This document shows positions 1-41,633 of a DNA stretch of 41,633 bases, piece after piece. Source of the stretch: Kofleriaceae bacterium (GTDB lineage Bacteria > Myxococcota_A > Polyangia > Haliangiales > Haliangiaceae). The stretch is taken from contig JAGPCY010000020.1 in assembly GCA_018057825.1 (NCBI GenBank), forward strand, positions 1 to 41,633, in the 5' to 3' direction. A model generated the notes under the pieces. It saw only the letters and a program-made list of their open reading frames with translations. It was not told where the DNA came from and made no database searches. A program made the translations under genes and the position numbers. Positions within the stretch are counted from its first letter, which is position 1. Each line of letters opens with the position of its first letter.

Positions 1-63
1 CTTGAACTCTGGCTTGAAGGTTCGCCGCCGACGCGGCAGCTTGGAAGGAGACGAAGTGCTCAT
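1..63 (-). CDS. Possible 5'-partial hypothetical protein; only the N-terminal 21 codons (MSTSSPSKLPRRRRTFKPEFK...) fall in the window
   Basis: ATG at 63-61 on the minus strand with GAGG about 9 nt upstream; reading frame stays open to the window edge. Too short to assess. Confidence 0.15.
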   Translation of the reverse strand, partial: MSTSSPSKLPRRRRTFKPEFK

Positions 64-471
64 GGATGCCTCGCTCATCTTGACGGTGGTCGGATGGCGG
101 GTGTCCAGAAAATCGGGGCAGGCTCAGAGACCTGCGAGACATGTCGCGATGTTCACCCGAGCGGGGTGATTGCAAGACCGGTGGCGCTGTGGCGAAGCTA
201 GGATAGGTCGGAATCCGACGGATTCGCAGACCGGTCACTGTCACTGCGCTCAGGAGGTCGTTGTCATGGTCGTCCGCTCGACGCTGCCCGTGGTCCCGGT
301 GAGCCCCGCGAAGGGAACGCCAGCAGCGCCGTGTGGCGCTGCATCTGCGGCGACCCGTCGACGGTCGCGACCGGCGTGGGGCACGCCCAGGCGCGGCTCG
401 CGCCCGTAGCGAAGCACCCACGAGAGCGACGAACCCGAGACACATTCGCGGCAGGCGTACCAGGAGGCGAC

Positions 472-2778
472 ATGCGCGACTTCGACGATCCGAGGAAGCA
501 GGGGCACAACCCCGAAGCGGCAAGCGGCGGCAAACCCGGCGTCAAGACGCGCGTCGAGTCGCGCTACGGCGGGGTCCAGCGAGCCCGGGCCCCGTCCCCG
601 ACCTATGGGCACCTGTCCCTCGTCCCCGGTCCGGTGATGCCTGAGAACGTCTTCGACACCTTCGCGCTCCACCTCGACCCGGTGCAGCGGGTCGCCGAGG
701 CCACCGCCCTCGGCCTCACGGATCCGGCCGCCGTTCACGCCGCGGCGGCCCGCGGCACCTCCGGCCCCGCCACCACCCTGCCTCACGCCGACGCCATCCA
801 GCGCTCGTTCGGACCCGACCACGACGTCTCCGGCATCCAGGCCCACGTCGGCGGCGCCGCCGCCACCGCCGCGACCGCCATCGGCGCCCGGGCCTACGCC
901 ACCGGCAACCGCGTCGCCTTCGCCAGCGCCCCCGACCTCCACACCGCCGCCCACGAGGCCGCCCACATCGTGCAGCAGCGCGGCGGCGTCCAGCTCGCCG
1001 GCGGCGTCGGCCAGGCCGGCGATCCCTACGAACAACACGCCGACGCCGTCGCCGACGCCGTCGTCGCCGGCCGCTCGGCCGCCGAGCTGCTCACGGGCGG
1101 ACGCAGCGGCGGCGCCACCGATGCGGTCCAGCGCAAGCCAGAGCCTGAGGTCCCCAGCCGCGGACACGACGACCCGGGGAATCGCAACAACGCCTGCGCT
1201 GTCGATGGGGCGCACGCCCCCAACGCGATCGAAGGCATCCAGCTGTACCTTACGGTCGAGGACCGACTGAACGGCCTCGCAACGCGCACCCTCAACTACT
1301 CGGAGATGGGACCTGGCATCGCCGGCCCATACAAACTCTTTGCGCACACGAAGGACGACCTTATCGTCTACTATGTTGCTCACCACGTGGAGCGACAGCA
1401 AAACGAGTGGGTGATCGGTCCCGCCAGCGCGGCGCTGTTCGCGTCGACCGTCGAGCTGTACGCGGGCTCGGCCGCGCAGTTGCTCCCGGGGAGCGCCAGG
1501 GTACCGGGCAGCCAGGCCGATGGTGCCGACCAGGTCAACGACCCGGACTCCGTGGTCAAGCAAGAGGCCCTCGGTCGGGCTCCATGGCAGGTCGCCGCCG
1601 ACGGGCTCGCCGGGGCGTCAGATGCTGTCGGCGACCACACCAGCGGCGGTGGTCTCCTCAACTTCGCTCGGAATTCGCGAATTCGACTCGCAAACTACGT
1701 GCGGCCTGCACAGGAGCTCGCGGAGCAGCTCGCCGCCGATGTCGCCGCTGGAAGAGTCGACCATCTCGAAGCAAGAAGACAAGCGGTGGAGGGGCGCAAC
1801 GCGCTCCTGCTCGATACCAGGCGCCGACAGTCGCCAGCCGCCAGCTATGCGTCGAAGGCCCTAAAGGAGGATCGCGGAAAGTCTGAGTCTGAGATGACCA
1901 GAAAGAAGGTCATCGACAATCTCGAGGACTATCGCGCTTCTGAGGCGACGCGGGCCGTCCTCGACGCCGACTCAGAGCTTTGGGGCAGATACGCCGAGGC
2001 CATGAGCAACGGCGAGGACGTCCTCAAGGACGCGCTTCGCGACCTTGGCCAGAGCCCCGCTGTCTCGCGCTCCATCGTTCAGAGTGCGGGCAAGACGAAC
2101 AAGGCCTTCACGCGTATCGCGCGATGGGGCGGCCCGGTCGGTCTCGCGATCGGATCTCTCGGCGCCGCGGACATGGTCCAGGACATCCGGGACCAGATCG
2201 AAGCTGATAACTGGCACGCCGCCGCCCGCGAGCTGGCCGGATTCGCGGGCGGCGTTGTCGGCGGTGAGCTAGGGGCGATGGGTGCTGTGTGGATTGCGTC
2301 CGCCATCGTGCCAGGGAGTGCCGGCGTCGTGATCGTGGCCTCCATCATCGGTGGCGCTATTGGCGGCCACCTAGGCGCTTCGGGTGGTGAGCGTGCGACG
2401 GACCTCATCGCCAGTGGACTTGCGCCCGGGCTGGTGACCCCTCTGGTATCCGCCGGGGGCTTGGCAGGTGCACACGACAAGGATCGAGCGCGCACCATTG
2501 CGAACCAGATCAAGGACGTCATCTTCAAGGCCGATGGGGACCTTGCCAAGCTCGCTGCGACGATCCCTGCCGCCAGCAGCCGTCGTGAACTCGTGGCTCT
2601 GCAGCGAAAGCGGCTGGAGGTCCTAGCCCGTCGACAGCAGTTGGAGGACTTGCTGACGGCCCTCCGGCTCGGAGCGTTCGAGGGCCCGGACGACTGTGCC
2701 GCACCGCCACCCGCGCCCGCGGCGTCGCAGGCGTGCGACAACTCCGACAACGATTGCGACTCAGAGGTCGGCTGGTGA
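472..2778 (+). CDS. DUF4157 (zincin-like HExxH) domain protein with a long helical C-terminal region and a glycine-zipper hydrophobic segment; polymorphic-toxin-like
   Basis: AGGAGG 7 nt upstream of ATG 472. DUF4157 signature ...GIQAHVGG...[15 protein letters not shown]...[14 protein letters not shown]-terminal segment [47 protein letters not shown] resembles the hydrophobic hairpin of pore-forming toxins. High GC3 in frame. The stop overlaps the next start (GTGA). Confidence 0.7.
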
Positions 2779-3236
2779 ACCTCCGCGTTCTCGCCCGCCG
2801 GACCCGCGACTCTGCCACGGTGTGGATCTGGGACTGGTTCGCATCGTTCATGCTTCTGGTGCTAGCCATCGTCGTCTTTGTGCTGCTCCGAGGCCAACAG
2901 CACCTTGGCTGGTGGATGCTGCCGGCTGCTGCAGCGTGCCTCGTCACCCGACGCCTTAGCGTCTCGCGAGAAGATCCCGTCACGGGCCAGGCTTGGACCT
3001 TCTGGTTCGTCATCCCCGTGCAGCGACAAAGCTTCGCCATCCGGGACTTGGTTGCGTCTCACTCCGACGACTGGGCTGCAGACGCACGCGATGCCCGCGA
3101 CGAACTACGCGCTGGCTCCTGGTCCTTGGTGTGCCGCGACGCCTCGTCCGTGGCGACGTGGCTTCGCGACCGCAGCGCGGAGCTGGCCACGCCTCGAGCA
3201 AGTGTCTCTTCGGCTCCCAAGTTGAAGGAGCCCTGA
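2775..3236 (+). CDS. Small integral membrane protein (2-3 TM helices); candidate immunity protein for the upstream toxin-like gene
   Basis: GTG 2775 overlaps the TGA of the upstream gene (GTGA coupling). TM segments [23 protein letters not shown] and [14 protein letters not shown]. Same frame as track ORF 2733..3236. Confidence 0.45.
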
Positions 3237-3259
3237 CGAGTTGGCCGGTTGTTAGGTGG

Positions 3260-3661
3260 TTACACGATACTGCGACAACAGTGCGGTCCCACGCGGCTCC
3301 GTGCTCCTCGGCTCGCTCCGGCAGGCTGGGGCAACACACAGCGAAATCCGCCCGGCATGTCGAGGAACACATGATCGCGGTTGCTGATGGTCTTGGCATC
3401 GAGCCATCCGCCGCGCCGCACGCCGCACCGCCGGCCGTCGCAGCGTTGGCCGTCGGCGAGCGGGACCTCGGGATCGACGCAGACGCCGCTGCTGCAGGCC
3501 GGGGCGCGCGTGAAGCCATCGAGCACCCACTCGTACTCGTTCCCGCCCATGTCCATCGCGCCCACCGGGGAGCGATCGCCGGGATAGCTCCCGCGGCCTT
3601 CCCGCGCTGCGGTTACTCGACCGGCCGCTGGGTTGTCCGGTGGAGGTTTACCTCGACCCGT
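3260..3661 (-). pseudogene. Truncated C-terminal fragment (about 85 aa) of an FGE-sulfatase (SUMF1/DUF323) domain; no N-terminal half and no start codon
   Basis: Translation ...GSYPGDRSPVGAMDMGGNEYEWVLDGF...RRGGWLDAKTISNRDHVFLDMPGGFRCV matches the conserved C-terminal FGE-domain motifs (DMxGNVWEW, RGGSW, GFRCV). Upstream in frame the similarity stops and a stop codon lies at 3716-3718. No other minus-strand frame continues the domain. Confidence 0.4.
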
Positions 3662-4521
3662 CGCTGGCCGAGTCGGTCTGCCCGCTCGCAGCGTCGACCG
3701 ACGCGGCCGGCAAGATCACGTTCATCATCCCGACGACGGATCTGCGCAGCGGGTTCGACGTCACGAGCGTGAGCGACGAGAACGGCGTCCCTGGGTTCGG
3801 GCCAATTCGAGCGAAGGACCTCGCCGCACTCCAGCGAACGATCGTCGATGCTGTCAAGCAGAGCGCCTCCACGTCGGCCTTGGTGATGGTGCCGGAGTTC
3901 GCGACCGCGCCGGAGGTCGACGACGAACTCGACCTCATGCACAACAAGACTGGGATCGGGAAGATCGAGGTGCTGGTGGGCGGCTCGGCGTGGCGGGCCC
4001 CGGAGGGCGGGGCGACCCTTGGAAGAAACCGGGCGACGACCTGGCCCCGCGGCCGGGGCGCCCACCACCACGACAAGTACTCGTGGTTCAGCTCCAAGGA
4101 GGGGCAGGAGAACATCCAGCGTGGCTTCCCCCGCATCACGATCCTGGCGGGACCGCGGACCTCCTACACCGTGCTTATCTGCCGCGACTCCCTCGAGCCT
4201 CATGTGCCCGAATTGCTACAGGATTTGCGACTGAGGCTCGTGCTAATTCCGTCGTGCAACCCCGACGTGGGTCCATATAAGGGACGAGCGGTCTCGCTGG
4301 CGGAGCTTGGAGGAGCCACCGTCATCGTCGCCAACTTGCCACCCAACCCGGCGCCATTGTTGGAGTATGGCCTGGTGGTTCGGCCCGCGCGTCCCATGCA
4401 AGAGGGGCGCAGCGCTCAGCCAGAGACCCTCGTTATTTCGGGTCTCTACGCGCCGCGGTTCCAGGTTGACGTCCGCCAGCCTGAAGCGTTCTCGATTGAC
4501 AGAACTGTTCGGCGATCGTAG
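3640..4521 (+). CDS. Carbon-nitrogen hydrolase (nitrilase superfamily)-like protein, divergent
   Basis: Putative catalytic triad contexts LVMVPEF (Glu), HHHDKYSWF (Lys), TVLICRDSLEP (Cys). GC3 is high for the first roughly 200 codons, then base composition becomes AT-richer and codon usage atypical towards the 3' end. Confidence 0.45.
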   Translation: MEVYLDPSLAESVCPLAASTDAAGKITFIIPTTDLRSGFDVTSVSDENGVPGFGPIRAKDLAALQRTIVDAVKQSASTSALVMVPEFATAPEVDDELDLMHNKTGIGKIEVLVGGSAWRAPEGGATLGRNRATTWPRGRGAHHHDKYSWFSSKEGQENIQRGFPRITILAGPRTSYTVLICRDSLEPHVPELLQDLRLRLVLIPSCNPDVGPYKGRAVSLAELGGATVIVANLPPNPAPLLEYGLVVRPARPMQEGRSAQPETLVISGLYAPRFQVDVRQPEAFSIDRTVRRS

Positions 4522-4530
4522 AACAGTCAT

Positions 4531-4863
4531 ATGAAGTCTCCAGCCAACGCCGTGCTGACCCGTCAGGTTGGCGAAGTGGCGGGAGAAGCTGACCAGGGGC
4601 TGGCCGGCAAGCTCGCTTGTCTCGCCGACGCCAAACCCGGCAACGACGCGGAGCGATGTGCGCGCGAGGTGTTGACGTGGCTGATGACGGGCGTGGAGCT
4701 AGCAAAGGCTGCGCGAGCGCAGAGCCCAACGCTTCACGGGAGCGGCGACGCGGCCGAGCCCGAGGCCGAAGCCCCCCATGTCCAGCGCAGGGAGCAACCT
4801 CATCCCGCACGACGCAGACATGGCCCGGTCGTTTCCGTGCAACTCGATCTCTGCATTCGCTGA
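4531..4863 (+). CDS. Hypothetical small protein (110 aa)
   Basis: ATG-initiated ORF filling the gap between flanking genes; mixed codon usage, no recognisable motif. Confidence 0.2.
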   Translation: MKSPANAVLTRQVGEVAGEADQGLAGKLACLADAKPGNDAERCAREVLTWLMTGVELAKAARAQSPTLHGSGDAAEPEAEAPHVQRREQPHPARRRHGPVVSVQLDLCIR

Positions 4864-4901
4864 CATCTCGGCGCTCGATCACTCTAGGCGGAGGGTCTCC
4901 A

Positions 4902-5621
4902 ATGCCTGCCATCGACTTTGTCTTGAAGCGTCTTTCGCTGACCTCGACTCGCGACGAGCTGCGCACCGTCGCGTATGCGCTTGGGGAGTGGCTGGTCGCG
5001 CGCGACGAGTCTGCCTTGAGCGCGAGCTACGATCGCTTGCGGGAGCTGCGCGGCGCCGCGCCGGCTGATTCGGCGTCGCGCGCGAGCTTCGATGTGCTGA
5101 CCAACCTGCTCGAAGGATACTTCGCCTCGGCCGAGAGCGTCCGCCGCGTCGAGCGCATGCAGCGCGAGGTGGAGGCCGAGCCGATCTGGCGAGCCGTGAT
5201 GCAGTGTCTCGCGAGCGAGCCGGCAAACCAGGACCTGTTGTGCCAGCGAGTTGGTCGCGCAAAGTCGACCGTGTCGGTCGTCTGCGAGGATCTTCGACAG
5301 CGTGAGCTGATCGAGCTCGTGCCGAACGCGAGCCGGCGCGAGAACGTCCATGCGCTGACGCGCCTGGGCAAGCAGGTGCTCGCGAGCCTGCCAGCCGAGG
5401 CCCCCAGCGCCGCCGCGTCGTCTGTCGCGACCGCCCAGCCGACCGTCGCGGCCCCGGCCGCGACCAGTGTGCGTCCGGCGAAGGCGACCGGTCCTCGGGC
5501 GCGGCCAGAGCGCGCGTCCGGAACGACGGCATCGACGTCGCGGAAGACGTCGTCGTCGAGTGATCTCGCCCGGCTGACGAGGGGCGGCCACCGGGGGCGG
5601 CGACCGCGGCACCCGTGGTAG
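4902..5621 (+). CDS. Winged-helix (MarR/ArsR-like) DNA-binding protein with an Ala/Ser/Thr-rich tail
   Basis: GGAGGG 6 nt upstream of ATG 4902. wHTH-like segment STVSVVCEDLRQRELIELVPNASRRENVHALTRLGKQVL. Ends 12 nt before the McrB-like gene. Confidence 0.55.
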   Translation: MPAIDFVLKRLSLTSTRDELRTVAYALGEWLVARDESALSASYDRLRELRGAAPADSASRASFDVLTNLLEGYFASAESVRRVERMQREVEAEPIWRAVMQCLASEPANQDLLCQRVGRAKSTVSVVCEDLRQRELIELVPNASRRENVHALTRLGKQVLASLPAEAPSAAASSVATAQPTVAAPAATSVRPAKATGPRARPERASGTTASTSRKTSSSSDLARLTRGGHRGRRPRHPW

Positions 5622-5632
5622 CGTTTCCGCCG

Positions 5633-8533
5633 ATGAACATGACCTTCGCGGACGCAGCGGAGCTGGTGTTGCGGGAGGCGGGGGAGGCGCTGATGGTGGC
5701 GGAGCTGTGGCGGCGGATCGAGGCGCGGGGGCTGGTGGAGACGGCGGGGGCGACGCCGGAGCAGACGCTGCGGGTGATGCTGTTGCGGCAGGCGGCGGGG
5801 TCGTCGCTGGCGGCGGGGAAGGGGACGCCGCGCTTCTATCGGCGGGGCGACGGCGCGTACGGGTTGTGGGCGGAGCTGGCGCCGGCGCAGCAGCAGGCGA
5901 TGGCGGAGGACGCGAGCGTGGCGGCGAAGCGCGTCCGGGTGCGCGACTTTGCGGCGGACCGCGAGGGGATGCGCGCAGACCCGACGGTGGCGGAGCGCAC
6001 GCTGGGGTGGCTGATCCCGGCGGATGGTCCACGGCGGGTGGTGGCGGAGCTCCTGGCCGTCGCGATCGAGGACGCCCACGCCGCCGGGGCCCACCGCTGG
6101 AAGCTGACGCTGGGACCGCGGTCCCTGCGCGTGACGGTGGGGCGTTGTCTGGTCTTGTGGATCGAGCGGCGGGTGTGGTTCCCGGTCCGGCTGGCGTCCT
6201 TGATGGCCGAGGATCGCGCGCTCATCGAGGGCCTCGGCGTCCAGGACACCGAGACCGGTCCGTTTCGCTCGATCGCGCCGGTCGAGTTCTTCACGATCGC
6301 GCCCGAGCTGGTGAGTGAGGCCGCAGAGGCGATCCGCCGCGCGATCGCGCCGATCATCACCGAGGCGGCGGTGGGGACGGCCGATGTCCATGGCGCGAAG
6401 TTCCACTCGCCGGGAGCGCTCACGTTTCTGTCCCAGGTGGTCGGGCGCGCGCTGCCGACGCCAGCCTACGGCGGGCACACCGAGGACGAGGCGCCGGAGG
6501 ACGACCCGGACGGCGACGCGCCGTCGCTGGCGGAGCTGGTGACCGAGTACATCGAGACCTTCGCGACCTTGCCGACGACCCAGGCCTACCTGGCGACCTA
6601 CGCGGCCGAGCGCGCCGCGGCCCGCGCCAACCTCGCGCGCATCGATGAGCTGCAGTCGCGAGGACAGGACGCGACTGACGCGATCCTCCTGGGCCTCCTG
6701 CCGCACACCGACTCGGCCAAGCATCGTCAGGTCGGCGCGTGGGTATCCCACGCCCCGGCGATCCAGGGCGACCTGAAGCTGTGGTTCGAGAACGCGAAGT
6801 GGGTGACGCCCGAGACTTGGCCCCAGGTCGCGGCCGAGCTGCTGGCGTTCGTGCGCGCGTGCCTGGCCAAGCCCCACGATGTGCGCGACGCGATCGCGCG
6901 GTTCACCGCGAGCCCGTGGTCCAAGGGCCTCGGGGTCGGCATGCTGACGCCGATCTTGAACGCGCTGGCGCCCGAGGACTTCCCGCTGGTGAACGCCAAG
7001 GTCGCGCGGGTGGTCGGCTACTTCAGCGGGGTCGAGGTCGAGGCGAGCTTCGCCGGGTACCCGACCGCGGTGCGGCTGTGGCGGACGCTGGTCGACGCGC
7101 AGGCTGGGCTGGGCGATCCGCGCCTCGGGGTCAGCCCGGGGGACGCCTTCGATCACTTCTGCCACTGGCTGGTGGCGGTCAAGCGCTTCGGGTTCGTCGG
7201 CGGTGTGGTGGCCGGCGTCGGCTACTGGAAGATCTCGCCGGGGCCGGGCGCCGAGCGCTGGGACGACTGGCGGACCCGGGGCGTCGCGGCGATCGGCGGC
7301 GAGCTGCTCGGCGACCTGACGCTGGTCGACGATGACGAGTTCGCGGCGCGGGTGGCGGACGCCGCGGCCCAGGACCCGAGCTACAAGATGAACGGGGCCC
7401 GGCAGTCGCTGCATCTGGCGCGGATGGCGATTGGGACGCTGCTGATCGCCAACCGCGGCAAGAATGAGGTGCTGGGGCTGGGCCGGGTCACCGGGCCGTA
7501 TCGCTTCGTCGAAGGGGTCGAGTACTGCCACGAGGTGCCGGTCGAGTGGTTCGACACGACCCCGCGCGCGGTCGAGCGCCCGGGCTGGGCGCGGACCCTG
7601 GTGCAGCTCGACAAGACGACGTACGACGACATCGCGGCCTTGCCGCCCCTCGAGCCCGCGATGGGCCCTGGGCCTGAGCCGCTCCCGGTGCCGCGCTTCG
7701 ATCGCGGACACTTCTTGGCGCAGACCGGCTTCACCGAGGCCACGGCCGACCGATGGTTCCGCATCCTGCAAGAGCGCAAGCAGCTCGTCATCCAGGGGCC
7801 GCCCGGAACCGGCAAGACCTGGGTCGCCGAGCGCCTGGCGCGCTGGTTGGTCGGCGGCGACGAGGCCCGCATCCACCTGGTGCAGTTCCACCCGGCGTAC
7901 AGCTACGAGGACTTCATCGAGGGCATCCGGCCGGTGTCGCGCGGCGCGGCGCTCAGCTACGAGCGCGTTCCGGGCTACCTCATGCAGCTCTGTCAGGTGA
8001 TGCCGCGACAGGGGCCGGTGGTCCTCATCATCGACGAGATCAACCGCGCCAACCTGCCGCGGGTGTTCGGTGAGCTGATGTACCTCCTCGAGTATCGCGA
8101 TCGGACCGTGCGGCTCGCCGGCGGTGGCGAGCTGGGCCTCCCGCTCAATCTCCATCTGATCGGGACGATGAACACCGCGGACCGATCGATCGCGCGGCTC
8201 GATCACGCCTTGCGCCGCCGCTTTGCGTTCCTCCGACTGCCGCCGGACTTCGAGGTCCTGCGCCGGTTCGCCGCGACGCACTGGTCGGAGCCGGTGGACG
8301 CGCTGATCGGGGTGCTCGAGGCGATCAACCGCGACATCGACAACCCCGACGGCCACCTCGGCATCTCCTACTTCATGAAGGAGGATCTGGCCGACCGCCT
8401 CGAGGACATCTGGCGCTGCGAGATCGAGCCGTACCTCGAGGAGCTGTTCTTCGACGACCGCGCGACGGCGGCCAAGTACACCTGGGACAAGCTGGCGGGC
8501 GGAGCGCTGGCGGGCTGGGTCGACGAGGCGTGA
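5633..8533 (+). CDS. mcrB: McrB-family AAA+ GTPase with a roughly 700-aa N-terminal extension that begins with a HARE-HTH domain
   Basis: McrB motifs: GPPGTGKTW (Walker A), FHPAYSYEDFIEG, LIIDEINRANLPRVFGEL (Walker B), IGTMNTADRS (NxxD GTP specificity), ALRRRFAF. N-terminus MTFADAAELVLREAGEALMVAELWRRIEARGL...TPEQTLRVML matches the HARE-HTH pattern. High GC3. Track ORF starts at GTG 5615; ATG 5633 chosen. Confidence 0.85.
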   Translation: MNMTFADAAELVLREAGEALMVAELWRRIEARGLVETAGATPEQTLRVMLLRQAAGSSLAAGKGTPRFYRRGDGAYGLWAELAPAQQQAMAEDASVAAKRVRVRDFAADREGMRADPTVAERTLGWLIPADGPRRVVAELLAVAIEDAHAAGAHRWKLTLGPRSLRVTVGRCLVLWIERRVWFPVRLASLMAEDRALIEGLGVQDTETGPFRSIAPVEFFTIAPELVSEAAEAIRRAIAPIITEAAVGTADVHGAKFHSPGALTFLSQVVGRALPTPAYGGHTEDEAPEDDPDGDAPSLAELVTEYIETFATLPTTQAYLATYAAERAAARANLARIDELQSRGQDATDAILLGLLPHTDSAKHRQVGAWVSHAPAIQGDLKLWFENAKWVTPETWPQVAAELLAFVRACLAKPHDVRDAIARFTASPWSKGLGVGMLTPILNALAPEDFPLVNAKVARVVGYFSGVEVEASFAGYPTAVRLWRTLVDAQAGLGDPRLGVSPGDAFDHFCHWLVAVKRFGFVGGVVAGVGYWKISPGPGAERWDDWRTRGVAAIGGELLGDLTLVDDDEFAARVADAAAQDPSYKMNGARQSLHLARMAIGTLLIANRGKNEVLGLGRVTGPYRFVEGVEYCHEVPVEWFDTTPRAVERPGWARTLVQLDKTTYDDIAALPPLEPAMGPGPEPLPVPRFDRGHFLAQTGFTEATADRWFRILQERKQLVIQGPPGTGKTWVAERLARWLVGGDEARIHLVQFHPAYSYEDFIEGIRPVSRGAALSYERVPGYLMQLCQVMPRQGPVVLIIDEINRANLPRVFGELMYLLEYRDRTVRLAGGGELGLPLNLHLIGTMNTADRSIARLDHALRRRFAFLRLPPDFEVLRRFAATHWSEPVDALIGVLEAINRDIDNPDGHLGISYFMKEDLADRLEDIWRCEIEPYLEELFFDDRATAAKYTWDKLAGGALAGWVDEA

Positions 8534-9708
8534 CGGTCCTCGACCTGACCGAGTGGAGCTGGGCGCCGCTCGGCGACGACGGCGCGGCGATCGCTGCGGC
8601 GGTCCGCGCGAGTCAGGTGCGGGGCCTCGAGGTCGCACCGCCGGACCCGTTGGCCGGCGAGCCGTGGCGACTGCGGTCGACTGGCCTGGTGGGCTACCTG
8701 CCCCTCGGCGCGGGGCTGCCGGCGCTTCGGATCGCGCCGAAGGTTCCGATCGCCAGCCTGGTGATGCTGCTCGAGCGGGCCTACGATCTCGGCAGCCTGC
8801 GGTGGCAACCGGGCGTCACGGCCGCGGCCACGATCGAGGGCCTGTACGACGTGCTGCTCGGACGGTTGTGTGAGCTGGTCGGGGCGCGGCTTCGCCGTGG
8901 GCTGTATCGCGCCTACGTCGAGACCCAGGACGAGCTGGTGATGCTGCGCGGAAGGCTCGCGGTCCCCGAGACGCTCGGTCGAGCGGCGCGCGGCAGCGTC
9001 CGGCTGGTGTGCGACTTCGAGGAGCTGACCGAGGATCTCGACGACAACCGCCTGATCCTGTGGACCCTCGAGCGCGCGCGGCGGGTCGGCCTCGGGCGAC
9101 CGTCCACCCGCGCCGCGGTCCGCGCGCACCATCGGTCGCTGTCCGGGGCGGTGACCCTGACGTCCTTCGCGGGCGCGGCGTGCGAGGGCCGCGCGTACCA
9201 CCGCCTGAACGCCGACTACCGGCCCATCCACGCGCTGTGTCGGGCGGTGCTCGATGCCTGCGGCGAGGCGGCCGCCGGTGGCCCGGCCGACGCGGTGCCG
9301 TTCACCGTCGACATGCCGCGGCTGTTCGAGCGCTTCGCGGCGCGCTGGCTGGCCGCCGAGCTGGCGCCGTGGCGCGTCGAGGCCCAGCATCCGTTCTCCC
9401 TCGATGCCGATCTCTCGTACTCCATCGATGTCGTGGTGCGCGACCCAAACACCCGTCGCGCCGTCGCGGTCCTCGACACCAAGTACAAGGACGCCGTGCG
9501 CCCGGCGCCGGCCGATGTGCAGCAGGTCGTGTTCTACGCCACCGTGCTCGGCTGCACCGACGCCTGGCTCTGGTACCCGCGCGCGGTCCCTCATCGCACG
9601 GTCACCGCGGGCGGCGTGCGGGTCCACACCTGCGGGCTCGATCTGGCGCGACCGGCGACCTGGCCGGCGGTGATCCCGGCGCTCGCGCGGACGCTGGCGG
9701 CGGCGTGA
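8530..9708 (+). CDS. mcrC: McrC-like PD-(D/E)xK nuclease subunit
   Basis: GTG 8530 overlaps the McrB stop (GTGA). C-terminal SIDVVVRD...AVLDTKYK matches the McrC (I/V)xDxKYK nuclease motif. Confidence 0.75.
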   Translation: MTVLDLTEWSWAPLGDDGAAIAAAVRASQVRGLEVAPPDPLAGEPWRLRSTGLVGYLPLGAGLPALRIAPKVPIASLVMLLERAYDLGSLRWQPGVTAAATIEGLYDVLLGRLCELVGARLRRGLYRAYVETQDELVMLRGRLAVPETLGRAARGSVRLVCDFEELTEDLDDNRLILWTLERARRVGLGRPSTRAAVRAHHRSLSGAVTLTSFAGAACEGRAYHRLNADYRPIHALCRAVLDACGEAAAGGPADAVPFTVDMPRLFERFAARWLAAELAPWRVEAQHPFSLDADLSYSIDVVVRDPNTRRAVAVLDTKYKDAVRPAPADVQQVVFYATVLGCTDAWLWYPRAVPHRTVTAGGVRVHTCGLDLARPATWPAVIPALARTLAAA

Positions 9709-9788
9709 GGAGCGATGCGCGTGCGACGGCGCTGGAGAGGTCACGCCGACGTCGACGGGGCGGGGACCATCAGCAACATCGTCAAGCC

Positions 9789-9920
9789 ATGACCCGAATC
9801 GTCGTGCTCATCGCGATGATCGTAGGGTGCGGCAAGGGAGCCTCTGAGATGCCTACGTCTACAGCCGGAAACACGGCCGCCAACGTCGCAGCGGCCACGC
9901 CCTCGAGCGCGGCGCGGTGA
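9789..9920 (+). CDS. Putative small lipoprotein (43 aa)
   Basis: MTRIVVLIAMIVGCGKGAS signal peptide with a lipobox-like IVGC. No clear RBS. Confidence 0.3.
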   Translation: MTRIVVLIAMIVGCGKGASEMPTSTAGNTAANVAAATPSSAAR

Positions 9921-10062
9921 CGCCGTGATCGATCGGCGGAGTCTCGTTGTCGCTCGGCAGGTTCATCGCGGCACGTAGCTCATGGCGGTGCGATGGGCGC
10001 TGTCGGCGTGGGTGGCGCGCGGGAGCAGCGTACGGCTGACAGACCGCGGTATCCTCGCGGCC

Positions 10063-10332
10063 ATGAGGCAAACACTGTTGGTCGTCGTGCTTTTCGCCGC
10101 GTGTGGTGGGCCGCGCTCGACGGCGCCGGGTGGGGGCACGGCGGGGGGTGGGGATGGCAGCGGTTCGGCGACGACGGGGGGCGAGGGCGCGATCTGTGCG
10201 GTGGGCGCCCAGAACCAGGATCCGAACGCTCAGGCGGTGGCCTGCGCCGAGGGGCTCGAGTGCTGCTACCCGTGCGGCATCGAGGGCTGCGACTCGGTGT
10301 GCATGAAGGACTGCGGACCGCCGCGACCCTAG
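10063..10332 (+). CDS. Small Cys-rich lipoprotein (89 aa)
   Basis: MRQTLLVVVLFAACGG lipoprotein signal (lipobox FAAC), Gly-rich linker, then 10 Cys in 45 aa (CAVGAQ...CAEGLECCYPCGIEGCDSVCMKDC). Confidence 0.45.
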   Translation: MRQTLLVVVLFAACGGPRSTAPGGGTAGGGDGSGSATTGGEGAICAVGAQNQDPNAQAVACAEGLECCYPCGIEGCDSVCMKDCGPPRP

Positions 10333-10588
10333 GGTATCGTGAGGGGCCCGGTCGGCGGCGCAGGTTGCGCGAGCTGGGTGCCGTCGGGGGCGACCTCGAC
10401 GTTCGAAGCGCTGCAGACGCTGCGTGGCGAACAGATGCTGGAGGTCCGTGCGACGGTCGAGGAGCTCACGGCGCTGGCCTCGGACAGGAGGACGATGTGA
10501 AATAGCAGCGCCCTGGCCCGGCGGAAGGCCCGACCGCGGCGCGTTCGCCCTTGCTGTCCCATCACGTCTATTCGTCAGGGGCCCCTCC

Positions 10589-13500
10589 GTGACCACGATC
10601 AAGCAGCTCGCCGACCAGCGCGGTGTCAAGGTCACCGACGTGAAGCAGGTGCTGCGCAAGGCCTTCGCCGGCAACGAGTTCAAGTCGCCCGACTACTCGC
10701 TGTCGCCGGCGGAGGTCGCCGCGGTGATGGAGGGACTCCCGGCGCAGCTCGCCGCCCGCCGCGCGGCGCCGCGGGACGTCGCGGTCGAGCGGATCGCGGT
10801 GCCGCTCTTGGGCTGCGACGGGGTGCCGATCTCGGCGTCGACGGCGAGCCCGGCGATGCCGCAGGCCGGGGGCCGGGTGCGCCTGCTGCTCCACGGCGAC
10901 GTGATCGACTTCCTCGAGCGTGGGCGCGGCGAGGACCGGCCGCGGCAAGCGGCGGTGCAGCGCCTCCTGCGCGGGATGCTGGTCGAGGGGCGCGCGCAGC
11001 GCAGCGTGAAGGGCACGGTGGGCGTCAACCGGGGCTGGCTCCGCGCGCCGATCGGCGACAACGGCGGCTCGCACTACTACCTGTGGCACGCGCTGGCGGG
11101 CACGCCGTGTGTGGCCGCGCTCGCGCTGGGCAGGGATGAGGTCGTGGTGCGGGCGATCCGCCACCACGACGACACCAAGGTGGCGATCTCGGTGGGCGCG
11201 CGCGAGGACTACGTCGTCCTCGACGCCAGCGACTACGTGAGCCAGGTCGAGGCGGGCACCAAGGCCGCCGACTCGCTGTCCGACCCGCAGCGTCAGGCCT
11301 TCGACGCCGGCAGCTCGGTGACGATCACCAAGGGCCATCCCGGGGCGGGCAAGACCACGCTCCAGCTCGAGCGCACGCGCCGCCACGCCGGGCGGATCCT
11401 GTTTCAGACCTTCGGCGCCGCGCAGTGCGCGCAGGGGCGGCGCTGGCTCGAGACCTACGCGCCGCGCGGGCAGGTGGCGCGGGCCCTCACCCACGGCGAG
11501 GTCCTGGCCGCGCTGGCCCCGGGCCTTCCGGTGGCGCCGCCCCTCGAGCAGGCGGTGCGGTACCTGCGCCGCGCGCTCGCCCACGAGCCTCGGCTCGGCC
11601 CGTGGCGCGACCGGTGGACCGCGCTCCACGCCGAGCTGCGGGCCTGGTACTGGGGGCGGGCGCTGCCGGTCGACTTCCGCGGGGTCGACGCGATCGGCGC
11701 GGCCGCGACCGACGACGACCTCGAGCGCGGCTACCGGCGGCGACGGGACGGGGCCCTGCCGGCCGATGGGATCGACGCGGTGGTCGTGGCGGCGCGCGCG
11801 CTGTCGGCGGAGGACCGCGCGCACCTGTTCGGCGACCTCGAGGGCGCCCGGGCGGTGGCGGAGGCGCTCCTCGGCGGGGCCGATCTCCCAGCGGAGCTCC
11901 GCGACCTCGAGGCGATCTTCATCGACGAGGTCCAGGACCTGACCCTGGTCGAGGCCCTGGTCAATGTGCTGGTGGCCCGTCGCCCGGCCGCGTCGACCGG
12001 CTGTCGGCCGGCCTTCCACGTCGCTGGCGACGAAGGCCAGACCGTGCGCGCGACCGACTTCGCCTGGGGTGAGCTGAAGGACCTCATCCACGACGCGCTC
12101 GGGACCCCGACCGAGGTCGAGCTTCCGGGGAACCTGCGCTCGCCGCGGGTGATCACGCAGATCATCAACAACTCGTGGGCGCTGTACCAGGTGCTCGACA
12201 AGGGCGATCGGCCGCGGGGCGCCAGCACGGCCGAGGTCACCGAGGCGGCGATCGGCACGGTCTTGTGGGTCGACGCGGGTGGGTCGGAGGATGACGCAAC
12301 CGATGGGCCAGAGGGCGGGCCCGACGGCGGGTTGCGCGAGGTGTTCGCGGCGGCCGCCGGCCACGGCGCGACGATCCTGTATCCGGACGTGTTCGTGCCC
12401 GACGAGCTGCAGGCGCTGGCGCGAGCGACCAAGGCGACCGTGCAGGCGGCGCCCGACGCCAAGGGCCTCGACTTCCGCGTGGCCTTCGTGCTCGACGTCG
12501 GCCGACGGGCCCACGACCTGGCGACCCGACGCGGCGCGGCGCGCGACGGCGTGGCGGCGATCGAGACCCGGCTGGCGGTCGACGCGATCCGGGTCGCGCT
12601 GTCGCGCGCGACCGAGACGCTGGTCCTGGTCGAGCGCCCGCTGGCGGGGCAGGCCGAGGCGCAGCTCCGGCAGTTGTGCCAGGGCACCGACGGCCGCTTG
12701 CTCGACGGCGTCGTGACCGTGGAGCGCGGTGAGCTGGCGTCGCGCCTCGACGTCGACACCCACGATCGGGTCGAGATCGCGTCGGCGGCCCTCGAGGAGT
12801 TCGACGCGGTGGCCGGCGACGATCCGCGGCGCGCGCTCCGGGTGATGGCGCGGGCCCGCGGCTGGCTGGGCGAGACCTCGCGGGCCGGCGCGGTGCAAGG
12901 CGAGCTGCGGCGCAAGGTCTACCGGGCCCACGGCCTCGCGCTCCTGCAGGCGGCGGTGAGCTTCGCCGAGGACCGCGAGGCCCGGCTCACCCAGGCCAAC
13001 CGCGAGCTGTCGCTCGGCAAGGAGCACGAGCTGTCGCGCCTGGCCCTCGAGGTGCGCGACGCGATCGCGAGCACCGACACGCTCAAGCCGGCGGTCGCGC
13101 GCGCCACCGAGCTCGTGCGGGGCCAGCCCGAGCACGCGCGGCTCGGGTGGGCGCTCCTCGAGCTCGTCCTCGCCGAGGTCGCGCAGCGCGCCGACGCGTT
13201 CGAGCTGCGCGACTGGGACCGCGTGGTGAAGGCGCTGGAGCTGCTCGGCGGCGCTGGCGAAGCTACGCGCAACGCGGCGAGTCAGCGGTCGCAGCTCGGG
13301 CAGCGCGCCGTCACCTGGGCCGTCGCGCAGGGGCCGGGGAAGGCGACGACGACCATGGCGGTCGCGGCCCTGGCGATGATCGAGGCACCGTCGGCGATCC
13401 TGCGCGCGCAGCTCGCGGAGCGTCGCGAGGCCTGGGACGAGGCGATCTCACTCTACGACGAGGCCGGGCTGCCCCTCGAGGCCCTGCGCGTCGCCCGCGA

Positions 13501-13684
13501 TCACGACGAGTCGCCGGCCCGCGCCCTGGCCTTCGCGCGCTCCGCCGGCGCGCCGGAGGTCGGCCTGCTGGAGCGCCTGGCCCGCGTCCACGTGGACCTC
13601 GCCGCGCTGGCGCCGGCGGACCTCACGGAGAGCGAGCGGCAGAGGCTCGTCCAGTTCGCGCGCGAGCGTTTCGGGAAGCGGTGA
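10589..13684 (+). CDS. Divergent UvrD/PcrA-like SF1 helicase-family P-loop NTPase (1031 aa) with an N-terminal Rho_N/SAP-like motif and a roughly 350-aa helical Ala/Leu/Arg/Glu-rich C-terminal extension
   Basis: GTG 10589. Walker A TKGHPGAGKTTL; motif II IFIDEVQDLT; motif III HVAGDEGQTVRATDF; motif IV NLRSPRVITQI; motif VI IRVALSRATETLVLV. N-terminal TIKQLADQRGVKVTDVKQVLRK resembles Rho_N/SAP helix-extension-helix. High GC3. Confidence 0.75.
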   Translation: MTTIKQLADQRGVKVTDVKQVLRKAFAGNEFKSPDYSLSPAEVAAVMEGLPAQLAARRAAPRDVAVERIAVPLLGCDGVPISASTASPAMPQAGGRVRLLLHGDVIDFLERGRGEDRPRQAAVQRLLRGMLVEGRAQRSVKGTVGVNRGWLRAPIGDNGGSHYYLWHALAGTPCVAALALGRDEVVVRAIRHHDDTKVAISVGAREDYVVLDASDYVSQVEAGTKAADSLSDPQRQAFDAGSSVTITKGHPGAGKTTLQLERTRRHAGRILFQTFGAAQCAQGRRWLETYAPRGQVARALTHGEVLAALAPGLPVAPPLEQAVRYLRRALAHEPRLGPWRDRWTALHAELRAWYWGRALPVDFRGVDAIGAAATDDDLERGYRRRRDGALPADGIDAVVVAARALSAEDRAHLFGDLEGARAVAEALLGGADLPAELRDLEAIFIDEVQDLTLVEALVNVLVARRPAASTGCRPAFHVAGDEGQTVRATDFAWGELKDLIHDALGTPTEVELPGNLRSPRVITQIINNSWALYQVLDKGDRPRGASTAEVTEAAIGTVLWVDAGGSEDDATDGPEGGPDGGLREVFAAAAGHGATILYPDVFVPDELQALARATKATVQAAPDAKGLDFRVAFVLDVGRRAHDLATRRGAARDGVAAIETRLAVDAIRVALSRATETLVLVERPLAGQAEAQLRQLCQGTDGRLLDGVVTVERGELASRLDVDTHDRVEIASAALEEFDAVAGDDPRRALRVMARARGWLGETSRAGAVQGELRRKVYRAHGLALLQAAVSFAEDREARLTQANRELSLGKEHELSRLALEVRDAIASTDTLKPAVARATELVRGQPEHARLGWALLELVLAEVAQRADAFELRDWDRVVKALELLGGAGEATRNAASQRSQLGQRAVTWAVAQGPGKATTTMAVAALAMIEAPSAILRAQLAERREAWDEAISLYDEAGLPLEALRVARDHDESPARALAFARSAGAPEVGLLERLARVHVDLAALAPADLTESERQRLVQFARERFGKR

Positions 13685-13690
13685 GTCACC

Positions 13691-13889
13691 GGAGACCGAG
13701 GCGGAGACCGAGACCGAGGCGGAGACCGAGGCCGAGACCGAGACCGAGGCGGAGACCGAGGCGGAGACCGAGACCGAGGCGGAGACCGAGACCGAGACCG
13801 AGACCGAGGCCGAGGCCGAGGCGGAGACCGAGACCGAGACCGAGGCGGAGACGAGACCGAGGCCGAGACCGAGACCGAGGCCGAGACGC
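13691..13889. repeat. Hexanucleotide tandem repeat (GAGACC/GAGGCG/GAGGCC)n, about 32 units, with one unit carrying a 1-nt deletion near 13851
   Basis: Directly visible 6-bp periodicity from 13691 to 13889. One unit reads gagac instead of gagacc. Lies between the helicase stop (13684) and the zinc-finger gene start (13927). Confidence 0.9.
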
Positions 13890-13926
13890 GCGGCGGGCAG
13901 CGTCGGCGCGGCGACGCGCTACGGTG

Positions 13927-14109
13927 ATGGACATGGAGGACACCGCGCGCGTGCGCTGCCCGTACTGTCGTGAGTGGGTCGATCTGTACGTCGATCCGGA
14001 CTCGACCGGGGTGTGGGTCGAGGACTGCGCGGTGTGCTGTCGGCCGTGGTCGGTGATGGTCGAGCGCGGCGGCGGGAAGCTGCGGCTCCAGGTGGTGCGG
14101 GCGCAATGA
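13927..14109 (+). CDS. CPXCG-related zinc-finger protein (60 aa)
   Basis: MDMEDTARVRCPYCREWVDLYVDPDSTGVWVEDCAVCCRPWSVMVERGGGKLRLQVVRAQ matches the conserved CPxCG...EDCxVCCRP family pattern. Confidence 0.7.
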   Translation: MDMEDTARVRCPYCREWVDLYVDPDSTGVWVEDCAVCCRPWSVMVERGGGKLRLQVVRAQ

Positions 14110-14342
14110 CGGCGGCGCCGGCGGACGTGCGGCGGCTGGTGGGAACCGGGTGGACGAGCGCAGGGCCGATCGCGGGACGGCGGCACTGGGTGGTGGCGGC
14201 GGTGCGCGGCGACCAGGCTGAGCTTCGGTCGGTGCTGGCGCCGATCGCGAGCCACACCCTGGCCTGGCGCGAGCTGCGCGATCGCGCGCGCTGGCTGCCG
14301 GGCTGGCGGGTCTTGCCGCCGCCGGACGAGTCGGCGGGGTGA
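14106..14342 (+). CDS. Hypothetical protein (78 aa), translationally coupled to the zinc-finger gene
   Basis: ATG 14106 overlaps the TGA of the upstream gene (ATGA); very high GC3. Confidence 0.4.
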   Translation: MTAAPADVRRLVGTGWTSAGPIAGRRHWVVAAVRGDQAELRSVLAPIASHTLAWRELRDRARWLPGWRVLPPPDESAG

Positions 14343-14441
14343 GGGCCGGCGAACCACGACGCCGAGCTCGCGGCCGATCCATCGCGGCTGGCGGCGCGGC
14401 CTCGCGGCGAGCCAAGAGCGGCCGGTCAGGGCGGCGGGCGT

Positions 14442-14915
14442 TCAGCCCTCGCCGGTGCGGAGGAAACGCTGGATCGTGGACGCGGTCAGCTTGAAGCCCT
14501 GGCTGACCCGGCCGCGCCGCAGCGCCTCGTCGCTGGCGAGGTCGATCACCGCGAGGATCGCGTGGGGGTCGTCGTCGTCGAGGGCTACGTCGAGGTCGGC
14601 GCGGACCCGGGCGCCAGCGTCGGTGGTGAAGGTCAGCGTGCGATGGAGCGCGGCGCGCGCGGCCTGCTCGTGGCGGAGCAGCACCTCGCTGGCGGTCTTG
14701 ACCAGGGTGGCGAAGGCGCTGGCGTCGAGGGGCTTGGGGTTGCGCTTGTCGCGGCCCATGGTCCATGGGCCGACCAGGGCCGGCTCACTATCGCCGATGC
14801 GGGTCATGGCCACGGCCCAGCCGTCGTCATCCTCGTTCTTCTGCACCTGCGCGATCCAGCCGGCCTTGCGCCAGCGGGTCGGCTCGGTGATCTCGTCGTC
14901 GCTCGTCGGGTTCAT
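14442..14915 (-). CDS. Hypothetical protein (157 aa)
   Basis: Very high GC3 in the minus-strand frame; Asp/Glu/Lys-containing composition unlike antisense artefacts. No recognisable domain. Confidence 0.5.
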   Translation of the reverse strand: MNPTSDDEITEPTRWRKAGWIAQVQKNEDDDGWAVAMTRIGDSEPALVGPWTMGRDKRNPKPLDASAFATLVKTASEVLLRHEQAARAALHRTLTFTTDAGARVRADLDVALDDDDPHAILAVIDLASDEALRRGRVSQGFKLTASTIQRFLRTGEG

Positions 14916-14993
14916 CGCGGCACCGTAGCCCGGCCCTGTGACGCTCGCCGCGGCAGTGGTCGGTGATGCGGGCGTCGTGGCCCCGCGACCTCG

Positions 14994-15851
14994 TCAGGCC
15001 ATCGCGGCGAGCTTGGCCGGGTTGCGCTGGATCCACAGCGCGTGGATCCGCTCGCCATCGACCTCCAGGCCGTAGACGGTCGTGAGCCGGTCGCCCTCGT
15101 GGAGCGCGACGCCCGGCTCGCCGTTGACCCAGCAGACCTGGGCCGCGACGGCGCCCTGCGAGCGTCGCAGGTCGGCGATCACGGCGGCGAGGAAGGCCGC
15201 GATCACGTCACCGCCGGCCAGGGGCGCGCTGGTCTTGACGCGGCCGCCGCCGTCAGCGACCAGGATCGCGTCGTGGGTCAGCACCGCCTTCAGCCGCTCC
15301 AGGTCACCGGTCTCCAGGGCCTCGGCGAACGCCTGCACGACCGCCTGGTGCGCGGTCGGGTCGGCCTTGAACCTCGGGCGCCCGTCGCGCGCCGCCACCC
15401 GGGCGCGGGATGCCAGCTTGCGGCAGGCCTCGGGTGAGCGCTCGAGGATGACGGCTATGGCCTCGAAGTCGTAGTCGAACACGTCGTGCAGCAGGAGCGC
15501 GGCGCGCTCGAGGGGGGACAGCCGCTCCAGCGCGACCAGGAGCGCGAGCGAGATCGCCTCTTGCCGCTCGCCCGGGCCGGCGCCGTCGAAGGCCTCGACG
15601 ATGGGCTCGGGTAGCCATGGGCCGACGTAGGACTCGCGGCGCGCCCGCGCCAGGTTGAGCTGGTTGATCGCCAGGCGGGTACACACCGTGGTGAGCCACG
15701 CGCGGGGCGACGCGATCTGCGACGCGTCGACGCGGGTCCAGCGCAGGTGGGTCTCCTGCACCACGTCTTGCGCCTCGGCCAGGGAGCCGAGCATGCGGTA
15801 CGCGATGCGCTCCAGGGTTCGGCGGTGTTCCTCGAAGACCGGGTCCAGCAT
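14994..15851 (-). CDS. ECF41-family RNA polymerase sigma factor (sigma-70 regions 2 and 4 plus a C-terminal SnoaL/NTF2-like extension)
   Basis: Region 2 DVVQETHLRW; region 4 LSPLERAALLLHDVFDYDFEAIAVILERSPEACRKLASRAR. The ECF41 hallmark YVGPWLPEP is present, as are DGGGRVKT and C-terminal NPAKL motifs. ATG at 15851, 1 nt after the upstream stop. Confidence 0.85.
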   Translation of the reverse strand: MLDPVFEEHRRTLERIAYRMLGSLAEAQDVVQETHLRWTRVDASQIASPRAWLTTVCTRLAINQLNLARARRESYVGPWLPEPIVEAFDGAGPGERQEAISLALLVALERLSPLERAALLLHDVFDYDFEAIAVILERSPEACRKLASRARVAARDGRPRFKADPTAHQAVVQAFAEALETGDLERLKAVLTHDAILVADGGGRVKTSAPLAGGDVIAAFLAAVIADLRRSQGAVAAQVCWVNGEPGVALHEGDRLTTVYGLEVDGERIHALWIQRNPAKLAAMA

Positions 15852-15852
15852 G

Positions 15853-16854
15853 TCAGGCGCTCGGGTTGGACATGAGCACGGCGAACCGCCACCCGGCGCG
15901 GGTGCGCCGGAAGACGTGCGTGTACTTCTGCACGGCGGCGAAGACCCCGGTGGCGGTCGCGGTCGAACTCTCGACGTGCTGGAGCCCGATCTCGTAGGCG
16001 AAGTCGCCGTGGATGACGGTCGCCAGCGGGGTCTTGTCGAAGCGCCGGATGGTGCCGCGCGCGAAGATCTCGCGCTCGCAAGCGACGAACGCGGTGTGGC
16101 CATGGACCCGCGGAACGCCCGGCACGAGCAGCTCGATGTCCTCAGTACACAGCGCCGCGTAGGCGACCGCGTCGCCGGCGATGATCGCTCGGCCCTGCGC
16201 GACCCGGAGCGACGCGATCGCGGCCCGGTCGACCGCGTCGCCGGCGGCGGCGTCGTCGTCCCCGGGATCGTCGGCATCCCACAGCGTCTCAGCCGCGCGC
16301 TGCGCAGCCGCCACCCGGTCGCCGGGCTCCTGGGTGCCTGCGATCGCGAGCGCGGTCACGCGTGGCCAGCCGACGAAGGCGAGCGCGGTCCTGACGAAGC
16401 GCACCAGGTCGGCCGCGGCGGGATCGTCGGGTTGGGCCCCGCCGCGCGCGAGCACCAAGACCGCCCGACGGCCGGACAGCAGGGGACGGAACTCGCCGGC
16501 GATCGAATGGAAGGTCTGCCCAGCGCGGATGATGTGATCGAACCACGCCTTCAGGGTCGAAGGGGGGCCGAAGTTGTAGAGCGGCGTGCTGATGAGGAGG
16601 TCCGTCGCGGCGCGCAGCTCATCGATGGCCTGATCCGAGTAGCGGACGCTGGTCGCGCCGGGCTCGCCGAAGGACTCGTAGGTGGGTTGGTCCAGGTGGG
16701 CCGGTGGCGCCAGGGCGAGGTCGCGCACGCGCACCTGGCCCTCGGGGTGCCGGTGTCGCCACTGCGTTTCGACCTGGTCGGCGACGGCCCGGGAGGCTGA
16801 GTTCTGGGTGCGCATGCTCGCGTCGATGCGGAGGAGGGTGGTCTTGGCGTTCAT
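15853..16854 (-). CDS. azoR: FMN-dependent NAD(P)H azoreductase (AzoR-like flavodoxin fold) fused to a C-terminal NTF2-like (SnoaL_2/DUF4440-type) domain
   Basis: N-terminal roughly 200 aa align to AzoR (MNAKTTLLRIDASMRTQNSASRAV...ISTPLYNFGPPSTLKAWFDHIIRAGQTF...LVLARGG). The C-terminal roughly 120 aa are NTF2-like. Alternative ATG at 16890. Confidence 0.8.
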   Translation of the reverse strand: MNAKTTLLRIDASMRTQNSASRAVADQVETQWRHRHPEGQVRVRDLALAPPAHLDQPTYESFGEPGATSVRYSDQAIDELRAATDLLISTPLYNFGPPSTLKAWFDHIIRAGQTFHSIAGEFRPLLSGRRAVLVLARGGAQPDDPAAADLVRFVRTALAFVGWPRVTALAIAGTQEPGDRVAAAQRAAETLWDADDPGDDDAAAGDAVDRAAIASLRVAQGRAIIAGDAVAYAALCTEDIELLVPGVPRVHGHTAFVACEREIFARGTIRRFDKTPLATVIHGDFAYEIGLQHVESSTATATGVFAAVQKYTHVFRRTRAGWRFAVLMSNPSA

Positions 16855-16914
16855 ACCGACGAGACCGGGCGACCGCGCCGGGTGTGACATCCTTCGACCG
16901 CGCGTCTGCCGATT

Positions 16915-17000
16915 GGTGGGCCGCGCTCGACGGCGCCCGGCGGGGGCCCGGCGGGCAGCGGCGACGGTAGCGGCGCGGCGGCGACGGGCGGCGAGGGCGC
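16915..17000 (+). repeat. Degenerate duplicate (about 80% identity over about 85 nt) of the signal/linker-coding 5' part of the lipoprotein gene at 10063..10332; intergenic gene relic
   Basis: 16915-17000 ggtgggccgcgctcgacggcgcc... aligns with 10105-10190; the first 23 nt are identical. In frame it would read GGPRSTAPGGGPAGSGDGSGAAATGGEGA (compare CGGPRSTAPGGGTAGGGDGSGSATTGGEGA), but no start codon or signal peptide precedes it. Confidence 0.5.
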
Positions 17001-17200
17001 TGCGACTCGGCGTGTACAGCGGACTGCGGTCTGCCGCGGTCGTAGGGGCGCGGTGGCCGGCGATGCGCAGTTCGCGTGCGCGCGATGCGCATCGTGACCC
17101 CGCTTCGCGCAACCGGCCAAGCGGGGTGGCCCCTGGGCGGCCACGGGGTGGAGCGTGCGTCTGGGCCCGGATGTTGCGAAGGCGTTCGGTCGGAGGATCC

Positions 17201-17806
17201 ATGTCCACGACCATTCGTTCAGCGTTCGCCCTCACACTCTCTCTCTCGGCCCTGGCTGCCTGCGCGGTCGAGGAGGTCGACTCGGCCGCCCTCGGTGTGG
17301 CCGAGGGTGACCTGCGGGCAGGGACGCCGCGCTGTCATCTGGCGTGCAGCCCGACGACGAGTTGTGGTCTCGCGTGCGTCGACTTCGAGGGGATCCCGAT
17401 GACCTGCGAGGTCTGGGGCGTCTGCGGTGGGTTCGACGGCGACGGCGACGGGCTGACGTCGGAGCAGGACAACTGCCCGCTCGACTACAACCCCGACCAG
17501 GCCGACTGCGACGGCGACGGGCGCGGCGACGTGTGTGACGCCAACAGCGGCAACTACCAGGTGGTCAACGACGTGGCCTGCTACAACGACGAGGACGGCT
17601 TCCCGCTCTGGGGCACGATCGAGTTCTACCATCGCCGCGAGCTGGTCGACGTCAGCGCCTGCGGTGGAGCGCCCCGGAGCGAGGTTTACCTGCGCGGTGA
17701 GAATAGCTGCTTCAACTTGTCGCCCTACGACTGCTGCGTCACCGGGACCTTCGATCCGGCCGAGCGGGCGCTGTGCGGGCTCATCGGTCAGAACTTCTGC
17801 GACTGA
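17201..17806 (+). CDS. Cys-rich lipoprotein with thrombospondin type-3-like calcium-binding repeats
   Basis: GGAGGA 4-5 nt upstream of ATG 17201. Signal MSTTIRSAFALTLSLSALAAC (lipobox LAAC). TSP3-like DGDGDGLTSEQDNCPLDYNPDQADCDGDGRGDVCD. Confidence 0.65.
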   Translation: MSTTIRSAFALTLSLSALAACAVEEVDSAALGVAEGDLRAGTPRCHLACSPTTSCGLACVDFEGIPMTCEVWGVCGGFDGDGDGLTSEQDNCPLDYNPDQADCDGDGRGDVCDANSGNYQVVNDVACYNDEDGFPLWGTIEFYHRRELVDVSACGGAPRSEVYLRGENSCFNLSPYDCCVTGTFDPAERALCGLIGQNFCD

Positions 17807-17923
17807 CAGGGCTCGCTTCGGGTGGAGCACGTGCGGAACGACTGACTAGAGCGCGGCGAGGTGCGACGGTGAACCGCGGGGGCGGCGACGGGTGGAGGAG
17901 CGAGGGCGTGGTACGAGGAGTGG

Positions 17924-18529
17924 GTGACGAGCGATGCGCCGAGCGCCGCGGTGACGGGGACGCGACGGTTGTTCGATCCGCCGGGTGGGCTGCTGATGTG
18001 GCTGATCGTGGTGGTCGAGCTGGGGACGTTCGCGATCATCGGCGCGGTCTTGGCGTACCTGCGCGGTGACCAGGCGGCGGTTTTTCGCGCCGGCCAGGCG
18101 GCGCTGTCGTCCAAGGTCGGGCTGGGCTACACGCTGGTCCTGGTAGCGAGCGGCTGGCTCGCGGCCGAGGCGGTGGCGGCCCTGGGCCGCGGTCGCGCCG
18201 TCCGCGCCCGGGGCGCGCTGGTCGCCGCGATCGGCTTTGGGCTCGTCTTCATCGCGCTCAAGCTCCATGACGGCGCGGGCCTCATGGCCGCGGGTCACGG
18301 CCTGGGCAGCGACGACTTCTGGTCGGGCTACTTCTTCGCCACGGGCTTTCACCTGGCCCACGTCGCGGTGGGCGTGGTGCTGCTGGTGGTGGCCGCGGTG
18401 CGGGTCCATCGTCGGCTCGATCGCCTCGGACCGGCGGACGTCGAGGCGGTGGCGGCGTTGGTGCTGTTCTGGCACATGTGCGACCTGGCCTGGTTCATCC
18501 TGTTCGCTGTCCTCTACACGGGAGCGTGA
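17924..18529 (+). CDS. Cytochrome c oxidase subunit III-family membrane protein (CoxIII/NorE-like, about 200 aa)
   Basis: Multi-TM protein; C-terminal HLAHVAVGV...LFWHMCDLAWFILFAVLY matches the CoxIII signature (FYWHFVDVVWLFLF). Confidence 0.7.
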   Translation: MTSDAPSAAVTGTRRLFDPPGGLLMWLIVVVELGTFAIIGAVLAYLRGDQAAVFRAGQAALSSKVGLGYTLVLVASGWLAAEAVAALGRGRAVRARGALVAAIGFGLVFIALKLHDGAGLMAAGHGLGSDDFWSGYFFATGFHLAHVAVGVVLLVVAAVRVHRRLDRLGPADVEAVAALVLFWHMCDLAWFILFAVLYTGA

Positions 18530-18531
18530 CG

Positions 18532-18752
18532 TGCGCGCGCTAGCCTTCGTCCTCCTCCTCGGGCTTGCGCTGGCATCGGTAGCGGTCGGCTCGTTCGCGC
18601 TGGCGATGGCCCTAGGCGCGGCCAAGGCGCTGGTCGTCGGCGTGGTGTTCATGGAGCTGCGCCACGCCCATCGCGCCCACCTGGTCGGGTTTGTGCTCGC
18701 GGTGGGGCTGGTCGCCGCAGTGTTGATTGCCCTCGGGGGGCTCGGACGTTGA
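18532..18752 (+). CDS. Prokaryotic cytochrome oxidase subunit IV-family small 2-TM protein (CoxIV/CtaF/NorF-like)
   Basis: GTG 3 nt after the CoxIII stop. ...ALVVGVVFMELRHAHRAHLVGFVLAVG resembles the COX4_pro FMHL region. Confidence 0.5.
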
Positions 18753-18809
18753 CGCCGCGGACGGTGTTGCTCTCGCGCCAGCCCAGGCCGATCTGCAGCC
18801 GTGGTCGAC

Positions 18810-19811
18810 TCAGCGACGCGGCGCGATGCGGACCAGCTCGAAGGCCTCGGGCGTGGTGCGCGGGATGTAGACGTGACCATCGCCGTCCACCTGCCACGCG
18901 GGCAAGCTGGCGAGCTGACCACGGAGCGCGCCGGTCGCGGCCGGCGCGAGTTCGGGGAGGTCGGCGAGGGACATCCGGCTCTTGAGTTCGCCTGCGAACC
19001 CGACGCGGAGGATGTGGTCGTCGAGCCGCGTGTAGTAGTCGCCGCGCGCGTCGACGCCGAACAGATAGACCAGGGCCTGGGGCAGGCCGGCCGGCGCGCT
19101 GACCTTGCCGTCGGTGGCGGCGGTGAGCAGGTCGAGCGGGATCGCCGCGCCGCGATTGGCCGCTAGCGCCAGGCGCGAGCCCGGCGCGATCGCGATCGCC
19201 TCGCCGACCTGGCCCGTGCTGGCATCGAGTGGAACGAGCGCGTTACCGCTGCCCTGGCGCACCAGGTACAGCCGACCGCGGACGTCTGGGACCAGCCGCA
19301 CGTAGCGACTTCCGTCAGGCCCCGCGAGCGGGAGGCCACGGGCGACGCCATCGCGGGTGGCGACGATCAGCTGCGCCCGCGTGCTGGAGACGGTCTCGAG
19401 GACGACCAGGCGACCGTCGGCGTCGATCGCGATGTCGACGGCGGTCAGGGCCGGTCGATCGGCGACGAACGGGTCGCGGGCGCGGTGCCAGGTGACGTCG
19501 CCCTGGCGCACCGTTGCCCAGGTGAGATCGTCGGTGGCGGCGAAGCGCCCGTCGACGTACGCGAGCACGCCGATCGTGCCGTCGGCCGCGAGCCGGACCA
19601 GGGGTGGCGCCGGGCTCTGCCAGGTCGTCATCCCAGCGACGTCGCCTACGGCCGGCTGCGTCACGAGGGTGCGCGGCAGCTCGCCGCCCCAGGGGACACG
19701 AGCGACGATCTCCAGCGAGGGGCGTTCCATTCGATCGGCCTTTCCCGAGGTAGCGCCGCAGCCGGCGGCGAGCCCGGTGATGACGGCGAGCGCGAGCGTA
19801 GCGGAGCGCAC
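18810..19811 (-). CDS. Secreted/lipoprotein-like hypothetical protein (about 333 aa); candidate immunity partner of the upstream DUF4157 toxin-like gene
   Basis: GTG 19811 lies 2 nt after the TAG of the upstream gene. N-terminus MRSATLALAVITGLAAGCG (signal peptide, lipobox-like). High GC3. Confidence 0.5.
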   Translation of the reverse strand: MRSATLALAVITGLAAGCGATSGKADRMERPSLEIVARVPWGGELPRTLVTQPAVGDVAGMTTWQSPAPPLVRLAADGTIGVLAYVDGRFAATDDLTWATVRQGDVTWHRARDPFVADRPALTAVDIAIDADGRLVVLETVSSTRAQLIVATRDGVARGLPLAGPDGSRYVRLVPDVRGRLYLVRQGSGNALVPLDASTGQVGEAIAIAPGSRLALAANRGAAIPLDLLTAATDGKVSAPAGLPQALVYLFGVDARGDYYTRLDDHILRVGFAGELKSRMSLADLPELAPAATGALRGQLASLPAWQVDGDGHVYIPRTTPEAFELVRIAPRR

Positions 19812-19813
19812 GA

Positions 19814-21991
19814 CTAGGACCAGCGCGCCGACCAGAACAAGATCGGCCGACCGTCCGAGACCTGCGCCAGGGCCTCGATGGTGGTCCGCTCGACGTGGCG
19901 GTTGTTGGGGGTCCACAGGCTGATGACCTCGGCGTGCGTGTCACCGGTGAGCTGATCGACGACGGTATTGCCGGTCGCGATGCAGGCGTGGTTGGGCGCG
20001 TTCTCGAACACGACGATATCGCCCCGCAGCGGTCGTGGCGAGTTGGGGTCGCCTAGTCGGTAGGTCACCGGGTTGCTGCCACGGCACTGGTCCTCGAACG
20101 TCAGGCCGACCGAGAAGTGCGTGCCGTCCCGAACCCGCTGAACCGCGAGTTGGTAGATCTGGCGCAGGCGTTGCTCGCTGACGACGCCGGCTTGGAACGC
20201 GCCGAACATCACCAGCTCCCAGCAGTTCATTCGCCCGTTGTGCGGATCGGGCTGGGCCTGGGCGGCGAGGAGCCACTGACTGAAGTCGTCGGCGAGCAGC
20301 ATCGGGTCTTGGGCGACCAGCCCGCTGTTGTACTGCGCCCAGTTGAGGCCGCCGACCAGCCCTTCGGCGCCACCCGCCGCGCCCGACTGCGCTAGCGCCC
20401 GCTGCATGTAGGTCGCGCCCTGGGCGGTCATGTCGACTGCCTGCCCTTGCTGGAGATCGCGGAGCGCGAGGCGCAACGCGAGGAGCGCGTGGGCCTCGGT
20501 GTAGGTCGGTGCACCGTAGGCGTTGCGCAGCGGCTGGAACTCGGCGAGGGCGCGGACCTGATCATCGGTGAGGCGGCCCGGATCATTGGCGGCGTTGGTG
20601 GCGTCGGCGTAGGTCTGGAGCGTCGGGCCCTGAGGCGCGCGGTTTCGTGAGCAGCGCTGGAGCTGGAGACCGGTGCGCCACGGATCGCTCGCGGGAGCGC
20701 GGGCGGCCGTGGTCGCGACCGCGCGGTCGGCGTGGTCCTCGGCGGTCGCGTCCTCGGGCCCGATCGGCCGTCGGCGGGCCACCGGGTCGGCGGCCGCGTC
20801 GGCCTGCTGCGCGACGTGAGCCAGCTCGTGGGCGACGAGCGCGTCGCCCTCGAGAGAACCGGCCGCGGGCGCGGCGGCGCCCATGACGATGTTGGTGCCG
20901 ACGGTGAACGCCACGGCGTCGGCGGCGTCGGCCAGGCGCGCTGCGACGGGACCGGTGTGGATCCGGGCGTCGGGGACGGCGCTGCCGAGCGCGTCGCGCA
21001 GCCGGCTCGCCGTGGCGCCGTCGACGGCATGGCCTGGGCCGAGCTCGCGTTCGAGCGACGCCAGGGACGCGCCGCCGTCGGGGCCGCGCAGGGCGTTGGC
21101 CTCGGGCGCAGCCGCGGTGGGGGCGCCGCCGTCGAGGCTGGCGAGCTCAGGCGGTGGGTCGCCGGTGTCGCGCCAGTGCCGGACGCCGGCGCGGACCCGC
21201 TCTACCACGATCGGGATGATCGCCGCGGCAGAGGTCGCGGTGCGCACGCTCGGCGCAAACCGGCGAAGCAGCGCCTCGCCGTCCGCGGCGGAGCGGGTGG
21301 CGTAGCGGCCGAAGTACTGCTCGATGTACGGACAGCCGATCGCGCTGTAGATCGGCCCCAGCTCGGCGTCGGCGGCCTCCGTGACCTGGGCGCGCAGCGT
21401 CGCGAGGAAGACGTCCTTGATCATCTGCCCCGGCTGCGGCGGCCCAACGTCGACCAGGAGGCTGCGCGGCGGTCCGCCGCTGGTCACCTCGGCCGCGACC
21501 TGATCCGCCTCGTGCTCGGCTGGGCTGTCGGAGGCGCCGACCGTGACCGCGCGCGCGACGGCGCGCTGGCCGGCCGCGCCTTGTTGGGCGACGTGGGTCA
21601 GCTCATGAGCCATGAGCCCGAGATCGTCGCCGCGCTCGCCGGGCCCGAGGAAGACGTCGCCTCCGTAGGCGAAGGCGCGGGCGCCCATGGCCTGGGTCGC
21701 CTGCCGCGACAGGGGATCGTCGTGGACGCGCACGCCGGTGAGGTCGACGCCGAGGTGCCCGCCGACCCGCGCGGCGACCGCGCCGTCGACTGTTCCGCCG
21801 CTGCCCTTGTGGTCGACAGCCGCGGTCGCGGCGTCGTGGATCGACGCGTCGGCGCGATCGCCCATGGCTTGGGCCAACGCCGGGTAGCGCGCCGCCAGCC
21901 GCGAGCGCCGTCCGGGCGCGATAGTGCCGGTCCCCGCACTGCCCTCCGCCGTCGTCGTCGCCGTCGTCGCCGTCGAGGGATCCCGTTCCAT
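19814..21991 (-). CDS. Tandem DUF4157 (x2) protein with a C-terminal Cys/His domain; polymorphic-toxin-like (candidate papain-like or transglutaminase-like effector)
   Basis: Two copies of the DUF4157 signature: GVRVHDDPLSRQATQAMGARAFAYGGDVFLGPG...LMAHELTHVAQQ and DARIHTGPVAARLADAADAVAFTVGTNIVMG...LVAHELAHVAQQ. C-terminal ...NGRMNCWELVMFGAF...NAPNHACIATG offers a candidate Cys/His pair. Alternative ATG at 21865. Confidence 0.8.
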   Translation of the reverse strand: MERDPSTATTATTTAEGSAGTGTIAPGRRSRLAARYPALAQAMGDRADASIHDAATAAVDHKGSGGTVDGAVAARVGGHLGVDLTGVRVHDDPLSRQATQAMGARAFAYGGDVFLGPGERGDDLGLMAHELTHVAQQGAAGQRAVARAVTVGASDSPAEHEADQVAAEVTSGGPPRSLLVDVGPPQPGQMIKDVFLATLRAQVTEAADAELGPIYSAIGCPYIEQYFGRYATRSAADGEALLRRFAPSVRTATSAAAIIPIVVERVRAGVRHWRDTGDPPPELASLDGGAPTAAAPEANALRGPDGGASLASLERELGPGHAVDGATASRLRDALGSAVPDARIHTGPVAARLADAADAVAFTVGTNIVMGAAAPAAGSLEGDALVAHELAHVAQQADAAADPVARRRPIGPEDATAEDHADRAVATTAARAPASDPWRTGLQLQRCSRNRAPQGPTLQTYADATNAANDPGRLTDDQVRALAEFQPLRNAYGAPTYTEAHALLALRLALRDLQQGQAVDMTAQGATYMQRALAQSGAAGGAEGLVGGLNWAQYNSGLVAQDPMLLADDFSQWLLAAQAQPDPHNGRMNCWELVMFGAFQAGVVSEQRLRQIYQLAVQRVRDGTHFSVGLTFEDQCRGSNPVTYRLGDPNSPRPLRGDIVVFENAPNHACIATGNTVVDQLTGDTHAEVISLWTPNNRHVERTTIEALAQVSDGRPILFWSARWS

Positions 21992-22135
21992 GGCCGCAGC
22001 GTATCGTCCGGGTCGCGCCTGACCATCACCCTAGTTCGGTGAGGTGTCGGCCGACCCACCGCGTGCGGAGTCGGTCGAGCGAGTGGCTGGAATCCACAAC
22101 GGTCGCGGTAACTTGGAGGTAGGCGGTGGGGAGTT

Positions 22136-24304
22136 GTGCCGGTGCCGACCGGGGTGGTAGCGCTCGAAGCGATGGCCAAACCTCCAGCGACGACGCCCAC
22201 CCGCCTCGAGTTCTCCGACGGCACCAGCCACAAGTTCTGGCAGATCGAGCAGAGCGGTAAGACGCTCCACTCGACCTGGGGGCGGATCGGCACGGCGGGG
22301 CAGGGGCAAGCCAAGACCTACGCGACGCCCGAGGCGGCGCGGAAGGAGCTCGAGAAGCAGGTCGCGTCGAAGCGGCAGAAGGGCTACGCCGAGGTGGGCC
22401 AGCGCGCGGCGACGTCGGGTGCGAAGTCCGCCCCGACCAAGACCAAGACCAAGACCAAGACCGAGGCCAAGCCGAAGACCAAGGCCAAGACCCCGGTCGC
22501 GACGACGCCTCCACCGCCGAGCGCCGAGCCCCCGCGGCTGCGTCCGCGGCGCACGGTGAGCCTGATGGAGCTGTCGGGGCTGGGGCAGATGGGCCCCGAG
22601 CTCGACGAGGCGCTGAAGTACCCGGAGCGCGCGCACTTCGTGCAGTACGCCGACGCCGACAAGAAGCTGCGCAAGTTCCCGCGCCTGCGCAAGCTCGAGC
22701 TGAGCGACCCGGTGCCGTCGTGGGTCGGCGACCTCACGAGCCTGCGCACGTTGATCGGGACGGTCGGCAAGAAGCTGCCGGCGTCGCTCTTCACGCTGCC
22801 GCATCTGCGCTTCCTCCACCTCGATGGCTCGGACGAGCTGGCCGACCTGAGGGGGCTCGACAAGCTGCGCGCCCTCGAGACCGTGACCTGTGGGGATAGC
22901 GCGCTGTCCGACGAGGAGCTGGCGGCGGCGGCCAAGCAGCTCGGCGCGACCGTGACCAGCTTCATGCCGGGGCTCGACTTCAAGCGCGTGCCGCCCAAGC
23001 CGCCGCGCGATCGCAAGGCGATCGTGGCGGCGATGAACGCCGACACGCTGGCCGATGGCTCGGATCTGCGGGGCGTCGATCTGTCGGGGGCGACCTTCGA
23101 GCACGTCTACGTGACGCACGACCTCCGCGGCGCCAACCTGGCCAACACGGTGTGGCGGTCGTGCGACTTCGAGTGGTGCCAGGCGTCGGGCGCCGACCTG
23201 TCCGGCGCGACCTTCGAGGATTGCTACTTCCAGAGCTCGATGACCGAGGGGCTGTTCGAGAAGGCCAAGGCGCAGGGCGTGACCTTCATCGGCTGCGGCG
23301 GGGACCTGTACCTCCAGCGCGCCGACCTGCGCGACGCCAAGCTCCTGGACCTGGAGTCCGACGTCCACCTCGACCTGACCCGCGCCGACGCCCGCGGGTT
23401 GACGCTGTGGTGCTCGTTCGCGAGCGAGAAGGAGCATCAGTTCTCGGCCAAGGGCGCCGACCTGCGCGGCGCCCAGCTCCACCTCGACGTGTCCGAGGGC
23501 CGGCGCGCCGAGCTGAAGAAGAAGAAGACCGCGCGCTTGGCCTGGGCGACCGATCATTTCAAAGGCGCGAAGACCGACAAGACCACGCGGATCGAGTACG
23601 CGACCCTCGACGCGCGCGCGACCGGGCCGGCGACGCGCCCGGCCCAGGCGACGGTGATGACCGACGGGCCGGCGGCCAAGATCCTGGGCACGATGTACGC
23701 GCCCAACGCCGGCCTGTGGATGGTTGTCGCCGACGCCGACCTGGCGACCCAGTGGCGCGGCAGCGTCGACGAGGACGATCCCAAGGACGACTTCCAGCGC
23801 GCGCTCGAGATCGACGACCGGCGGATCGCGATCGGCGCCGGCCACGGCCTATGCCTGCAGATCGGGCATCGCAGCGGCTGGTCGCACCTGTTCGAGCGTG
23901 GCGACGAGCCCGGGCTGCACCTGGTCGACGCCGCGCTCAGCGCCAGCGATCGCGCGGCCCGGGACCGCGCGATCGCGCTGCGCGTAGGCCAGTGGCGCGG
24001 GGTGACCAAGCCCAAGGTGATCGGCAAGGTCGCGTGTCCGAGCGGTGTCCTCGCCCTGCTCTTGCCGTTCCGGGACGGGGCCTTCCCGGCGGCGATGCGC
24101 AAGCAAGCCAAGAAGGGCGTCGCGGTGGTCGAGCCGCGCGATCACGACCGCGCGCTGGTCGGCATGACCTCGGGCCCCGGCCTCTACGAGGTGACCCGCA
24201 CTCCGTTCCGCCCCGACAAGGGCAAGGGCGACTACGAGGACGAGCTGGGCGAGTACGGCGACCTGATCTCGATCCGTTACTGCGGCAGCATCCCAGGTCG
24301 ATGA
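22136..24304 (+). CDS. WGR domain - Lys/Thr-rich linker - leucine-rich repeats - pentapeptide repeats - uncharacterised C-terminal domain (722 aa)
   Basis: WGR: LEFSDGTSHKFWQIEQSGKTLHSTWGRIG...KQKGYAEV. KT-rich linker TKTKTKTKTEAKPKTKAKTP. LRR-like LRKLELSD.../LPHLRFLHLDGS.../LRGLDKLRALETV. Pentapeptide repeats GSDLRGVDLSGATFEHV...GANLANTVWRSCDFEWCQASGADLSGATFEDCYF. GTG start at 22136 (alternative ATG 22172). Confidence 0.75.
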   Translation: MPVPTGVVALEAMAKPPATTPTRLEFSDGTSHKFWQIEQSGKTLHSTWGRIGTAGQGQAKTYATPEAARKELEKQVASKRQKGYAEVGQRAATSGAKSAPTKTKTKTKTEAKPKTKAKTPVATTPPPPSAEPPRLRPRRTVSLMELSGLGQMGPELDEALKYPERAHFVQYADADKKLRKFPRLRKLELSDPVPSWVGDLTSLRTLIGTVGKKLPASLFTLPHLRFLHLDGSDELADLRGLDKLRALETVTCGDSALSDEELAAAAKQLGATVTSFMPGLDFKRVPPKPPRDRKAIVAAMNADTLADGSDLRGVDLSGATFEHVYVTHDLRGANLANTVWRSCDFEWCQASGADLSGATFEDCYFQSSMTEGLFEKAKAQGVTFIGCGGDLYLQRADLRDAKLLDLESDVHLDLTRADARGLTLWCSFASEKEHQFSAKGADLRGAQLHLDVSEGRRAELKKKKTARLAWATDHFKGAKTDKTTRIEYATLDARATGPATRPAQATVMTDGPAAKILGTMYAPNAGLWMVVADADLATQWRGSVDEDDPKDDFQRALEIDDRRIAIGAGHGLCLQIGHRSGWSHLFERGDEPGLHLVDAALSASDRAARDRAIALRVGQWRGVTKPKVIGKVACPSGVLALLLPFRDGAFPAAMRKQAKKGVAVVEPRDHDRALVGMTSGPGLYEVTRTPFRPDKGKGDYEDELGEYGDLISIRYCGSIPGR

Positions 24305-24335
24305 ACCGCCTCGCGCTCGCGCGGGCCGTCGTGGG

Positions 24336-25304
24336 TCAGTCGTTGACGACGCGGATCGTGTTGCCCTTGCCCCAGCCCAGCCCGATCTGCAGCGACAGCG
24401 AGGGCGTGTAGCGCTCGGCGCCGCTGCCGGTGCTGGTGTAGACCGGCAAGGTCAGGTCGAGCTGGCCGAAGAACCGGATGGTCGACGAGCGCAACATCTC
24501 GTAGCCGGCGGTGAGGTGGCCCTGGAGGCCGGCGCCGGTGAGCCCGCGGCCGTCGGCGTCCTCGACCGCGGTGCCGCCGTAGCTCAGGCCGACGCCGTAG
24601 TAGGCCGAGGCGTCGGCGAGGGGCTCCTGGTACCAGATGCCGGCCAGGCGCGGGTAGTAGCCGGTCACGCCGAAGCCGTCGCCGTCGTTGGCGAGGATGA
24701 ACCCGAGGGATGCGTCGATGCCGATGCGATCGAGCTCGAAGCGGTAGCCGAAGCCGAAGGCCGGGCCACGGGCCAGCTCGCCGGCGAGGACCCCGCCGTA
24801 TCCGAGCGTGACGTACTTCAAGCGATCGGCGGCGACCCGGCGCGGCGCGGCCTGATCGCGCGTGACGTTGCCGCGATCGACGGCGCCGCCACCGGTCTCG
24901 GTGGTCGTGCCGGAGACCAGCGCCTTCACGAGCTGGGCGTAGACGTTGGCCAGATCGTCGAGGGTCGTGGCCCGGCCGGTGCGCTGGCCGCGCGGACCAG
25001 CGATCGACACGTTGATGGTGTTGCCGAGGCGGATGTTGGTGACGAGATAGGTCTCGGCGCAGGCGGTGCCCGACTCGTCGGTCGCCAGGCCCTCGGCCTG
25101 GAAGGCCAGGAGCGCGAGGCTGCGCACCGCGTTCCGCTCGCCCTCGGCGAGGTTGTCCTTGCTGGCGTCGATCGCGACGCAGATCCCCGCCGGGGCGAGG
25201 GGGGCCGGCGACGGCGCGGGCTGCGCGACCGTCGGTGCGGCGAGGGCGGCCATGGTCAGGAGCGCGAGGCCGGACAGCGCGAGGAGACGACAGGGGATGG
25301 ACAT
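24336..25304 (-). CDS. Secreted hypothetical protein, paralog A (322 aa)
   Basis: Signal peptide MSIPCRLLALSGLALLTMAALAAPTVAQ. Shares motifs with the next gene (ICVAIDASKDNLAEGE..., DRGNVTRDQAAPRRVAADR...). Confidence 0.6.
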   Translation of the reverse strand: MSIPCRLLALSGLALLTMAALAAPTVAQPAPSPAPLAPAGICVAIDASKDNLAEGERNAVRSLALLAFQAEGLATDESGTACAETYLVTNIRLGNTINVSIAGPRGQRTGRATTLDDLANVYAQLVKALVSGTTTETGGGAVDRGNVTRDQAAPRRVAADRLKYVTLGYGGVLAGELARGPAFGFGYRFELDRIGIDASLGFILANDGDGFGVTGYYPRLAGIWYQEPLADASAYYGVGLSYGGTAVEDADGRGLTGAGLQGHLTAGYEMLRSSTIRFFGQLDLTLPVYTSTGSGAERYTPSLSLQIGLGWGKGNTIRVVND

Positions 25305-25352
25305 GGGCTCCTCCAGGTGGGCGGGGTGATCGCGGTCGTAGATCGGTGGTGG

Positions 25353-26441
25353 TCAGTCGTCGACACGCCGGATGACCGGCGGGGACGGTGCGAGGAAGCG
25401 CGGGCGGGGCGGCCGACCCTCGGTGCGGAACTCGAGCGAGGCGGTGGTAGTCAGGAAGTACGGATAGCCGTCGTGCCGCCAGTTGTGGACGACCGGGTTG
25501 GCGACGTGGGCTGCGACCGACAGGCCGAGGTGCTCACCGAGCTGGACCCCGACGCCGGCGTAGAGTCCGAGGCCGAGGTCGGCGTAGTGCTCGGGATCGG
25601 AGAACCGGTTCAGGAGCGCCAGCGTGGCGCCGAAGCGCAGGTACGGTCGCGGTGGTCGCGCGCCGGCGAACCGCACCAGGCCGGCGCCGACCTCGTAGTT
25701 CGCGACCGCCAGCGGCGAGAACGCCAGCGCCAGGAAGCGGCCGAGCTCGGCCGTCGAATCGCCTTCGGCCTGGGCGCGGTCGAAGCGGTCTGAGGCGTCG
25801 CCGAGGACGGCGTAGTCGTGGAGGACGATCCGGCTCGACAGCTCGAGCGCGGTGCGCGCCCCCGACATGCCCCACCAGCGCGCCTCGAGGACGATGACGT
25901 CGTGCTGGCGCTGGCGCGGGAGCTCGTCGACGGCCGGGAGCTGCAACATCCCGCCGCCGATCGCCAGCACGCGATCCCAGCGCCGATCCCACGCGTCGGC
26001 GCGGCGCGGCGCGGCCTGATCGCGCAGCACGTTGCCGCGATCGGTGACGCCGGCTCCGGTAGCCAGGGACCGGCCGGTGACCAGCGACCGCACGAGCTGT
26101 GAGACCAGGAGGTCGAGCTCACCGAGGTGGGCGGCCCGGCCGTTGACCTGACGGTCGCCGGCGGTAAGGGTCAGCGTGACCGCGTCGCCCAGGCGGACCG
26201 CCCAGACCGTGACGCCGGCGGTCGAAAGACAGCTCGCGGGTGGGGCGACCGCGTGGCCCTCGCGCGCGAGGGCGCCGGCGACGAGCAGCTCGACCCCGCG
26301 CTGCTCCTCGGGCGTCAGGTTGTCCCGGGTGCGGTCGAGGTGGACGCACACGGCGTCGGCGCGCGCGGAGCCGAAAAGCCCGCTCGACCCGAGGCAGGCC
26401 ACGACGACGAGCGCGCACGATCCGGCTCGCATACCCGGCAC
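25353..26441 (-). CDS. Secreted hypothetical protein, paralog B (362 aa)
   Basis: Signal peptide MPGMRAGSCALVVVACLGSSGLFGSARA. Paralogous motifs VCVHLDRTRDNLTPEEQ... and DRGNVLRDQAAPRRADAWDR... match gene A. Confidence 0.6.
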   Translation of the reverse strand: MPGMRAGSCALVVVACLGSSGLFGSARADAVCVHLDRTRDNLTPEEQRGVELLVAGALAREGHAVAPPASCLSTAGVTVWAVRLGDAVTLTLTAGDRQVNGRAAHLGELDLLVSQLVRSLVTGRSLATGAGVTDRGNVLRDQAAPRRADAWDRRWDRVLAIGGGMLQLPAVDELPRQRQHDVIVLEARWWGMSGARTALELSSRIVLHDYAVLGDASDRFDRAQAEGDSTAELGRFLALAFSPLAVANYEVGAGLVRFAGARPPRPYLRFGATLALLNRFSDPEHYADLGLGLYAGVGVQLGEHLGLSVAAHVANPVVHNWRHDGYPYFLTTTASLEFRTEGRPPRPRFLAPSPPVIRRVDD

Positions 26442-26557
26442 GATGGTACCGCCACGCGTCCCCTATGCGTTGCGATCGAGCGCACATCCGGGGCATGACC
26501 GCGTGAGGGCGACCCCACGGTCGGGCTCAGATCGCGCGAACGTTGGTCGGGGTCAGC

Positions 26558-27490
26558 TCAGTCGGTGTCGCCGGGGTCGTGCTCAGCGACGTCGGTCTGG
26601 GCGACGCTGGCCGCGAGCGCCGAGGTCATGCGCTCGCGCAGGGTCTTGGGCCGCGGCTTGAACATAGCCTTGCTGCCGCGGCGGGCGGCGTCCTTGCCGG
26701 CGAGCAAGCCGTCGTGGACCGCGGCCAGGACCGCGGTGGTGCCCTCGCTGCCGCCGCCGTAGGCGCGGACGTAGTCCTTGGCCATGAGGTGATCGACGAC
26801 CGGGCCGAGCTGGTCGTCGAGGGCGCGCAGACCGTCGCGCCAGTCGGCGGTGTCGGGGAGGACGTCGATGATCGCGAGCTGATAGGACAGCTCCTTTGCG
26901 CGTCGACGGAAGCGATGGACTGCGCGGTCCGAGCGCTTCGAGCGCTTGCGCGCCGCGCGCGCGCGGCCGTAGGTCTTGGCGAAGCCGCGGGCCAGCCGGC
27001 GCGGGCGCAGCTCGTCGGGGAGCGCGGCCGTGAGGGCGTCGACGTGGCCGGCCGCGACCGCGACCGCGCGCTGGACGTCGTCGACGATGGTCTCGGGCGG
27101 GATGCGATCGGCGGCGGCGGTGGCGTCGATCGACTCGACCGCCGGGGTCAGCTCGTGGAGCGGCCCGAGGGTGGCCAGGAGCTCGCGGGCGACCCGCTGA
27201 TCGCGGGCCGGGCCGAGGGATCGGCGGGCCTCGGCCAGGCCGCGCTGGAGATCGACCCGATCGCGCTTGGGCAGCGTGCGGGCGACCAGATCGACCAGCG
27301 CGCGGAGCTGGCGCAGGGACTTGCGGACGGCGTGGACCGCAGCGTCGGGATCCTCGGCGGCGGTGGCGGCCGCGGTGCGGGCGTCGGTCAGGGCGGCGGC
27401 GGCGGCGCGCACGATCCGGGCCCGCAGCGAGTCGGCCGACGGCAGGTGGCCGAGCTGGTCAGGCTCGGGATACGACTCGGGACTGGACAT
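26558..27490 (-). CDS. CHAD (conserved histidine alpha-helical) domain protein
   Basis: Helical protein with AVHAVRKSLRQLRALVDLV and AVHRFRRRAKELSYQLAI (CHAD His/Arg helices). Start taken as the internal Met (MSSPESYPEPDQ) of track ORF 26558..27922; start position uncertain by 1-2 nt. Confidence 0.6.
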   Translation of the reverse strand: MSSPESYPEPDQLGHLPSADSLRARIVRAAAAALTDARTAAATAAEDPDAAVHAVRKSLRQLRALVDLVARTLPKRDRVDLQRGLAEARRSLGPARDQRVARELLATLGPLHELTPAVESIDATAAADRIPPETIVDDVQRAVAVAAGHVDALTAALPDELRPRRLARGFAKTYGRARAARKRSKRSDRAVHRFRRRAKELSYQLAIIDVLPDTADWRDGLRALDDQLGPVVDHLMAKDYVRAYGGGSEGTTAVLAAVHDGLLAGKDAARRGSKAMFKPRPKTLRERMTSALAASVAQTDVAEHDPGDTD

Positions 27491-27545
27491 GGCGCGACGA
27501 TAGCAAGCCGGCGCGCCGCGCGGGGACGGTCGGGGTATCGTCACC

Positions 27546-28436
27546 GTGATGTCACGCGACCGGTTCGATCCTGCGCCCAGCCCGTACCTCGTGCCGTTCG
27601 ACCGGCGGTTCGACGCCGCGGACGCCCCGACCAAGCCGCCCAAGGGCGGGCCCGACAAGAAGGACAACGTCGCCGCCCTCGAGCGCGCGGTCGAGCGGCT
27701 GGCCAAGCTGCAACAGCTCCTGTACGCCGACGACCGCTTCGCGCTCCTGATCGTGCTCCAGGCGATGGACGCCGCGGGCAAGGACGGGACCCTGCGCGCG
27801 GTGATGTCGGGCATCAACCCGGCTGGCTGCCAGGTGTTCTCGTTCAAGGCCCCGACCTCCGAGGAGCTCGACCACGACTTCCTGTGGCGCTGCCAGCGCG
27901 CGCTCCCCGAGCGCGGTCGCATCGGCGTGTGGAACCGCAGCCACTACGAGGAGGTGCTGGTGGTGCGGGTCAACCCCAAGTTCCTCGGCGGCCAGCGCTT
28001 GCCCTACGGCACCGACGATCTCCCGGCGTTGTGGCAGGAGCGTTACCAGTCGATCCGCGACTTCGAGCAGCACGCCGCGCGCAACGGCACGGTGATCGTC
28101 AAGTTCTGGTTGAACGTCTCCAAGGACGAGCAGCGCGACCGCATCCTCGAGCGCATCGACGATCCCGAGGCCCACTGGAAGTTCAACGCCGGCGATCTGG
28201 TCGAGCGCGGCAAGTGGGATCAGTACATGGCCGCGTACGGAGACGCGCTCACCGCGACCTCGCGGCCCCACGCGCCGTGGTACGCGATCCCGGCCGACTC
28301 CAAGTCGTTCATGCGCCGCGCCGTCGCCGAGATCCTGGTCGACACCCTCGAGCGCCTGCCCATGCGCTGGCCCGAGCTCAGCGCCGAAGATCGCGCCGAG
28401 ATGCTCGAGGTCCGCGCCAAGCTGGCCGCGGAGTAG
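27546..28436 (+). CDS. ppk2: Polyphosphate kinase 2 (PPK2) family protein
   Basis: PPK2 motifs LLIVLQAMDAAGKDGTLRAVMSGINPAGCQVFSFKAPTSEELDHDFLWRCQRALPERGRIGVWNRSHYEEV (Walker A-like GKDG, lid). Confidence 0.85.
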   Translation: MMSRDRFDPAPSPYLVPFDRRFDAADAPTKPPKGGPDKKDNVAALERAVERLAKLQQLLYADDRFALLIVLQAMDAAGKDGTLRAVMSGINPAGCQVFSFKAPTSEELDHDFLWRCQRALPERGRIGVWNRSHYEEVLVVRVNPKFLGGQRLPYGTDDLPALWQERYQSIRDFEQHAARNGTVIVKFWLNVSKDEQRDRILERIDDPEAHWKFNAGDLVERGKWDQYMAAYGDALTATSRPHAPWYAIPADSKSFMRRAVAEILVDTLERLPMRWPELSAEDRAEMLEVRAKLAAE

Positions 28437-28460
28437 GTCCAAAGCCTCTGGAAAGAAGCC

Positions 28461-29765
28461 TCAATGCCCGCCGGTGGCCGGGCCGGGGCGCTTGCCGGCC
28501 TCGCCGCTGCGCAGGAGCGCGATGCGCAGGGCGATGGGCGCGGTGAGCTCGTTGATCGCGACCACGCCGAGGACCAGGGCGAAGGCCTGATCGCCGAAGG
28601 CGGGGAAGGCGCGGCGGACCAGCTCGGCCAGGGCGAGGGCGAGGCCGGCCTGGGGCACCAGGCCGATCCAGGCTAGGCGACGCACGGTCGGATCGACGCC
28701 GGGGCCGCGGGTGCCGACCCGGCTGCCGGCGTAGAAGCTCGAGGCGCGGACGACGACGATGATCGCGACCGGGGCGGCGACCGCGGCGAGCGCGGCCAGG
28801 TCGAGCTTGGCGCCGGCCAGGGCGAAGAACACCAGGTACACCGGCAGCGACGCGGCCTCGAAGCCGTCCAGGAGCTTGTGGGCGTCGGCCTTCGAGACGT
28901 TCTCGAGCCAGATGCCGGCGGCCAGGGCGATCACCAGCGGATCGAGGTGGACGGCGATGCCGACCTCGGCCAGGACGAAGCACAACATCACCGCGAACAG
29001 GCCGACGCCGCGACCGACGTGCTGGATGAACAGGCCGAGGATGGCGCCGACGAAGATCCCGACCCCGAGCGAGCCGAAGATCTCCCAGGCGATCCGGCCG
29101 ATCGCGGCGCCGACGTTGACGTCGCCGCCGATCACCGCGGTCGCGATCGAGGAGGCCACGCCGTACATGATGATGACCGCCAGGTCGGCGACGATCACCA
29201 GCGCGAGCATGATCTTGGTGAGCACGCCGTCGGAGCGAGTCTCGCCGATCATGGCCATGACCACCGCCGGCGACTGCGCCGACAGCGCGACCGCCAGGGT
29301 CATGGCGACGACCGCGGCGTGGGCCAGGGGCAGCGTGTCGAGGAACGGCACCAGCGGGCGGATCGCGAGCAGGGTCAGGGTGAGCGCGGCCATCGTCCCG
29401 AACACCGCGAAGGCCGTGACCCGGCGGATCACCGCCATCATCGGGCGGATCTTCTTCAGGTTGAGCTCGGCGCCGGCGGTCAGCGCCAGGATCGCAGTGG
29501 TGATGCCGCTCACCAGCTTGAGCTGGCCGGTCATGTTCTTGTCGACCAGCTCGAGGACGTAGGGGCCGACGATGATGCCCGAGCCGATGTAGCCGGTGAG
29601 CTTGGGCAGCCCGACGCGGCTGACCAGCTTGCCGGTGAAGTACGCGGTGAGCAGCAAGAAGCCGAACGCCAGCTCGGTGCCGCCGGCCTGGAAGGTGCCG
29701 GGCGCGAAGCTGCGCGCCGCCTGCATCAGGCCGCCCAGGGCGGCGAGGACGAGGAGCGGGATCAT
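28461..29765 (-). CDS. Cation:proton antiporter (CPA family, Na+/H+ exchanger-like), about 12 TM
   Basis: Polytopic membrane protein with Na_H_exchanger-like composition. Its ATG overlaps the stop of the upstream antiporter gene (ATGA at 29762-29765). Confidence 0.8.
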   Translation of the reverse strand: MIPLLVLAALGGLMQAARSFAPGTFQAGGTELAFGFLLLTAYFTGKLVSRVGLPKLTGYIGSGIIVGPYVLELVDKNMTGQLKLVSGITTAILALTAGAELNLKKIRPMMAVIRRVTAFAVFGTMAALTLTLLAIRPLVPFLDTLPLAHAAVVAMTLAVALSAQSPAVVMAMIGETRSDGVLTKIMLALVIVADLAVIIMYGVASSIATAVIGGDVNVGAAIGRIAWEIFGSLGVGIFVGAILGLFIQHVGRGVGLFAVMLCFVLAEVGIAVHLDPLVIALAAGIWLENVSKADAHKLLDGFEAASLPVYLVFFALAGAKLDLAALAAVAAPVAIIVVVRASSFYAGSRVGTRGPGVDPTVRRLAWIGLVPQAGLALALAELVRRAFPAFGDQAFALVLGVVAINELTAPIALRIALLRSGEAGKRPGPATGGH

Positions 29766-31483
29766 CGCCGGTCGTCCTCGTCGAGGTCGTCGTGGTAGAC
29801 CGGGCCGGCGGCGGGGGCGTCATCGTCGTCGAGTTCGTCGACGGTCGGCGCGACGGCGGGGGTCTCGGCGGCGCTGGCGGTGGCCGCGCGCGGAGTCGGC
29901 GGCGCGGTGAGCTGGACCGCGACCTCGGTGAGGATCGCGCCGCCGATCACGACGGTGACCAGCCACGCGCTCGGCGAGCCGCCGGCCGAGCCCTGCAGCG
30001 ACACCACCAGGGCGATCGCCAGCGGCGACAGCGGCGAGACCAGGACCCGCTGGTCGGCGTAGCCGCGGGGCAAGAGCGCGCCGACCGTCGAGCGGGCGGC
30101 CGCCATGCCGGTCCACTTGCCGACCACCCGGGCGGCGACGAAGGCCGGCACGATCACCCAGGCCTTGGCCAGGCCGACGTCCCAGGCGGCGCCGGCGACG
30201 ATCAGGAACAAGAGGTGGATCGGACGCTCGAGGTGGTTGAGGATCTTGAAGATCGCCTCGCGCTGATCGCACGGGAAGTTGACCACGAGCGCGCCGGCGA
30301 TGAAGCACACGACGATCGGCGACAGGTACAGGTAACCGGCCAGGCCGGCGCCGAGGGCGACCGAGCCGAGGACGACGGCGAGGAACTCGCCCTCGCTCTG
30401 CGGCACCCGGACCATCGTGAAGATCAAGATGCCGACCGCGACCCCCAGGCCGATCGTGATGAACAGCCAGCCGGTGCCCGGCAGGGCCCAGCCGGCGGCG
30501 CCGCTCGGGCGGAAGTAGGCGGCGACGAACAAGAGGCCGACGACGCCGACGATCTCGTCGAGCTGCGACAGCAGGTGGTCGACGCCCCGGCCTTCGCGCC
30601 AGCGCGCCGCCGCGAAGCCGCGGAAGCGGCGCGGCGCGGTCATCGCCCCGGCGGCGCCGATCACGATGGCGTCGCGCCAGAACTCGGGGGCGCGCCAGTC
30701 GGCGAGGCCGAGCGCCGCGGCCAGGGCCGCGGTGGCGCCGGCGACCGCGAGGAACGGGCCGAGGGCCTCGACCACGACCAGGTAGCCGGTGCCGCGGGGG
30801 ACTCGATCGAGGACACGGACGTCGAGCTGGGCGCCGATGATGAAGCCGAGCCAGCCGAGCCCGAAGTGCAAGATCGGCTGCATGCGCTCGAGGACGTCGG
30901 TGGTGAGGATGCCGATGTCGGGCTGCCGGATGATCACCCCGAGGGCGACGAACGGAAAGCCGGCGGCGATGACGCCGCTGATGCCGAGGCGCTGCTCGAG
31001 GGCGACGACCTTGCGATGGCCGCCGAGGTAGGCGAGGGCGAAGATCGCGGTCAGGCCGAGGACCAGCCGCAGGACCACGCCGGTGGGGTTGCCGGTCGGC
31101 TTGGTCGGGGTTGGCGGAGCGGCGGCCGGGGGACCGGTGGTCGATGGTCCGGCGGCGGTGGCGGCGCTCGGAACGGCGGCGTCGCTCGGCGCGGCAACGG
31201 CGCTCGGAACGGCGGCGTCGCTCGGCGCGGCAACGGCGATCGGAACGGCGGCGTCGCTCGGCGCGGGGGCGTCGCTCGGAACGGCGGCGTCGCTCGGCGC
31301 GGCAACGGCGCTCGGAACGGCGGCGTCGCTCGGCGCAGCGGCGTCGCTCGGGGTCGCGACGTCGACCGACGAGCCGGCGTCATCGGCGCGCGCCGAGATC
31401 GGTCCGCGGAGCCCGAGGACGATCGCCAGCGCGATCACGACGAGCGCGGTGATGGCACCGAGGGGGCGGCGCGTCCGACGCAC
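29762..31483 (-). CDS. Cation:proton antiporter (CPA family) with a signal peptide and an N-terminal tandem 12-aa repeat region (AAPSDAAVPSAV)n
   Basis: GTG 31483. MRRTRRPLGAITALVVIALAIVLG signal/TM, then five PSDAAVP-type repeats, then a polytopic transporter core. Acidic C-terminal tail DELDDDDAPAAGPVYHDDLDEDD. Confidence 0.75.
   Translation of the reverse strand: MRRTRRPLGAITALVVIALAIVLGLRGPISARADDAGSSVDVATPSDAAAPSDAAVPSAVAAPSDAAVPSDAPAPSDAAVPIAVAAPSDAAVPSAVAAPSDAAVPSAATAAGPSTTGPPAAAPPTPTKPTGNPTGVVLRLVLGLTAIFALAYLGGHRKVVALEQRLGISGVIAAGFPFVALGVIIRQPDIGILTTDVLERMQPILHFGLGWLGFIIGAQLDVRVLDRVPRGTGYLVVVEALGPFLAVAGATAALAAALGLADWRAPEFWRDAIVIGAAGAMTAPRRFRGFAAARWREGRGVDHLLSQLDEIVGVVGLLFVAAYFRPSGAAGWALPGTGWLFITIGLGVAVGILIFTMVRVPQSEGEFLAVVLGSVALGAGLAGYLYLSPIVVCFIAGALVVNFPCDQREAIFKILNHLERPIHLLFLIVAGAAWDVGLAKAWVIVPAFVAARVVGKWTGMAAARSTVGALLPRGYADQRVLVSPLSPLAIALVVSLQGSAGGSPSAWLVTVVIGGAILTEVAVQLTAPPTPRAATASAAETPAVAPTVDELDDDDAPAAGPVYHDDLDEDDRR
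31163..31360. repeat. 36-bp tandem repeat (about 5 copies; unit gcgctcggaacggcggcgtcgctcggcgcggcaacg) inside the antiporter gene
   Basis: Directly visible periodic repetition; on the minus strand it encodes the AAPSDAAVPSAV repeats. Confidence 0.75.
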
Positions 31484-31506
31484 CGCGACACTCTAACCGA
31501 GTCGAG

Positions 31507-32094
31507 TCACCACGGACAGCGCTCGAGGGCCTCCATCGACGTCGCCGCGAGCACGCAGGTCTCGAAGGCGCGGCTCGGCACCTCGGTCTTGCAGCGCTCG
31601 ACCAGGCGGTCGCTCGGCGTCACGAGGTACGCGTCGACCGCGTTGGTGGCGCGCAGCTTCTCGGCGTGGGCCGCGATCTTCTTGCAGTCGCCGAGGCCGA
31701 GCGGGCGCGGGCACGCGGCCAGATCGCTGCGGCTCTTGGCGCGGATCAGGCACTCGCCGTCGTCCTTGGTCAGCCCGGCGGCGCCGCACTCGCGGCTGAC
31801 GTCGGCCGCGAACTGGGCGCGGACCTCGCGCGGGGCGTAGTTGTCGAGGAAGATCCCGCCCAGGGTCTCGGCCACCTTGGCGCAGTCGGCCGGCGGCGGG
31901 CGCACGCACAGCTCCGACAGGCACAGGAGGCCGACGTCGCAGGTGCGATCGCTGCGGCACGGTCCACGCTCGGTGCCGAGCGCGGCGGTCGGCGTCGGCG
32001 CCGGCGCGGTGCGCTTGCAGCCGGCGCCCACGAGCGCGACGGCGATGGCCGAGACCGCGGCCAGGGAAGGGACAGACGCGAAGGTGCGGGCCAT
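31507..32094 (-). CDS. Cys-rich secreted/lipoprotein-like protein (195 aa)
   Basis: AGGA 6 nt upstream of ATG 32094. MARTFASVPSLAAVSAIAVALVGAGCKR signal. About 12 Cys in the mature part (CRSDRTCDVGLLCLSELC...). Confidence 0.5.
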   Translation of the reverse strand: MARTFASVPSLAAVSAIAVALVGAGCKRTAPAPTPTAALGTERGPCRSDRTCDVGLLCLSELCVRPPPADCAKVAETLGGIFLDNYAPREVRAQFAADVSRECGAAGLTKDDGECLIRAKSRSDLAACPRPLGLGDCKKIAAHAEKLRATNAVDAYLVTPSDRLVERCKTEVPSRAFETCVLAATSMEALERCPW

Positions 32095-32177
32095 ACCTGA
32101 TCCTGTCACGGGAGGTGGCGCAGGTGTCGCGCCGACCGCCTCGACGTGGTCACGGCGGCACCCGGCGAGGACCGCGC

Positions 32178-32621
32178 TCAGTCCTCGAGGCGGGCCAGGG
32201 CCGCGGTGACCGCAGCGTCCTGCTCGCAGGTCATCGCGCCCTCGAAGAACGACTCGGCCGCGGTCTTGGCGCGGTCTTCGTTGGCCTCGATGTAGGCCTT
32301 GCCGCGGGCGTCGATCTCGGCGTCGTCCTTCCACTTGCCGGCCTCGGCCAGGGTCGCGGCGTGGCCGTCGATCACCGTGTTGATCGCCTTGGCCATCGCC
32401 GGACAGTCGCCCTTGTGCGTCTGCGTGGCCTTGGCGATCTGCTCGAACATCGCGAGCATGCCCTCGAACATCGCGTCCTGCTGGGCCTCGGTCGGGCGCG
32501 CCGACGGCGGCGGGTCGGCGGGCGGGGCCACGGTGGTCGGCGGCAGCGGCGCCGGCGCTTGCGGAGCGGGCTTGGAGCCACCACAGGCGGCGAGGAAGAC
32601 GAGGACGGCGAGCATGCGCAT
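32178..32621 (-). CDS. Two-cysteine helical lipoprotein, tandem paralog 1
   Basis: MRMLAVLVFLAACGG (lipobox LAAC), PA-rich linker, then GDCPAMAKAINTVIDGHAATL...AMTCEQDAAVTAALARL. Confidence 0.55.
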   Translation of the reverse strand: MRMLAVLVFLAACGGSKPAPQAPAPLPPTTVAPPADPPPSARPTEAQQDAMFEGMLAMFEQIAKATQTHKGDCPAMAKAINTVIDGHAATLAEAGKWKDDAEIDARGKAYIEANEDRAKTAAESFFEGAMTCEQDAAVTAALARLED

Positions 32622-32683
32622 GCCGTGAGCGTCGCACGGCGGGCGCGTCCCGGCCAGACGCGGTCGGGTGTCTCTCCCGCGCC

Positions 32684-33190
32684 TCAGGTGTCCCCGCTCA
32701 GGCGCGCCATCGCCTCGCGGAAGCGCGGCTCGCCGTCGCATCGCTGCGAGGCCTCGGCCAGCGGCATCGCGACCTTCATGAGCCGATCCATGTGCGTGTT
32801 CATCCAGGTGTTGATCCGCACCTCGAGATCGTCGTCGGCCTCGCGCGCCTTCATCTCGGCGAGGAACCCATCGTGGCGCGCGGTGACCGCCGCGAGGCCG
32901 TCGGCGGCGGCGCGGCAGTCGGTGCCGGCCGCGGTGATGGCGTCGCTGGCCTCGCTGAGGATGTCGATCAGGCGGTTCATCCGCGCGTCGAACTCGGCGT
33001 CGGTGAGCGGCGGCATGGCGGCGCTTCCCGAGGAGCCCTCGGCGGCGGGCGGCGCGGTCGCGGCCGGCGACGTGGGGGGCGGTGCGGTAGGCGGCGCGTT
33101 GGCCGGCGTGTTGGACGGCGCGACGGGCGCCGGCGACGACGAGCCACCGCAGGCGGCGGCGACGAGCACGAGGGCGAAGAGCGCGCGCAT
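32684..33190 (-). CDS. Two-cysteine helical lipoprotein, tandem paralog 2
   Basis: MRALFALVLVAAACGG lipobox, PA-rich linker, then TDCRAAADGLAAVTARHDGFL...ASQRCDGEPRFREAMARL. Confidence 0.55.
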   Translation of the reverse strand: MRALFALVLVAAACGGSSSPAPVAPSNTPANAPPTAPPPTSPAATAPPAAEGSSGSAAMPPLTDAEFDARMNRLIDILSEASDAITAAGTDCRAAADGLAAVTARHDGFLAEMKAREADDDLEVRINTWMNTHMDRLMKVAMPLAEASQRCDGEPRFREAMARLSGDT

Positions 33191-33347
33191 GGTCGTAGGT
33201 TCGCACGGCCGATCGGGCGGCGCCACGCCGCGCGCGATCCGGCGAGGTCGCCGCGCCGCGCGGCCCGAAAACGCCGACGCCCAGCCGCGACCGGAGTCGG
33301 AGCTGGGCGCTGGCGGAGCGACGGCGTCGGCCGTCGCCGGGTGCGGC

Positions 33348-33950
33348 CTACTGCAGGGCCGCCATCTTCTTCATCGCCTCGGCGAACTTGGGGTCGGTCG
33401 CGCACTTCTGGGTGGCCTCGGCGACCTTCATGCCCGGGCCCATCAGCTCACCCATGTGGTTCTGCATCCACTCCCCGGACTTCTTCTGCATCTCCGGGTT
33501 GTCCTTGTAGACCTTCATCTTCTCGATCAGGGCCGAGTTGTCGGCCAGGACCTTCTCCACGCTCCCGGCCAGCTTGCCGCAGTCGCCACCCGCGGCGTCG
33601 ACCGCCGAGGCCATCTGGCCGAGCATCCCGACGAGCTGCTTCATGGTCGCCTCCATCTCGGGGTCGGCCGGGGCGGTGCCAGCCGGGGCGGTGCCACCGG
33701 CGGCGGCCGAGCCAGCGGCCGGGTCGGCGGTGCCAGCGGCGGGGGCCTCGGTGCCAGCGGCGGGGGCGGCGGTGCCAGCGGCGGGGGCGGCGGTACCGGC
33801 GGCGGGGGCCTCGGTGCCAGCGGCGGGGGCGGCGGTGCCAGCGGCGGGCTTGGTCTCGGTCGGGGCCGGAGCGTTCTTCTTCTCCTCCTTCTTGCAGGCG
33901 GCGAAGGTGAACGAGGCGGCGAGCAGGGCGATGGCAGAGAGACGCTTCAT
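33348..33950 (-). CDS. Two-cysteine helical lipoprotein, tandem paralog 3 (with an AAGT-repeat linker)
   Basis: AGGAAG 9 nt upstream of ATG 33950. MKRLSAIALLAASFTFAAC lipobox. Linker (TAAPAAG/TEAPAAG)n. GDCGKLAGSVEKVLADNSAL...ATQKCATDPKFAEAMKKM. Confidence 0.6.
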   Translation of the reverse strand: MKRLSAIALLAASFTFAACKKEEKKNAPAPTETKPAAGTAAPAAGTEAPAAGTAAPAAGTAAPAAGTEAPAAGTADPAAGSAAAGGTAPAGTAPADPEMEATMKQLVGMLGQMASAVDAAGGDCGKLAGSVEKVLADNSALIEKMKVYKDNPEMQKKSGEWMQNHMGELMGPGMKVAEATQKCATDPKFAEAMKKMAALQ

Positions 33951-34083
33951 GGGATCGTGCTTCCTTTGGCGCGCGGTGCGCGGTGCGCGGTCTATCCCAT
34001 AGCGGACCACGGGCAGCAAGTAGAACAATGTCGTCGGGCAGTTACATTCGCCGCGGTGCGACGGCCGGACCGAGCGCGGGCGA

Positions 34084-34518
34084 TCACAAGGTCGGCATCC
34101 GCGCCATCGCCGCCACCACGCTCGCGTCATCGCGGCAGCGCACCAGCCCCGGCCCCATCGCCAGGACCAGGGGCTCGACCCGCTTGGCCCGCAGGTCCAT
34201 CGCGGCCTTCACCAGGCGTGCGCCTTCGGGGTCGTCTTCGACCGCGCGGGTCTGCTCGAACAGCGACGCGCTGCGATCGAACAGCGCGCCGAGCTGGCTG
34301 CCCATGACCTGGCAGTCCGAGGCGGTCGTGATCTGAGCCATCGTCGCGAGGACCTCGACCAGCGCGTCGGCCAGGGCGTCGGCGTAGTCGGCGTCGATGG
34401 TCGGCGCGGGCGCGGGCTCGGCGGGCGTGGTCGGGGCAGGGCGTCCGCCGCCGCCGCAGGCGAGGGCCGTCAGGCTGGTCGCGATCAGCGCGAGAGAGCT
34501 GAGGTTGGATCGCGTCAT
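34084..34518 (-). CDS. Two-cysteine helical lipoprotein, tandem paralog 4
   Basis: ATG 34518 overlaps the TGA of the upstream large lipoprotein gene (ATGA). MTRSNLSSLALIATSLTALACGG lipobox. SDCQVMGSQLGALFDRSASL...LVRCRDDASVVAAMARM. Confidence 0.6.
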   Translation of the reverse strand: MTRSNLSSLALIATSLTALACGGGGRPAPTTPAEPAPAPTIDADYADALADALVEVLATMAQITTASDCQVMGSQLGALFDRSASLFEQTRAVEDDPEGARLVKAAMDLRAKRVEPLVLAMGPGLVRCRDDASVVAAMARMPTL

Positions 34519-36512
34519 GGCATGGGCGGCATGGGAAGATCGGCCTGCTGGGAGCTGACCGCCACGCCGAAGCGGGTCAGCATGATCGGGTCGTCGCGGT
34601 TGTCGCGGTTGTTGTCTATGAACAACCGGACCGAGGCCAGTCGCGGCGCGACGGCCTCGCCCAGGAGGGCGGTCATCGCGGACAGGAGTCGATCGGGGTC
34701 GTCGCTGCCGATAGTGGCCGACAGCGTGACCTGCCCGTCGAAGGTCGCGATCGCGATGGTGTCAGCGTGGTCGTCGTCGTTCATGTAGAGCGCGACCAGC
34801 GCCGACGGTCGCCCAGGCAGCGGGTGATCGACGGCGCCGTCGGGCACCAGGCGCAGCTCGGGATCGCGGCGCAGGCGGTACGACAGCGCGCGGTAGCCGC
34901 TCGGGGTGGAGACCGCACCGACCAGCGCCCTGTCGGTCGACTCGGGGGACGCGCCCGCCAACGGCAGCGGGCTGATCGGACCGACGAACGGCGTGGCCAC
35001 GGGCTGCATCAGGGCGGTATCTCTCGGGCCGGCGAGCGCCAGGTACAGGACGCGGCGGCCGTCGGGGGTGACCTGTTCGAAGGCGAGCACGAGGTCGTCG
35101 TCGTTGTCGTCGTCGTTGTTGTTGTCGTTGTCGTCGACCGATAGGCAGGCCGTCGCCAGGAGCTTTGGCTCCAGGCCCGGCCGCTCGTTGATCAGGCGGG
35201 CCAGGCGACCGACCGACGACGAGTTGGGGTCCGCGGCGGCGATCTCGGTCCCGTCATCCGACAACGTGAACCCGGCGACCGTTCCCGAGCCGTCGTCGAC
35301 CAGGAGGCCGCCGGGGTATTCGCCACATCTCCGCGCGTTCACGATCGTCGTCGCCGGTCGCCCCGGCGCCGGCGTGCCCCGTCGCCACCGCGGCGGGCTG
35401 CTATCGAGGTCGAGGACCAACCAACCGGTGGCGTCGCGGGTGATGACCCTCCCCGCGAGCTGGCCGAGGGCCTCGATTCCGTCGGCAGCGACCTGGTCGG
35501 TGCGCCGCACGCTCGGGGGATCGCCGCGCGAGCCGACGAAGGCCTCGACCCGGGCCGGCCCGACGATCGGGCGAACCAGCCCGACGGCGCGGAAGCCGTT
35601 GCTGGTCGGGACGACCACCCAGTCGGGATCGCGAACGCTCGGCTCCGAGAAGGCCGCGTTGACGCTGACGGTCGGGACGAAGGCCGGGATGCGGTGGACC
35701 TGCTCGGACCACGGCGCGCGGATCAAGACCTCGACCGGACCCGCCGGATCCAAGCAGGAGCCGGCGAGTTCCGCCGGGGGTCGTGGCGCCGGCGCGGGCG
35801 GCACCAGCGTGAACAAGGTCGCGTCGGGCGCCAGGCCGTCGCCCGGATCGGCGCCCGGCGGGGTGACCCGAGGGCCGAGCAGATACTCGCATTCCTCGTC
35901 GGCCCCTTGGCCCGGGGCGACGCGGAGGTAGGCGTCGAGGCCCGGAACCTCGACCATGAGGTTGTCCGGAGACACACGCTCGCGGGCGAAGATCTTGAGG
36001 GGCTGGACGGGAGCTGGCGCATTGGGGCCGAGCCGCAGGCTGGGCAGGAGCGCCGGGCTCGGCAGCACCTGCGTGATGATCGCCGGCGCGATCGGGATCG
36101 CGATCTCGACGTCGTCCTCGATCGCGCCGACCGCAGCGCAACCGCCGGCGATGATCTGGTTGCGAGCGTCGTAGCCGGTGACGACGATCTGCTTGTCGGC
36201 CAGGCGCGGGACGTCATCGAGCCGCAGCGGTGGGAACGCGCCGCCGCGCGGACGCGAGCCTCGGGTCACGGTCTCGAGGGCGGCGTCGAGAGCCTCGGTC
36301 CGGTAGCGCCCCAGGGCGATGTCGCGGCAGACCGTCTCTTGGTTGACGTCGCCGAGGGTGTAGACCGCGACCTCGACGCGGGTGACCTCGGCCGCCAGAT
36401 CGGTCCGCTCGCCGTAGTCGAAGACGACGGCGAGCGTCGGGTCGGTGCACCCGGACGCGGCGATGGCGGCGGCGATGGCGGCGGTCACGGCGGCCTGGGT
36501 CACCGGGCGCAT
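34515..36512 (-). CDS. Large lipoprotein (665 aa) with a poly-Asp/Asn tract
   Basis: MRPVTQAAVTAAIAAAIAASGC signal/lipobox-like. Acidic tracts VDDNDNNNDDDNDDD and IDNNRDNRDD. High GC3. Leads the lipoprotein array. Confidence 0.6.
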   Translation of the reverse strand: MRPVTQAAVTAAIAAAIAASGCTDPTLAVVFDYGERTDLAAEVTRVEVAVYTLGDVNQETVCRDIALGRYRTEALDAALETVTRGSRPRGGAFPPLRLDDVPRLADKQIVVTGYDARNQIIAGGCAAVGAIEDDVEIAIPIAPAIITQVLPSPALLPSLRLGPNAPAPVQPLKIFARERVSPDNLMVEVPGLDAYLRVAPGQGADEECEYLLGPRVTPPGADPGDGLAPDATLFTLVPPAPAPRPPAELAGSCLDPAGPVEVLIRAPWSEQVHRIPAFVPTVSVNAAFSEPSVRDPDWVVVPTSNGFRAVGLVRPIVGPARVEAFVGSRGDPPSVRRTDQVAADGIEALGQLAGRVITRDATGWLVLDLDSSPPRWRRGTPAPGRPATTIVNARRCGEYPGGLLVDDGSGTVAGFTLSDDGTEIAAADPNSSSVGRLARLINERPGLEPKLLATACLSVDDNDNNNDDDNDDDLVLAFEQVTPDGRRVLYLALAGPRDTALMQPVATPFVGPISPLPLAGASPESTDRALVGAVSTPSGYRALSYRLRRDPELRLVPDGAVDHPLPGRPSALVALYMNDDDHADTIAIATFDGQVTLSATIGSDDPDRLLSAMTALLGEAVAPRLASVRLFIDNNRDNRDDPIMLTRFGVAVSSQQADLPMPPMP

Positions 36513-36584
36513 TCTGCGACGATACCACCGCGCGCGAGGGCGCGGCCGATCGGGTATCCTGCGCGGGTGATCGATCGCACCACG

Positions 36585-37916
<1,332 letters not shown>

Positions 37917-37934
37917 CGACCGATCGACCGCGCG

Positions 37935-39638
37935 ATGATCGGCCAACGCATCGGCGACTACGAGATCCTGTCGGCGCTCAAGTCGGGCGGGATGGGAGAC
38001 GTGCTCCTGGCGCGGCGCCACGGGCCGGCCGGGTTCGAGCAGCTCTGCGCCGTCAAGACCGTGCGCGCCGAGCTGGCGGCGACCCCGGTGGCGCGCGCGA
38101 TGTTCCTCGACGAGGCGCGCCTGCTGGCGCGGCTATCGCATCCCGGCATCGCCCAGATCATCGACTTCGGCGAGGCCAGCGGCGTGGCCTTCATGGTGAT
38201 GGAGTACGTGCCGGGGATGAGCTTCCGCGGGCTGAGCGACAAGGCGGCGCCGCCAGCGGTGGTGTGTCAGGCGGTGGCGCAGGCGTGCCGCGGGCTCCAC
38301 GCCGCCCACGAGCTGCGCGATCTGATCGACGGCCACCTGCTGGGCGTGGTCCATCGCGACATCAGCCCCGACAACCTGATGCTCGGGTACGACGCTCGGG
38401 TCAAGGTCCTCGACTTTGGCATCGCGCTGGTCCGCGGACGGCAGGCCCCGGTGACCGAGCTGGGCACGCTCAAGGGCAAGCCGCCGTACATGTCGCCCGA
38501 GCAGCTCAAGAACCACGCGCTCGATCGGCGGTCGGACGTGTTCTCGATCGCGGTCGTGCTGTGGGAGCTGCTGGCGCGCGAGCCGCTATTCCGTGGCGAC
38601 TCGATCTACGCGGTGGCGCGCGCGGTCGAGGAGCAGGTGATCGCCCCGCCGTCGAGTCGGACCGCCGGCTTGCCCGCCGATCTCGACGACGTGGTGCTGG
38701 CCGGGCTGGCGCGCGAGCCGTCGCAGCGGCTGGCCAGCGCGGCGGCGATGGCCGAGGTCCTCGAGCGGATCGCGGCGCGCGCCGGCGGATCGTCGCTCGA
38801 GGCCTGGACCGAGCGCGCCCTGGCCGAGGAGCGCGAGCACCATCGGCGGTGGCTGGCCCAGGTGATCGCGGGTGGCCGCGCGGCGGGTGGGCCGGGGCGG
38901 CCGAGCGGGGTCGCGACCGCGATCGACGCGACCGGGGTCCGCGAGGCGACCCGGGTGACCGTGGTCGACGTCGCCGAGCCGACGATCGAGGACGTCGTCG
39001 CGCCGACCCACGAGGTCGCCGAGCGGCGCGAGGCGTCGGCGGCGGAGGCGGGGCCGACGCTGGTCGAGGCGGCCTCGGCCGACGGTGGAGCGCGGCCGCC
39101 CCGTCGGCGCTGGCCCCTCGCGCTCGGCGGGCTGGGCGGCGTCGGCGCGATCGCGGCGGTGGTCTGGAGCCTGGGGCGCGGCGGCGGCGCGGCGACGGTG
39201 GCGATGCCCGACGCGGGCGCGATCGACGCGCTGCCGGTCGACGCGGCCGAGGTCGTCGCGGGCGACGCGGCCGCGGTCGACGCGACCGCGATCGAGGACG
39301 CCGGGCCGCCGGACGCGCCCGAGCCGCGGCGCCCCGACGGTCGTCCGCCGCGCTCGCCGGTCGACGCCGCGGTCGCGGTGGCGCGCCCGATCGACGCCGG
39401 TCCCGCGGCCGCCCCGCCGATCGACGCCGCGGTGGCGACCGGACGGCTGGCGGTGCGGGCGTGGAGCCCGGCGGCCCTGGTCACCGTCGACGGGCGCGAC
39501 TGGGGCGAGACCCCGATCCTGCCGCGCAAGCTGCCGGTCGGGACCTACGAGGTCGTGCTGCGCAGTCCGCTCGACGGCGCGATCGTCCACCGCGCGACCG
39601 TGACGATCGTCGCCGGCGAGACGGTCACGGTCCGGTGA
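37935..39638 (+). CDS. Hanks-type Ser/Thr protein kinase with a C-terminal TM segment and PEGA domain
   Basis: Kinase subdomains: YEILSALKSGGMGDV, AVK, HRDISPDNLML, DFGIA, GKPPYMSPEQ. TM LALGGLGGVGAIAAVVW. PEGA LAVRAWSPAALVTVDGRDWGETPILPRKLPVGTYEVVLRS. Confidence 0.85.
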   Translation: MIGQRIGDYEILSALKSGGMGDVLLARRHGPAGFEQLCAVKTVRAELAATPVARAMFLDEARLLARLSHPGIAQIIDFGEASGVAFMVMEYVPGMSFRGLSDKAAPPAVVCQAVAQACRGLHAAHELRDLIDGHLLGVVHRDISPDNLMLGYDARVKVLDFGIALVRGRQAPVTELGTLKGKPPYMSPEQLKNHALDRRSDVFSIAVVLWELLAREPLFRGDSIYAVARAVEEQVIAPPSSRTAGLPADLDDVVLAGLAREPSQRLASAAAMAEVLERIAARAGGSSLEAWTERALAEEREHHRRWLAQVIAGGRAAGGPGRPSGVATAIDATGVREATRVTVVDVAEPTIEDVVAPTHEVAERREASAAEAGPTLVEAASADGGARPPRRRWPLALGGLGGVGAIAAVVWSLGRGGGAATVAMPDAGAIDALPVDAAEVVAGDAAAVDATAIEDAGPPDAPEPRRPDGRPPRSPVDAAVAVARPIDAGPAAAPPIDAAVATGRLAVRAWSPAALVTVDGRDWGETPILPRKLPVGTYEVVLRSPLDGAIVHRATVTIVAGETVTVR

Positions 39639-39662
39639 GCGAGCCGAGGCCCGGGCCCGGGC

Positions 39663-41450
39663 TCAGCGCGGGATGGCCAGGAGCCAGCCGGTGTCGTCGA
39701 GGAAGCCGTAGACCGCGGCGTCGTCGGCGACGGGCGGTGGACCGGTCAGCTCGCCGGGGATGGCCCAGCGCGCGCGCCGGGCGCCGCTGACCCGATCGAT
39801 CGTCTCGAGCGCGGCGCCGGTCGCGGTGATCGACAGCGCGGTCAGGCGCGGGCCGCCGAAGAGCGCGACGATCGTGGCGTCGGCGGGGCCGGGCACGCGG
39901 CGCGGCGGGCGACGATCGAGGGGCGCGATCACCAGCGCGGCCGCGCCGCTCGCGGTGATCAGCTCGTCGCCGACTCGGACCAGGCCCGCGCCCAGCGACT
40001 CGGCGGGGCCGCGTTCGAACAGCGCCACCCGGCCCGACCCACGGGCGGCGCGGTACACGCCGTCACCGGGGCGACCGAGGGAGGTGTAGTAGACGTGGGC
40101 GCCGAGCGGCAGCACCGCGGCCGGCGTGAAGCCGTCGCCGTCGACCGCGGTCGGGGTCGGCGCGTGGAACACCGCGGCCCCGCCGGCGCCGGTGGCGCGC
40201 CACAGCCGCCAGCCGTCGGCCCACCACACGTCGGTCGCGCCGATCGTCAGGCCGTCGACCCGGCCGACCTCCGTGGCCAGGGTTCGCACGGCGCCGTCGC
40301 GCTCGATCGCTCGCACCGACGCGGTGGCGGCGTCGGCGAAGGCGACCCGCCCCCGACCCGCGGCCAAGGCCTCGACCGCGCCGGCGGTGGCCAGCGGGCG
40401 CGCCGCGCCGGTCGCGCGTTCGACCGCGACGATCGCATCGGGGCGCCCGGCGCGGTCGCCGCTGGCGTAGACGACGCGGTCGCGCTCGACCGCGAGGGCC
40501 CGCGGCGCCGTCGCCACCGTCGCCAGCACCACCGCCGGGCGCGACCAGGCGCTCGGCCGAGCGATCCACCACAGCCCGGCGCGGCCGTCGCGATCGCGCA
40601 GCGTCACCACCACGCCGGCGTCGGCGACGACCAGCGGGCTGGCGTCGGCGATCAGCCCGCCGTCGACGGCCGGCGCGACCAGGCCGCGGCCGCCCCGCCA
40701 CTCGGCGAGGGCGCCGCCGAGCACGAGCAGCAGGCGATCGCCGTCCACGCCGAGGGCGCCCAGCCGGCCGCGGGCCTCGCGTCGGCGCGCGCCGGTGCGC
40801 AGGTCGACGCTGGCCAGGCCGTCGGTCGGGCTGATCCAGTACAGGCGTGGCGCGATCACGGCCACGGCCCGCGGGTCGGGGCCGGCGCTGGCCACGACGG
40901 TCGGCGCGCCGGTGGCCTTGGCGAGCGCGACGATCGCGCCGCTGGCGGTGGCCGCGAACACCCGGGTCGCGTCGGTGGTGAGCGCGACCACCGGGCCGCG
41001 CAGCCGCGTCAGCGTCCGGGCCCGGCCGGAGGCATCGACGCCGAGCACGCCGTCGTCGACGCCGAGCCAGGCGCCCTCGCGATCGGCGACCAGCGCGTGC
41101 CAGGCCGGCAAGGCCGCGACCGCGCGCAGCGCGCCGCCGCTGGTCGCGACGGTGAACAGGCGATCGGCCGCGGCCGCGTACACGCGCTCGCCGTCGCTGG
41201 CCAGGGCGAGGATCGGGCTCGGTGGGCGCGCCAGCACGACCGCGCCGCCGCGCCACGGCCGGCGCCACAGCGCGCCCTCGACGTACCAGTACGCGGCTTG
41301 GCGATCGGCCGCGACCACCGCGAGGTCGCCGTCTGCGAGCGCGATGGCGGCGGGCGGCGTCGGCGCGACCGCCGCGACCGGTCGCCCGCCGGTCCGACAG
41401 GCTGCGATCGCCGCGAGCACCAGCAGCGCCCACCGCGGCCGAACTAGCAT
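39663..41450 (-). CDS. Lipoprotein-like hypothetical protein with repetitive, beta-propeller-like sequence (595 aa)
   Basis: MLVRPRWALLVLAAIAAC signal/lipobox. Repetitive Ala/Gly/Val/Arg-rich units. High GC3. Its ATG overlaps the end of the upstream partial gene. Confidence 0.5.
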   Translation of the reverse strand: MLVRPRWALLVLAAIAACRTGGRPVAAVAPTPPAAIALADGDLAVVAADRQAAYWYVEGALWRRPWRGGAVVLARPPSPILALASDGERVYAAAADRLFTVATSGGALRAVAALPAWHALVADREGAWLGVDDGVLGVDASGRARTLTRLRGPVVALTTDATRVFAATASGAIVALAKATGAPTVVASAGPDPRAVAVIAPRLYWISPTDGLASVDLRTGARRREARGRLGALGVDGDRLLLVLGGALAEWRGGRGLVAPAVDGGLIADASPLVVADAGVVVTLRDRDGRAGLWWIARPSAWSRPAVVLATVATAPRALAVERDRVVYASGDRAGRPDAIVAVERATGAARPLATAGAVEALAAGRGRVAFADAATASVRAIERDGAVRTLATEVGRVDGLTIGATDVWWADGWRLWRATGAGGAAVFHAPTPTAVDGDGFTPAAVLPLGAHVYYTSLGRPGDGVYRAARGSGRVALFERGPAESLGAGLVRVGDELITASGAAALVIAPLDRRPPRRVPGPADATIVALFGGPRLTALSITATGAALETIDRVSGARRARWAIPGELTGPPPVADDAAVYGFLDDTGWLLAIPR

Positions 41451-41633
41451 CGCAGCCAGAACCGCTCGCCCATCCCGAACCAGTCGTCGACCGCGACCTC
41501 GGGCAGGCCGGCGGGCGCCAAGCGTCCGGCGCAGGTCCCGAACGGCCCGCGGTAGCGGCTCTCGATCACGCCGAGGTTCAGCCGGACGTCGCCGGGGACG
41601 GTCGGGGTGAAGGTCAGGTCGACCCGGCCGTCG
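41443..41633 (-). CDS. 3'-terminal part of a hypothetical protein (extends beyond the window)
   Basis: Open minus-strand frame ...VIESRYRGPFGTCAGRLAPAGLPEVAVDDWFGMGERFWLRC* ending in TAG at 41443-41445 and overlapping the next start by 8 nt. Confidence 0.35.

Follow-up and report, generated by a model that had tools for sequence, protein, structure and literature searches.

Gene pair and domain organization

Near one end of the window (the whole 41.6-kb stretch of DNA analyzed), a large open reading frame is overlapped at its 3' end by a small one (Table 1). The large frame is read here from position 472, whereas the NCBI call starts at 637. The start at 472 is preferred because GC3 is 0.87 over 472 to 636, against 0.77 (with a GC2 of 0.66) over the upstream in-frame stretch from 331 to 471. 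GC3 reaches 0.93 in the part encoding DUF4157, drops at the junction to 0.72 to 0.82 (about 0.75) in the C-terminal part, and is 0.76 in the small gene. The low regional GC noted in the initial annotation holds for positions 1001 to 5000 (approximately 0.65 to 0.68, versus 0.70 to 0.80 elsewhere) but not for the first 1 kb, at 0.71 to 0.73. No promoter, terminator, or Rfam family was picked up by scanning the operon and the DNA upstream of it.

Table 1. Features of the gene pair, with positions in the window
Feature	Residues	Positions	Strand	Remarks
Shine-Dalgarno sequence AGGAGG		462..467	+	4 nt 5' of the ATG at 472; read directly off the sequence
Large ORF	1-768	472..2778	+	768 aa; stop codon 2776-2778
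N-terminal region	1-109	472..798	+	Predicted disorder; Pro, Gly, and charged residues abundant
DUF4157/eCIS_core domain	110-172	799..987	+	Pfam PF13699
HEAAH (HExxH) motif	161-165	952-966	+	IVQQ directly after
Beta module	240-392	1189..1647	+	Small sheet plus helix
Helical domain of the putative toxin core	393-552	1648..2127	+	AF2; conserved in 90 of 161 fetched proteins
Glycine-zipper region	553-672	2128..2487	+	Hydropathy, GxxxG counts, AF2
Gly-rich hairpin	581-612 and 617-649	2212-2418	+	Two helices of ~32 residues each; core-model helices H189-220 and H225-257
Coiled-coil pair and Cys/acidic tail	676-732 (coiled-coil pair)	2488..2778	+	AF2 helices 676-697 and 704-732, pLDDT 86-90
Candidate immunity gene	153 aa	2775..3236	+	GTGA overlap: GTG 2775-2777 over TGA 2776-2778

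AF2 pLDDT stays below 50 for residues 1 to 123, where the alignment holds little beyond the query sequence itself. The N-terminal region contains a degenerate version of the PGKRT[LR]T motif of the relatives, aligned with the GKRTxT column of the homologues, and is a candidate cargo-loading sequence. The DUF4157 domain assigned in the initial annotation was recovered above threshold, with an E value of 8.2e-12 and 45.6 bits against a cutoff of 22 over profile positions 11 to 78 of 79, and the HExxH motif claimed with it is present as HEAAH. This domain is a documented marker of eCIS effectors (PMC8213781, PMC11297309) and is carried by 36% of known effectors versus 0.06% of other proteins (PMC11297309). 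The published cargo layout runs from a disordered N terminus through DUF4157 to a variable C-terminal domain (bioRxiv 10.64898/2026.05.27.728243). The same order was found here, with ordered C-terminal modules following DUF4157, as predicted by AF2 from an alignment that is shallow at the N terminus.

The C-terminal part, initially described as helical, is not uniformly so over its approximately 530 residues, with residues 265 to 315 predicted by AF2 as beta. It is made up of four modules, a composition that had gone unremarked: the small beta module, the helical domain, the glycine-zipper hairpin, and the coiled coil with its Cys/acidic tail. In the beta module, AF2 places strands at residues 272 to 315 and a helix at 317 to 337, with a pLDDT of about 80 to 89. 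This module recurs, at times in tandem, in other DUF4157 proteins, as seen from local HMM matches in P0103, P0108, P0117, P0123, and P0152; the module itself has no Pfam match, and Pfam labels these proteins as eCIS_core only. The core formed by the helical domain and the glycine-zipper region (residues 393 to 672, about 280 residues) is modeled as an all-helical fold of 12 helices with a mean pLDDT of 88.5 and a pTM of 0.78, and its helical domain is covered by no Pfam family.

The hydrophobic Gly/Ala/Ile/Val segment first proposed from the translation is located at approximately residues 589 to 640, where 16 G, 10 A, 7 V, and 6 I are found among 52 residues and Kyte-Doolittle windows reach 2.2. 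Eight GxxxG motifs fall within residues 590 to 639, and these repeated motifs lie in predicted membrane-spanning helices, as expected for a glycine zipper. The segment is not a chance feature, because 90 of the 161 proteins fetched can be aligned over it, with E587, G593, G594, G597, and G601 at least 90% conserved. The hairpin is followed by a conserved motif, GG(L/F/Y)AG.H.KD, and the tail consensus C..DDDCD.EV is kept in the closest homologues.

The proposal of a coupled small membrane protein is borne out by the GTGA overlap and by two hydrophobic helices in the 153-residue product. Its start at 2775 is backed by the homologues, which begin MN[LI]RV. An Arg-rich N terminus leads into a strong hydrophobic helix (residues ~17 to 39), a weaker one (residues ~45 to 60), and a soluble domain of approximately 90 residues; by the positive-inside rule, both ends of the protein would be cytoplasmic. 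Searches of Pfam, NCBIfam, PADLOC, and PHROG gave no match for this protein, and its counterparts in other loci are likewise without a family match.

A recurrent core, exchangeable modules, and their small partners

A profile search retrieved 352 cluster representatives (about 350 clusters at 50% identity). At least 26 of the 90 fetched proteins that contain the helical domain and hairpin also carry the DUF4157 motif HExxHxxQQ. Helical domain and hairpin together constitute a sizeable, unannotated, and unnamed family that is often fused to DUF4157. Pfam has no model for the family, no PDB fold matches it significantly, and NCBIfam gave no match for the large protein. Searches of PDB sequences by phmmer and hmmsearch, with the whole protein and the family profile, returned a single match, a chance one to a complex I subunit with an E value of 1.5. 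An additional word-indexed homologue search with the core alignment yielded 18 proteins only, apparently swamped by Gly-rich words; scans of genome and metagenome collections yielded no more than three and two loci, respectively.

The two halves of the large protein have different relatives. Approximately residues 70 to 237 are 54 to 68% identical to DUF4157 proteins with unrelated C termini (L004, L019, and P0082), and residues 255 to 763 are 50% identical to P0020 and 39 to 63% identical to 15 proteins that lack DUF4157. The step in GC3 coincides with the junction of the two parts. By these comparisons of sequence, the N- and C-terminal parts recombine independently, with module swapping as in polymorphic toxins. 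Two features of such toxins were found, namely, a shared N-terminal trafficking part joined to interchangeable C-terminal modules and a small gene whose position directly downstream is conserved across homologues.

Homologues of the 153-residue protein are encoded directly 3' of, and overlapping, the homologue of the large gene in L002/L003, L004/L005, L007/L008, and L016; the fetched loci contain no others. Small genes of any kind overlap the end of that homologue in L002, L004, L006, L007, L015, L016, and L024. Every lineage checked has a small gene for a membrane protein that overlaps or directly adjoins the end of the large gene, and these genes belong to at least two unrelated families; hhalign detected no relation of the family of the 153-residue protein to those of L024, L015, or L006. 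Immunity proteins typically show such diversity. [quoted passage not shown] Downstream of the relatives with DUF4157 and core in L018, L019, and L020, no obvious small membrane gene was seen.

Genomic setting and competing readings

We read the large protein as a membrane-damaging toxin carried as cargo by an injection system and the small one as its immunity protein, and give this reading a probability of about 0.6. The domain layout, the link of the family to DUF4157 and to loci with injection systems and toxins, the swapping of modules, and the conserved membrane partner were all observed, and they support in part the toxin and immunity interpretation first proposed. Delivery genes, which the initial annotation had suggested seeking nearby, weigh on the other side: no sheath, tube, baseplate, spike, or Pvc16 gene occurs in the window or in the additional 2.1 kb upstream contributed by L013. 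The upstream DNA covered amounts to only about 2.6 kb, since the gene lies about 470 nt from the contig end. The genes of eCIS-associated toxins (EATs) lie, by definition, no more than about ten genes away from an eCIS operon (PMC8213781, PMC11297309), and no such operon was found at that distance in the window plus the 2.1 kb upstream. The partner of P0008 and the three loci without an obvious small membrane gene also count against this reading, as does the presence of the two-gene cassette in a genome of the candidate phyla radiation (Magasanikbacteria). The small genomes of that radiation are not expected to encode an injection system.

Elsewhere in the window, a second DUF4157 gene that had been missed is located at 19814 to 21991. 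Of two neighbors named initially, the supposed FGE-sulfatase fragment (3260 to 3565, minus strand) has only a subthreshold Pfam match, with an E value of 0.061, and the decaying nitrilase-like gene (3640 to 4521) is unsupported: it has no match in Pfam, NCBIfam, PDB, PADLOC, or PHROGs, and its ORF is intact in each of five independent assemblies.

The loci of relatives speak for a toxin. P0049, which combines DUF4157 and core, lies in L018 between AAA ATPase and Pvc16_N genes on one side and Phage_base_V and gp25 genes on the other, within an injection-system cluster; searches of PDB sequences to name the flanking genes gave nothing. P0055, of the same composition, is encoded in L024 with an overlapping 152-residue ORF for a two-helix membrane protein, next to a pair of an eCIS_core-SsdA_C deaminase and Imm5 and to an Rhs gene. 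Further eCIS_core toxins occur near the homologues in L004 and L006, the one in L006 with an AHH nuclease domain.

Anti-phage genes are also frequent neighbors. McrB and McrC (5615 to 9708) and a divergent HTH and M78 (ImmA/IrrE-type) regulator upstream are neighbors of the pair here, AIPR and GmrSD are the flanking genes of the homologue in L007/L008, and L006 carries an Mrr gene. These neighbors, which count against the cargo toxin, would also fit a pair that acts on its own within a defense island, as an abortive-infection or toxin-antitoxin module whose hairpin would enter the membrane of its own cell on phage attack and kill it, the small protein restraining it until then. The transfer of the cassette alone into the candidate-phyla-radiation genome and the low GC3 that marks it as accessory DNA are consistent with such a module. 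Toxin islands and defense islands, however, commonly occupy the same variable regions, so the neighborhood does not discriminate between the two. Moreover, neither protein matched any of the 5,027 PADLOC models (PADLOC-DB 2.0, E value of up to 0.01), the DUF4157 part is common to nuclease and deaminase toxins with immunity genes (AHH in L006, SsdA_C with Imm5 in L024), following the logic of interbacterial toxins, and one relative resides inside an injection-system cluster. A defense module is considered rather improbable.

The slot of P0049 just upstream of spike and baseplate genes raises another reading, as this is where Tme-like genes sit (PMC11126660). Rather than a toxin in itself, the large protein could be a tape-measure-derived cargo for membrane insertion, translocon-like and comparable to Tme and Sle1 of Streptomyces; the hairpin would then only anchor the ejected cargo or open a conduit, and the small protein would be a docking or assembly partner. 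Tme of S. davawensis has DUF4157 in cis, predicted transmembrane helices, and coiled coils, as does the protein studied here. Of Sle1 and Sle2 of S. lividans, Sle1 has a transmembrane hairpin domain, with DUF4157 in a partner protein; it relocates to lipid membranes and is without an immunity gene. A further point of comparison with these Streptomyces proteins is a weak resemblance, at the level of profiles, to phage tail and tape-measure proteins. In the core family, phrog_1047 (“tail associated lysin”) is matched by 26 of 36 core proteins, consistently at profile positions ~770 to 910, with a best E value of 1.7e-12, and weakly by the glycine-zipper region of the present sequence (E value of 3.8e-5); the tape-measure PHROGs 23574, 167, and 794 are matched by three to six members each. 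This weak link to phage tape measures had not been noticed initially.

These matches, however, are weak and fall in a Gly-rich, compositionally biased region; a fold search of the BFVD viral models gave nothing with an E value below 0.01, and 50,697 phage records searched by tblastn with the core and the short relative P0143 contained no match, the low-complexity filter probably masking the Gly-rich part. Tme and Sle1 are encoded inside their own CIS clusters, whereas the present gene is, over the window and the 2.1 kb upstream, an orphan far from any injection-system cluster, in a two-gene cassette that has its own small membrane gene even in an unrelated genome. By their descriptions, Tme exceeds 2,000 residues and owes its toxicity to a C-terminal nuclease, whereas the present protein has 768 residues and no enzymatic domain; likewise by description, Sle1 lacks both DUF4157 and an immunity gene, and the present protein has DUF4157 and a small membrane partner. 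With P0055 placed among classical toxin and immunity pairs, a cargo of this type is judged unlikely.

Pore-forming colicins hide an inner-membrane hairpin in a soluble helical domain and have a small integral-membrane immunity protein encoded alongside, a logic like that proposed for the present pair. A distant relationship of the C-terminal domain to the colicin type, in which ten helices bundle around a hydrophobic hairpin, is suggested by this likeness and by the superficial resemblance of an “E.DNW” motif just before a hydrophobic helical hairpin of approximately 45 residues. Such a fold was not supported, as Pfam Colicin (PF01024) gave no match at E values of up to 0.1 and the profile search of PDB sequences returned nothing relevant, and we regard it as very improbable.

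Returning to the cargo toxin, the large protein resembles EATs, including the AlgoCIS cargos Cgo1 and Cgo2, in its disordered N terminus, DUF4157 with HExxH, and variable C-terminal effector domain, and in having relatives of its C-terminal domain inside or beside loci with injection systems and toxins. In Cgo1 and Cgo2, the N-terminal domain is the loading signal (bioRxiv 10.64898/2026.05.27.728243). The present protein differs from EATs in that no injection-system operon lies near its gene in the window and the 2.1 kb upstream. The validated EATs described in PMC8213781 and PMC11297309 are predicted enzymes (ADP-ribosyltransferase, deaminase, nuclease, transglutaminase, and TIR), whereas the present C-terminal domain looks nonenzymatic and is helical with a predicted transmembrane hairpin. 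Many EATs are without an identified immunity gene (PMC8213781), while the present gene has a dedicated downstream membrane protein.

Similar in design are the T7SS effectors TelE and EsxX and the CDI ionophores, which combine GxxxG-rich C-terminal membrane helices with an N-terminal trafficking domain and a polymorphic partner encoded downstream. In TelE and EsxX, the glycine-zipper C-terminal domain is the toxic, membrane-depolarizing part, and the immunity proteins that accompany CDI ionophores are polymorphic (PMC10434224, PMC12744356, PMC11630599), which favors the cargo-toxin reading. The trafficking domain is LXG or CdiA in those proteins and DUF4157 here. In CDI ionophores, the toxic domain is a predicted bundle of five helices and requires a membrane protein as receptor; the present core, with 12 helices, has no detectable sequence or fold relationship with TelE, EsxX, or the CDI ionophores.

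Proposed mode of action and significance

For this cargo toxin and its partner, we infer particle loading, membrane insertion, depolarization, and immunity. A phage-tail-like particle, with its genes elsewhere in the genome, would receive the protein through the disordered N terminus and DUF4157 (residues 1 to 237). Ejection would then free the C-terminal core, a compact helical domain in the model, and its glycine-zipper hairpin would enter the cytoplasmic membrane of the target, where, singly or as an oligomer, it may leak ions and collapse the membrane potential. The coupled inner-membrane protein of 153 residues would shield the producer and its kin, probably by acting from the cytoplasmic side to bind or block the hairpin at the membrane or within it.

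Most predicted DUF4157 effectors, 983 of 1,130, are without an annotated toxin domain (PMC11297309). The locus described here defines a recurrent, confidently modeled, and unannotated C-terminal family for which the membrane is the likely target, and since a candidate immunity partner is present, it offers a directly testable effector and immunity pair for injection systems. The core may also serve as a compact membrane-inserting payload for engineered particles. Should the pair prove to serve defense, it would represent a new abortive-infection system that acts on the membrane.

A more speculative proposal, which we hold tentatively and think possible but doubtful, is that the core stems from the segment of phage tail or tape-measure proteins that forms a membrane channel, and was domesticated as a free-standing, immunity-paired, pore-forming CIS cargo toxin. 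If the tape-measure link is true, it would show a route from a phage DNA-conduit segment to a toxin. If such a domestication took place, this would be the first membrane-targeting effector class for contractile injection systems, carried by a two-gene cassette mobile enough to reach genomes of the candidate phyla radiation.

Architecture of the candidate toxin gene

The ATG at position 472, also the start called by JGI, was retained over the NCBI start at 637 because it is preceded by AGGAGG (462 to 467) and because in-frame GC3 is 0.87 between 472 and 636, versus 0.77 with a GC2 of 0.66 between 331 and 471. The initial annotation of the 768-residue product as a protein with an N-terminal DUF4157 domain and an HExxH motif was borne out by a Pfam match above the cut-off and by HEAAH at residues 161 to 165. 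The proposed Gly/Ala/Ile/Val segment resembling a membrane hairpin is likewise present at residues 589 to 640 (16 Gly, 10 Ala, 7 Val, and 6 Ile of 52 residues), with eight GxxxG motifs, and the GTGA coupling to a small membrane protein holds, the toxin stop codon (TGA, 2776 to 2778) overlapping the next start. The main open reading frame is a DUF4157 protein with polymorphic-toxin architecture.

Features of the candidate toxin gene pair and of its surroundings (nucleotide positions unless marked aa)
Feature	Position	Strand	Description
Candidate toxin ORF	472..2778	+	768 aa, ATG at 472
PF13699 eCIS_core (formerly DUF4157)	aa 110-172	+	Pfam, E 8e-12, 45.6 bits versus cut-off 22
Beta module	aa 240-392 (1189-1647)	+	separate profile unit
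Helical domain	aa 393-552	+	separate profile unit
Gly-zipper region	aa 553-672	+	separate profile unit
Coiled coil and Cys/acidic tail	aa 673-768	+	separate profile unit
Small ORF	2775..3236	+	153 aa, GTG start (2775-2777) overlapping toxin stop
MarR-like winged-helix ORF	4902-5621		just upstream of McrB-like gene
McrB-like GTPase and McrC	5615-9708	+	overlapping genes
ORF next to 725-aa gene	18810-19916	-	hydrophobic stretch ending in lipobox-like LAAGC
Second eCIS_core gene	19814-21991	-	725 aa, two DUF4157 copies

A homologue search with residues 224 to 768 returned only 16 proteins, mostly from Kofleriaceae assemblies, which are 39 to 63% identical from about residue 240 to the end, differ in their N termini, and have no recorded DUF4157. 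The profile of their alignment, searched against 1.84 billion cluster representatives, retrieved 352 proteins at E ≤1e-3, 65 of them at E ≤1e-30. The C-terminal part had been described as a single helical block; four separable modules were found instead, with borders defined by cutting the alignment into four profiles that were run over 161 fetched proteins. Among these 161, the helical domain and the Gly-zipper region (together, the core) co-occur in 90, and at least 26 carry the DUF4157 signature HExxHxxQQ near the N terminus. Some other fetched relatives are stand-alone proteins of 230 to 400 aa, two of which include a peptidoglycan-binding or SH3 domain. Neither the core nor the beta module nor the small protein falls under any Pfam family.

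The beta module (motifs GPG.AGPY and EWV(I/L)GP; found in relatives P0103, P0108, P0117, P0123, and P0152) is also found by itself in otherwise unannotated DUF4157 proteins, at times in tandem, including in proteins that do not have the membrane core. The tail at residues 736 to 768 (2677 to 2775), with the conserved consensus C..DDDCD.EV(G)W, is confined to the closest, full-length subfamily and could serve in metal binding or as a recognition tag. A PGKRT[LR]T motif lies about 25 to 30 residues from the start of 14 of 69 long family members, with DUF4157 or not (P0005 to P0009, P0014, P0015, P0021, P0031, P0033 to P0035, P0084, and P0088), and a degenerate copy is present at residues 19 to 33 of the 768-aa protein. 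This motif, which may contribute to a loading signal, had no mention in the literature searched. The cultured betaproteobacterium Rivihabitans pingtungensis (QJKI01000007.1, 10001 to 11262) encodes a relative of the helical domain as a stand-alone protein of 236 aa, followed by an overlapping 184-aa ORF without hydrophobic helices, in housekeeping surroundings (PrkA/SpoVR, TonB/ExbBD); this organism may be tractable for testing the domain.

Exchange of modules at the DUF4157 junction is suggested by the distribution of identity. Residues 70 to 237 are 68% identical to the N-terminal part of a 617-aa protein (locus L004), 54% to that of a 715-aa protein (L019), and 56% to that of P0082; the C termini of the first two are unrelated to the 768-aa protein, and beyond its N terminus P0082 shows weak similarity (30%) in the helical domain. 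P0020 matches residues 255 to 763 at 50%. GC3 is 0.93 in the DUF4157 part, similar to neighboring mcrB, and drops to 0.82, 0.72, and 0.80 over the three segments of the C-terminal part and to 0.76 over the small gene. By these features, the junction resembles a site of polymorphic-toxin recombination. Three independent short-read assemblies (L010, L011, and L012) all break at about 1027 to 1036, the end of the DUF4157-coding part, and this shared break point suggests that the segment exists in several near-identical genome copies.

Predicted fold of the membrane core

A full-length AF2 model from the 16 sequences was poor (mean pLDDT, 55), with a small sheet and a helix at residues 265 to 337 and two C-terminal helices at 676 to 732 reaching pLDDT values of 80 to 90. 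Residues 393 to 672, modeled from 36 diverse core sequences, gave a confident model (mean pLDDT, 88.5; pTM, 0.78). This model contains twelve helices, and the predicted hairpin, two Gly-rich helices of about 32 residues (581 to 612 and 617 to 649), lies among the last three long ones. Foldseek comparison of the core model with the PDB returned nothing at E <1, and none of the matches listed is a colicin. Pfam likewise gave no colicin (PF01024) match at E ≤0.1, and a profile search of PDB sequences yielded nothing relevant; a divergent colicin channel domain is highly improbable, and assignment of the protein to the colicins fails. A match to a non-toxin structural family had been named as an outcome that would speak against a toxin; the C-terminal domain gave no such match, and none to a toxin family either.

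Another reading, which we consider doubtful, takes the protein as a tape-measure-like cargo without toxicity of its own. The profile phrog_1047 ("tail associated lysin") is matched by 26 of 36 core proteins, always at positions of about 770 to 910 of 1251 (best E, 1.7e-12; 3.8e-5 for the 768-aa protein), and several core proteins also match tape-measure PHROGs. These are weak matches in a region of biased composition, and fold and tblastn searches against phage data gave nothing significant. Precedent is provided by Streptomyces Sle1, which has a transmembrane-hairpin domain and a DUF4157 protein partner, and by Streptomyces Tme (DUF4157, transmembrane helices, coiled coils, and nuclease), both described as tape-measure-related CIS effectors (for Tme, PMC11126660). 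The relative P0049 (DUF4157 plus core, 520 aa) occupies a position typical of Tme-like genes, within an injection-system cluster, following Phage_T4_gp19, T4_baseplate, Pvc16_N, and AAA genes and preceding Phage_base_V and GPW_gp25; the 768-aa toxin gene, however, is an orphan accompanied by a small gene of its own.

The small membrane protein and the genomic surroundings

The small protein has an Arg-rich N terminus, a strong hydrophobic helix at residues ∼17 to 39, and a weaker one at ∼45 to 60. Homologues (27 to 57% identity) lie directly downstream of, and overlapping, a toxin homologue in four further lineages, in one of which the toxin is just 39% identical; the profile of the small protein matched none of the other ORFs of the fetched loci. 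Toxins of L006, L015/L022, and L024 have a different small protein at the same position, in which one or two N-terminal hydrophobic helix pairs are combined with a soluble domain of about 90 aa. In hhalign comparisons, those of L015 and L006 proved related (E, 5.7e-5), and neither showed kinship to the 153-aa family. An immunity protein against a toxin that acts on membranes would be expected to combine a fixed position, coupled translation, a membrane location, and turnover of families. Under the positive-inside rule, both ends would lie in the cytoplasm, which fits protection of a producer in whose own cytoplasm the toxin is made.

The surroundings were partly reinterpreted. The lower GC claimed for 0 to 4.9 kb holds for 1 to 5 kb (0.65 to 0.68, versus 0.70 to 0.80 across the remaining window). 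A supposed decaying nitrilase gene (3640 to 4521, + strand) is a 293-aa ORF without a match in any library and intact in five assemblies, and the FGE-sulfatase fragment (3260 to 3565, − strand; 101 aa) has no more than a sub-threshold match (E, 0.061). The MarR-like ORF, McrB (972 aa; HARE-HTH N terminus, AAA_5; NCBIfam McrB, E 1e-41), and McrC (PF10117, E 6e-29) form a restriction module adjoining the toxin pair. With the second eCIS_core gene, the window holds two DUF4157 toxin candidates. The C-terminal ∼200 aa of the 725-aa protein have a Cys...His pattern (NCWELV ... NHACIATG) and no PDB match, and the neighboring product may be a periplasmic immunity lipoprotein. In L013, a 202-aa ORF and a divergent gene (2 to 982, − strand; some 2 kb away) for an HTH_3 and Peptidase_M78 (ImmA/IrrE-type) protein lie upstream of the toxin gene, across a noncoding gap of about 900 nt. 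ImmA/IrrE-type regulators are common in mobile elements.

Anti-phage-type neighbors, namely McrBC in the window, AIPR and GmrSD in L007, and Mrr in L006, would suit a stand-alone abortive-infection or toxin-antitoxin pair. So would a cassette of Candidatus Magasanikbacteria (JACOYB010000004.1, 9374 to 12176), in which a 796-aa toxin homologue (38% identical) and a small membrane gene homologue form an insert of about 2.8 kb with 57% GC between asnS and parA/parB in a 41%-GC genome; the bare two-gene cassette seems to have reached this candidate-phyla-radiation bacterium through a recent horizontal transfer. Such a pair is nevertheless improbable, as PADLOC gave no match and the N-terminal module is common to classical secreted toxins.

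A putative injection-system toxin

According to two surveys, an N-terminal DUF4157 followed by a C-terminal toxin domain is a signature of eCIS-associated toxins (PMC8213781, PMC11297309); DUF4157 occurs in 36% of known effectors versus 0.06% of other proteins, and 983 of 1,130 DUF4157 proteins have no annotated second domain (PMC11297309). In the AlgoCIS cargos Cgo1 and Cgo2, a disordered loading sequence at the N terminus precedes DUF4157, and a C-terminal domain that varies comes last, the same order as in the 768-aa protein; loading needs the N-terminal sequence, DUF4157 being dispensable (bioRxiv 10.64898/2026.05.27.728243). Among relatives with DUF4157 and core, P0055 is overlapped by a 152-aa ORF whose product has two hydrophobic helices, and it adjoins an eCIS_core-SsdA_C deaminase gene that is followed by one for the immunity protein Imm5, with an Rhs gene near. 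L004 and L006 encode more eCIS_core proteins, among them a fusion with an AHH nuclease domain. Near the 768-aa toxin gene, no eCIS operon was found in the limited sequence available, which places it outside the EAT proximity criterion. On two Myxococcota-like contigs (L019, 4297 to 12277; L020, 2371 to 8094), DUF4157-plus-core genes come after those for an ECF sigma factor and for a protein of ∼950 aa, which has zf-HC2 (weak) and CHAT domains in L020 and no recorded domain in L019; these may form a regulatory module dedicated to such toxins.

The genomic context of relatives agrees with the 768-aa protein being a toxin of the injection-system type, and we give a probability of about 0.6 to the full explanation, a membrane-damaging cargo paired with a small membrane immunity protein. 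The disordered N terminus, with or without help from DUF4157, would target the protein to a phage-tail-like particle encoded elsewhere; once ejected, the compact helical core would open, and the Gly-zipper hairpin would enter the cytoplasmic membrane and cause ion leakage, by analogy with TelE, EsxX, and CDI ionophores. In the producer and kin cells, the small membrane protein would block the hairpin. TelE and EsxX have glycine-zipper C-terminal domains, and CDI ionophores have polymorphic immunity partners (PMC10434224, PMC12744356, PMC11630599). These T7SS and CDI effectors would be closest in working, whereas the 768-aa protein carries an injection-cargo trafficking module. The literature searched yielded no account of a membrane-hairpin toxin that is linked to DUF4157 and has an immunity gene dedicated to it, and PMC11297309 has zero occurrences of "pore-forming," "transmembrane," and "glycine." The C-terminal part is, as far as sequence comparison indicates, a putative new toxin-domain family in a known architecture, for which a phage tape-measure ancestry is possible.

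What the first reader, a model, noticed from the sequence alone, without database searches (positions are those of the whole stretch)
4902..9708. McrBC-like module whose McrB has a roughly 700-aa N-terminal extension starting with a HARE-HTH, preceded by a wHTH gene
The sequence shows a canonical McrB GTPase core (GPPGTGKT, DEINRANL, NTAD, ALRRRFAF) and a McrC partner (LDTKYK nuclease motif) joined by a GTGA overlap. The McrB core is preceded by about 700 residues. These open with a HARE-HTH-like winged helix, previously noted as fused to McrB-type restriction GTPases. Two further regions follow. One is unassignable. One is a roughly 170-aa block (YWKISPGPGAERWDDW...MAIGTLLIANRGKNEVLGLGRVTGPYRFVEG...HEVPVEWFDT) whose spacing of conserved Gly/Trp/hydrophobic residues is reminiscent of PUA-like (EVE/ASCH-type) modified-base readers. 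A wHTH gene ends 12 nt upstream. This is far larger than classical McrB DNA-reader domains. It could represent a modification-dependent restriction system with a new target-recognition architecture.
Basis: partly seen in the sequence, partly recalled or inferred. Interest (0 to 1): 0.8.

Follow-up and report, generated by a model that had tools for sequence, protein, structure and literature searches.

The report
McrBC restriction system, four-domain DNA sensor
This is an intact McrBC-type restriction system from a Kofleriaceae (Myxococcota) bacterium; its motor subunit carries an unusually long four-domain sensor that includes an undescribed domain shared by a small, widely scattered McrB subfamily, and the neighbouring wHTH gene is not part of it.

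Summary
On the + strand there is a 239-aa wHTH ORF (4902-5621), a 966-aa McrB homologue (5633-8533) and a 392-aa McrC (8530-9708), joined by a GTGA overlap. The GTPase core and the McrC nuclease motif are intact.

The roughly 700-aa extension resolves into four modules:
- HARE-HTH (aa 3-78), above the Pfam cut-off.
- Domain A (about aa 85-300), an alpha/beta domain with no family and weak YjbR/MotA-CTD-like fold matches.

Domain B is the constant hallmark of a modular McrB subfamily. It has 570 clusters and occurs in at least 130 species across many phyla, almost always with McrC. It is also fused to GmrSD_N, TIR, EVE and MrcB_N. HARE plus A occur almost only in Myxococcota.

The wHTH gene is found only in near-identical strains. 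It belongs to a lower-GC inserted cassette and is not a conserved component.

Verdict: a new variant of a known kind, of moderate interest.

The parts
4902..5621 (+). Adjacent wHTH (MarR-like) ORF, 239 aa. Not a conserved component of the system. It is the last gene of a lower-GC three-gene cassette (293 aa, 110 aa, wHTH).
   Evidence: Sub-threshold MarR_2/HTH_27/HVO_A0261_N matches at aa 97-162. Found only in near-identical strains. 220-aa form in sister strains; the tail here is frameshifted. GC 0.67 in the first two thirds against 0.72-0.74 for mcrBC.
5633..8533 (+). McrB homologue, 966 aa: HARE-HTH, domain A, domain B, DUF8426 (EVE/YTH-like), then McrB GTPase with lid.
5639..5866 (+). HARE-HTH winged-helix domain (aa 3-78).
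   Evidence: Pfam PF05066, E 4.2e-11, 43.5 bits against a cut-off of 25.9.
5885..6532 (+). Domain A (aa 85-300), an alpha/beta domain with no Pfam family. Mobile within the subfamily: it sits before or after B.
6533..7216 (+). Domain B (aa 301-528), all-alpha, and the constant hallmark of the subfamily. Motifs LLPHTDS (6695-6715), GMLTPILNAL (6938-6967), FDHFCHWLV (7148-7174). No Pfam family. HhH-GPD-glycosylase-like fold (tentative).
7217..7672 (+). Block C (aa 529-680), Pfam DUF8426 (PF28530), an EVE/YTH-type PUA-like beta-barrel.
7733..8530 (+). McrB AAA+ GTPase core and lid (aa 701-966). Walker A at 7796-7819, Walker B DEINRAN at 8033-8053, NxxD signature NTAD at 8171-8182, RRRF at 8207-8230.
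   Evidence: McrB_lid (PF28529).
8530..9708 (+). McrC homologue, 392 aa, with a PD-(D/E)xK nuclease motif (IDVVV...LDTKYK, 9424-9489). Its GTG start overlaps the mcrB TGA (8530-8533).
   Evidence: Pfam McrBC E 5.6e-29. NCBIfam McrC 3e-22. Alignment to TgMcrC 6ut5_G with the motif aligned. Overlap read.

Best explanation
This is a functional two-gene McrBC-type (Type IV, GTP-dependent) restriction system in a Kofleriaceae bacterium. By analogy with E. coli and archaeal McrBC, the N-terminal part of McrB selects the target DNA. The C-terminal AAA+ GTPase assembles into hexamers that bind McrC and translocate DNA, and McrC's PD-(D/E)xK site cuts. What differs here is the selector, an array of four modules. 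HARE-HTH is a winged helix linked in the literature to reading modified DNA. Domain A is a possible double-wing/YjbR-like DNA binder. Domain B is an all-alpha domain that resembles HhH-GPD base-flipping glycosylases. DUF8426 is an EVE/YTH-type PUA barrel, the classic flipped-modified-base pocket. Domain B is the ancestral, obligatory selector of this McrB subfamily, since in many members it is the only N-terminal domain. C, A and HARE-HTH are accretions that probably widen or sharpen specificity for modified or hypermodified phage DNA. Shown: gene structure, motifs, domain boundaries, the PUA fold of C, family distribution and the McrC linkage. Inferred: DNA (not RNA) as target, modification dependence, base flipping by B and C, and which modification is read. 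The upstream wHTH gene belongs to a separately acquired cassette and is at most a local regulator.
For: The McrB core and McrC are intact with all catalytic motifs, and the genes are translationally coupled. The identical protein is seen on 14-19 contigs, and 966-aa orthologues occur in sister strains. The signature is NTAD, i.e. the canonical NxxD clade, not the NxD CoCoNuT clade (PMC11090510). Block C has an EVE/YTH fold, with matches to DNA-reading EVE domains of restriction enzymes and to archaeal McrB N-terminal domains. Domain B is present in every member. B-GTPase alone accounts for 27 of the 75 species loci that carry a GTPase. McrC was detected downstream in 53 of 61 loci with enough sequence. 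B is also fused to other defence effectors and readers: GmrSD_N, TIR_2, MrcB_N, EVE, Mrr_N. B's best fold matches by two programs are HhH-GPD glycosylases, and it also matches PUGT gp46, a glycosylase-like enzyme that flips modified T in dsDNA (PMC11472151). Distribution is sparse and spans many phyla, with presence on cyanobacterial plasmids next to an RM system, which is typical of defence genes. The wHTH gene is absent from all other loci.
Confidence: 0.7

Rival explanations
1. Domain B is an enzyme rather than a passive reader. It could be an active DNA glycosylase/lyase or a base-modifying enzyme. In that case the system would damage or mark foreign DNA first (as glycosylase-based defences do), and McrBC would act on the product.
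For: The best fold matches are active glycosylases and the PUGT transferase. Domain B keeps near-invariant polar residues that could form an active site: D504, D507, H511, K456, N443, N454, Y476.
Against: There is no sequence-level relation to any glycosylase family. No canonical GxG hairpin or assignable catalytic Asp or Lys was found. In all characterised McrB homologues the N-terminal domain is a non-catalytic reader (established knowledge; PMC11090510, PMC7641849).
Confidence: 0.12
2. The system targets RNA, or unmodified or structured nucleic acid, rather than modified DNA.
For: YTH domains, among the best matches of block C, are mostly m6A-RNA readers. Some McrBC relatives (CoCoNuTs) are predicted to target RNA (PMC11090510).
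Against: The GTPase has the canonical NxxD signature (NTAD), not NxD, and there are no coiled coils, CSD or HEPN domains. McrC keeps a DNA-type PD-(D/E)xK site. Co-occurring domains in the subfamily are DNA readers: HARE-HTH, EVE of restriction enzymes, MrcB_N, Mrr_N.
Confidence: 0.08
3. The wHTH gene is a dedicated transcriptional regulator, making this a three-gene module.
For: It has the same orientation and lies only 11 nt before mcrB in this strain. It is linked to mcrBC in all near-identical strains. It has a MarR-like HTH.
Against: It is absent from all 80 other species loci and from the four other lineages with the same McrB architecture. One contig with identical mcrBC has a breakpoint inside the gene (window 5173). 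The spacing is 70 nt, and the C-terminus differs, in sister strains. It shares low GC with the two genes upstream of it, and that trio is missing between the PLD/AAA pair and mcrB in relative L003.
Confidence: 0.15
4. The extra N-terminal domains are regulatory, for example autoinhibition or sensing of phage proteins or nucleotides, rather than DNA selectors.
For: Up to four or more reader-like domains per protein is more than simple target recognition needs. PUA-like domains can bind free modified nucleotides in other defence systems (abstract of 10.64898/2026.01.15.699771).
Against: In the minimal B-GTPase members no other selector exists. The same domains are fused to stand-alone nucleases such as GmrSD_N.
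Confidence: 0.08

Closest known systems
E. coli K-12 McrBC (Type IV restriction; McrB = DUF3578/ADAM reader + AAA+ GTPase; McrC = DUF2357 + PD-(D/E)xK)
   Same: The GTPase core is homologous over 257 residues at E 2e-43, with Walker A, Walker B, NxxD and the Arg motif. A McrC partner with the nuclease motif is present. mcrB lies upstream of mcrC and overlaps it.
   Different: No DUF3578 domain is present.
EVE-McrB and YTH-McrB fusions (Bell et al. 2020, PMC7641849; T. gammatolerans and S. marinus McrB N-terminal domains)
   Different: Block C is not detected by Pfam EVE (PF01878) and belongs to DUF8426. It is never the sole reader here and always follows domain B. Some relatives carry a bona fide EVE as well.
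HARE-HTH fusions to restriction endonucleases and methylases (Aravind & Iyer 2012, as summarised in PMC4738411 and PMC11037411)
   Same: An N-terminal HARE-HTH on a restriction-system protein, predicted to read DNA modification.
   Different: Here it is combined with three further modules. Within the domain-B subfamily it is confined to Myxococcota. The original 2012 paper could not be read here.
HhH-GPD DNA glycosylases (Ogg2/Tm1821, AGOG, EndoIII, MutY, MagIII, AlkA) and the glycosylase-like phage enzyme PUGT gp46
   Different: There is no significant sequence-profile similarity and no assignable HhH hairpin or catalytic residues. Domain B is fused to defence effectors rather than acting alone.
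NTD-wH-NTPase/McrC systems (Front Microbiol 2024, PMC11037411)
   Same: An McrB-like NTPase with an uncharacterised N-terminal domain plus a winged helix, paired with McrC. These are uncharacterised biochemically.
   Different: That group was defined by DpnI-like wH domains between the NTD and the NTPase. Here the wH is a HARE-HTH at the extreme N-terminus. Identity of the 'NTD' with A or B was not tested.

Membership tests
McrBC Type IV restriction system | McrB-type AAA+ GTPase with Walker A, Walker B and the NxxD signature | tested here: met
   GPPGTGKT, DEINRAN, NTAD, RRRF. E 2e-43 to E. coli McrB structures. NCBIfam McrB at 1e-41, though below the equivalog cut-off, as expected for a domain-only match.
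McrBC Type IV restriction system | Adjacent McrC with an N-terminal McrB-binding region and a PD-(D/E)xK nuclease | tested here: met
   Pfam McrBC covers profile positions 2-318 of 318, E 5.6e-29. IDVVV...LDTKYK aligns to the TgMcrC PDYVV...LDAKYR motif.
McrBC Type IV restriction system | Operon with mcrB upstream of mcrC, conserved across relatives | tested here: met
   GTGA overlap. McrC lies downstream of the GTPase in 53 of 61 related loci with room.
McrBC Type IV restriction system | GTP-dependent cleavage of modified DNA | not testable with these tools
   Needs biochemistry or phage challenge.
HARE-HTH (PF05066) | Profile match above the gathering threshold | tested here: met
   43.5 bits against 25.9, aa 3-78 covering profile positions 1-68 of 71.
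PUA-like superfamily (EVE/YTH/ASCH) | Beta-barrel fold with flanking helices, superposable on EVE/YTH domains | tested here: met
EVE domain family proper (PF01878) | Sequence-profile match to Pfam EVE | tested here: not met
   No EVE hit for the window protein at E up to 0.1. The block is Pfam DUF8426. True EVE domains occur as additional domains in relatives.
PUA-like superfamily (EVE/YTH/ASCH) | Aromatic or hydrophobic pocket for a flipped modified base | tested here: inconclusive
   W4, W15, Y95, H105 and W111 of the block are conserved. Two other Trp residues common in the family are G and L in the window clade. Model coordinates could not be inspected.
HhH-GPD DNA glycosylase superfamily (for domain B) | Fold similarity to the two-lobed helical glycosylase core | tested here: inconclusive
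HhH-GPD DNA glycosylase superfamily (for domain B) | Helix-hairpin-helix GxG motif followed by a Gly/Pro-rich loop and a catalytic Asp | tested here: inconclusive
   One hhalign run places GMLTPILNAL...LVN on the EndoIII HhH...D138, which would give Asn in place of Asp. A richer profile shifts the register. Position 454 is N/T/S and never D in 82 members, and D504 and D507 are near-invariant.
HhH-GPD DNA glycosylase superfamily (for domain B) | Significant sequence-profile relation | tested here: not met
   hhalign E 0.83 and 0.11. No Pfam HhH-GPD hit in 43 members at E up to 10. No glycosylase in the PDB profile search.
CoCoNuT subclass of McrBC | NxD GTPase signature, long coiled coils, RNA-linked domains | tested here: not met
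   The motif is NTAD (NxxD). No coiled-coil, CSD or HEPN families were found. Definition taken from PMC11090510.
   tblastn finds wHTH only in the window strain cluster, i.e. L004-L006 in that search, with L005 truncated. Sister-strain loci L089/L090 also carry it.

The most novel reading that the evidence does not exclude
Domain B is a glycosylase-derived, base-flipping module, whether catalytically dead or repurposed, that acts as a previously unrecognised class of modified-base selector for Type IV restriction. It drives McrB GTPases, GmrSD-type nucleases and even TIR effectors. The HARE-A-B-C array in Myxococcota would then read a hypermodified base combinatorially, for example 5hmU-derived or deazapurine adducts.
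Probability: 0.3. Interest if true: 0.7.

Novelty: new variant of a known kind. Interest (0 to 1): 0.5.

Why it matters
McrBC specificity is set by its N-terminal reader, and only a handful of reader folds have been characterised (DUF3578/ADAM, EVE, YTH, and wH in related enzymes). This locus exposes a compact subfamily of about 570 sequence clusters across Cyanobacteria, Chloroflexota, Myxococcota, Acidobacteriota, Planctomycetota and some archaea. Its obligatory reader (domain B) has no family annotation and is labelled only 'AAA family ATPase' in RefSeq. It may derive from base-flipping DNA glycosylases. If B reads a particular phage hypermodification, it would add a new recognition module for epigenetic-sequencing enzymes. 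It would also explain how hosts counter hypermodified phage DNA. A cultured carrier, Calothrix sp. PCC 6303 plasmid pCAL6303.01, makes this testable.

Tried and rejected
- Sequence routes to name domains A and B all failed. These were Pfam, NCBIfam and PADLOC on the whole protein, Pfam on 43 family members at E up to 10, and a profile search of all PDB sequences (only chance hits to TtrD and transketolase).
- hhalign of domain B against E. coli Nth+MutY gave E 0.83. Against 80 Nth homologues fetched from metagenomes it gave E 0.11. Neither is significant and the registers disagree. I therefore dropped an initially attractive 'catalytic Asp replaced by Asn' claim. The metagenome scan returned only close (69-100%) Nth relatives and so was a poor profile.
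- The third homologue search, with domain A alone, returned a single gene fragment and added nothing.
- The afdb50 fold library was unavailable.
- The promoter/terminator scan of 4400-10500 found nothing above shuffles.
- Aravind & Iyer 2012 (PMC3272235) is not held, so HARE-HTH-McrB precedent rests on later papers and the Pfam name.
- No paper mentions DUF8426.
- No homologue of B or C occurs in 50,697 phage records.
- I considered that PF28529 might be domain B. It is the McrB lid.

Full report
**Observation**

The window is high-GC (about 72%). Three co-directional ORFs occupy 4902-9708 on the + strand:
- a 239-aa ORF (4902-5621);
- a 966-aa ORF starting at the ATG at 5633 and ending at 8533;
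- a 392-aa ORF (8530-9708).

The stop of the first ORF (TAG, 5619-5621) lies 11 nt before the ATG. The GTG start of the third ORF overlaps the TGA of the second as GTGA at 8530-8533. GC3 is 0.93 and 0.91 for the two large ORFs, so both are clearly coding.

**The conserved core**

Residues 701-957 of the large protein align to E. coli McrB structures at E 2e-43. They also match NCBIfam McrB (1e-41) and Pfam AAA_5 (9e-24). The core carries Walker A (GPPGTGKT), Walker B (DEINRAN), the NxxD signature (NTAD) and the RRRF motif. A newer Pfam release also places McrB_lid (PF28529) at the C-terminus.

The downstream protein matches Pfam McrBC over the whole profile (5.6e-29). It also matches T. gammatolerans McrC (1e-11), with its IDVVV...LDTKYK aligned on the PD...DxK nuclease motif. 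This is therefore a canonical McrB-McrC pair of the NxxD clade. It is not a CoCoNuT, which is defined by an NxD signature and coiled coils (PMC11090510).

**Anatomy of the 700-residue extension**

A homologue search with aa 1-700, an alignment and a domain-by-domain phmmer map split the extension into four independently occurring modules.

1. HARE-HTH, aa 3-78. It scores above the Pfam cut-off.
2. Domain A, about aa 85-300.
3. Domain B, about aa 301-528. It is very conserved, with motifs LLPHTDS..HR..GAW, GMLTPILNAL and FDxFCHWLVAVK.
4. Block C, aa 529-680.

Neither A nor B has any Pfam, NCBIfam or PADLOC family. C gives a weak hit to PADLOC candidate PDC-S02.

**Folds**

One caveat: in the window's clade, two Trp residues that most DUF8426 members keep are replaced (IGWD becomes IGGE; QVWxF becomes QSLHL). 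The pocket may therefore be altered.

*Domains A and B.* AF2 on a 43-row alignment gave pLDDT 90.7. It shows an alpha/beta domain (A), a disordered acidic linker, and an all-alpha domain (B).

No sequence-profile method supports the link. One hhalign run aligned GMLTPILNAL...LVN with the EndoIII HhH...Asp138, which would make the catalytic Asp an Asn. A richer profile shifted the register. I therefore treat 'HhH-GPD-like fold' as a lead and make no claim about catalytic residues.

Across 82 domain-B sequences, the following residues are invariant or nearly so: P357, W370, W396, P440, N443, N454 (N/T/S, never D), K456, Y476, D504, D507, H511 and W512. That pattern fits a defined ligand pocket.

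**Distribution and modularity**

A profile of B alone finds 570 clusters at E of 1e-3 or better among 1.84 billion representatives.

A pattern scan of one genome per species found 130 loci in 185,579 species. This is a lower bound. They lie in Myxococcota, Chloroflexota, many Cyanobacteria, Acidobacteriota, Planctomycetota and a few archaea.

Mapping my five domain queries plus McrC onto the 80 loci retrieved by that scan showed the following:
- B is always present.
- The common architectures are B-GTPase, B-C-GTPase and B-C-insert-GTPase.
- McrC lies downstream in 53 of 61 loci with enough sequence.
- HARE plus A occur only in the Myxococcota loci.

Among the 142 further representatives mapped with HMMs, A and C occur on either side of B, and only one representative has HARE. 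A Pfam scan of 50 representatives found AAA_5 in 37, EVE in 8 and DUF2461 in 5. MrcB_N (the E. coli 5mC reader), Mrr_N, GmrSD_N, TIR_2 and McrC itself each occurred once (GmrSD_N also).

B is therefore the obligatory module of the subfamily and the only N-terminal domain in the minimal members. It also travels with other defence effectors and with established modified-DNA readers. That pattern is what one expects of a target-selecting domain in Type IV systems.

RefSeq annotates carriers merely as 'AAA family ATPase'. One example is on Calothrix sp. PCC 6303 plasmid pCAL6303.01, next to McrC and an m5C-methyltransferase/Eco29kI RM pair. There are no homologues in phage genomes.

**The wHTH gene**

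Its HTH matches are below the Pfam cut-offs, although JGI names it a MarR family regulator. It exists only in a cluster of sequences at least 87% identical from one Kofleriaceae species group.

In sister strains it is 220 aa and ends 70 nt before mcrB. The window's 239-aa form, and its 11-nt spacing, arise from a frameshifted tail. tblastn finds no homologue in any other locus, including the four other lineages with the same HARE-A-B-C-GTPase McrB (L001/L007, L002, L003, L008). One contig with an identical mcrBC diverges completely to the left of window position 5173, inside the gene.

The gene shares low GC (0.65-0.70) with the two ORFs upstream of it. That trio is 480 aa, 113 aa and wHTH in L089, and is truncated to 293 aa, 110 aa and wHTH in the window. 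In relative L003 the trio is missing between the PLDc_2/AAA pair and mcrB. It looks like an inserted cassette, not a component of the restriction system.

**Mechanism (inferred)**

By homology, the GTPase hexamer binds McrC and uses GTP to translocate DNA from sites chosen by the N-terminal readers, and McrC cleaves. B is the primary selector. C, an EVE/YTH barrel, probably captures a flipped modified base. HARE-HTH and A add DNA contacts or a second specificity.

The literature proposes that HARE-HTH and PUA-like domains discriminate modified bases in R-M contexts (PMC4738411, PMC11037411, PMC7641849). Which modification is read cannot be deduced here.

Rivals are scored separately in the report: B as an enzyme, RNA as target, regulatory roles for the extra domains, and wHTH as a dedicated regulator.

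**Novelty and verdict**

The kind of system is known, and so are fusions of PUA-like domains to McrB (PMC7641849) and of HARE-HTH to restriction enzymes (PMC4738411). Block C is already catalogued as a DUF.

What is new:
- Domain B is recognised as an unannotated, conserved hallmark of a modular McrB subfamily, with a possible glycosylase-like fold.
- Domain A is recognised as a second unannotated module.
- The four-module array is confined to Myxococcota.

I rate this a new variant of a known kind, with interest about 0.5.

Noticed in passing
window 10589-13684 (+) (ORF from 10424): A 1031-aa P-loop protein with no Pfam, NCBIfam, PADLOC or PDB match. SF1/UvrD-like helicase motifs are readable in it (GHPGAGKTT, FIDEVQD, VAGDEGQ, LPGNLRSP, KGLDF, VALSRATETLVLVE). 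Homologues at 72% identity lie beside the same McrBC in L001/L007, L002 and L008, upstream there and downstream here. None is seen near the degraded McrBC of L003. It could be a linked defence gene.
   Followed up: partly
window 3640-5621; L089 5169-7663: A lower-GC (0.65-0.70) cassette of three ORFs: 480 aa, 113 aa and wHTH. In the window the first ORF is truncated to 293 aa. The cassette is absent between the PLDc_2/AAA pair and mcrB in relative L003, so it looks like an insertion of unknown function.
   Followed up: partly
L005, left of locus position 9541 (= window 5173): A contig with 100% identical mcrBC and downstream genes has a completely unrelated left flank. The breakpoint lies inside the wHTH ORF. 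This could be strain variation, a rearrangement or an assembly chimera.
   Followed up: partly
L001 379-3356; L003 3056-5973; L089 2053-5066: A PLDc_2 nuclease gene followed by a sigma54-activator-like AAA_5 ATPase gene lies just upstream of this McrBC in several Myxococcota relatives, often after an SF1 helicase (AAA_11/AAA_12). It may be a second NTPase-nuclease defence pair. It is missing from the window.
   Followed up: no
L003 8089-10012: In the Myxococcales MAG GCA_016717005.1, the orthologous mcrB GTPase region and mcrC are split over several frames, so they are probably pseudogenes. The called McrB is 845 aa and lacks the lid.
   Followed up: partly
window 472-2778 (+): A 768-aa gene with Pfam eCIS_core (PF13699) lies upstream. 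A differently sized eCIS_core gene (696 aa) lies in the alternative left flank of L005.
   Followed up: no
L173 (Calothrix sp. PCC 6303 plasmid pCAL6303.01) 4806-7669: A minimal B-GTPase McrB (WP_015173917.1, annotated 'AAA family ATPase') plus McrC sits beside a DNA cytosine methyltransferase and an Eco29kI-family endonuclease on a mobilizable plasmid of a cultured cyanobacterium. This is a convenient experimental model. It also hints that this McrBC tolerates that m5C methylation.
   Followed up: no
P0040, and representatives in alignment A7: Domain B is also fused to GmrSD_N (DUF262), to a TIR domain, to the E. coli-type MrcB_N 5mC reader and directly to McrC in single representatives. P0026, P0028 and P0039 combine B with PF27126 (name unknown).
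   Followed up: partly
window 7217-7672 (block C): The window clade's DUF8426 has lost two tryptophans that most family members conserve (IGWD becomes IGGE; QVWxF becomes QSLHL). This suggests changed or relaxed pocket specificity in the clade that gained HARE-HTH and domain A.
   Followed up: no

Follow-up and report, generated by a model that had tools for sequence, protein, structure and literature searches.

A 1031-aa protein joining a predicted RelE/ParE-fold domain, a UvrD-like SF1 ATPase core and a TPR-like solenoid beside McrBC in a Kofleriaceae bacterium

The 41,633-nt window analysed here (contig JAGPCY010000020.1 of assembly GCA_018057825.1, from a Kofleriaceae bacterium; all positions are those of this whole stretch) carries, on the forward strand at 10589..13684, a gene of a previously unannotated family. 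Its 1031-aa product is a multidomain protein in which a helical N-terminal module is followed by a predicted RelE/ParE-fold domain bearing a conserved basic/histidine cluster, an intact UvrD-like SF1 motor, and a TPR-like solenoid. We tentatively favour, at slightly less than even confidence, the reading that the gene encodes a self-contained toxin-motor-sensor module in a single polypeptide; because its surroundings form a variable defence island, with type IV McrBC genes next to it, conflict with phages or mobile elements is its most likely role here. The RelE-like domain would be the effector, most probably a ribosome- or RNA-directed endoribonuclease. The ATP-driven motor, tracking nucleic acid, would keep that domain inactive or steer it to its target, and the solenoid might bind a protein or trigger and join the motor in restraining or steering the domain in cis. 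Such a fused toxin-regulator would make a separate antitoxin unnecessary, and beside McrBC it might act through translation shut-off or abortive infection.

The window has a GC content of ~72%, its reading frames are backed by GC3 analysis, and every feature of the first-pass annotation, which had been made from the letters alone, was present where that annotation placed it. The neighbouring type IV restriction genes are a McrB-like GTPase/AAA+ subunit of 972 aa with an N-terminal HARE-HTH (5615..8533, + strand; Pfam PF07728 AAA_5, 9e-24, and PF05066 HARE-HTH, 4e-11; NF008457 McrB, E 1.2e-41, under its equivalog cut-off) and, overlapping it by 4 bp, the 392-aa McrC nuclease subunit (8530..9708, +; PF10117 McrBC, 5.6e-29, exceeding its cut-off; NF007277 McrC, 3e-22). 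McrB orthologs in the related loci L001/L012 and L011 show 75-78% protein identity, and McrC orthologs in L001 and L011 show 62-66%. A large helicase had been noted ~900 bp 3' of McrC beyond two lipoprotein genes; the gene in fact starts 881 bp past the McrC stop, and both intervening ORFs were confirmed by direct reading of the sequence. The first, of 43 aa, has a signal peptide and the lipobox IVGC (ATG, 9790..9920, +; MTRIVVLIAMIVGC), no family match in Pfam, and no counterpart in any related locus. The second, Cys-rich and of 89 aa, has the lipobox FAAC (ATG, 10064..10332, +; GC3 0.85; MRQTLLVVVLFAAC), no family match in Pfam, PADLOC or NCBIfam, and again no counterpart in related loci. 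Blastn similarity to the sister genome L005 (91.6%) and to L008 (74%) begins at 10524-10527 and stops at the helicase stop codon (13684/13685). The unit common to relatives is the ORF with ~65 bp upstream and nothing more; its left edge is a conserved 5' region (10524..10588, +), a probable promoter/5' UTR.

The 1031-aa ORF begins at a GTG codon (VTTIKQLAD), its GC3 of 0.93 is native-like, and full-length homologs were found, among which the N-terminus is kept. Comparison with the sequence models of Pfam, NCBIfam, PADLOC and the PDB gave no match to the protein, which scored under every UvrD-type Pfam/NCBIfam model and every PADLOC GajB model; "UvrD-like" is used here on the basis of motifs, the family profile, and fold. 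Its AlphaFold (AF2) model has a pLDDT of 91.1 and a pTM of 0.82. In the UvrD/Rep/PcrA-like SF1 ATPase core (residues ~232-715; 11282..12733, +), motifs Q, I, Ia, II, III, IV, V and VI are all intact, as the first-pass annotation had claimed: the Q-motif (231-238), GHPGAGKTT (249-257), IFIDEVQDLT (443-452), AGDEGQTVR (479-487), GNLRSPR (514-520), AKGLDF (624-629), and VALSRATE (669-676). These motifs are invariant across 45 family sequences that share only 24-74% identity, and both the family profile and structure comparison show the core to resemble UvrD, PcrA, Rep, HelD and FBH1. The assignment to SF1 as a UvrD-like ATPase carrying additional domains at both ends is supported. The helical C-terminal extension proposed earlier was also borne out as an all-alpha, TPR-like solenoid (residues ~720-1031; 12746..13681, +), predicted all-helical with a pLDDT >90, and the family profile matched the TPR regions of IFT172 (3.5e-13), WDR19 and IFT140. 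Some sources label homologs "TPR repeat protein". At the other end, where a Rho_N/SAP-like motif had been suggested, residues 1-60 (10589..10768, +) form a predicted three-helix module (helices 4-11, 15-25 and 40-59) that is IF2_N/HeH-like; the match to PF04760 IF2_N is sub-threshold (E 0.022), and the suggestion is weakly supported. In the family alignment, this module is carried by Myxococcota members and missing from Acidobacteriota members.

The N-terminal region between this module and the motor had been described as an unknown domain; that it is an extra domain held, but its likeness to a toxin had been missed. Residues ~98-225 (10880..11263, +) are predicted to adopt the RelE/ParE/HigB/YoeB (BECR) fold, and K141, R152, Y164, R188, R191, H192, H193 and D194 (the K/R/Y/RxxRHHD set) are invariant in the same 45 sequences. 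At the sequence level nothing ties the domain to any RelE/ParE family: 27 sequences of it gave no Pfam match, a comparison of its profile with the PDB was negative, and hhalign scores with E. coli YoeB and RelE fell short of significance. Putative catalytic competence therefore rests solely on residue conservation. The domain subfamily occurs exclusively within the RelE-motor-solenoid architecture, and short matches to it were frameshifted fragments of the helicase gene itself.

The family is rare, comprising ~530 clusters at 50% identity, and sporadic, with members from several phyla in 349 of 185,579 species genomes (~0.2%). Genomic contexts, drawn from MAG contigs with crude ORF calls, were compared over 90 helicase loci (~84 distinct). 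No neighbour gene is conserved across the family, and no conserved small flanking ORF or separate antitoxin gene was found beside its members. In the Kofleriaceae-like subfamily (at least 45% identity), defence systems adjoin six of ~10 distinct loci. McrBC adjoins the helicase in three genomes, namely the window, L001 and L011, with gene order permuted and the remaining flanks unrelated; other subfamily neighbours are BREX-like BrxE/BrxB with a DUF4011 helicase, an MmeI-type gene (MmeI_Mtase), PDC-S27 (5e-207) and PDC-M63A, and a Dpd-like QueC/QueE/QueD/FolE/TGT cluster with VapE. The defence island first surmised from McrBC is in this respect upheld, and the helicase gene behaves as one situated in a variable defence island of the Kofleriaceae-like lineage. 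Outside this subfamily, the 142 nearest neighbours are ordinary genes, most commonly ThuA, kinases, WS_DGAT, oxidoreductases, PQQ and SDR, and the 150 second and third neighbours and two 20-kb contexts are likewise ordinary. Among the top 25 families of PADLOC matches listed for nearest neighbours, generic kinases and true UvrD helicases were the most frequent, and no listed family had more than four members.

Such surroundings had been named in advance as evidence against a defence role, and this applies in part, as distant members do lie among metabolic and regulatory genes without McrBC or the zinc-finger gene. These contexts lend weight to an alternative that we consider unlikely but the most serious one: the RelE fold might be a module without toxicity that binds RNA, the ribosome or RNA polymerase and aims the UvrD-like motor at stalled complexes. 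Its closeness to defence genes would then be a chance result of the gene's position at the edge of an integration hotspot. The native-like GC3 means that the helicase could be a long-resident gene merely flanking such a hotspot, and comparison of the window with L005 shows synteny for both the helicase and the CPXCG flank, interrupted by inserted variable DNA, as would be expected at a hotspot. Protein length and architecture are conserved across phyla, the RNA polymerase-associated SF1 proteins HelD and UvrD rank among the best structural matches, and acidobacterial members end in Lys/Ala/Pro-rich tails of the kind usual in nucleic-acid-binding proteins. However, scattered occurrence in so few genomes of unrelated phyla is unlike a core function, and both flanks vary among close relatives, yet the McrBC linkage outlasts rearrangement. 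The helicase is also the faster evolving, at 90% protein identity between the window and L005 against 96-97% for adjacent core genes, and the RxxRHHD/K/R/Y cluster, invariant and set on a toxin fold, points to catalysis rather than mere binding.

The same linkage could mean that the protein is an accessory subunit of McrBC in an expanded type IV restriction system like CoCoNuT types II/III, which we judge improbable. The helicase and McrBC are the sole genes common to the window, L001 and L011 within ~10 kb, they have diverged to similar degrees (~77% and ~78% nucleotide identity, respectively), and they remain linked with McrBC upstream in the window and downstream in L001/L011. In CoCoNuT, moreover, CnuH helicases with a RelE-like RTL domain are nearly always McrBC-linked, Myxococcota included (PMC11090510). 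Nevertheless, McrBC lies <10 kb from the helicase in only three of the ~84 distinct loci; the nearest relative L005 (90%) and L008 (71%) carry other systems instead; and unrelated genes intervene where McrBC is present (lipoproteins in the window, PDC-S27 in L011, a minus-strand ORF in L001). The fold is closer to UvrD than to UPF1, with neither an SmpB-like OB fold nor a CnuE/HEPN partner, and the McrB architecture is HARE-HTH/DUF8426/AAA_5 beside a McrC of ordinary size.

Downstream, the ~200-bp repeat, CPXCG gene and ATGA-coupled ORF reported earlier are all real. The repeat is an intergenic hexanucleotide array of 198 bp (13690..13887; ~33 units of GAGACC/GAGGCC/GAGGCG) with a TRF score of 252-291 and 18 pattern matches, where shuffled sequence gives an expectation of 0. 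A 1-nt deletion near 13848 shifts all reading frames within it, it was absent from the 170 loci examined, and its position is the exact junction of an 8.9-kb insertion in L005; the array is a microsatellite that encodes no protein and sits where the island ends. The 60-aa cysteine-rich CPXCG protein (13927..14109, +; PF14255, 2.3e-12, exceeding its cut-off) is 96% identical in L005, where its gene lies 8.9 kb from the helicase. It is ATGA-coupled to a 78-aa Trp-rich DUF2389/TIGR02450 protein (14106..14342, +; PF09493, 8.6e-12, and TIGR02450, 1.6e-10, each exceeding its cut-off), a 4-bp overlap that recurs in L005. The proposal that helicase, zinc-finger protein and small ORF form one new system, supported solely by a shared strand and adjacency across a repeat-filled 243-bp gap in the window, is effectively refuted, as a block of seven genes separates them in L005, tblastn over the 90 loci found the pair in no helicase locus besides the window and L005, and the pair (96-97% identity, against 90% for the helicase) stays with the downstream core flank. 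CPXCG and DUF2389 are an independent conserved pair on that flank, unrelated to the helicase.

Among known systems, the UvrD/Rep/PcrA/HelD SF1A proteins, Gabija GajB included, share the RecA-like 1A/2A core and full SF1 motifs and give the best structural matches, but identity is 13-18% and the RelE-fold and TPR domains are extra. The GajB comparison drawn in the first-pass annotation fell away, with no PADLOC GajB match and no GajA partner beside the helicase. The conserved Lys, Arg, His and Tyr residues lie on the sheet at the RelE-type RNase active-site position, as in the RelE/ParE (BECR) type II toxins HigB, YoeB, RelE, YafQ and ParE; unlike these, the domain has no detectable sequence similarity to them, is embedded in a 1031-aa helicase rather than standing alone at ~90 aa, has no adjacent antitoxin gene, and has an activity that is predicted. 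A RelE-fold effector joined within one chain to a sensor or regulator domain is seen in multidomain RelE/ParE defence toxins such as Cami1, the CRISPR ancillary effector of CARF-RelE architecture (Gerdes 2025, PMC11980606, a survey that does not mention helicase fusions); here the putative sensor is an SF1 ATPase with a TPR solenoid, as opposed to CARF.

The closest precedent is the RTL ("RNase toxin-like") domain of CnuH, which in Type II/III-A CoCoNuT, a McrBC-derived system, lies directly N-terminal to the SF1 motor (Bell et al., eLife 2024, PMC11090510). CnuH itself resembles UPF1 (SF1B): it contains an OB/stalk and a coiled-coil insertion, begins with an SmpB-like OB fold, and pairs with the wHTH-HEPN effector CnuE and often with TerY-P. 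The window protein differs in being closer to UvrD/Rep/PcrA (Foldseek 1e-11, against 1e-5 for Upf1), in having a C-terminal TPR solenoid and neither OB fold nor CnuE, and in its infrequent McrBC linkage. CoCoNuT systems are predicted to provide RNA-directed defence and include examples in Myxococcota (PMC11090510), and CnuH, like the protein described here, places a RelE-like domain detectable only by structure N-terminal to an SF1 helicase, with McrB/McrC homologs adjacent.

At a GC content of ~72%, all reading frames of the window contain ORFs, so the genuine ones were chosen by third-position GC. The McrB-like gene (positions 5615-8533), whose Pfam domains are HARE-HTH, DUF8426, AAA_5, and McrB_lid and which matches the McrB equivalog model NF008457 at 1e-41, overlaps McrC (8530-9708; PF10117, above the cut-off) by 4 bp, giving the type IV restriction order McrB then McrC (AAA+/GTPase followed by PD-(D/E)xK); McrC, at 392 amino acids, is of ordinary size. 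Next come two short ORFs (9790-9920 and 10064-10332) whose products have lipoprotein-type signal peptides, followed by the 1031 amino acid helicase ORF (10589-13684), a 198 bp hexanucleotide array of ~33 GAGACC-like units (13690-13887), the CPXCG gene (13927-14109; PF14255), and, through an ATGA overlap, a 78 amino acid gene (14106-14342; DUF2389/TIGR02450). Bit scores for Cys_rich_CPXG (PF14255), DUF2389, and TIGR02450 were 47.1, 45.9, and 41.3, against curated cut-offs of 25.2, 25, and 36.85, respectively. GC3-filtered ORFs, family matches, and a repeat search thus bear out every element that a first-pass annotation, made from the sequence alone, had placed in this region.

The large protein itself matched nothing in Pfam (even at E≤10), NCBIfam, PADLOC, or, by phmmer, PDB sequences; in particular, PF00580 (UvrD-helicase), PF13361 (UvrD_C), and PF13245 (AAA_19) gave no match even at E≤10, and PF13245, PF13604, PF00580, or PF01443 is present in only a minority of its relatives. 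All of the SF1 motifs (Q, I (Walker A), Ia, II (DExx), III (GDxxQ), IV, V, and VI) were nevertheless located in it, and across a 45-member alignment Q, the Walker A sequence GHPGAGKTT, Ia, DEVQD, GDEGQT, NLRSPR, KGLDF, and VALSR are invariant. An AlphaFold2 model derived from that alignment had a pLDDT of 91 and a pTM of 0.82. Foldseek matched the model core to UvrD, HelD, PcrA, FBH1, Rep, and AddA at E values of 1e-11 to 1e-7 with 13-16% identity, whereas matches to Upf1-type helicases, at 1e-5, were weaker; as modelled, the two RecA-like domains are closer to UvrD/Rep/PcrA than to other helicase classes. The family profile, searched against the PDB, found FBH1 (6.8e-9) and PcrA (2e-5) and, for the C-terminal 250-300 residues, the TPR-like solenoids of IFT172, IFT140, and WDR19. 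The first ~60 residues form a three-helix module, which has a sub-threshold match to IF2_N and is missing from the acidobacterial members of the alignment; predicted secondary structure of the helicase N-terminus contains no OB-type beta-barrel. The original description of a UvrD-like protein with a helical C-terminal extension therefore agrees with the motifs and the fold but not with curated sequence models, for which the protein is too divergent.

The N-terminal domain formerly recorded as unknown (the N-domain, residues about 98-225) is, in the predicted model, a toxin-like domain of the RelE/ParE superfamily, having the BECR fold that characterizes it. It contains the most conserved block outside the motor, K141-G-x3-G-x3-G-W-x-R…G…Y-L-W…R188-x-x-R191-H192-H193-D194, and the alignment and model together place the invariant K141, R152, Y164, R188, R191, H192, H193, and D194 on or next to strands beta2-beta4. 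In RelE-type RNases the catalytic Lys/Arg/His/Tyr residues sit on the sheet. None of 27 N-domain sequences matched a Pfam toxin family (ParE_toxin, RelE, HigB, YoeB, YafQ, and others) at E≤1, the N-domain profile was negative against PDB sequences, and alignment to E. coli YoeB and RelE with hhalign gave E values of only 0.15-0.25. Since sequence methods are blind to it, the resemblance to RelE/ParE is one of fold only, and we infer, rather than observe, that the N-domain is an active nuclease. RelE/ParE toxins are known almost exclusively as small proteins under the control of a separate antitoxin.

A profile search with the N-domain recovered nothing but fragments, most of them frameshifted, of genes in this family, so this variant of the domain seems, as far as sequences go, to be confined to the helicase-fused architecture; no stand-alone or differently fused copy was found, the short matches being frameshifted or truncated pieces from error-prone assemblies. 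Many database "proteins" of 130-270 amino acids that match the N-domain (P0265, P0317, P0339, P0352, P0365, and others) are each part of a frameshifted full-length gene. These pieces lie on long contigs, in one example with the break at the Walker A motif, and likely reflect indel errors of long-read MAG assemblies; they could pass for stand-alone toxins.

Because its once unknown domain has the RelE/ParE fold, the helicase gene is a member of an unannotated toxin-motor-solenoid family, in which one polypeptide joins a RelE/ParE-fold domain bearing an invariant polar cluster to an SF1 motor whose ATPase motifs are intact and to a TPR-like solenoid. Homologs are full-length, at ~1000 amino acids. 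An exhaustive profile search of 1.84 billion representatives gave ~530 clusters (50% identity) at E≤1e-30, and a relative is encoded in 349 of 185,579 species genomes; the hosts are Kofleriaceae and other Myxococcota, Acidobacteriota (mostly Bryobacterales), Planctomycetota, Gemmatimonadota, and a few others. A practical annotation is thereby available for "hypothetical" 1000 amino acid proteins of Myxococcota, Acidobacteriota, and Planctomycetota. Acidobacterial members (e.g., P0049, P0062, P0067, P0071, and P0084; alignment A1) lack the first ~85 residues and carry Lys/Ala/Pro-rich C-terminal tails of 30-60 residues, often with an acidic-aromatic tip (…EFF, …ELF, …EDLF, or …KEYF), which recall histone-H1-like DNA-binding tails or SSB-type C-terminal tips.

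The DNA that the window has in common with related loci amounts to the helicase ORF and ~65 bp upstream of it. All-against-all clustering of neighbors found none conserved family-wide, and clustering of flanking ORFs found no conserved small ORF within 700 bp on either side across loci that could be a cognate antitoxin; the recurrent neighbor clusters are common paralogous families (PSCyt2/PSD1/DUF1501, PQQ, SDR, TonB, MacB, and kinases). The helicase has no partner gene. In the Kofleriaceae-like subfamily (≥45% identity), the neighbors are strikingly defence-related. McrBC lies upstream of the helicase in the window and downstream in two related loci, L001 and L011; across these McrBC loci, helicase and McrBC have diverged alike (~77-78% nucleotide identity), with no other relationship between their flanks. 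Upstream of its helicase, L001 also has genes for an MmeI-type methyltransferase and a large AAA protein, and in L011 the gene between helicase and McrB (13151-14608) matches the PADLOC candidate PDC-S27 almost perfectly (E 5e-207). The 3' end of the MmeI-type methyltransferase gene (L011 77-406, L001 4884-5213) is 92.7% identical between these two loci, as against 81% for the helicase and 78% for McrBC, which suggests a recent exchange of the methyltransferase segment. In L005, the sister genome, the helicase is followed first by a DUF6932 gene (6147-6722) that matches the candidate PDC-M63A (1e-12), and locus L008 has a PLD gene upstream and BrxE/BrxB with a DUF4011 helicase downstream. Locus L173, whose helicase homolog is 45% identical, has a VapE-like/DUF5906 primase gene upstream and, downstream (8483-16108), a cluster of QueC, radical-SAM (QueE), PTPS (QueD), GCHY-1 (FolE), TGT(+DUF6884), and DUF87 genes that looks like a Dpd 7-deazaguanine DNA-modification system. 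No obvious defence genes were seen at four other loci of the subfamily (L002/3, L004, L006/7, and L013). Two tandem metallo-beta-lactamase-fold genes matching the Anti-Pycsar Apyc1 Pfam family (L002 6154-7916, L003 1327-3089) lie ~2 kb upstream of the helicase homolog of a Kofleriaceae MAG, and the immediate helicase neighbor in L002 and L004 is a 2OG-Fe(II) oxygenase gene (PF13759) transcribed divergently.

Distant subfamilies were surveyed in two censuses, of 142 nearest neighbors and of 150 second and third neighbors, which are coarse because ORFs came from our own GC-frame caller (GC1>GC2<GC3) and the PADLOC matches cover the 25 commonest families. Pfam matches were to ThuA, kinases, WS/DGAT, oxidoreductases, PQQ, SDR, and the like, and the PADLOC matches listed were to Ser/Thr kinases of generic type and to true UvrD helicases; the same picture came from two 20-kb contexts of distant relatives that were annotated in full. 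The defence-island association is therefore real but confined to the Kofleriaceae-like lineage. Orthologs in housekeeping contexts had been named at the outset as evidence against a defence role, and the family answers both ways: its distant subfamilies sit among ordinary genes, whereas the Kofleriaceae-like subfamily sits beside defence genes.

Our preferred reading, which is tentative, is that the helicase is a toxin effector regulated in cis by its own motor and solenoid. By analogy with RelE, HigB, and YoeB, the N-domain would be an effector RNase that targets mRNA on the ribosome; motor and solenoid would be its in-cis regulator and sensor, and for that reason no antitoxin gene would be needed (cf. 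fused toxin-antitoxin proteins, Cami1). With the fold built into a helicase in more than 500 clusters and invisible to sequence models, this would widen the known control of translation-targeting toxins. A broader proposal, which we consider doubtful, is a new class of single-gene conflict systems in which a UvrD-like SF1A motor and TPR sensor gate a ribosome-dependent RelE-type endoribonuclease in cis, the antitoxin-less toxin being unleashed by foreign nucleic acid or a phage protein; it would have been recruited beside McrBC in Kofleriaceae, convergently with the UPF1-like RTL-helicases of CoCoNuT. A still bolder version would have the protein survey mRNA at the ribosomal A site as a bacterial helicase-nuclease.

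The main rival explanation is that the helicase serves in housekeeping or quality control, its RelE-fold domain doing no more than bind RNA, ribosomes, or RNA polymerase and its gene in Kofleriaceae simply bordering an integration hotspot; it is supported by the ordinary gene neighborhoods of distant relatives and by the native codon usage of the helicase gene. The family is, however, rare and patchily distributed, both flanks of the helicase are variable, and the invariant residues of the N-domain look catalytic; we judge this explanation rather unlikely. An accessory-subunit role in the adjacent McrBC is improbable: although the linkage of helicase and McrBC persists through rearrangement, unrelated genes intervene between them, and McrBC is absent from most helicase loci.

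The hexanucleotide array gave 18 pattern matches, with none expected in shuffled sequence. One nucleotide is deleted inside it, which speaks against coding, and no copy was seen in 170 other loci or in the rest of the window; the array is therefore best read as a non-coding microsatellite. It marks a variable junction, and no other function was found for it. Among the helicase loci, the CPXCG/DUF2389 pair, together with the next gene, a 157 amino acid minus-strand ORF, was found only in the sister genome (96-97% protein identity), where a seven-gene, 8.9-kb block parts the helicase from the pair exactly at the position of the array in the window. The pair is consequently part of the conserved flank rather than of the helicase unit. 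Nothing relevant on DUF2389 or CPXCG was found in the literature. While the defence island of the first-pass annotation stands, its alternative of a helicase-zinc-finger system is effectively refuted, the pair staying with a flank that in L005 lies 8.9 kb from the helicase, and can be removed as a false lead. The 157 amino acid ORF (14442-14915, minus strand) has no Pfam, NCBIfam, or PADLOC match and represents a widespread family, with at least 298 relatives in a metagenome scan, the best 80 at 52-77% identity; used as an anchor in seeking an orthologous site without the helicase, the best 80 of these at least 298 homolog loci shared no other window gene.

Elsewhere in the window, the first 5.5 kb have a GC content of 0.65-0.68 and GC3 of ~0.8, both lower than elsewhere, and this suggests that the DNA upstream of McrBC was acquired recently. 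Genes at 202-2775 (plus strand, 858 amino acids) and 19817-22030 (minus strand, 738 amino acids) match eCIS_core/DUF4157 at E values of 1e-11 and 1.8e-39, a domain characteristic of the cargo or toxins that extracellular contractile injection systems carry. Tandem arrays at 31150-31390 (18/36-nt periods, score 317), 33687-33848 (21/63-nt periods, score 253), and 22435-22492 (a (GACCAA)n hexamer) appear to lie within coding regions.

The suggested likeness to GajB did not hold up: the window protein had no PADLOC GajB match at E≤0.01 and no GajA-like neighbor, and membership in Gabija (GajA-GajB) was rejected. Unlike RelE/ParE toxins of type II toxin-antitoxin systems, the N-domain has no adjacent cognate antitoxin gene. 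Helicase fusions go unmentioned in a 2025 survey of RelE/ParE toxins with several domains (PMC11980606). No account of a RelE-UvrD-TPR architecture came up in text searches of the literature, and CoCoNuT was the only precedent that the searches gave for RelE/BECR-UvrD fusions. The closest precedent for the window protein is CnuH of Type II/III-A CoCoNuT, an SF1 helicase whose motor is preceded, on the N-terminal side, by a RelE-like "RTL" domain that only structure reveals and whose gene accompanies McrBC homologs, in Myxococcota among others (PMC11090510). The window protein shares with Type II/III CoCoNuT the RelE-like domain N-terminal to an SF1 helicase. It differs in that its UvrD-like fold matches beat the UPF1-like ones, PF13086/PF13087 being absent from all family members, and in having a TPR solenoid instead of SmpB-like and stalk OB folds. 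Where CoCoNuT has CnuE (wHTH-HEPN/PLD/Vsr) downstream, the window has the repeat, CPXCG, and DUF2389, and the family has no conserved downstream gene; helicase class and the lack of CnuE and of the OB folds accordingly led us to reject CoCoNuT membership. Fusions of RelE-like domains with regulators or helicases are already known from conflict systems; beside CnuH, the present family would be a second, independent case of a RelE-like domain joined to an SF1 motor near McrBC.

Follow-up and report, generated by a model that had tools for sequence, protein, structure and literature searches.

The window analysed here, the whole 41,633-nt stretch of DNA, comes from an uncultured Kofleriaceae-like myxobacterium and carries what is probably best explained as a conserved, lineage-specific cell-envelope gene cluster whose lipoproteins would be tethered binding modules transcribed from sigma-70-type promoters. 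Four of its genes encode a 2-Cys, Met-rich helical lipoprotein domain that constitutes a previously undescribed family. The cluster lies on the minus strand and starts with a beta-rich 665-aa lipoprotein (Big, 34515..36512), followed by the 2-Cys helical lipoproteins P1 (144 aa, 34084..34518), P2 (200 aa, 33348..33950), P3 (168 aa, 32684..33190) and P4 (147 aa, 32178..32621) and by a Cys-rich lipoprotein (CR, 195 aa, 31507..32094). An earlier note on this DNA had placed the first five genes from 36512 to 32178 and the Cys-rich gene further downstream, and direct reading of the sequence verified both. The lipoboxes claimed there are equally real, since six out of six products (Big, P1-P4, CR) fit the pattern {DERK}(6)-[LIVMFWSTAG](2)-[LIVMFYSTAGCQ]-[AGS]-C, with a PROSITE PS51257-type signal peptide ending in the lipobox [LVI][ASTVI][GAS]C; all six are predicted lipoproteins (Lgt/LspA substrates). 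Their linkers, described as Pro/Ala-rich, span 19-76 aa and consist to 79-89% of P/A/G/T/S. Further downstream on the minus strand (28461..31483) are a 573-aa multi-TM protein (M573) and a CPA2-type Na+/H+ exchanger, whose membership in the cluster is uncertain. M573 contains a linker encoded by a 36-nt repeat, its gene overlaps that of the exchanger (assigned to Na_H_Exchanger/CPA2), and the pair is syntenic in all related loci.

The C-terminal domains of P1-P4 are colinear along ~100 aa, and their pairwise BLASTP E values range from 1e-6 to 1e-24, which bears out the earlier claim of four paralogs, and both the D-C and the second C of the proposed [GST]DC...C pattern are invariant across their alignment. 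A family HMM searched against the six-frame translation of the window recovered exactly four copies, namely P1-P4 (P3 and P4 included), at 134-155 bits. All four are intact paralogs that have duplicated and diverged, and they are under purifying selection (dN/dS 0.15-0.62). Judged by sequence, P3 is a diverged P2-type duplicate (P2-P3 BLASTP E 1.5e-24) and P4 is a separate ortholog group. Each has a D-C opening helix 2 and a C-x-x-D ~58 residues on. Across the family both cysteines are invariant (166/166 domains), exactly two Cys are present in 160 of the 166, and an Asp directly precedes Cys1 in 143. Structure prediction (AlphaFold/AF2), which the earlier note had named as a follow-up, gave a confident fold of ~105 aa consisting entirely of helices (pLDDT 94.9, pTM 0.84). 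Moreover, the domain conserves a W-M-x-x-H motif and has a Met content of 6.2% compared to 0.2-2.8% in neighbouring proteins. In the periplasm, a disulfide most likely links these two cysteines, although the pair may provide a metal site instead. No relative of the domain was found in Pfam, NCBIfam or PDB.

Members of this family are widespread in metagenomes, where at least 843 clusters (50% identity), mostly lipoproteins, were found; among 163 members inspected for export signals, 135 have a lipobox and ~7 an SPI-type signal. The family seems to be typical of the Myxococcota envelope. Its distant members are located in unrelated gene contexts, so the gene neighbourhood gives no function for the family. 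A Ser/Thr kinase gene was seen within 8 kb of distant members in 3/3 long contigs, kinases being very abundant in such genomes. A sizeable unannotated family with a confidently predicted fold and no solved relative merits both an entry in Pfam and a solved structure.

Eight distinct loci of uncultured Kofleriaceae-like Myxococcota (L001, L003, L004/5, L006, L008, L009, L011 and L012-14) share the gene order kinase–EBP<>Big–P1–(1-4 more copies)–Cys-rich lipoprotein–two membrane transporters, with a MarR gene inserted between CR and M573 in L006. The family search, proposed earlier together with a check of copy number, revealed 2 to 6 domain copies per related locus; in L003 two domains are fused in one gene, and L011 contains Big twice. 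The related loci all belong to one lineage, in which synteny extends over the wider block as far as PPK2/CHAD, and this makes conserved adjacency weak proof of function. Big and the P2-type proteins outpace their neighbours (26-33% vs 67-86% identity), and dN/dS reaches 0.58 in Big and 0.65 in the P2 domain compared to 0.05-0.2 in the slower neighbours, values below 1, with which relaxed and diversifying selection cannot be told apart. The 2-Cys family probably evolves rapidly in sequence and also by fusion and duplication in tandem, and the rate contrast of Big and P2 to neighbours of 93-99% identity marks an envelope hot spot for tests of diversifying selection.

Big has FG-GAP-like C-terminal motifs and no match in Pfam, NCBIfam or PDB, and its AF2 model is poor (pLDDT 40.6). 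With regard to an FG-GAP/VCBS beta-propeller, which has repeated Ca-binding blades, one of eight Big orthologs matches FG-GAP_3 (E 0.0047), and DxDGD-like motifs are visible in orthologs. Big had been described as a poly-Asp/Asn lipoprotein; the run is present (35094-35136), but it is a lineage-specific (GAC/AAC)n triplet repeat absent from relatives. The ATG of P1 overlaps the Big stop, in agreement with the ATGA coupling noted earlier, and the two genes overlap or nearly abut in all loci; P1 is predicted to be translationally coupled to Big. The P1 protein (dN/dS 0.16) has the mature N-terminus CGGGG and a conserved ...MARMPTL C-terminus. P2 carries a Lys at position +2 (CKKEEKK), its domain is rich in Met (12 of 105 aa), its 76-aa linker is encoded by a 21-nt tandem repeat (x7.9, 33687-33848), and the length of P2-type proteins differs with the linker among relatives (181, 186, 192 or 200 aa). 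CR, which is 56-93% conserved and in every case ends the series of lipoprotein genes, likewise has a +2 Lys, followed by a 4-Cys knot and two tandem ~60-aa 4-Cys units with 12 invariant Cys in total and internal repeat spacings of 32/12/13 and 31/12/13 residues. Homology of CR to the 2-Cys family was not demonstrable (hhalign probability 5%). A search for toxin or defence functions yielded no Pfam, NCBIfam or PADLOC match for Big, P1-P4 and CR.

Divergent from Big, on the plus strand, is the gene of an FHA-domain sigma-54 enhancer-binding protein (EBP, 36567..37916), an identity borne out by FHA (5e-15), Sigma54_activat (9.9e-66), AAA_lid and HTH_8 (5.8e-4) matches, by GAFTGA read in the translation and by a Fis-type HTH. 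NCBIfam returned only bEBP matches, all below equivalog cutoffs, and no named EBP could be assigned. The probable start is GTG 36567 (VIDRTT...) and not the alternative ATG 36585, because the GTG is conserved in eight loci, two of which have no downstream ATG. The divergent gap, given earlier as ~70 bp, measures 72 nt to the ATG, but only 54 nt to the conserved GTG. The EBP gene ends at 37916 and a Ser/Thr kinase gene starts at 37935 (37935..39638, plus strand), exactly the 18-nt spacing reported. This kinase (Pfam Pkinase 5e-32) has a cytoplasmic kinase domain, one TM segment, an Ala/Asp/Pro-rich periplasmic linker and the C-terminal PEGA domain that had been recognised as its sensor (9.5e-7; 29.1 bits vs a cutoff of 20.8). 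Among relatives the PEGA part is 54-73% conserved vs 67-99% for the kinase domain, the FHA domain and the adjacent kinase are conserved together, and the EBP<>Big arrangement is kept in every related locus reaching that far. The PEGA kinase and the FHA-EBP would represent a co-transcribed phospho-Thr signalling pair, and the sigma-54 target of the EBP would be none of the lipoprotein genes. For the kinase/FHA-EBP field, this provides a compact conserved locus in which to seek input, partner and target.

The earlier note had suggested that the FHA activator drives a lipoprotein operon via sigma-54, while reporting no convincing -24/-12 element. A calibrated PWM scan upheld the latter and spoke against the former: upstream of all lipoprotein genes in seven loci (the window, L001, L003, L004, L006, L008 and L009), neither the PWM nor the consensus TGGCACG-N4-TTGCW identified an above-chance, positionally conserved site. 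Shuffled sequence gave 7.6 matches per 41.6 kb at a score >=10, 0.76 at >=14 and 0.02 at >=17, and upstream of Big in the window no match reached 7. Big is instead preceded by the extended -10 TGGTATCGT (36519..36527, minus strand), a putative leaderless-type sigma-70 promoter 6 nt before its ATG. The arrangement TGnTAnnnT ~6-8 nt before the start, without a Shine-Dalgarno, is found here, and eight loci retain TGn(or CGn)-TAnnnT at a distance of 6-7 nt ahead of the Big start; from this conservation the Big-P1 mRNA looks leaderless and transcribed from the extended -10. TATCGT-N5-8-ATG occurs four times in the window vs 0.15 expected, three of the four at gene starts, and PPK2 and CHAD would be driven by the same class, an extended -10 placed for leaderless mRNA. 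In front of the EBP, a TATCCT -10-like hexamer (36555..36560, plus strand) lies 6 nt before the GTG as a putative leaderless-type promoter, and its reverse complement AGGATA is invariant in 8/8 aligned loci.

P2 has a predicted promoter block of its own (33991..34050, minus strand) consisting of TGTAAC(G), GACATTGTT and TTGCTG-N17-GATAGA, all conserved in six loci, and a Shine-Dalgarno AAGGA (33966-33962, minus strand). The block overlaps the palindromic element CTATGGGATAG, which occurs once per locus and invariably upstream of the P2-type gene. Behind P2 follows a terminator-like hairpin and then UUUUC (33268..33315, minus strand; RNA fold -65.1 kcal/mol, z -3.98); hairpin and T-run are conserved in L011, L001 and L003, and a simple terminator scan, which needs 5 T, did not flag the hairpin. 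With a separate promoter and terminator predicted for P2, the idea of a single operon for the five small lipoprotein genes finds no support, and the lipoprotein genes are predicted to form at least three transcription units. As conservation indicates, their transcription appears to start from sigma-70-type and not from sigma-54 promoters. An EBP gene adjoining another gene thus need not mark a sigma-54 target, and the conserved leaderless extended -10 is a concrete, testable alternative. The lipoproteins may still have a regulatory or protein-level link to the kinase and EBP.

Composition and architecture lead us to the guess that the P1-P4 domains are most likely tethered periplasmic binding modules. 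A disordered Pro/Ala linker, whose length varies with its repeats, would tether the 2-Cys domain to the lipid anchor. At the outer membrane, P1 and Big would form a complex, and P2 and CR would be retained at the inner membrane by their +2 Lys, which marks inner-membrane lipoproteins in M. xanthus (PMC3222651). The Met-lined helices would recognise either a partner protein or a ligand that is hydrophobic or a soft metal, and these modules are possibly related to metal or envelope stress. That the 2-Cys lipoproteins are a new class of such modules and, together with the fast-evolving Big, provide the PEGA kinase and FHA-EBP pathway with its extracytoplasmic sensing front end, with the EBP acting on a remote sigma-54 promoter and/or repressing the divergent leaderless promoter, is quite unlikely; if true, it would be a bacterial receptor/co-receptor arrangement diversified by tandem duplication.

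Several other explanations would account for parts of these observations. The PEGA kinase might phosphorylate a partner so that the FHA-EBP reads phospho-Thr and activates the lipoprotein genes via sigma-54, a Psp/Zra-like envelope-stress output in line with the divergent EBP<>Big pair in all loci and with the layouts of pspF<>pspA and zraP<>zraSR. P0116 (L007), a distant member of the family, is encoded two genes behind an RR-type EBP and has a weak GG-N10-GC element 55 nt ahead of the ATG; the sigma-54 EBP CorR of M. xanthus controls, in the CorSR copper operon, the DUF305 lipoprotein MXAN_3416 (PMC3707914). Such an output is highly unlikely, however, given six lipoprotein genes without an above-chance -24/-12 element in seven loci and an intergenic region of just 54 nt that is filled by two conserved -10-like boxes; the strong sigma-54 promoter with upstream dyad in L003 and L004 lies beyond the kinase, where it precedes another gene. 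The lipoproteins could conversely be inputs, i.e. periplasmic co-sensors touching the kinase PEGA (cf. RcsF, NlpE, QseG, LpoB), while the EBP acts elsewhere or represses the divergent sigma-70 promoter as feedback. This would suit their conserved linkage with a kinase at the outer edge of the syntenic block, the periplasmic PEGA on its long linker and the tethered lipoprotein domains, and repression of a sigma-A promoter by a myxobacterial bEBP is documented for PexR. We nevertheless consider it unlikely, as PEGA (54-73% identity) evolves slower than Big, P2 and P4 (24-55%), which gives no obvious co-variation, the intergenic region of the aligned loci has no conserved dyad, and distant family members are not consistently beside kinases.

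A role of the 2-Cys domains as periplasmic soft-metal (Cu/Ag) or envelope-stress buffers, like CopM/DUF305, ZraP, CpxP and Spy, would agree with the Met-rich domain, the conserved W-M-x-x-H and the two invariant Cys. A DUF305 protein gives the best PDB sequence-profile match (E 0.016), with an hhalign probability of 53%, sub-threshold matches to Metal_resist and LTXXQ occur in 4/146 and 2/146 members, CopM/DUF305 is reported to bind copper (PMC4335983), and the M. xanthus copper operon holds a DUF305 lipoprotein. But the DUF305 His-His motif is not conserved in the 2-Cys domain, DUF305 lacks the Cys pair, Pfam DUF305 (PF03713) matches 0/146 members even at E<=1, and the window is without copper ATPase, multicopper oxidase or Cus genes, which leaves this role strongly doubtful. 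The fast divergence of Big and P2 between otherwise 93-99% identical relatives, the varying copy number with a second Big gene in L011 and the repeat-driven, length-variable linkers would be compatible with a polymorphic surface, toxin-immunity or kin-recognition locus, with Big as the variable effector or recognition factor and the small paralogs as an expanding set of periplasmic immunity or decoy proteins. We regard this as extremely improbable: Big has no toxin domain, PADLOC found no match, the locus is stable and free of mobile elements, P1, P4 and CR are clearly under purifying selection (dN/dS 0.15-0.26), and only the first 60 codons of Big, signal peptide included, give a pairwise dN/dS above 1.

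In the conserved envelope cluster that we favour, a new protein family occurs in an already known kind of setting. FHA-type EBPs paired with Ser/Thr kinases are reportedly a known myxobacterial class, described in Myxococcus xanthus by Jelsbak, Givskov and Kaiser in 2005 (PNAS 102:3010). The EBP presented here resembles them in its N-terminal FHA in place of a receiver, its AAA+ sigma-54 module with GAFTGA and Fis-type HTH, and its position beside a eukaryote-like kinase in a myxobacterium. It differs from those pairs in that its kinase has a periplasmic PEGA domain and the adjacent divergent genes lack a sigma-54 promoter. In Enterobacteria, the bEBP genes of pspF<>pspABCDE and zraP<>zraSR are likewise divergent from genes of small helical envelope proteins, but those effectors have canonical -24/-12 promoters, which were not found here, and our lipoproteins possess a Cys pair. 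The 2-Cys family has no sequence relation to PspA/ZraP, and Metal_resist appears sub-threshold in 4/146 members only. An identity with CpxP/Spy/ZraP (PF07813, PF13801) was rejected at 2/146 and 4/146 members, all sub-threshold with a best E of 0.0068, and so was DUF305/CopM, with marginal similarity and no PF03713 match in 146 members. Both DUF305/CopM and the 2-Cys domain are Met-rich helical bundles of ~100 aa, periplasmic or part of a lipoprotein, and a helix-DPE-helix segment aligns colinearly; unlike DUF305, the 2-Cys domain carries an invariant Cys pair and no His-His metal motif. LpoA/LpoB/LpoP, RcsF, NlpE and QseG are tethered regulatory lipoproteins that reach partners across the periplasm. 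The 2-Cys domain has no sequence or significant fold similarity to these (Foldseek E>1; weak fold matches to LpoP and QseE/QseG only). Like them, the 2-Cys lipoproteins nevertheless join a small globular domain to a lipid anchor through a long disordered linker, and they are set apart as tandem paralogs.

The cluster region of the window has a G+C content of 72-75% and, by direct reading of the sequence, carries six lipoprotein genes in succession on the minus strand: a 665-aa lipoprotein (Big, 36512..34515), four two-cysteine (2-Cys) lipoproteins, namely P1 (34518..34084, overlapping Big as ATGA), P2 (33950..33348), P3 (33190..32684) and P4 (32621..32178), and a Cys-rich lipoprotein (CR, 32094..31507). 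The lipobox rule holds for all six (6/6). P1-P4 have linkers of 19-76 aa, 79-89% of which are Pro, Ala, Gly, Thr and Ser, and their C-terminal ~105 residues can be aligned end to end (pairwise BLASTP E 1e-6 to 1e-24) with an invariant D-C and a second invariant C. A family HMM run against the six-frame translation of the window recovered four copies, exactly P1-P4. On the plus strand, divergent from Big, an enhancer-binding protein (EBP) combines FHA, Sigma54_activat and HTH_8 domains, and 18 nt after it begins a Pkinase and PEGA protein, which has a TM segment and whose periplasmic PEGA domain is conserved. Sequence reading and domain searches thus agree with the gene layout described in the earlier note, with the lipoprotein nature of the six products and with the origin of the four small ones as duplicated and diverged paralogs. 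A defence-system reading was dropped because PADLOC gave 0 matches among the cluster proteins.

The 2-Cys domain has no matching Pfam or NCBIfam model, be it for P1-P4, for ten distant members or for 146 members scanned singly. A word-indexed search returned 17 relatives, and a HMMER pass over 1.84 billion representatives gave 843 clusters at E<=1e-3, of which 162 reach E<=1e-10. In the best 163 family sequences, a lipobox is present in 135 and a type-I signal peptide in about seven; two-domain proteins number nine, and a single protein has three domains. Both cysteines are invariant across 166 aligned domain copies, 160 of which contain exactly two Cys, and Asp directly precedes the first Cys in 143. 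Met accounts for 6.2% of the domain versus 0.2-2.8% of neighbouring proteins, and the Met positions are kept across the family together with a W-M-x-x-H motif. AlphaFold, given a 13-sequence alignment, predicted an all-helical domain (pLDDT 94.9, pTM 0.84) with Cys1 at the start of helix 2 and Cys2 at the end of helix 3. Since both positions are open ends of a single helical hairpin in the predicted model, a Cys1-Cys2 disulfide staple is geometrically plausible.

Searching GTDB genomes with the P2 subfamily yielded only three loci, all in uncultured MAGs, and a metagenome scan with a distant subfamily yielded ten loci in varied contexts (among them rnf genes, secreted hypotheticals and a C-terminal fusion to a 532-aa lipoprotein), among which no shared partner gene emerged. 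On a lower-GC metagenome contig (L021, 958-2556), the domain is located at the C-terminus of a 532-aa lipoprotein and therefore also exists as a fusion. On a Polyangia contig (L007, 1970-5090), a receiver-type sigma-54 EBP is encoded two genes ahead of the distant member P0116, whose ATG has a weak GG-N10-GC element, GGGCATTGGGTCTGCA, 55 nt upstream.

Related contigs came from uncultured Myxococcales/Kofleriaceae MAGs and metagenomes (L001, L003 (= L010), L004/L005, L006, L008, L009 and L011); L012-14 share 99-99.7% nucleotide identity with the window and represent the same species. All related loci have the same order, with kinase and FHA-EBP divergent from Big, a P1-type gene, further 2-Cys genes, CR, a ~570-aa membrane protein, a CPA2-type Na+/H+ exchanger, PPK2 and CHAD. 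Adjacency alone is weak evidence of shared function, because synteny extends beyond the exchanger and all loci stem from one lineage. Domain copies number two in L006, three in L004, four in the window, five in L001 and L008, and six in L003, where one fused gene has two 2-Cys domains. Big also duplicates, since L011 (2391-6259) has two tandem, codon-overlapped Big genes of 629 and 660 aa with about 31% identity. P1 stands behind Big in every locus with overlapping or abutting codons, and this arrangement suggests that Big and P1 form a stoichiometric pair.

Evolutionary rates were referenced to the comparison of the window with L011, where flanking genes are 93-98% identical (dN/dS 0.05-0.21). 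P1, P4 and CR share 92-93% amino acid identity (dN/dS 0.15-0.26), P3 79% (0.31), Big 76% (0.58) and P2 66% (0.62). The excess in P2 sits in the helical domain itself (0.65) and that in Big at residues ~180-550 (0.5-0.85), with 0.07 at residues 550-609. Identities with deeper relatives are 63-86% for regulators and transporters, 56-72% for CR, 50-62% for P1, 24-55% for P2 and P4, and 26-33% for Big. By these comparisons, Big and P2-type proteins appear unusually free to change. The same dN/dS and identity values mark the lipoprotein genes as intact and constrained, so that pseudogenised paralogs, considered earlier, are not the case. The P2 linker is a 21-nt x7.9 tandem array (33687-33848), and P2-type proteins measure 181, 186, 192 or 200 aa in relatives (P0001, L011, L012), near-identical strains included. 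In Big, the Asp/Asn run is encoded by a GAC/AAC triplet repeat, which is absent from relatives.

Big had neither a family nor a PDB sequence match, word-index searches found nothing more distant than three close homologs, and the AF2 model from these three only (pLDDT 40.6) is unusable. The protein is beta-rich, and its orthologs have DxDGD-like motifs and one weak FG-GAP_3 match. CR, also devoid of family and PDB matches, has 12 invariant cysteines that make up a C-x5-C-x5-C-x4-C knot and, behind it, two copies of a ~60-aa four-cysteine unit; the idea that CR represents two degenerate 2-Cys domains was dropped at an hhalign probability of 5%. In the 573-aa membrane protein, a 36-nt x5.3 repeat (31150-31390) encodes an AAPSDAAVPS-type linker after the first TM segment; this protein had no Pfam match and is weakly similar to the adjacent CPA2 exchanger (E 0.012). 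Convergent with the kinase, a 595-aa gene (39663-41450, minus strand) encodes a further lipoprotein (ALLVLAAIAAC) with no family match, which in L013 and L014 lies behind a DUF2804 gene. Elsewhere in the window are two eCIS_core-domain proteins and a HARE-HTH plus AAA_5 (McrB-like) protein (331-2778 (+), 19814-21991 (-) and 5615-8533 (+)) as well as an ECF-type sigma factor (14994-16277 (-)), and these genes are unconnected to the lipoprotein cluster.

The earlier note had envisaged a signalling unit in which the kinase acts through the FHA-EBP on a sigma-54-controlled lipoprotein operon, and had called for a systematic promoter scan. A strict consensus search was run, and a matrix scan covered the window and 11 loci; the -24/-12 matrix is approximate, built on the Barrios consensus and calibrated on shuffles (per 41.6 kb, 7.6 scores >=10, 0.76 >=14 and 0.02 >=17). 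No site scoring >=7 was found upstream of Big in the window, nor any positionally conserved site upstream of a lipoprotein gene in seven loci, and a sigma-54 promoter for these genes was dropped, as both kinds of scan were empty there. The window's top match, at 20160+ with a score of 14.6, falls within an eCIS_core gene of the opposite strand, and the one at 27490 corresponds to the CHAD extended -10 in reverse orientation. Good sigma-54 promoters occur in L003 and L004 on the far side of the kinase, about 35-50 nt before an unrelated 334/340-aa lipoprotein gene: TGGCAAGCGAGTTGCT in L004 (3980-4260 (-), score 17.7), preceded by the inverted repeat GAGGTACCGG...CCGGTACCTC, and TGGCGTCGGGCTTGCT in L003 (2995-3167 (-), score 11.7), preceded by GAGGTCCCG...CGGGACCTC. 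In L003 and L004, this gene makes a better candidate for the FHA-EBP target; the window contains no homolog of it and no copy of the UAS dyad. Just upstream of the L004 promoter region, at about 4150-4235, is a (GGGCAA)x14 microsatellite. The kinase/FHA-EBP pair itself is plausible as a signalling module of known kind. Sigma-54 control of the lipoprotein genes has no sequence support in any orthologous locus. PexR, a myxobacterial bEBP, also represses a sigma-A promoter, and by analogy the EBP might be linked to the lipoprotein genes in another way.

The EBP most likely starts at GTG 36567, since conservation covers the VIDRTT peptide as well as its codons and the downstream ATG is missing from two relatives; this start leaves 54 nt between the divergent EBP and Big genes. 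Across eight loci, this spacer keeps two elements and is otherwise variable. TATCCT precedes the EBP GTG, in most loci by 6-7 nt and in L006 by 4 nt; TGn(or CGn)-TAnnnT precedes the Big ATG by 6-7 nt, a distance that reaches up to 9 nt in L006. Neither start has a Shine-Dalgarno sequence in these loci. TATCGT-N5-8-ATG occurs four times in the window versus 0.15 expected, three times at gene starts (Big, PPK2, CHAD). From the conserved extended -10 near starts, the missing Shine-Dalgarno and the motif enrichment, we infer that these promoters form one class, leaderless, of sigma-70 type and with an extended -10. The genes PPK2 and CHAD diverge (27488-27551), and both are apparently leaderless, with TATCGT 6-8 nt before each ATG. 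P2 appears to be a separate transcription unit. Six loci conserve its upstream block TGTAAGC...GACATTGTT...TTGCnn-N17-GATAGA together with the palindromic CTATGGGATAG, of which each locus has a single copy, located solely there. An AAGGA Shine-Dalgarno precedes the ATG, and a hairpin with UUUUC (-65.1 kcal/mol, z -3.98) follows the stop. The presumed single operon thus appears to comprise three or more transcription units, all of them lacking a sigma-54 promoter.

In M. xanthus, Lys at position +2 marks inner-membrane lipoproteins (PMC3222651). P2 (CKKEEKK) and CR (CKRT) have this Lys, kept in orthologs, and would reside at the inner membrane. For P1, P3 and P4 (mature start CGG) and Big (CTD), the outer membrane would be the default destination. 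Most likely, P1-P4 would be tethered, disulfide-stapled, Met-rich periplasmic binding modules, transcribed from ordinary promoters and diversifying through duplication; they may bind a partner, buffer metal or stress, or act as co-sensors of the kinase. The best PDB sequence-profile match of the domain family is a DUF305 protein (E 0.016, hhalign probability 53%). Pfam DUF305 matched none of the 146 members scanned, the His-His motif of DUF305 is not common to the 2-Cys family and the Cys pair of the latter is not common to DUF305. Kinship is marginal, a lead rather than family membership. The 2-Cys domain is a new, undescribed protein family in a familiar genomic setting.
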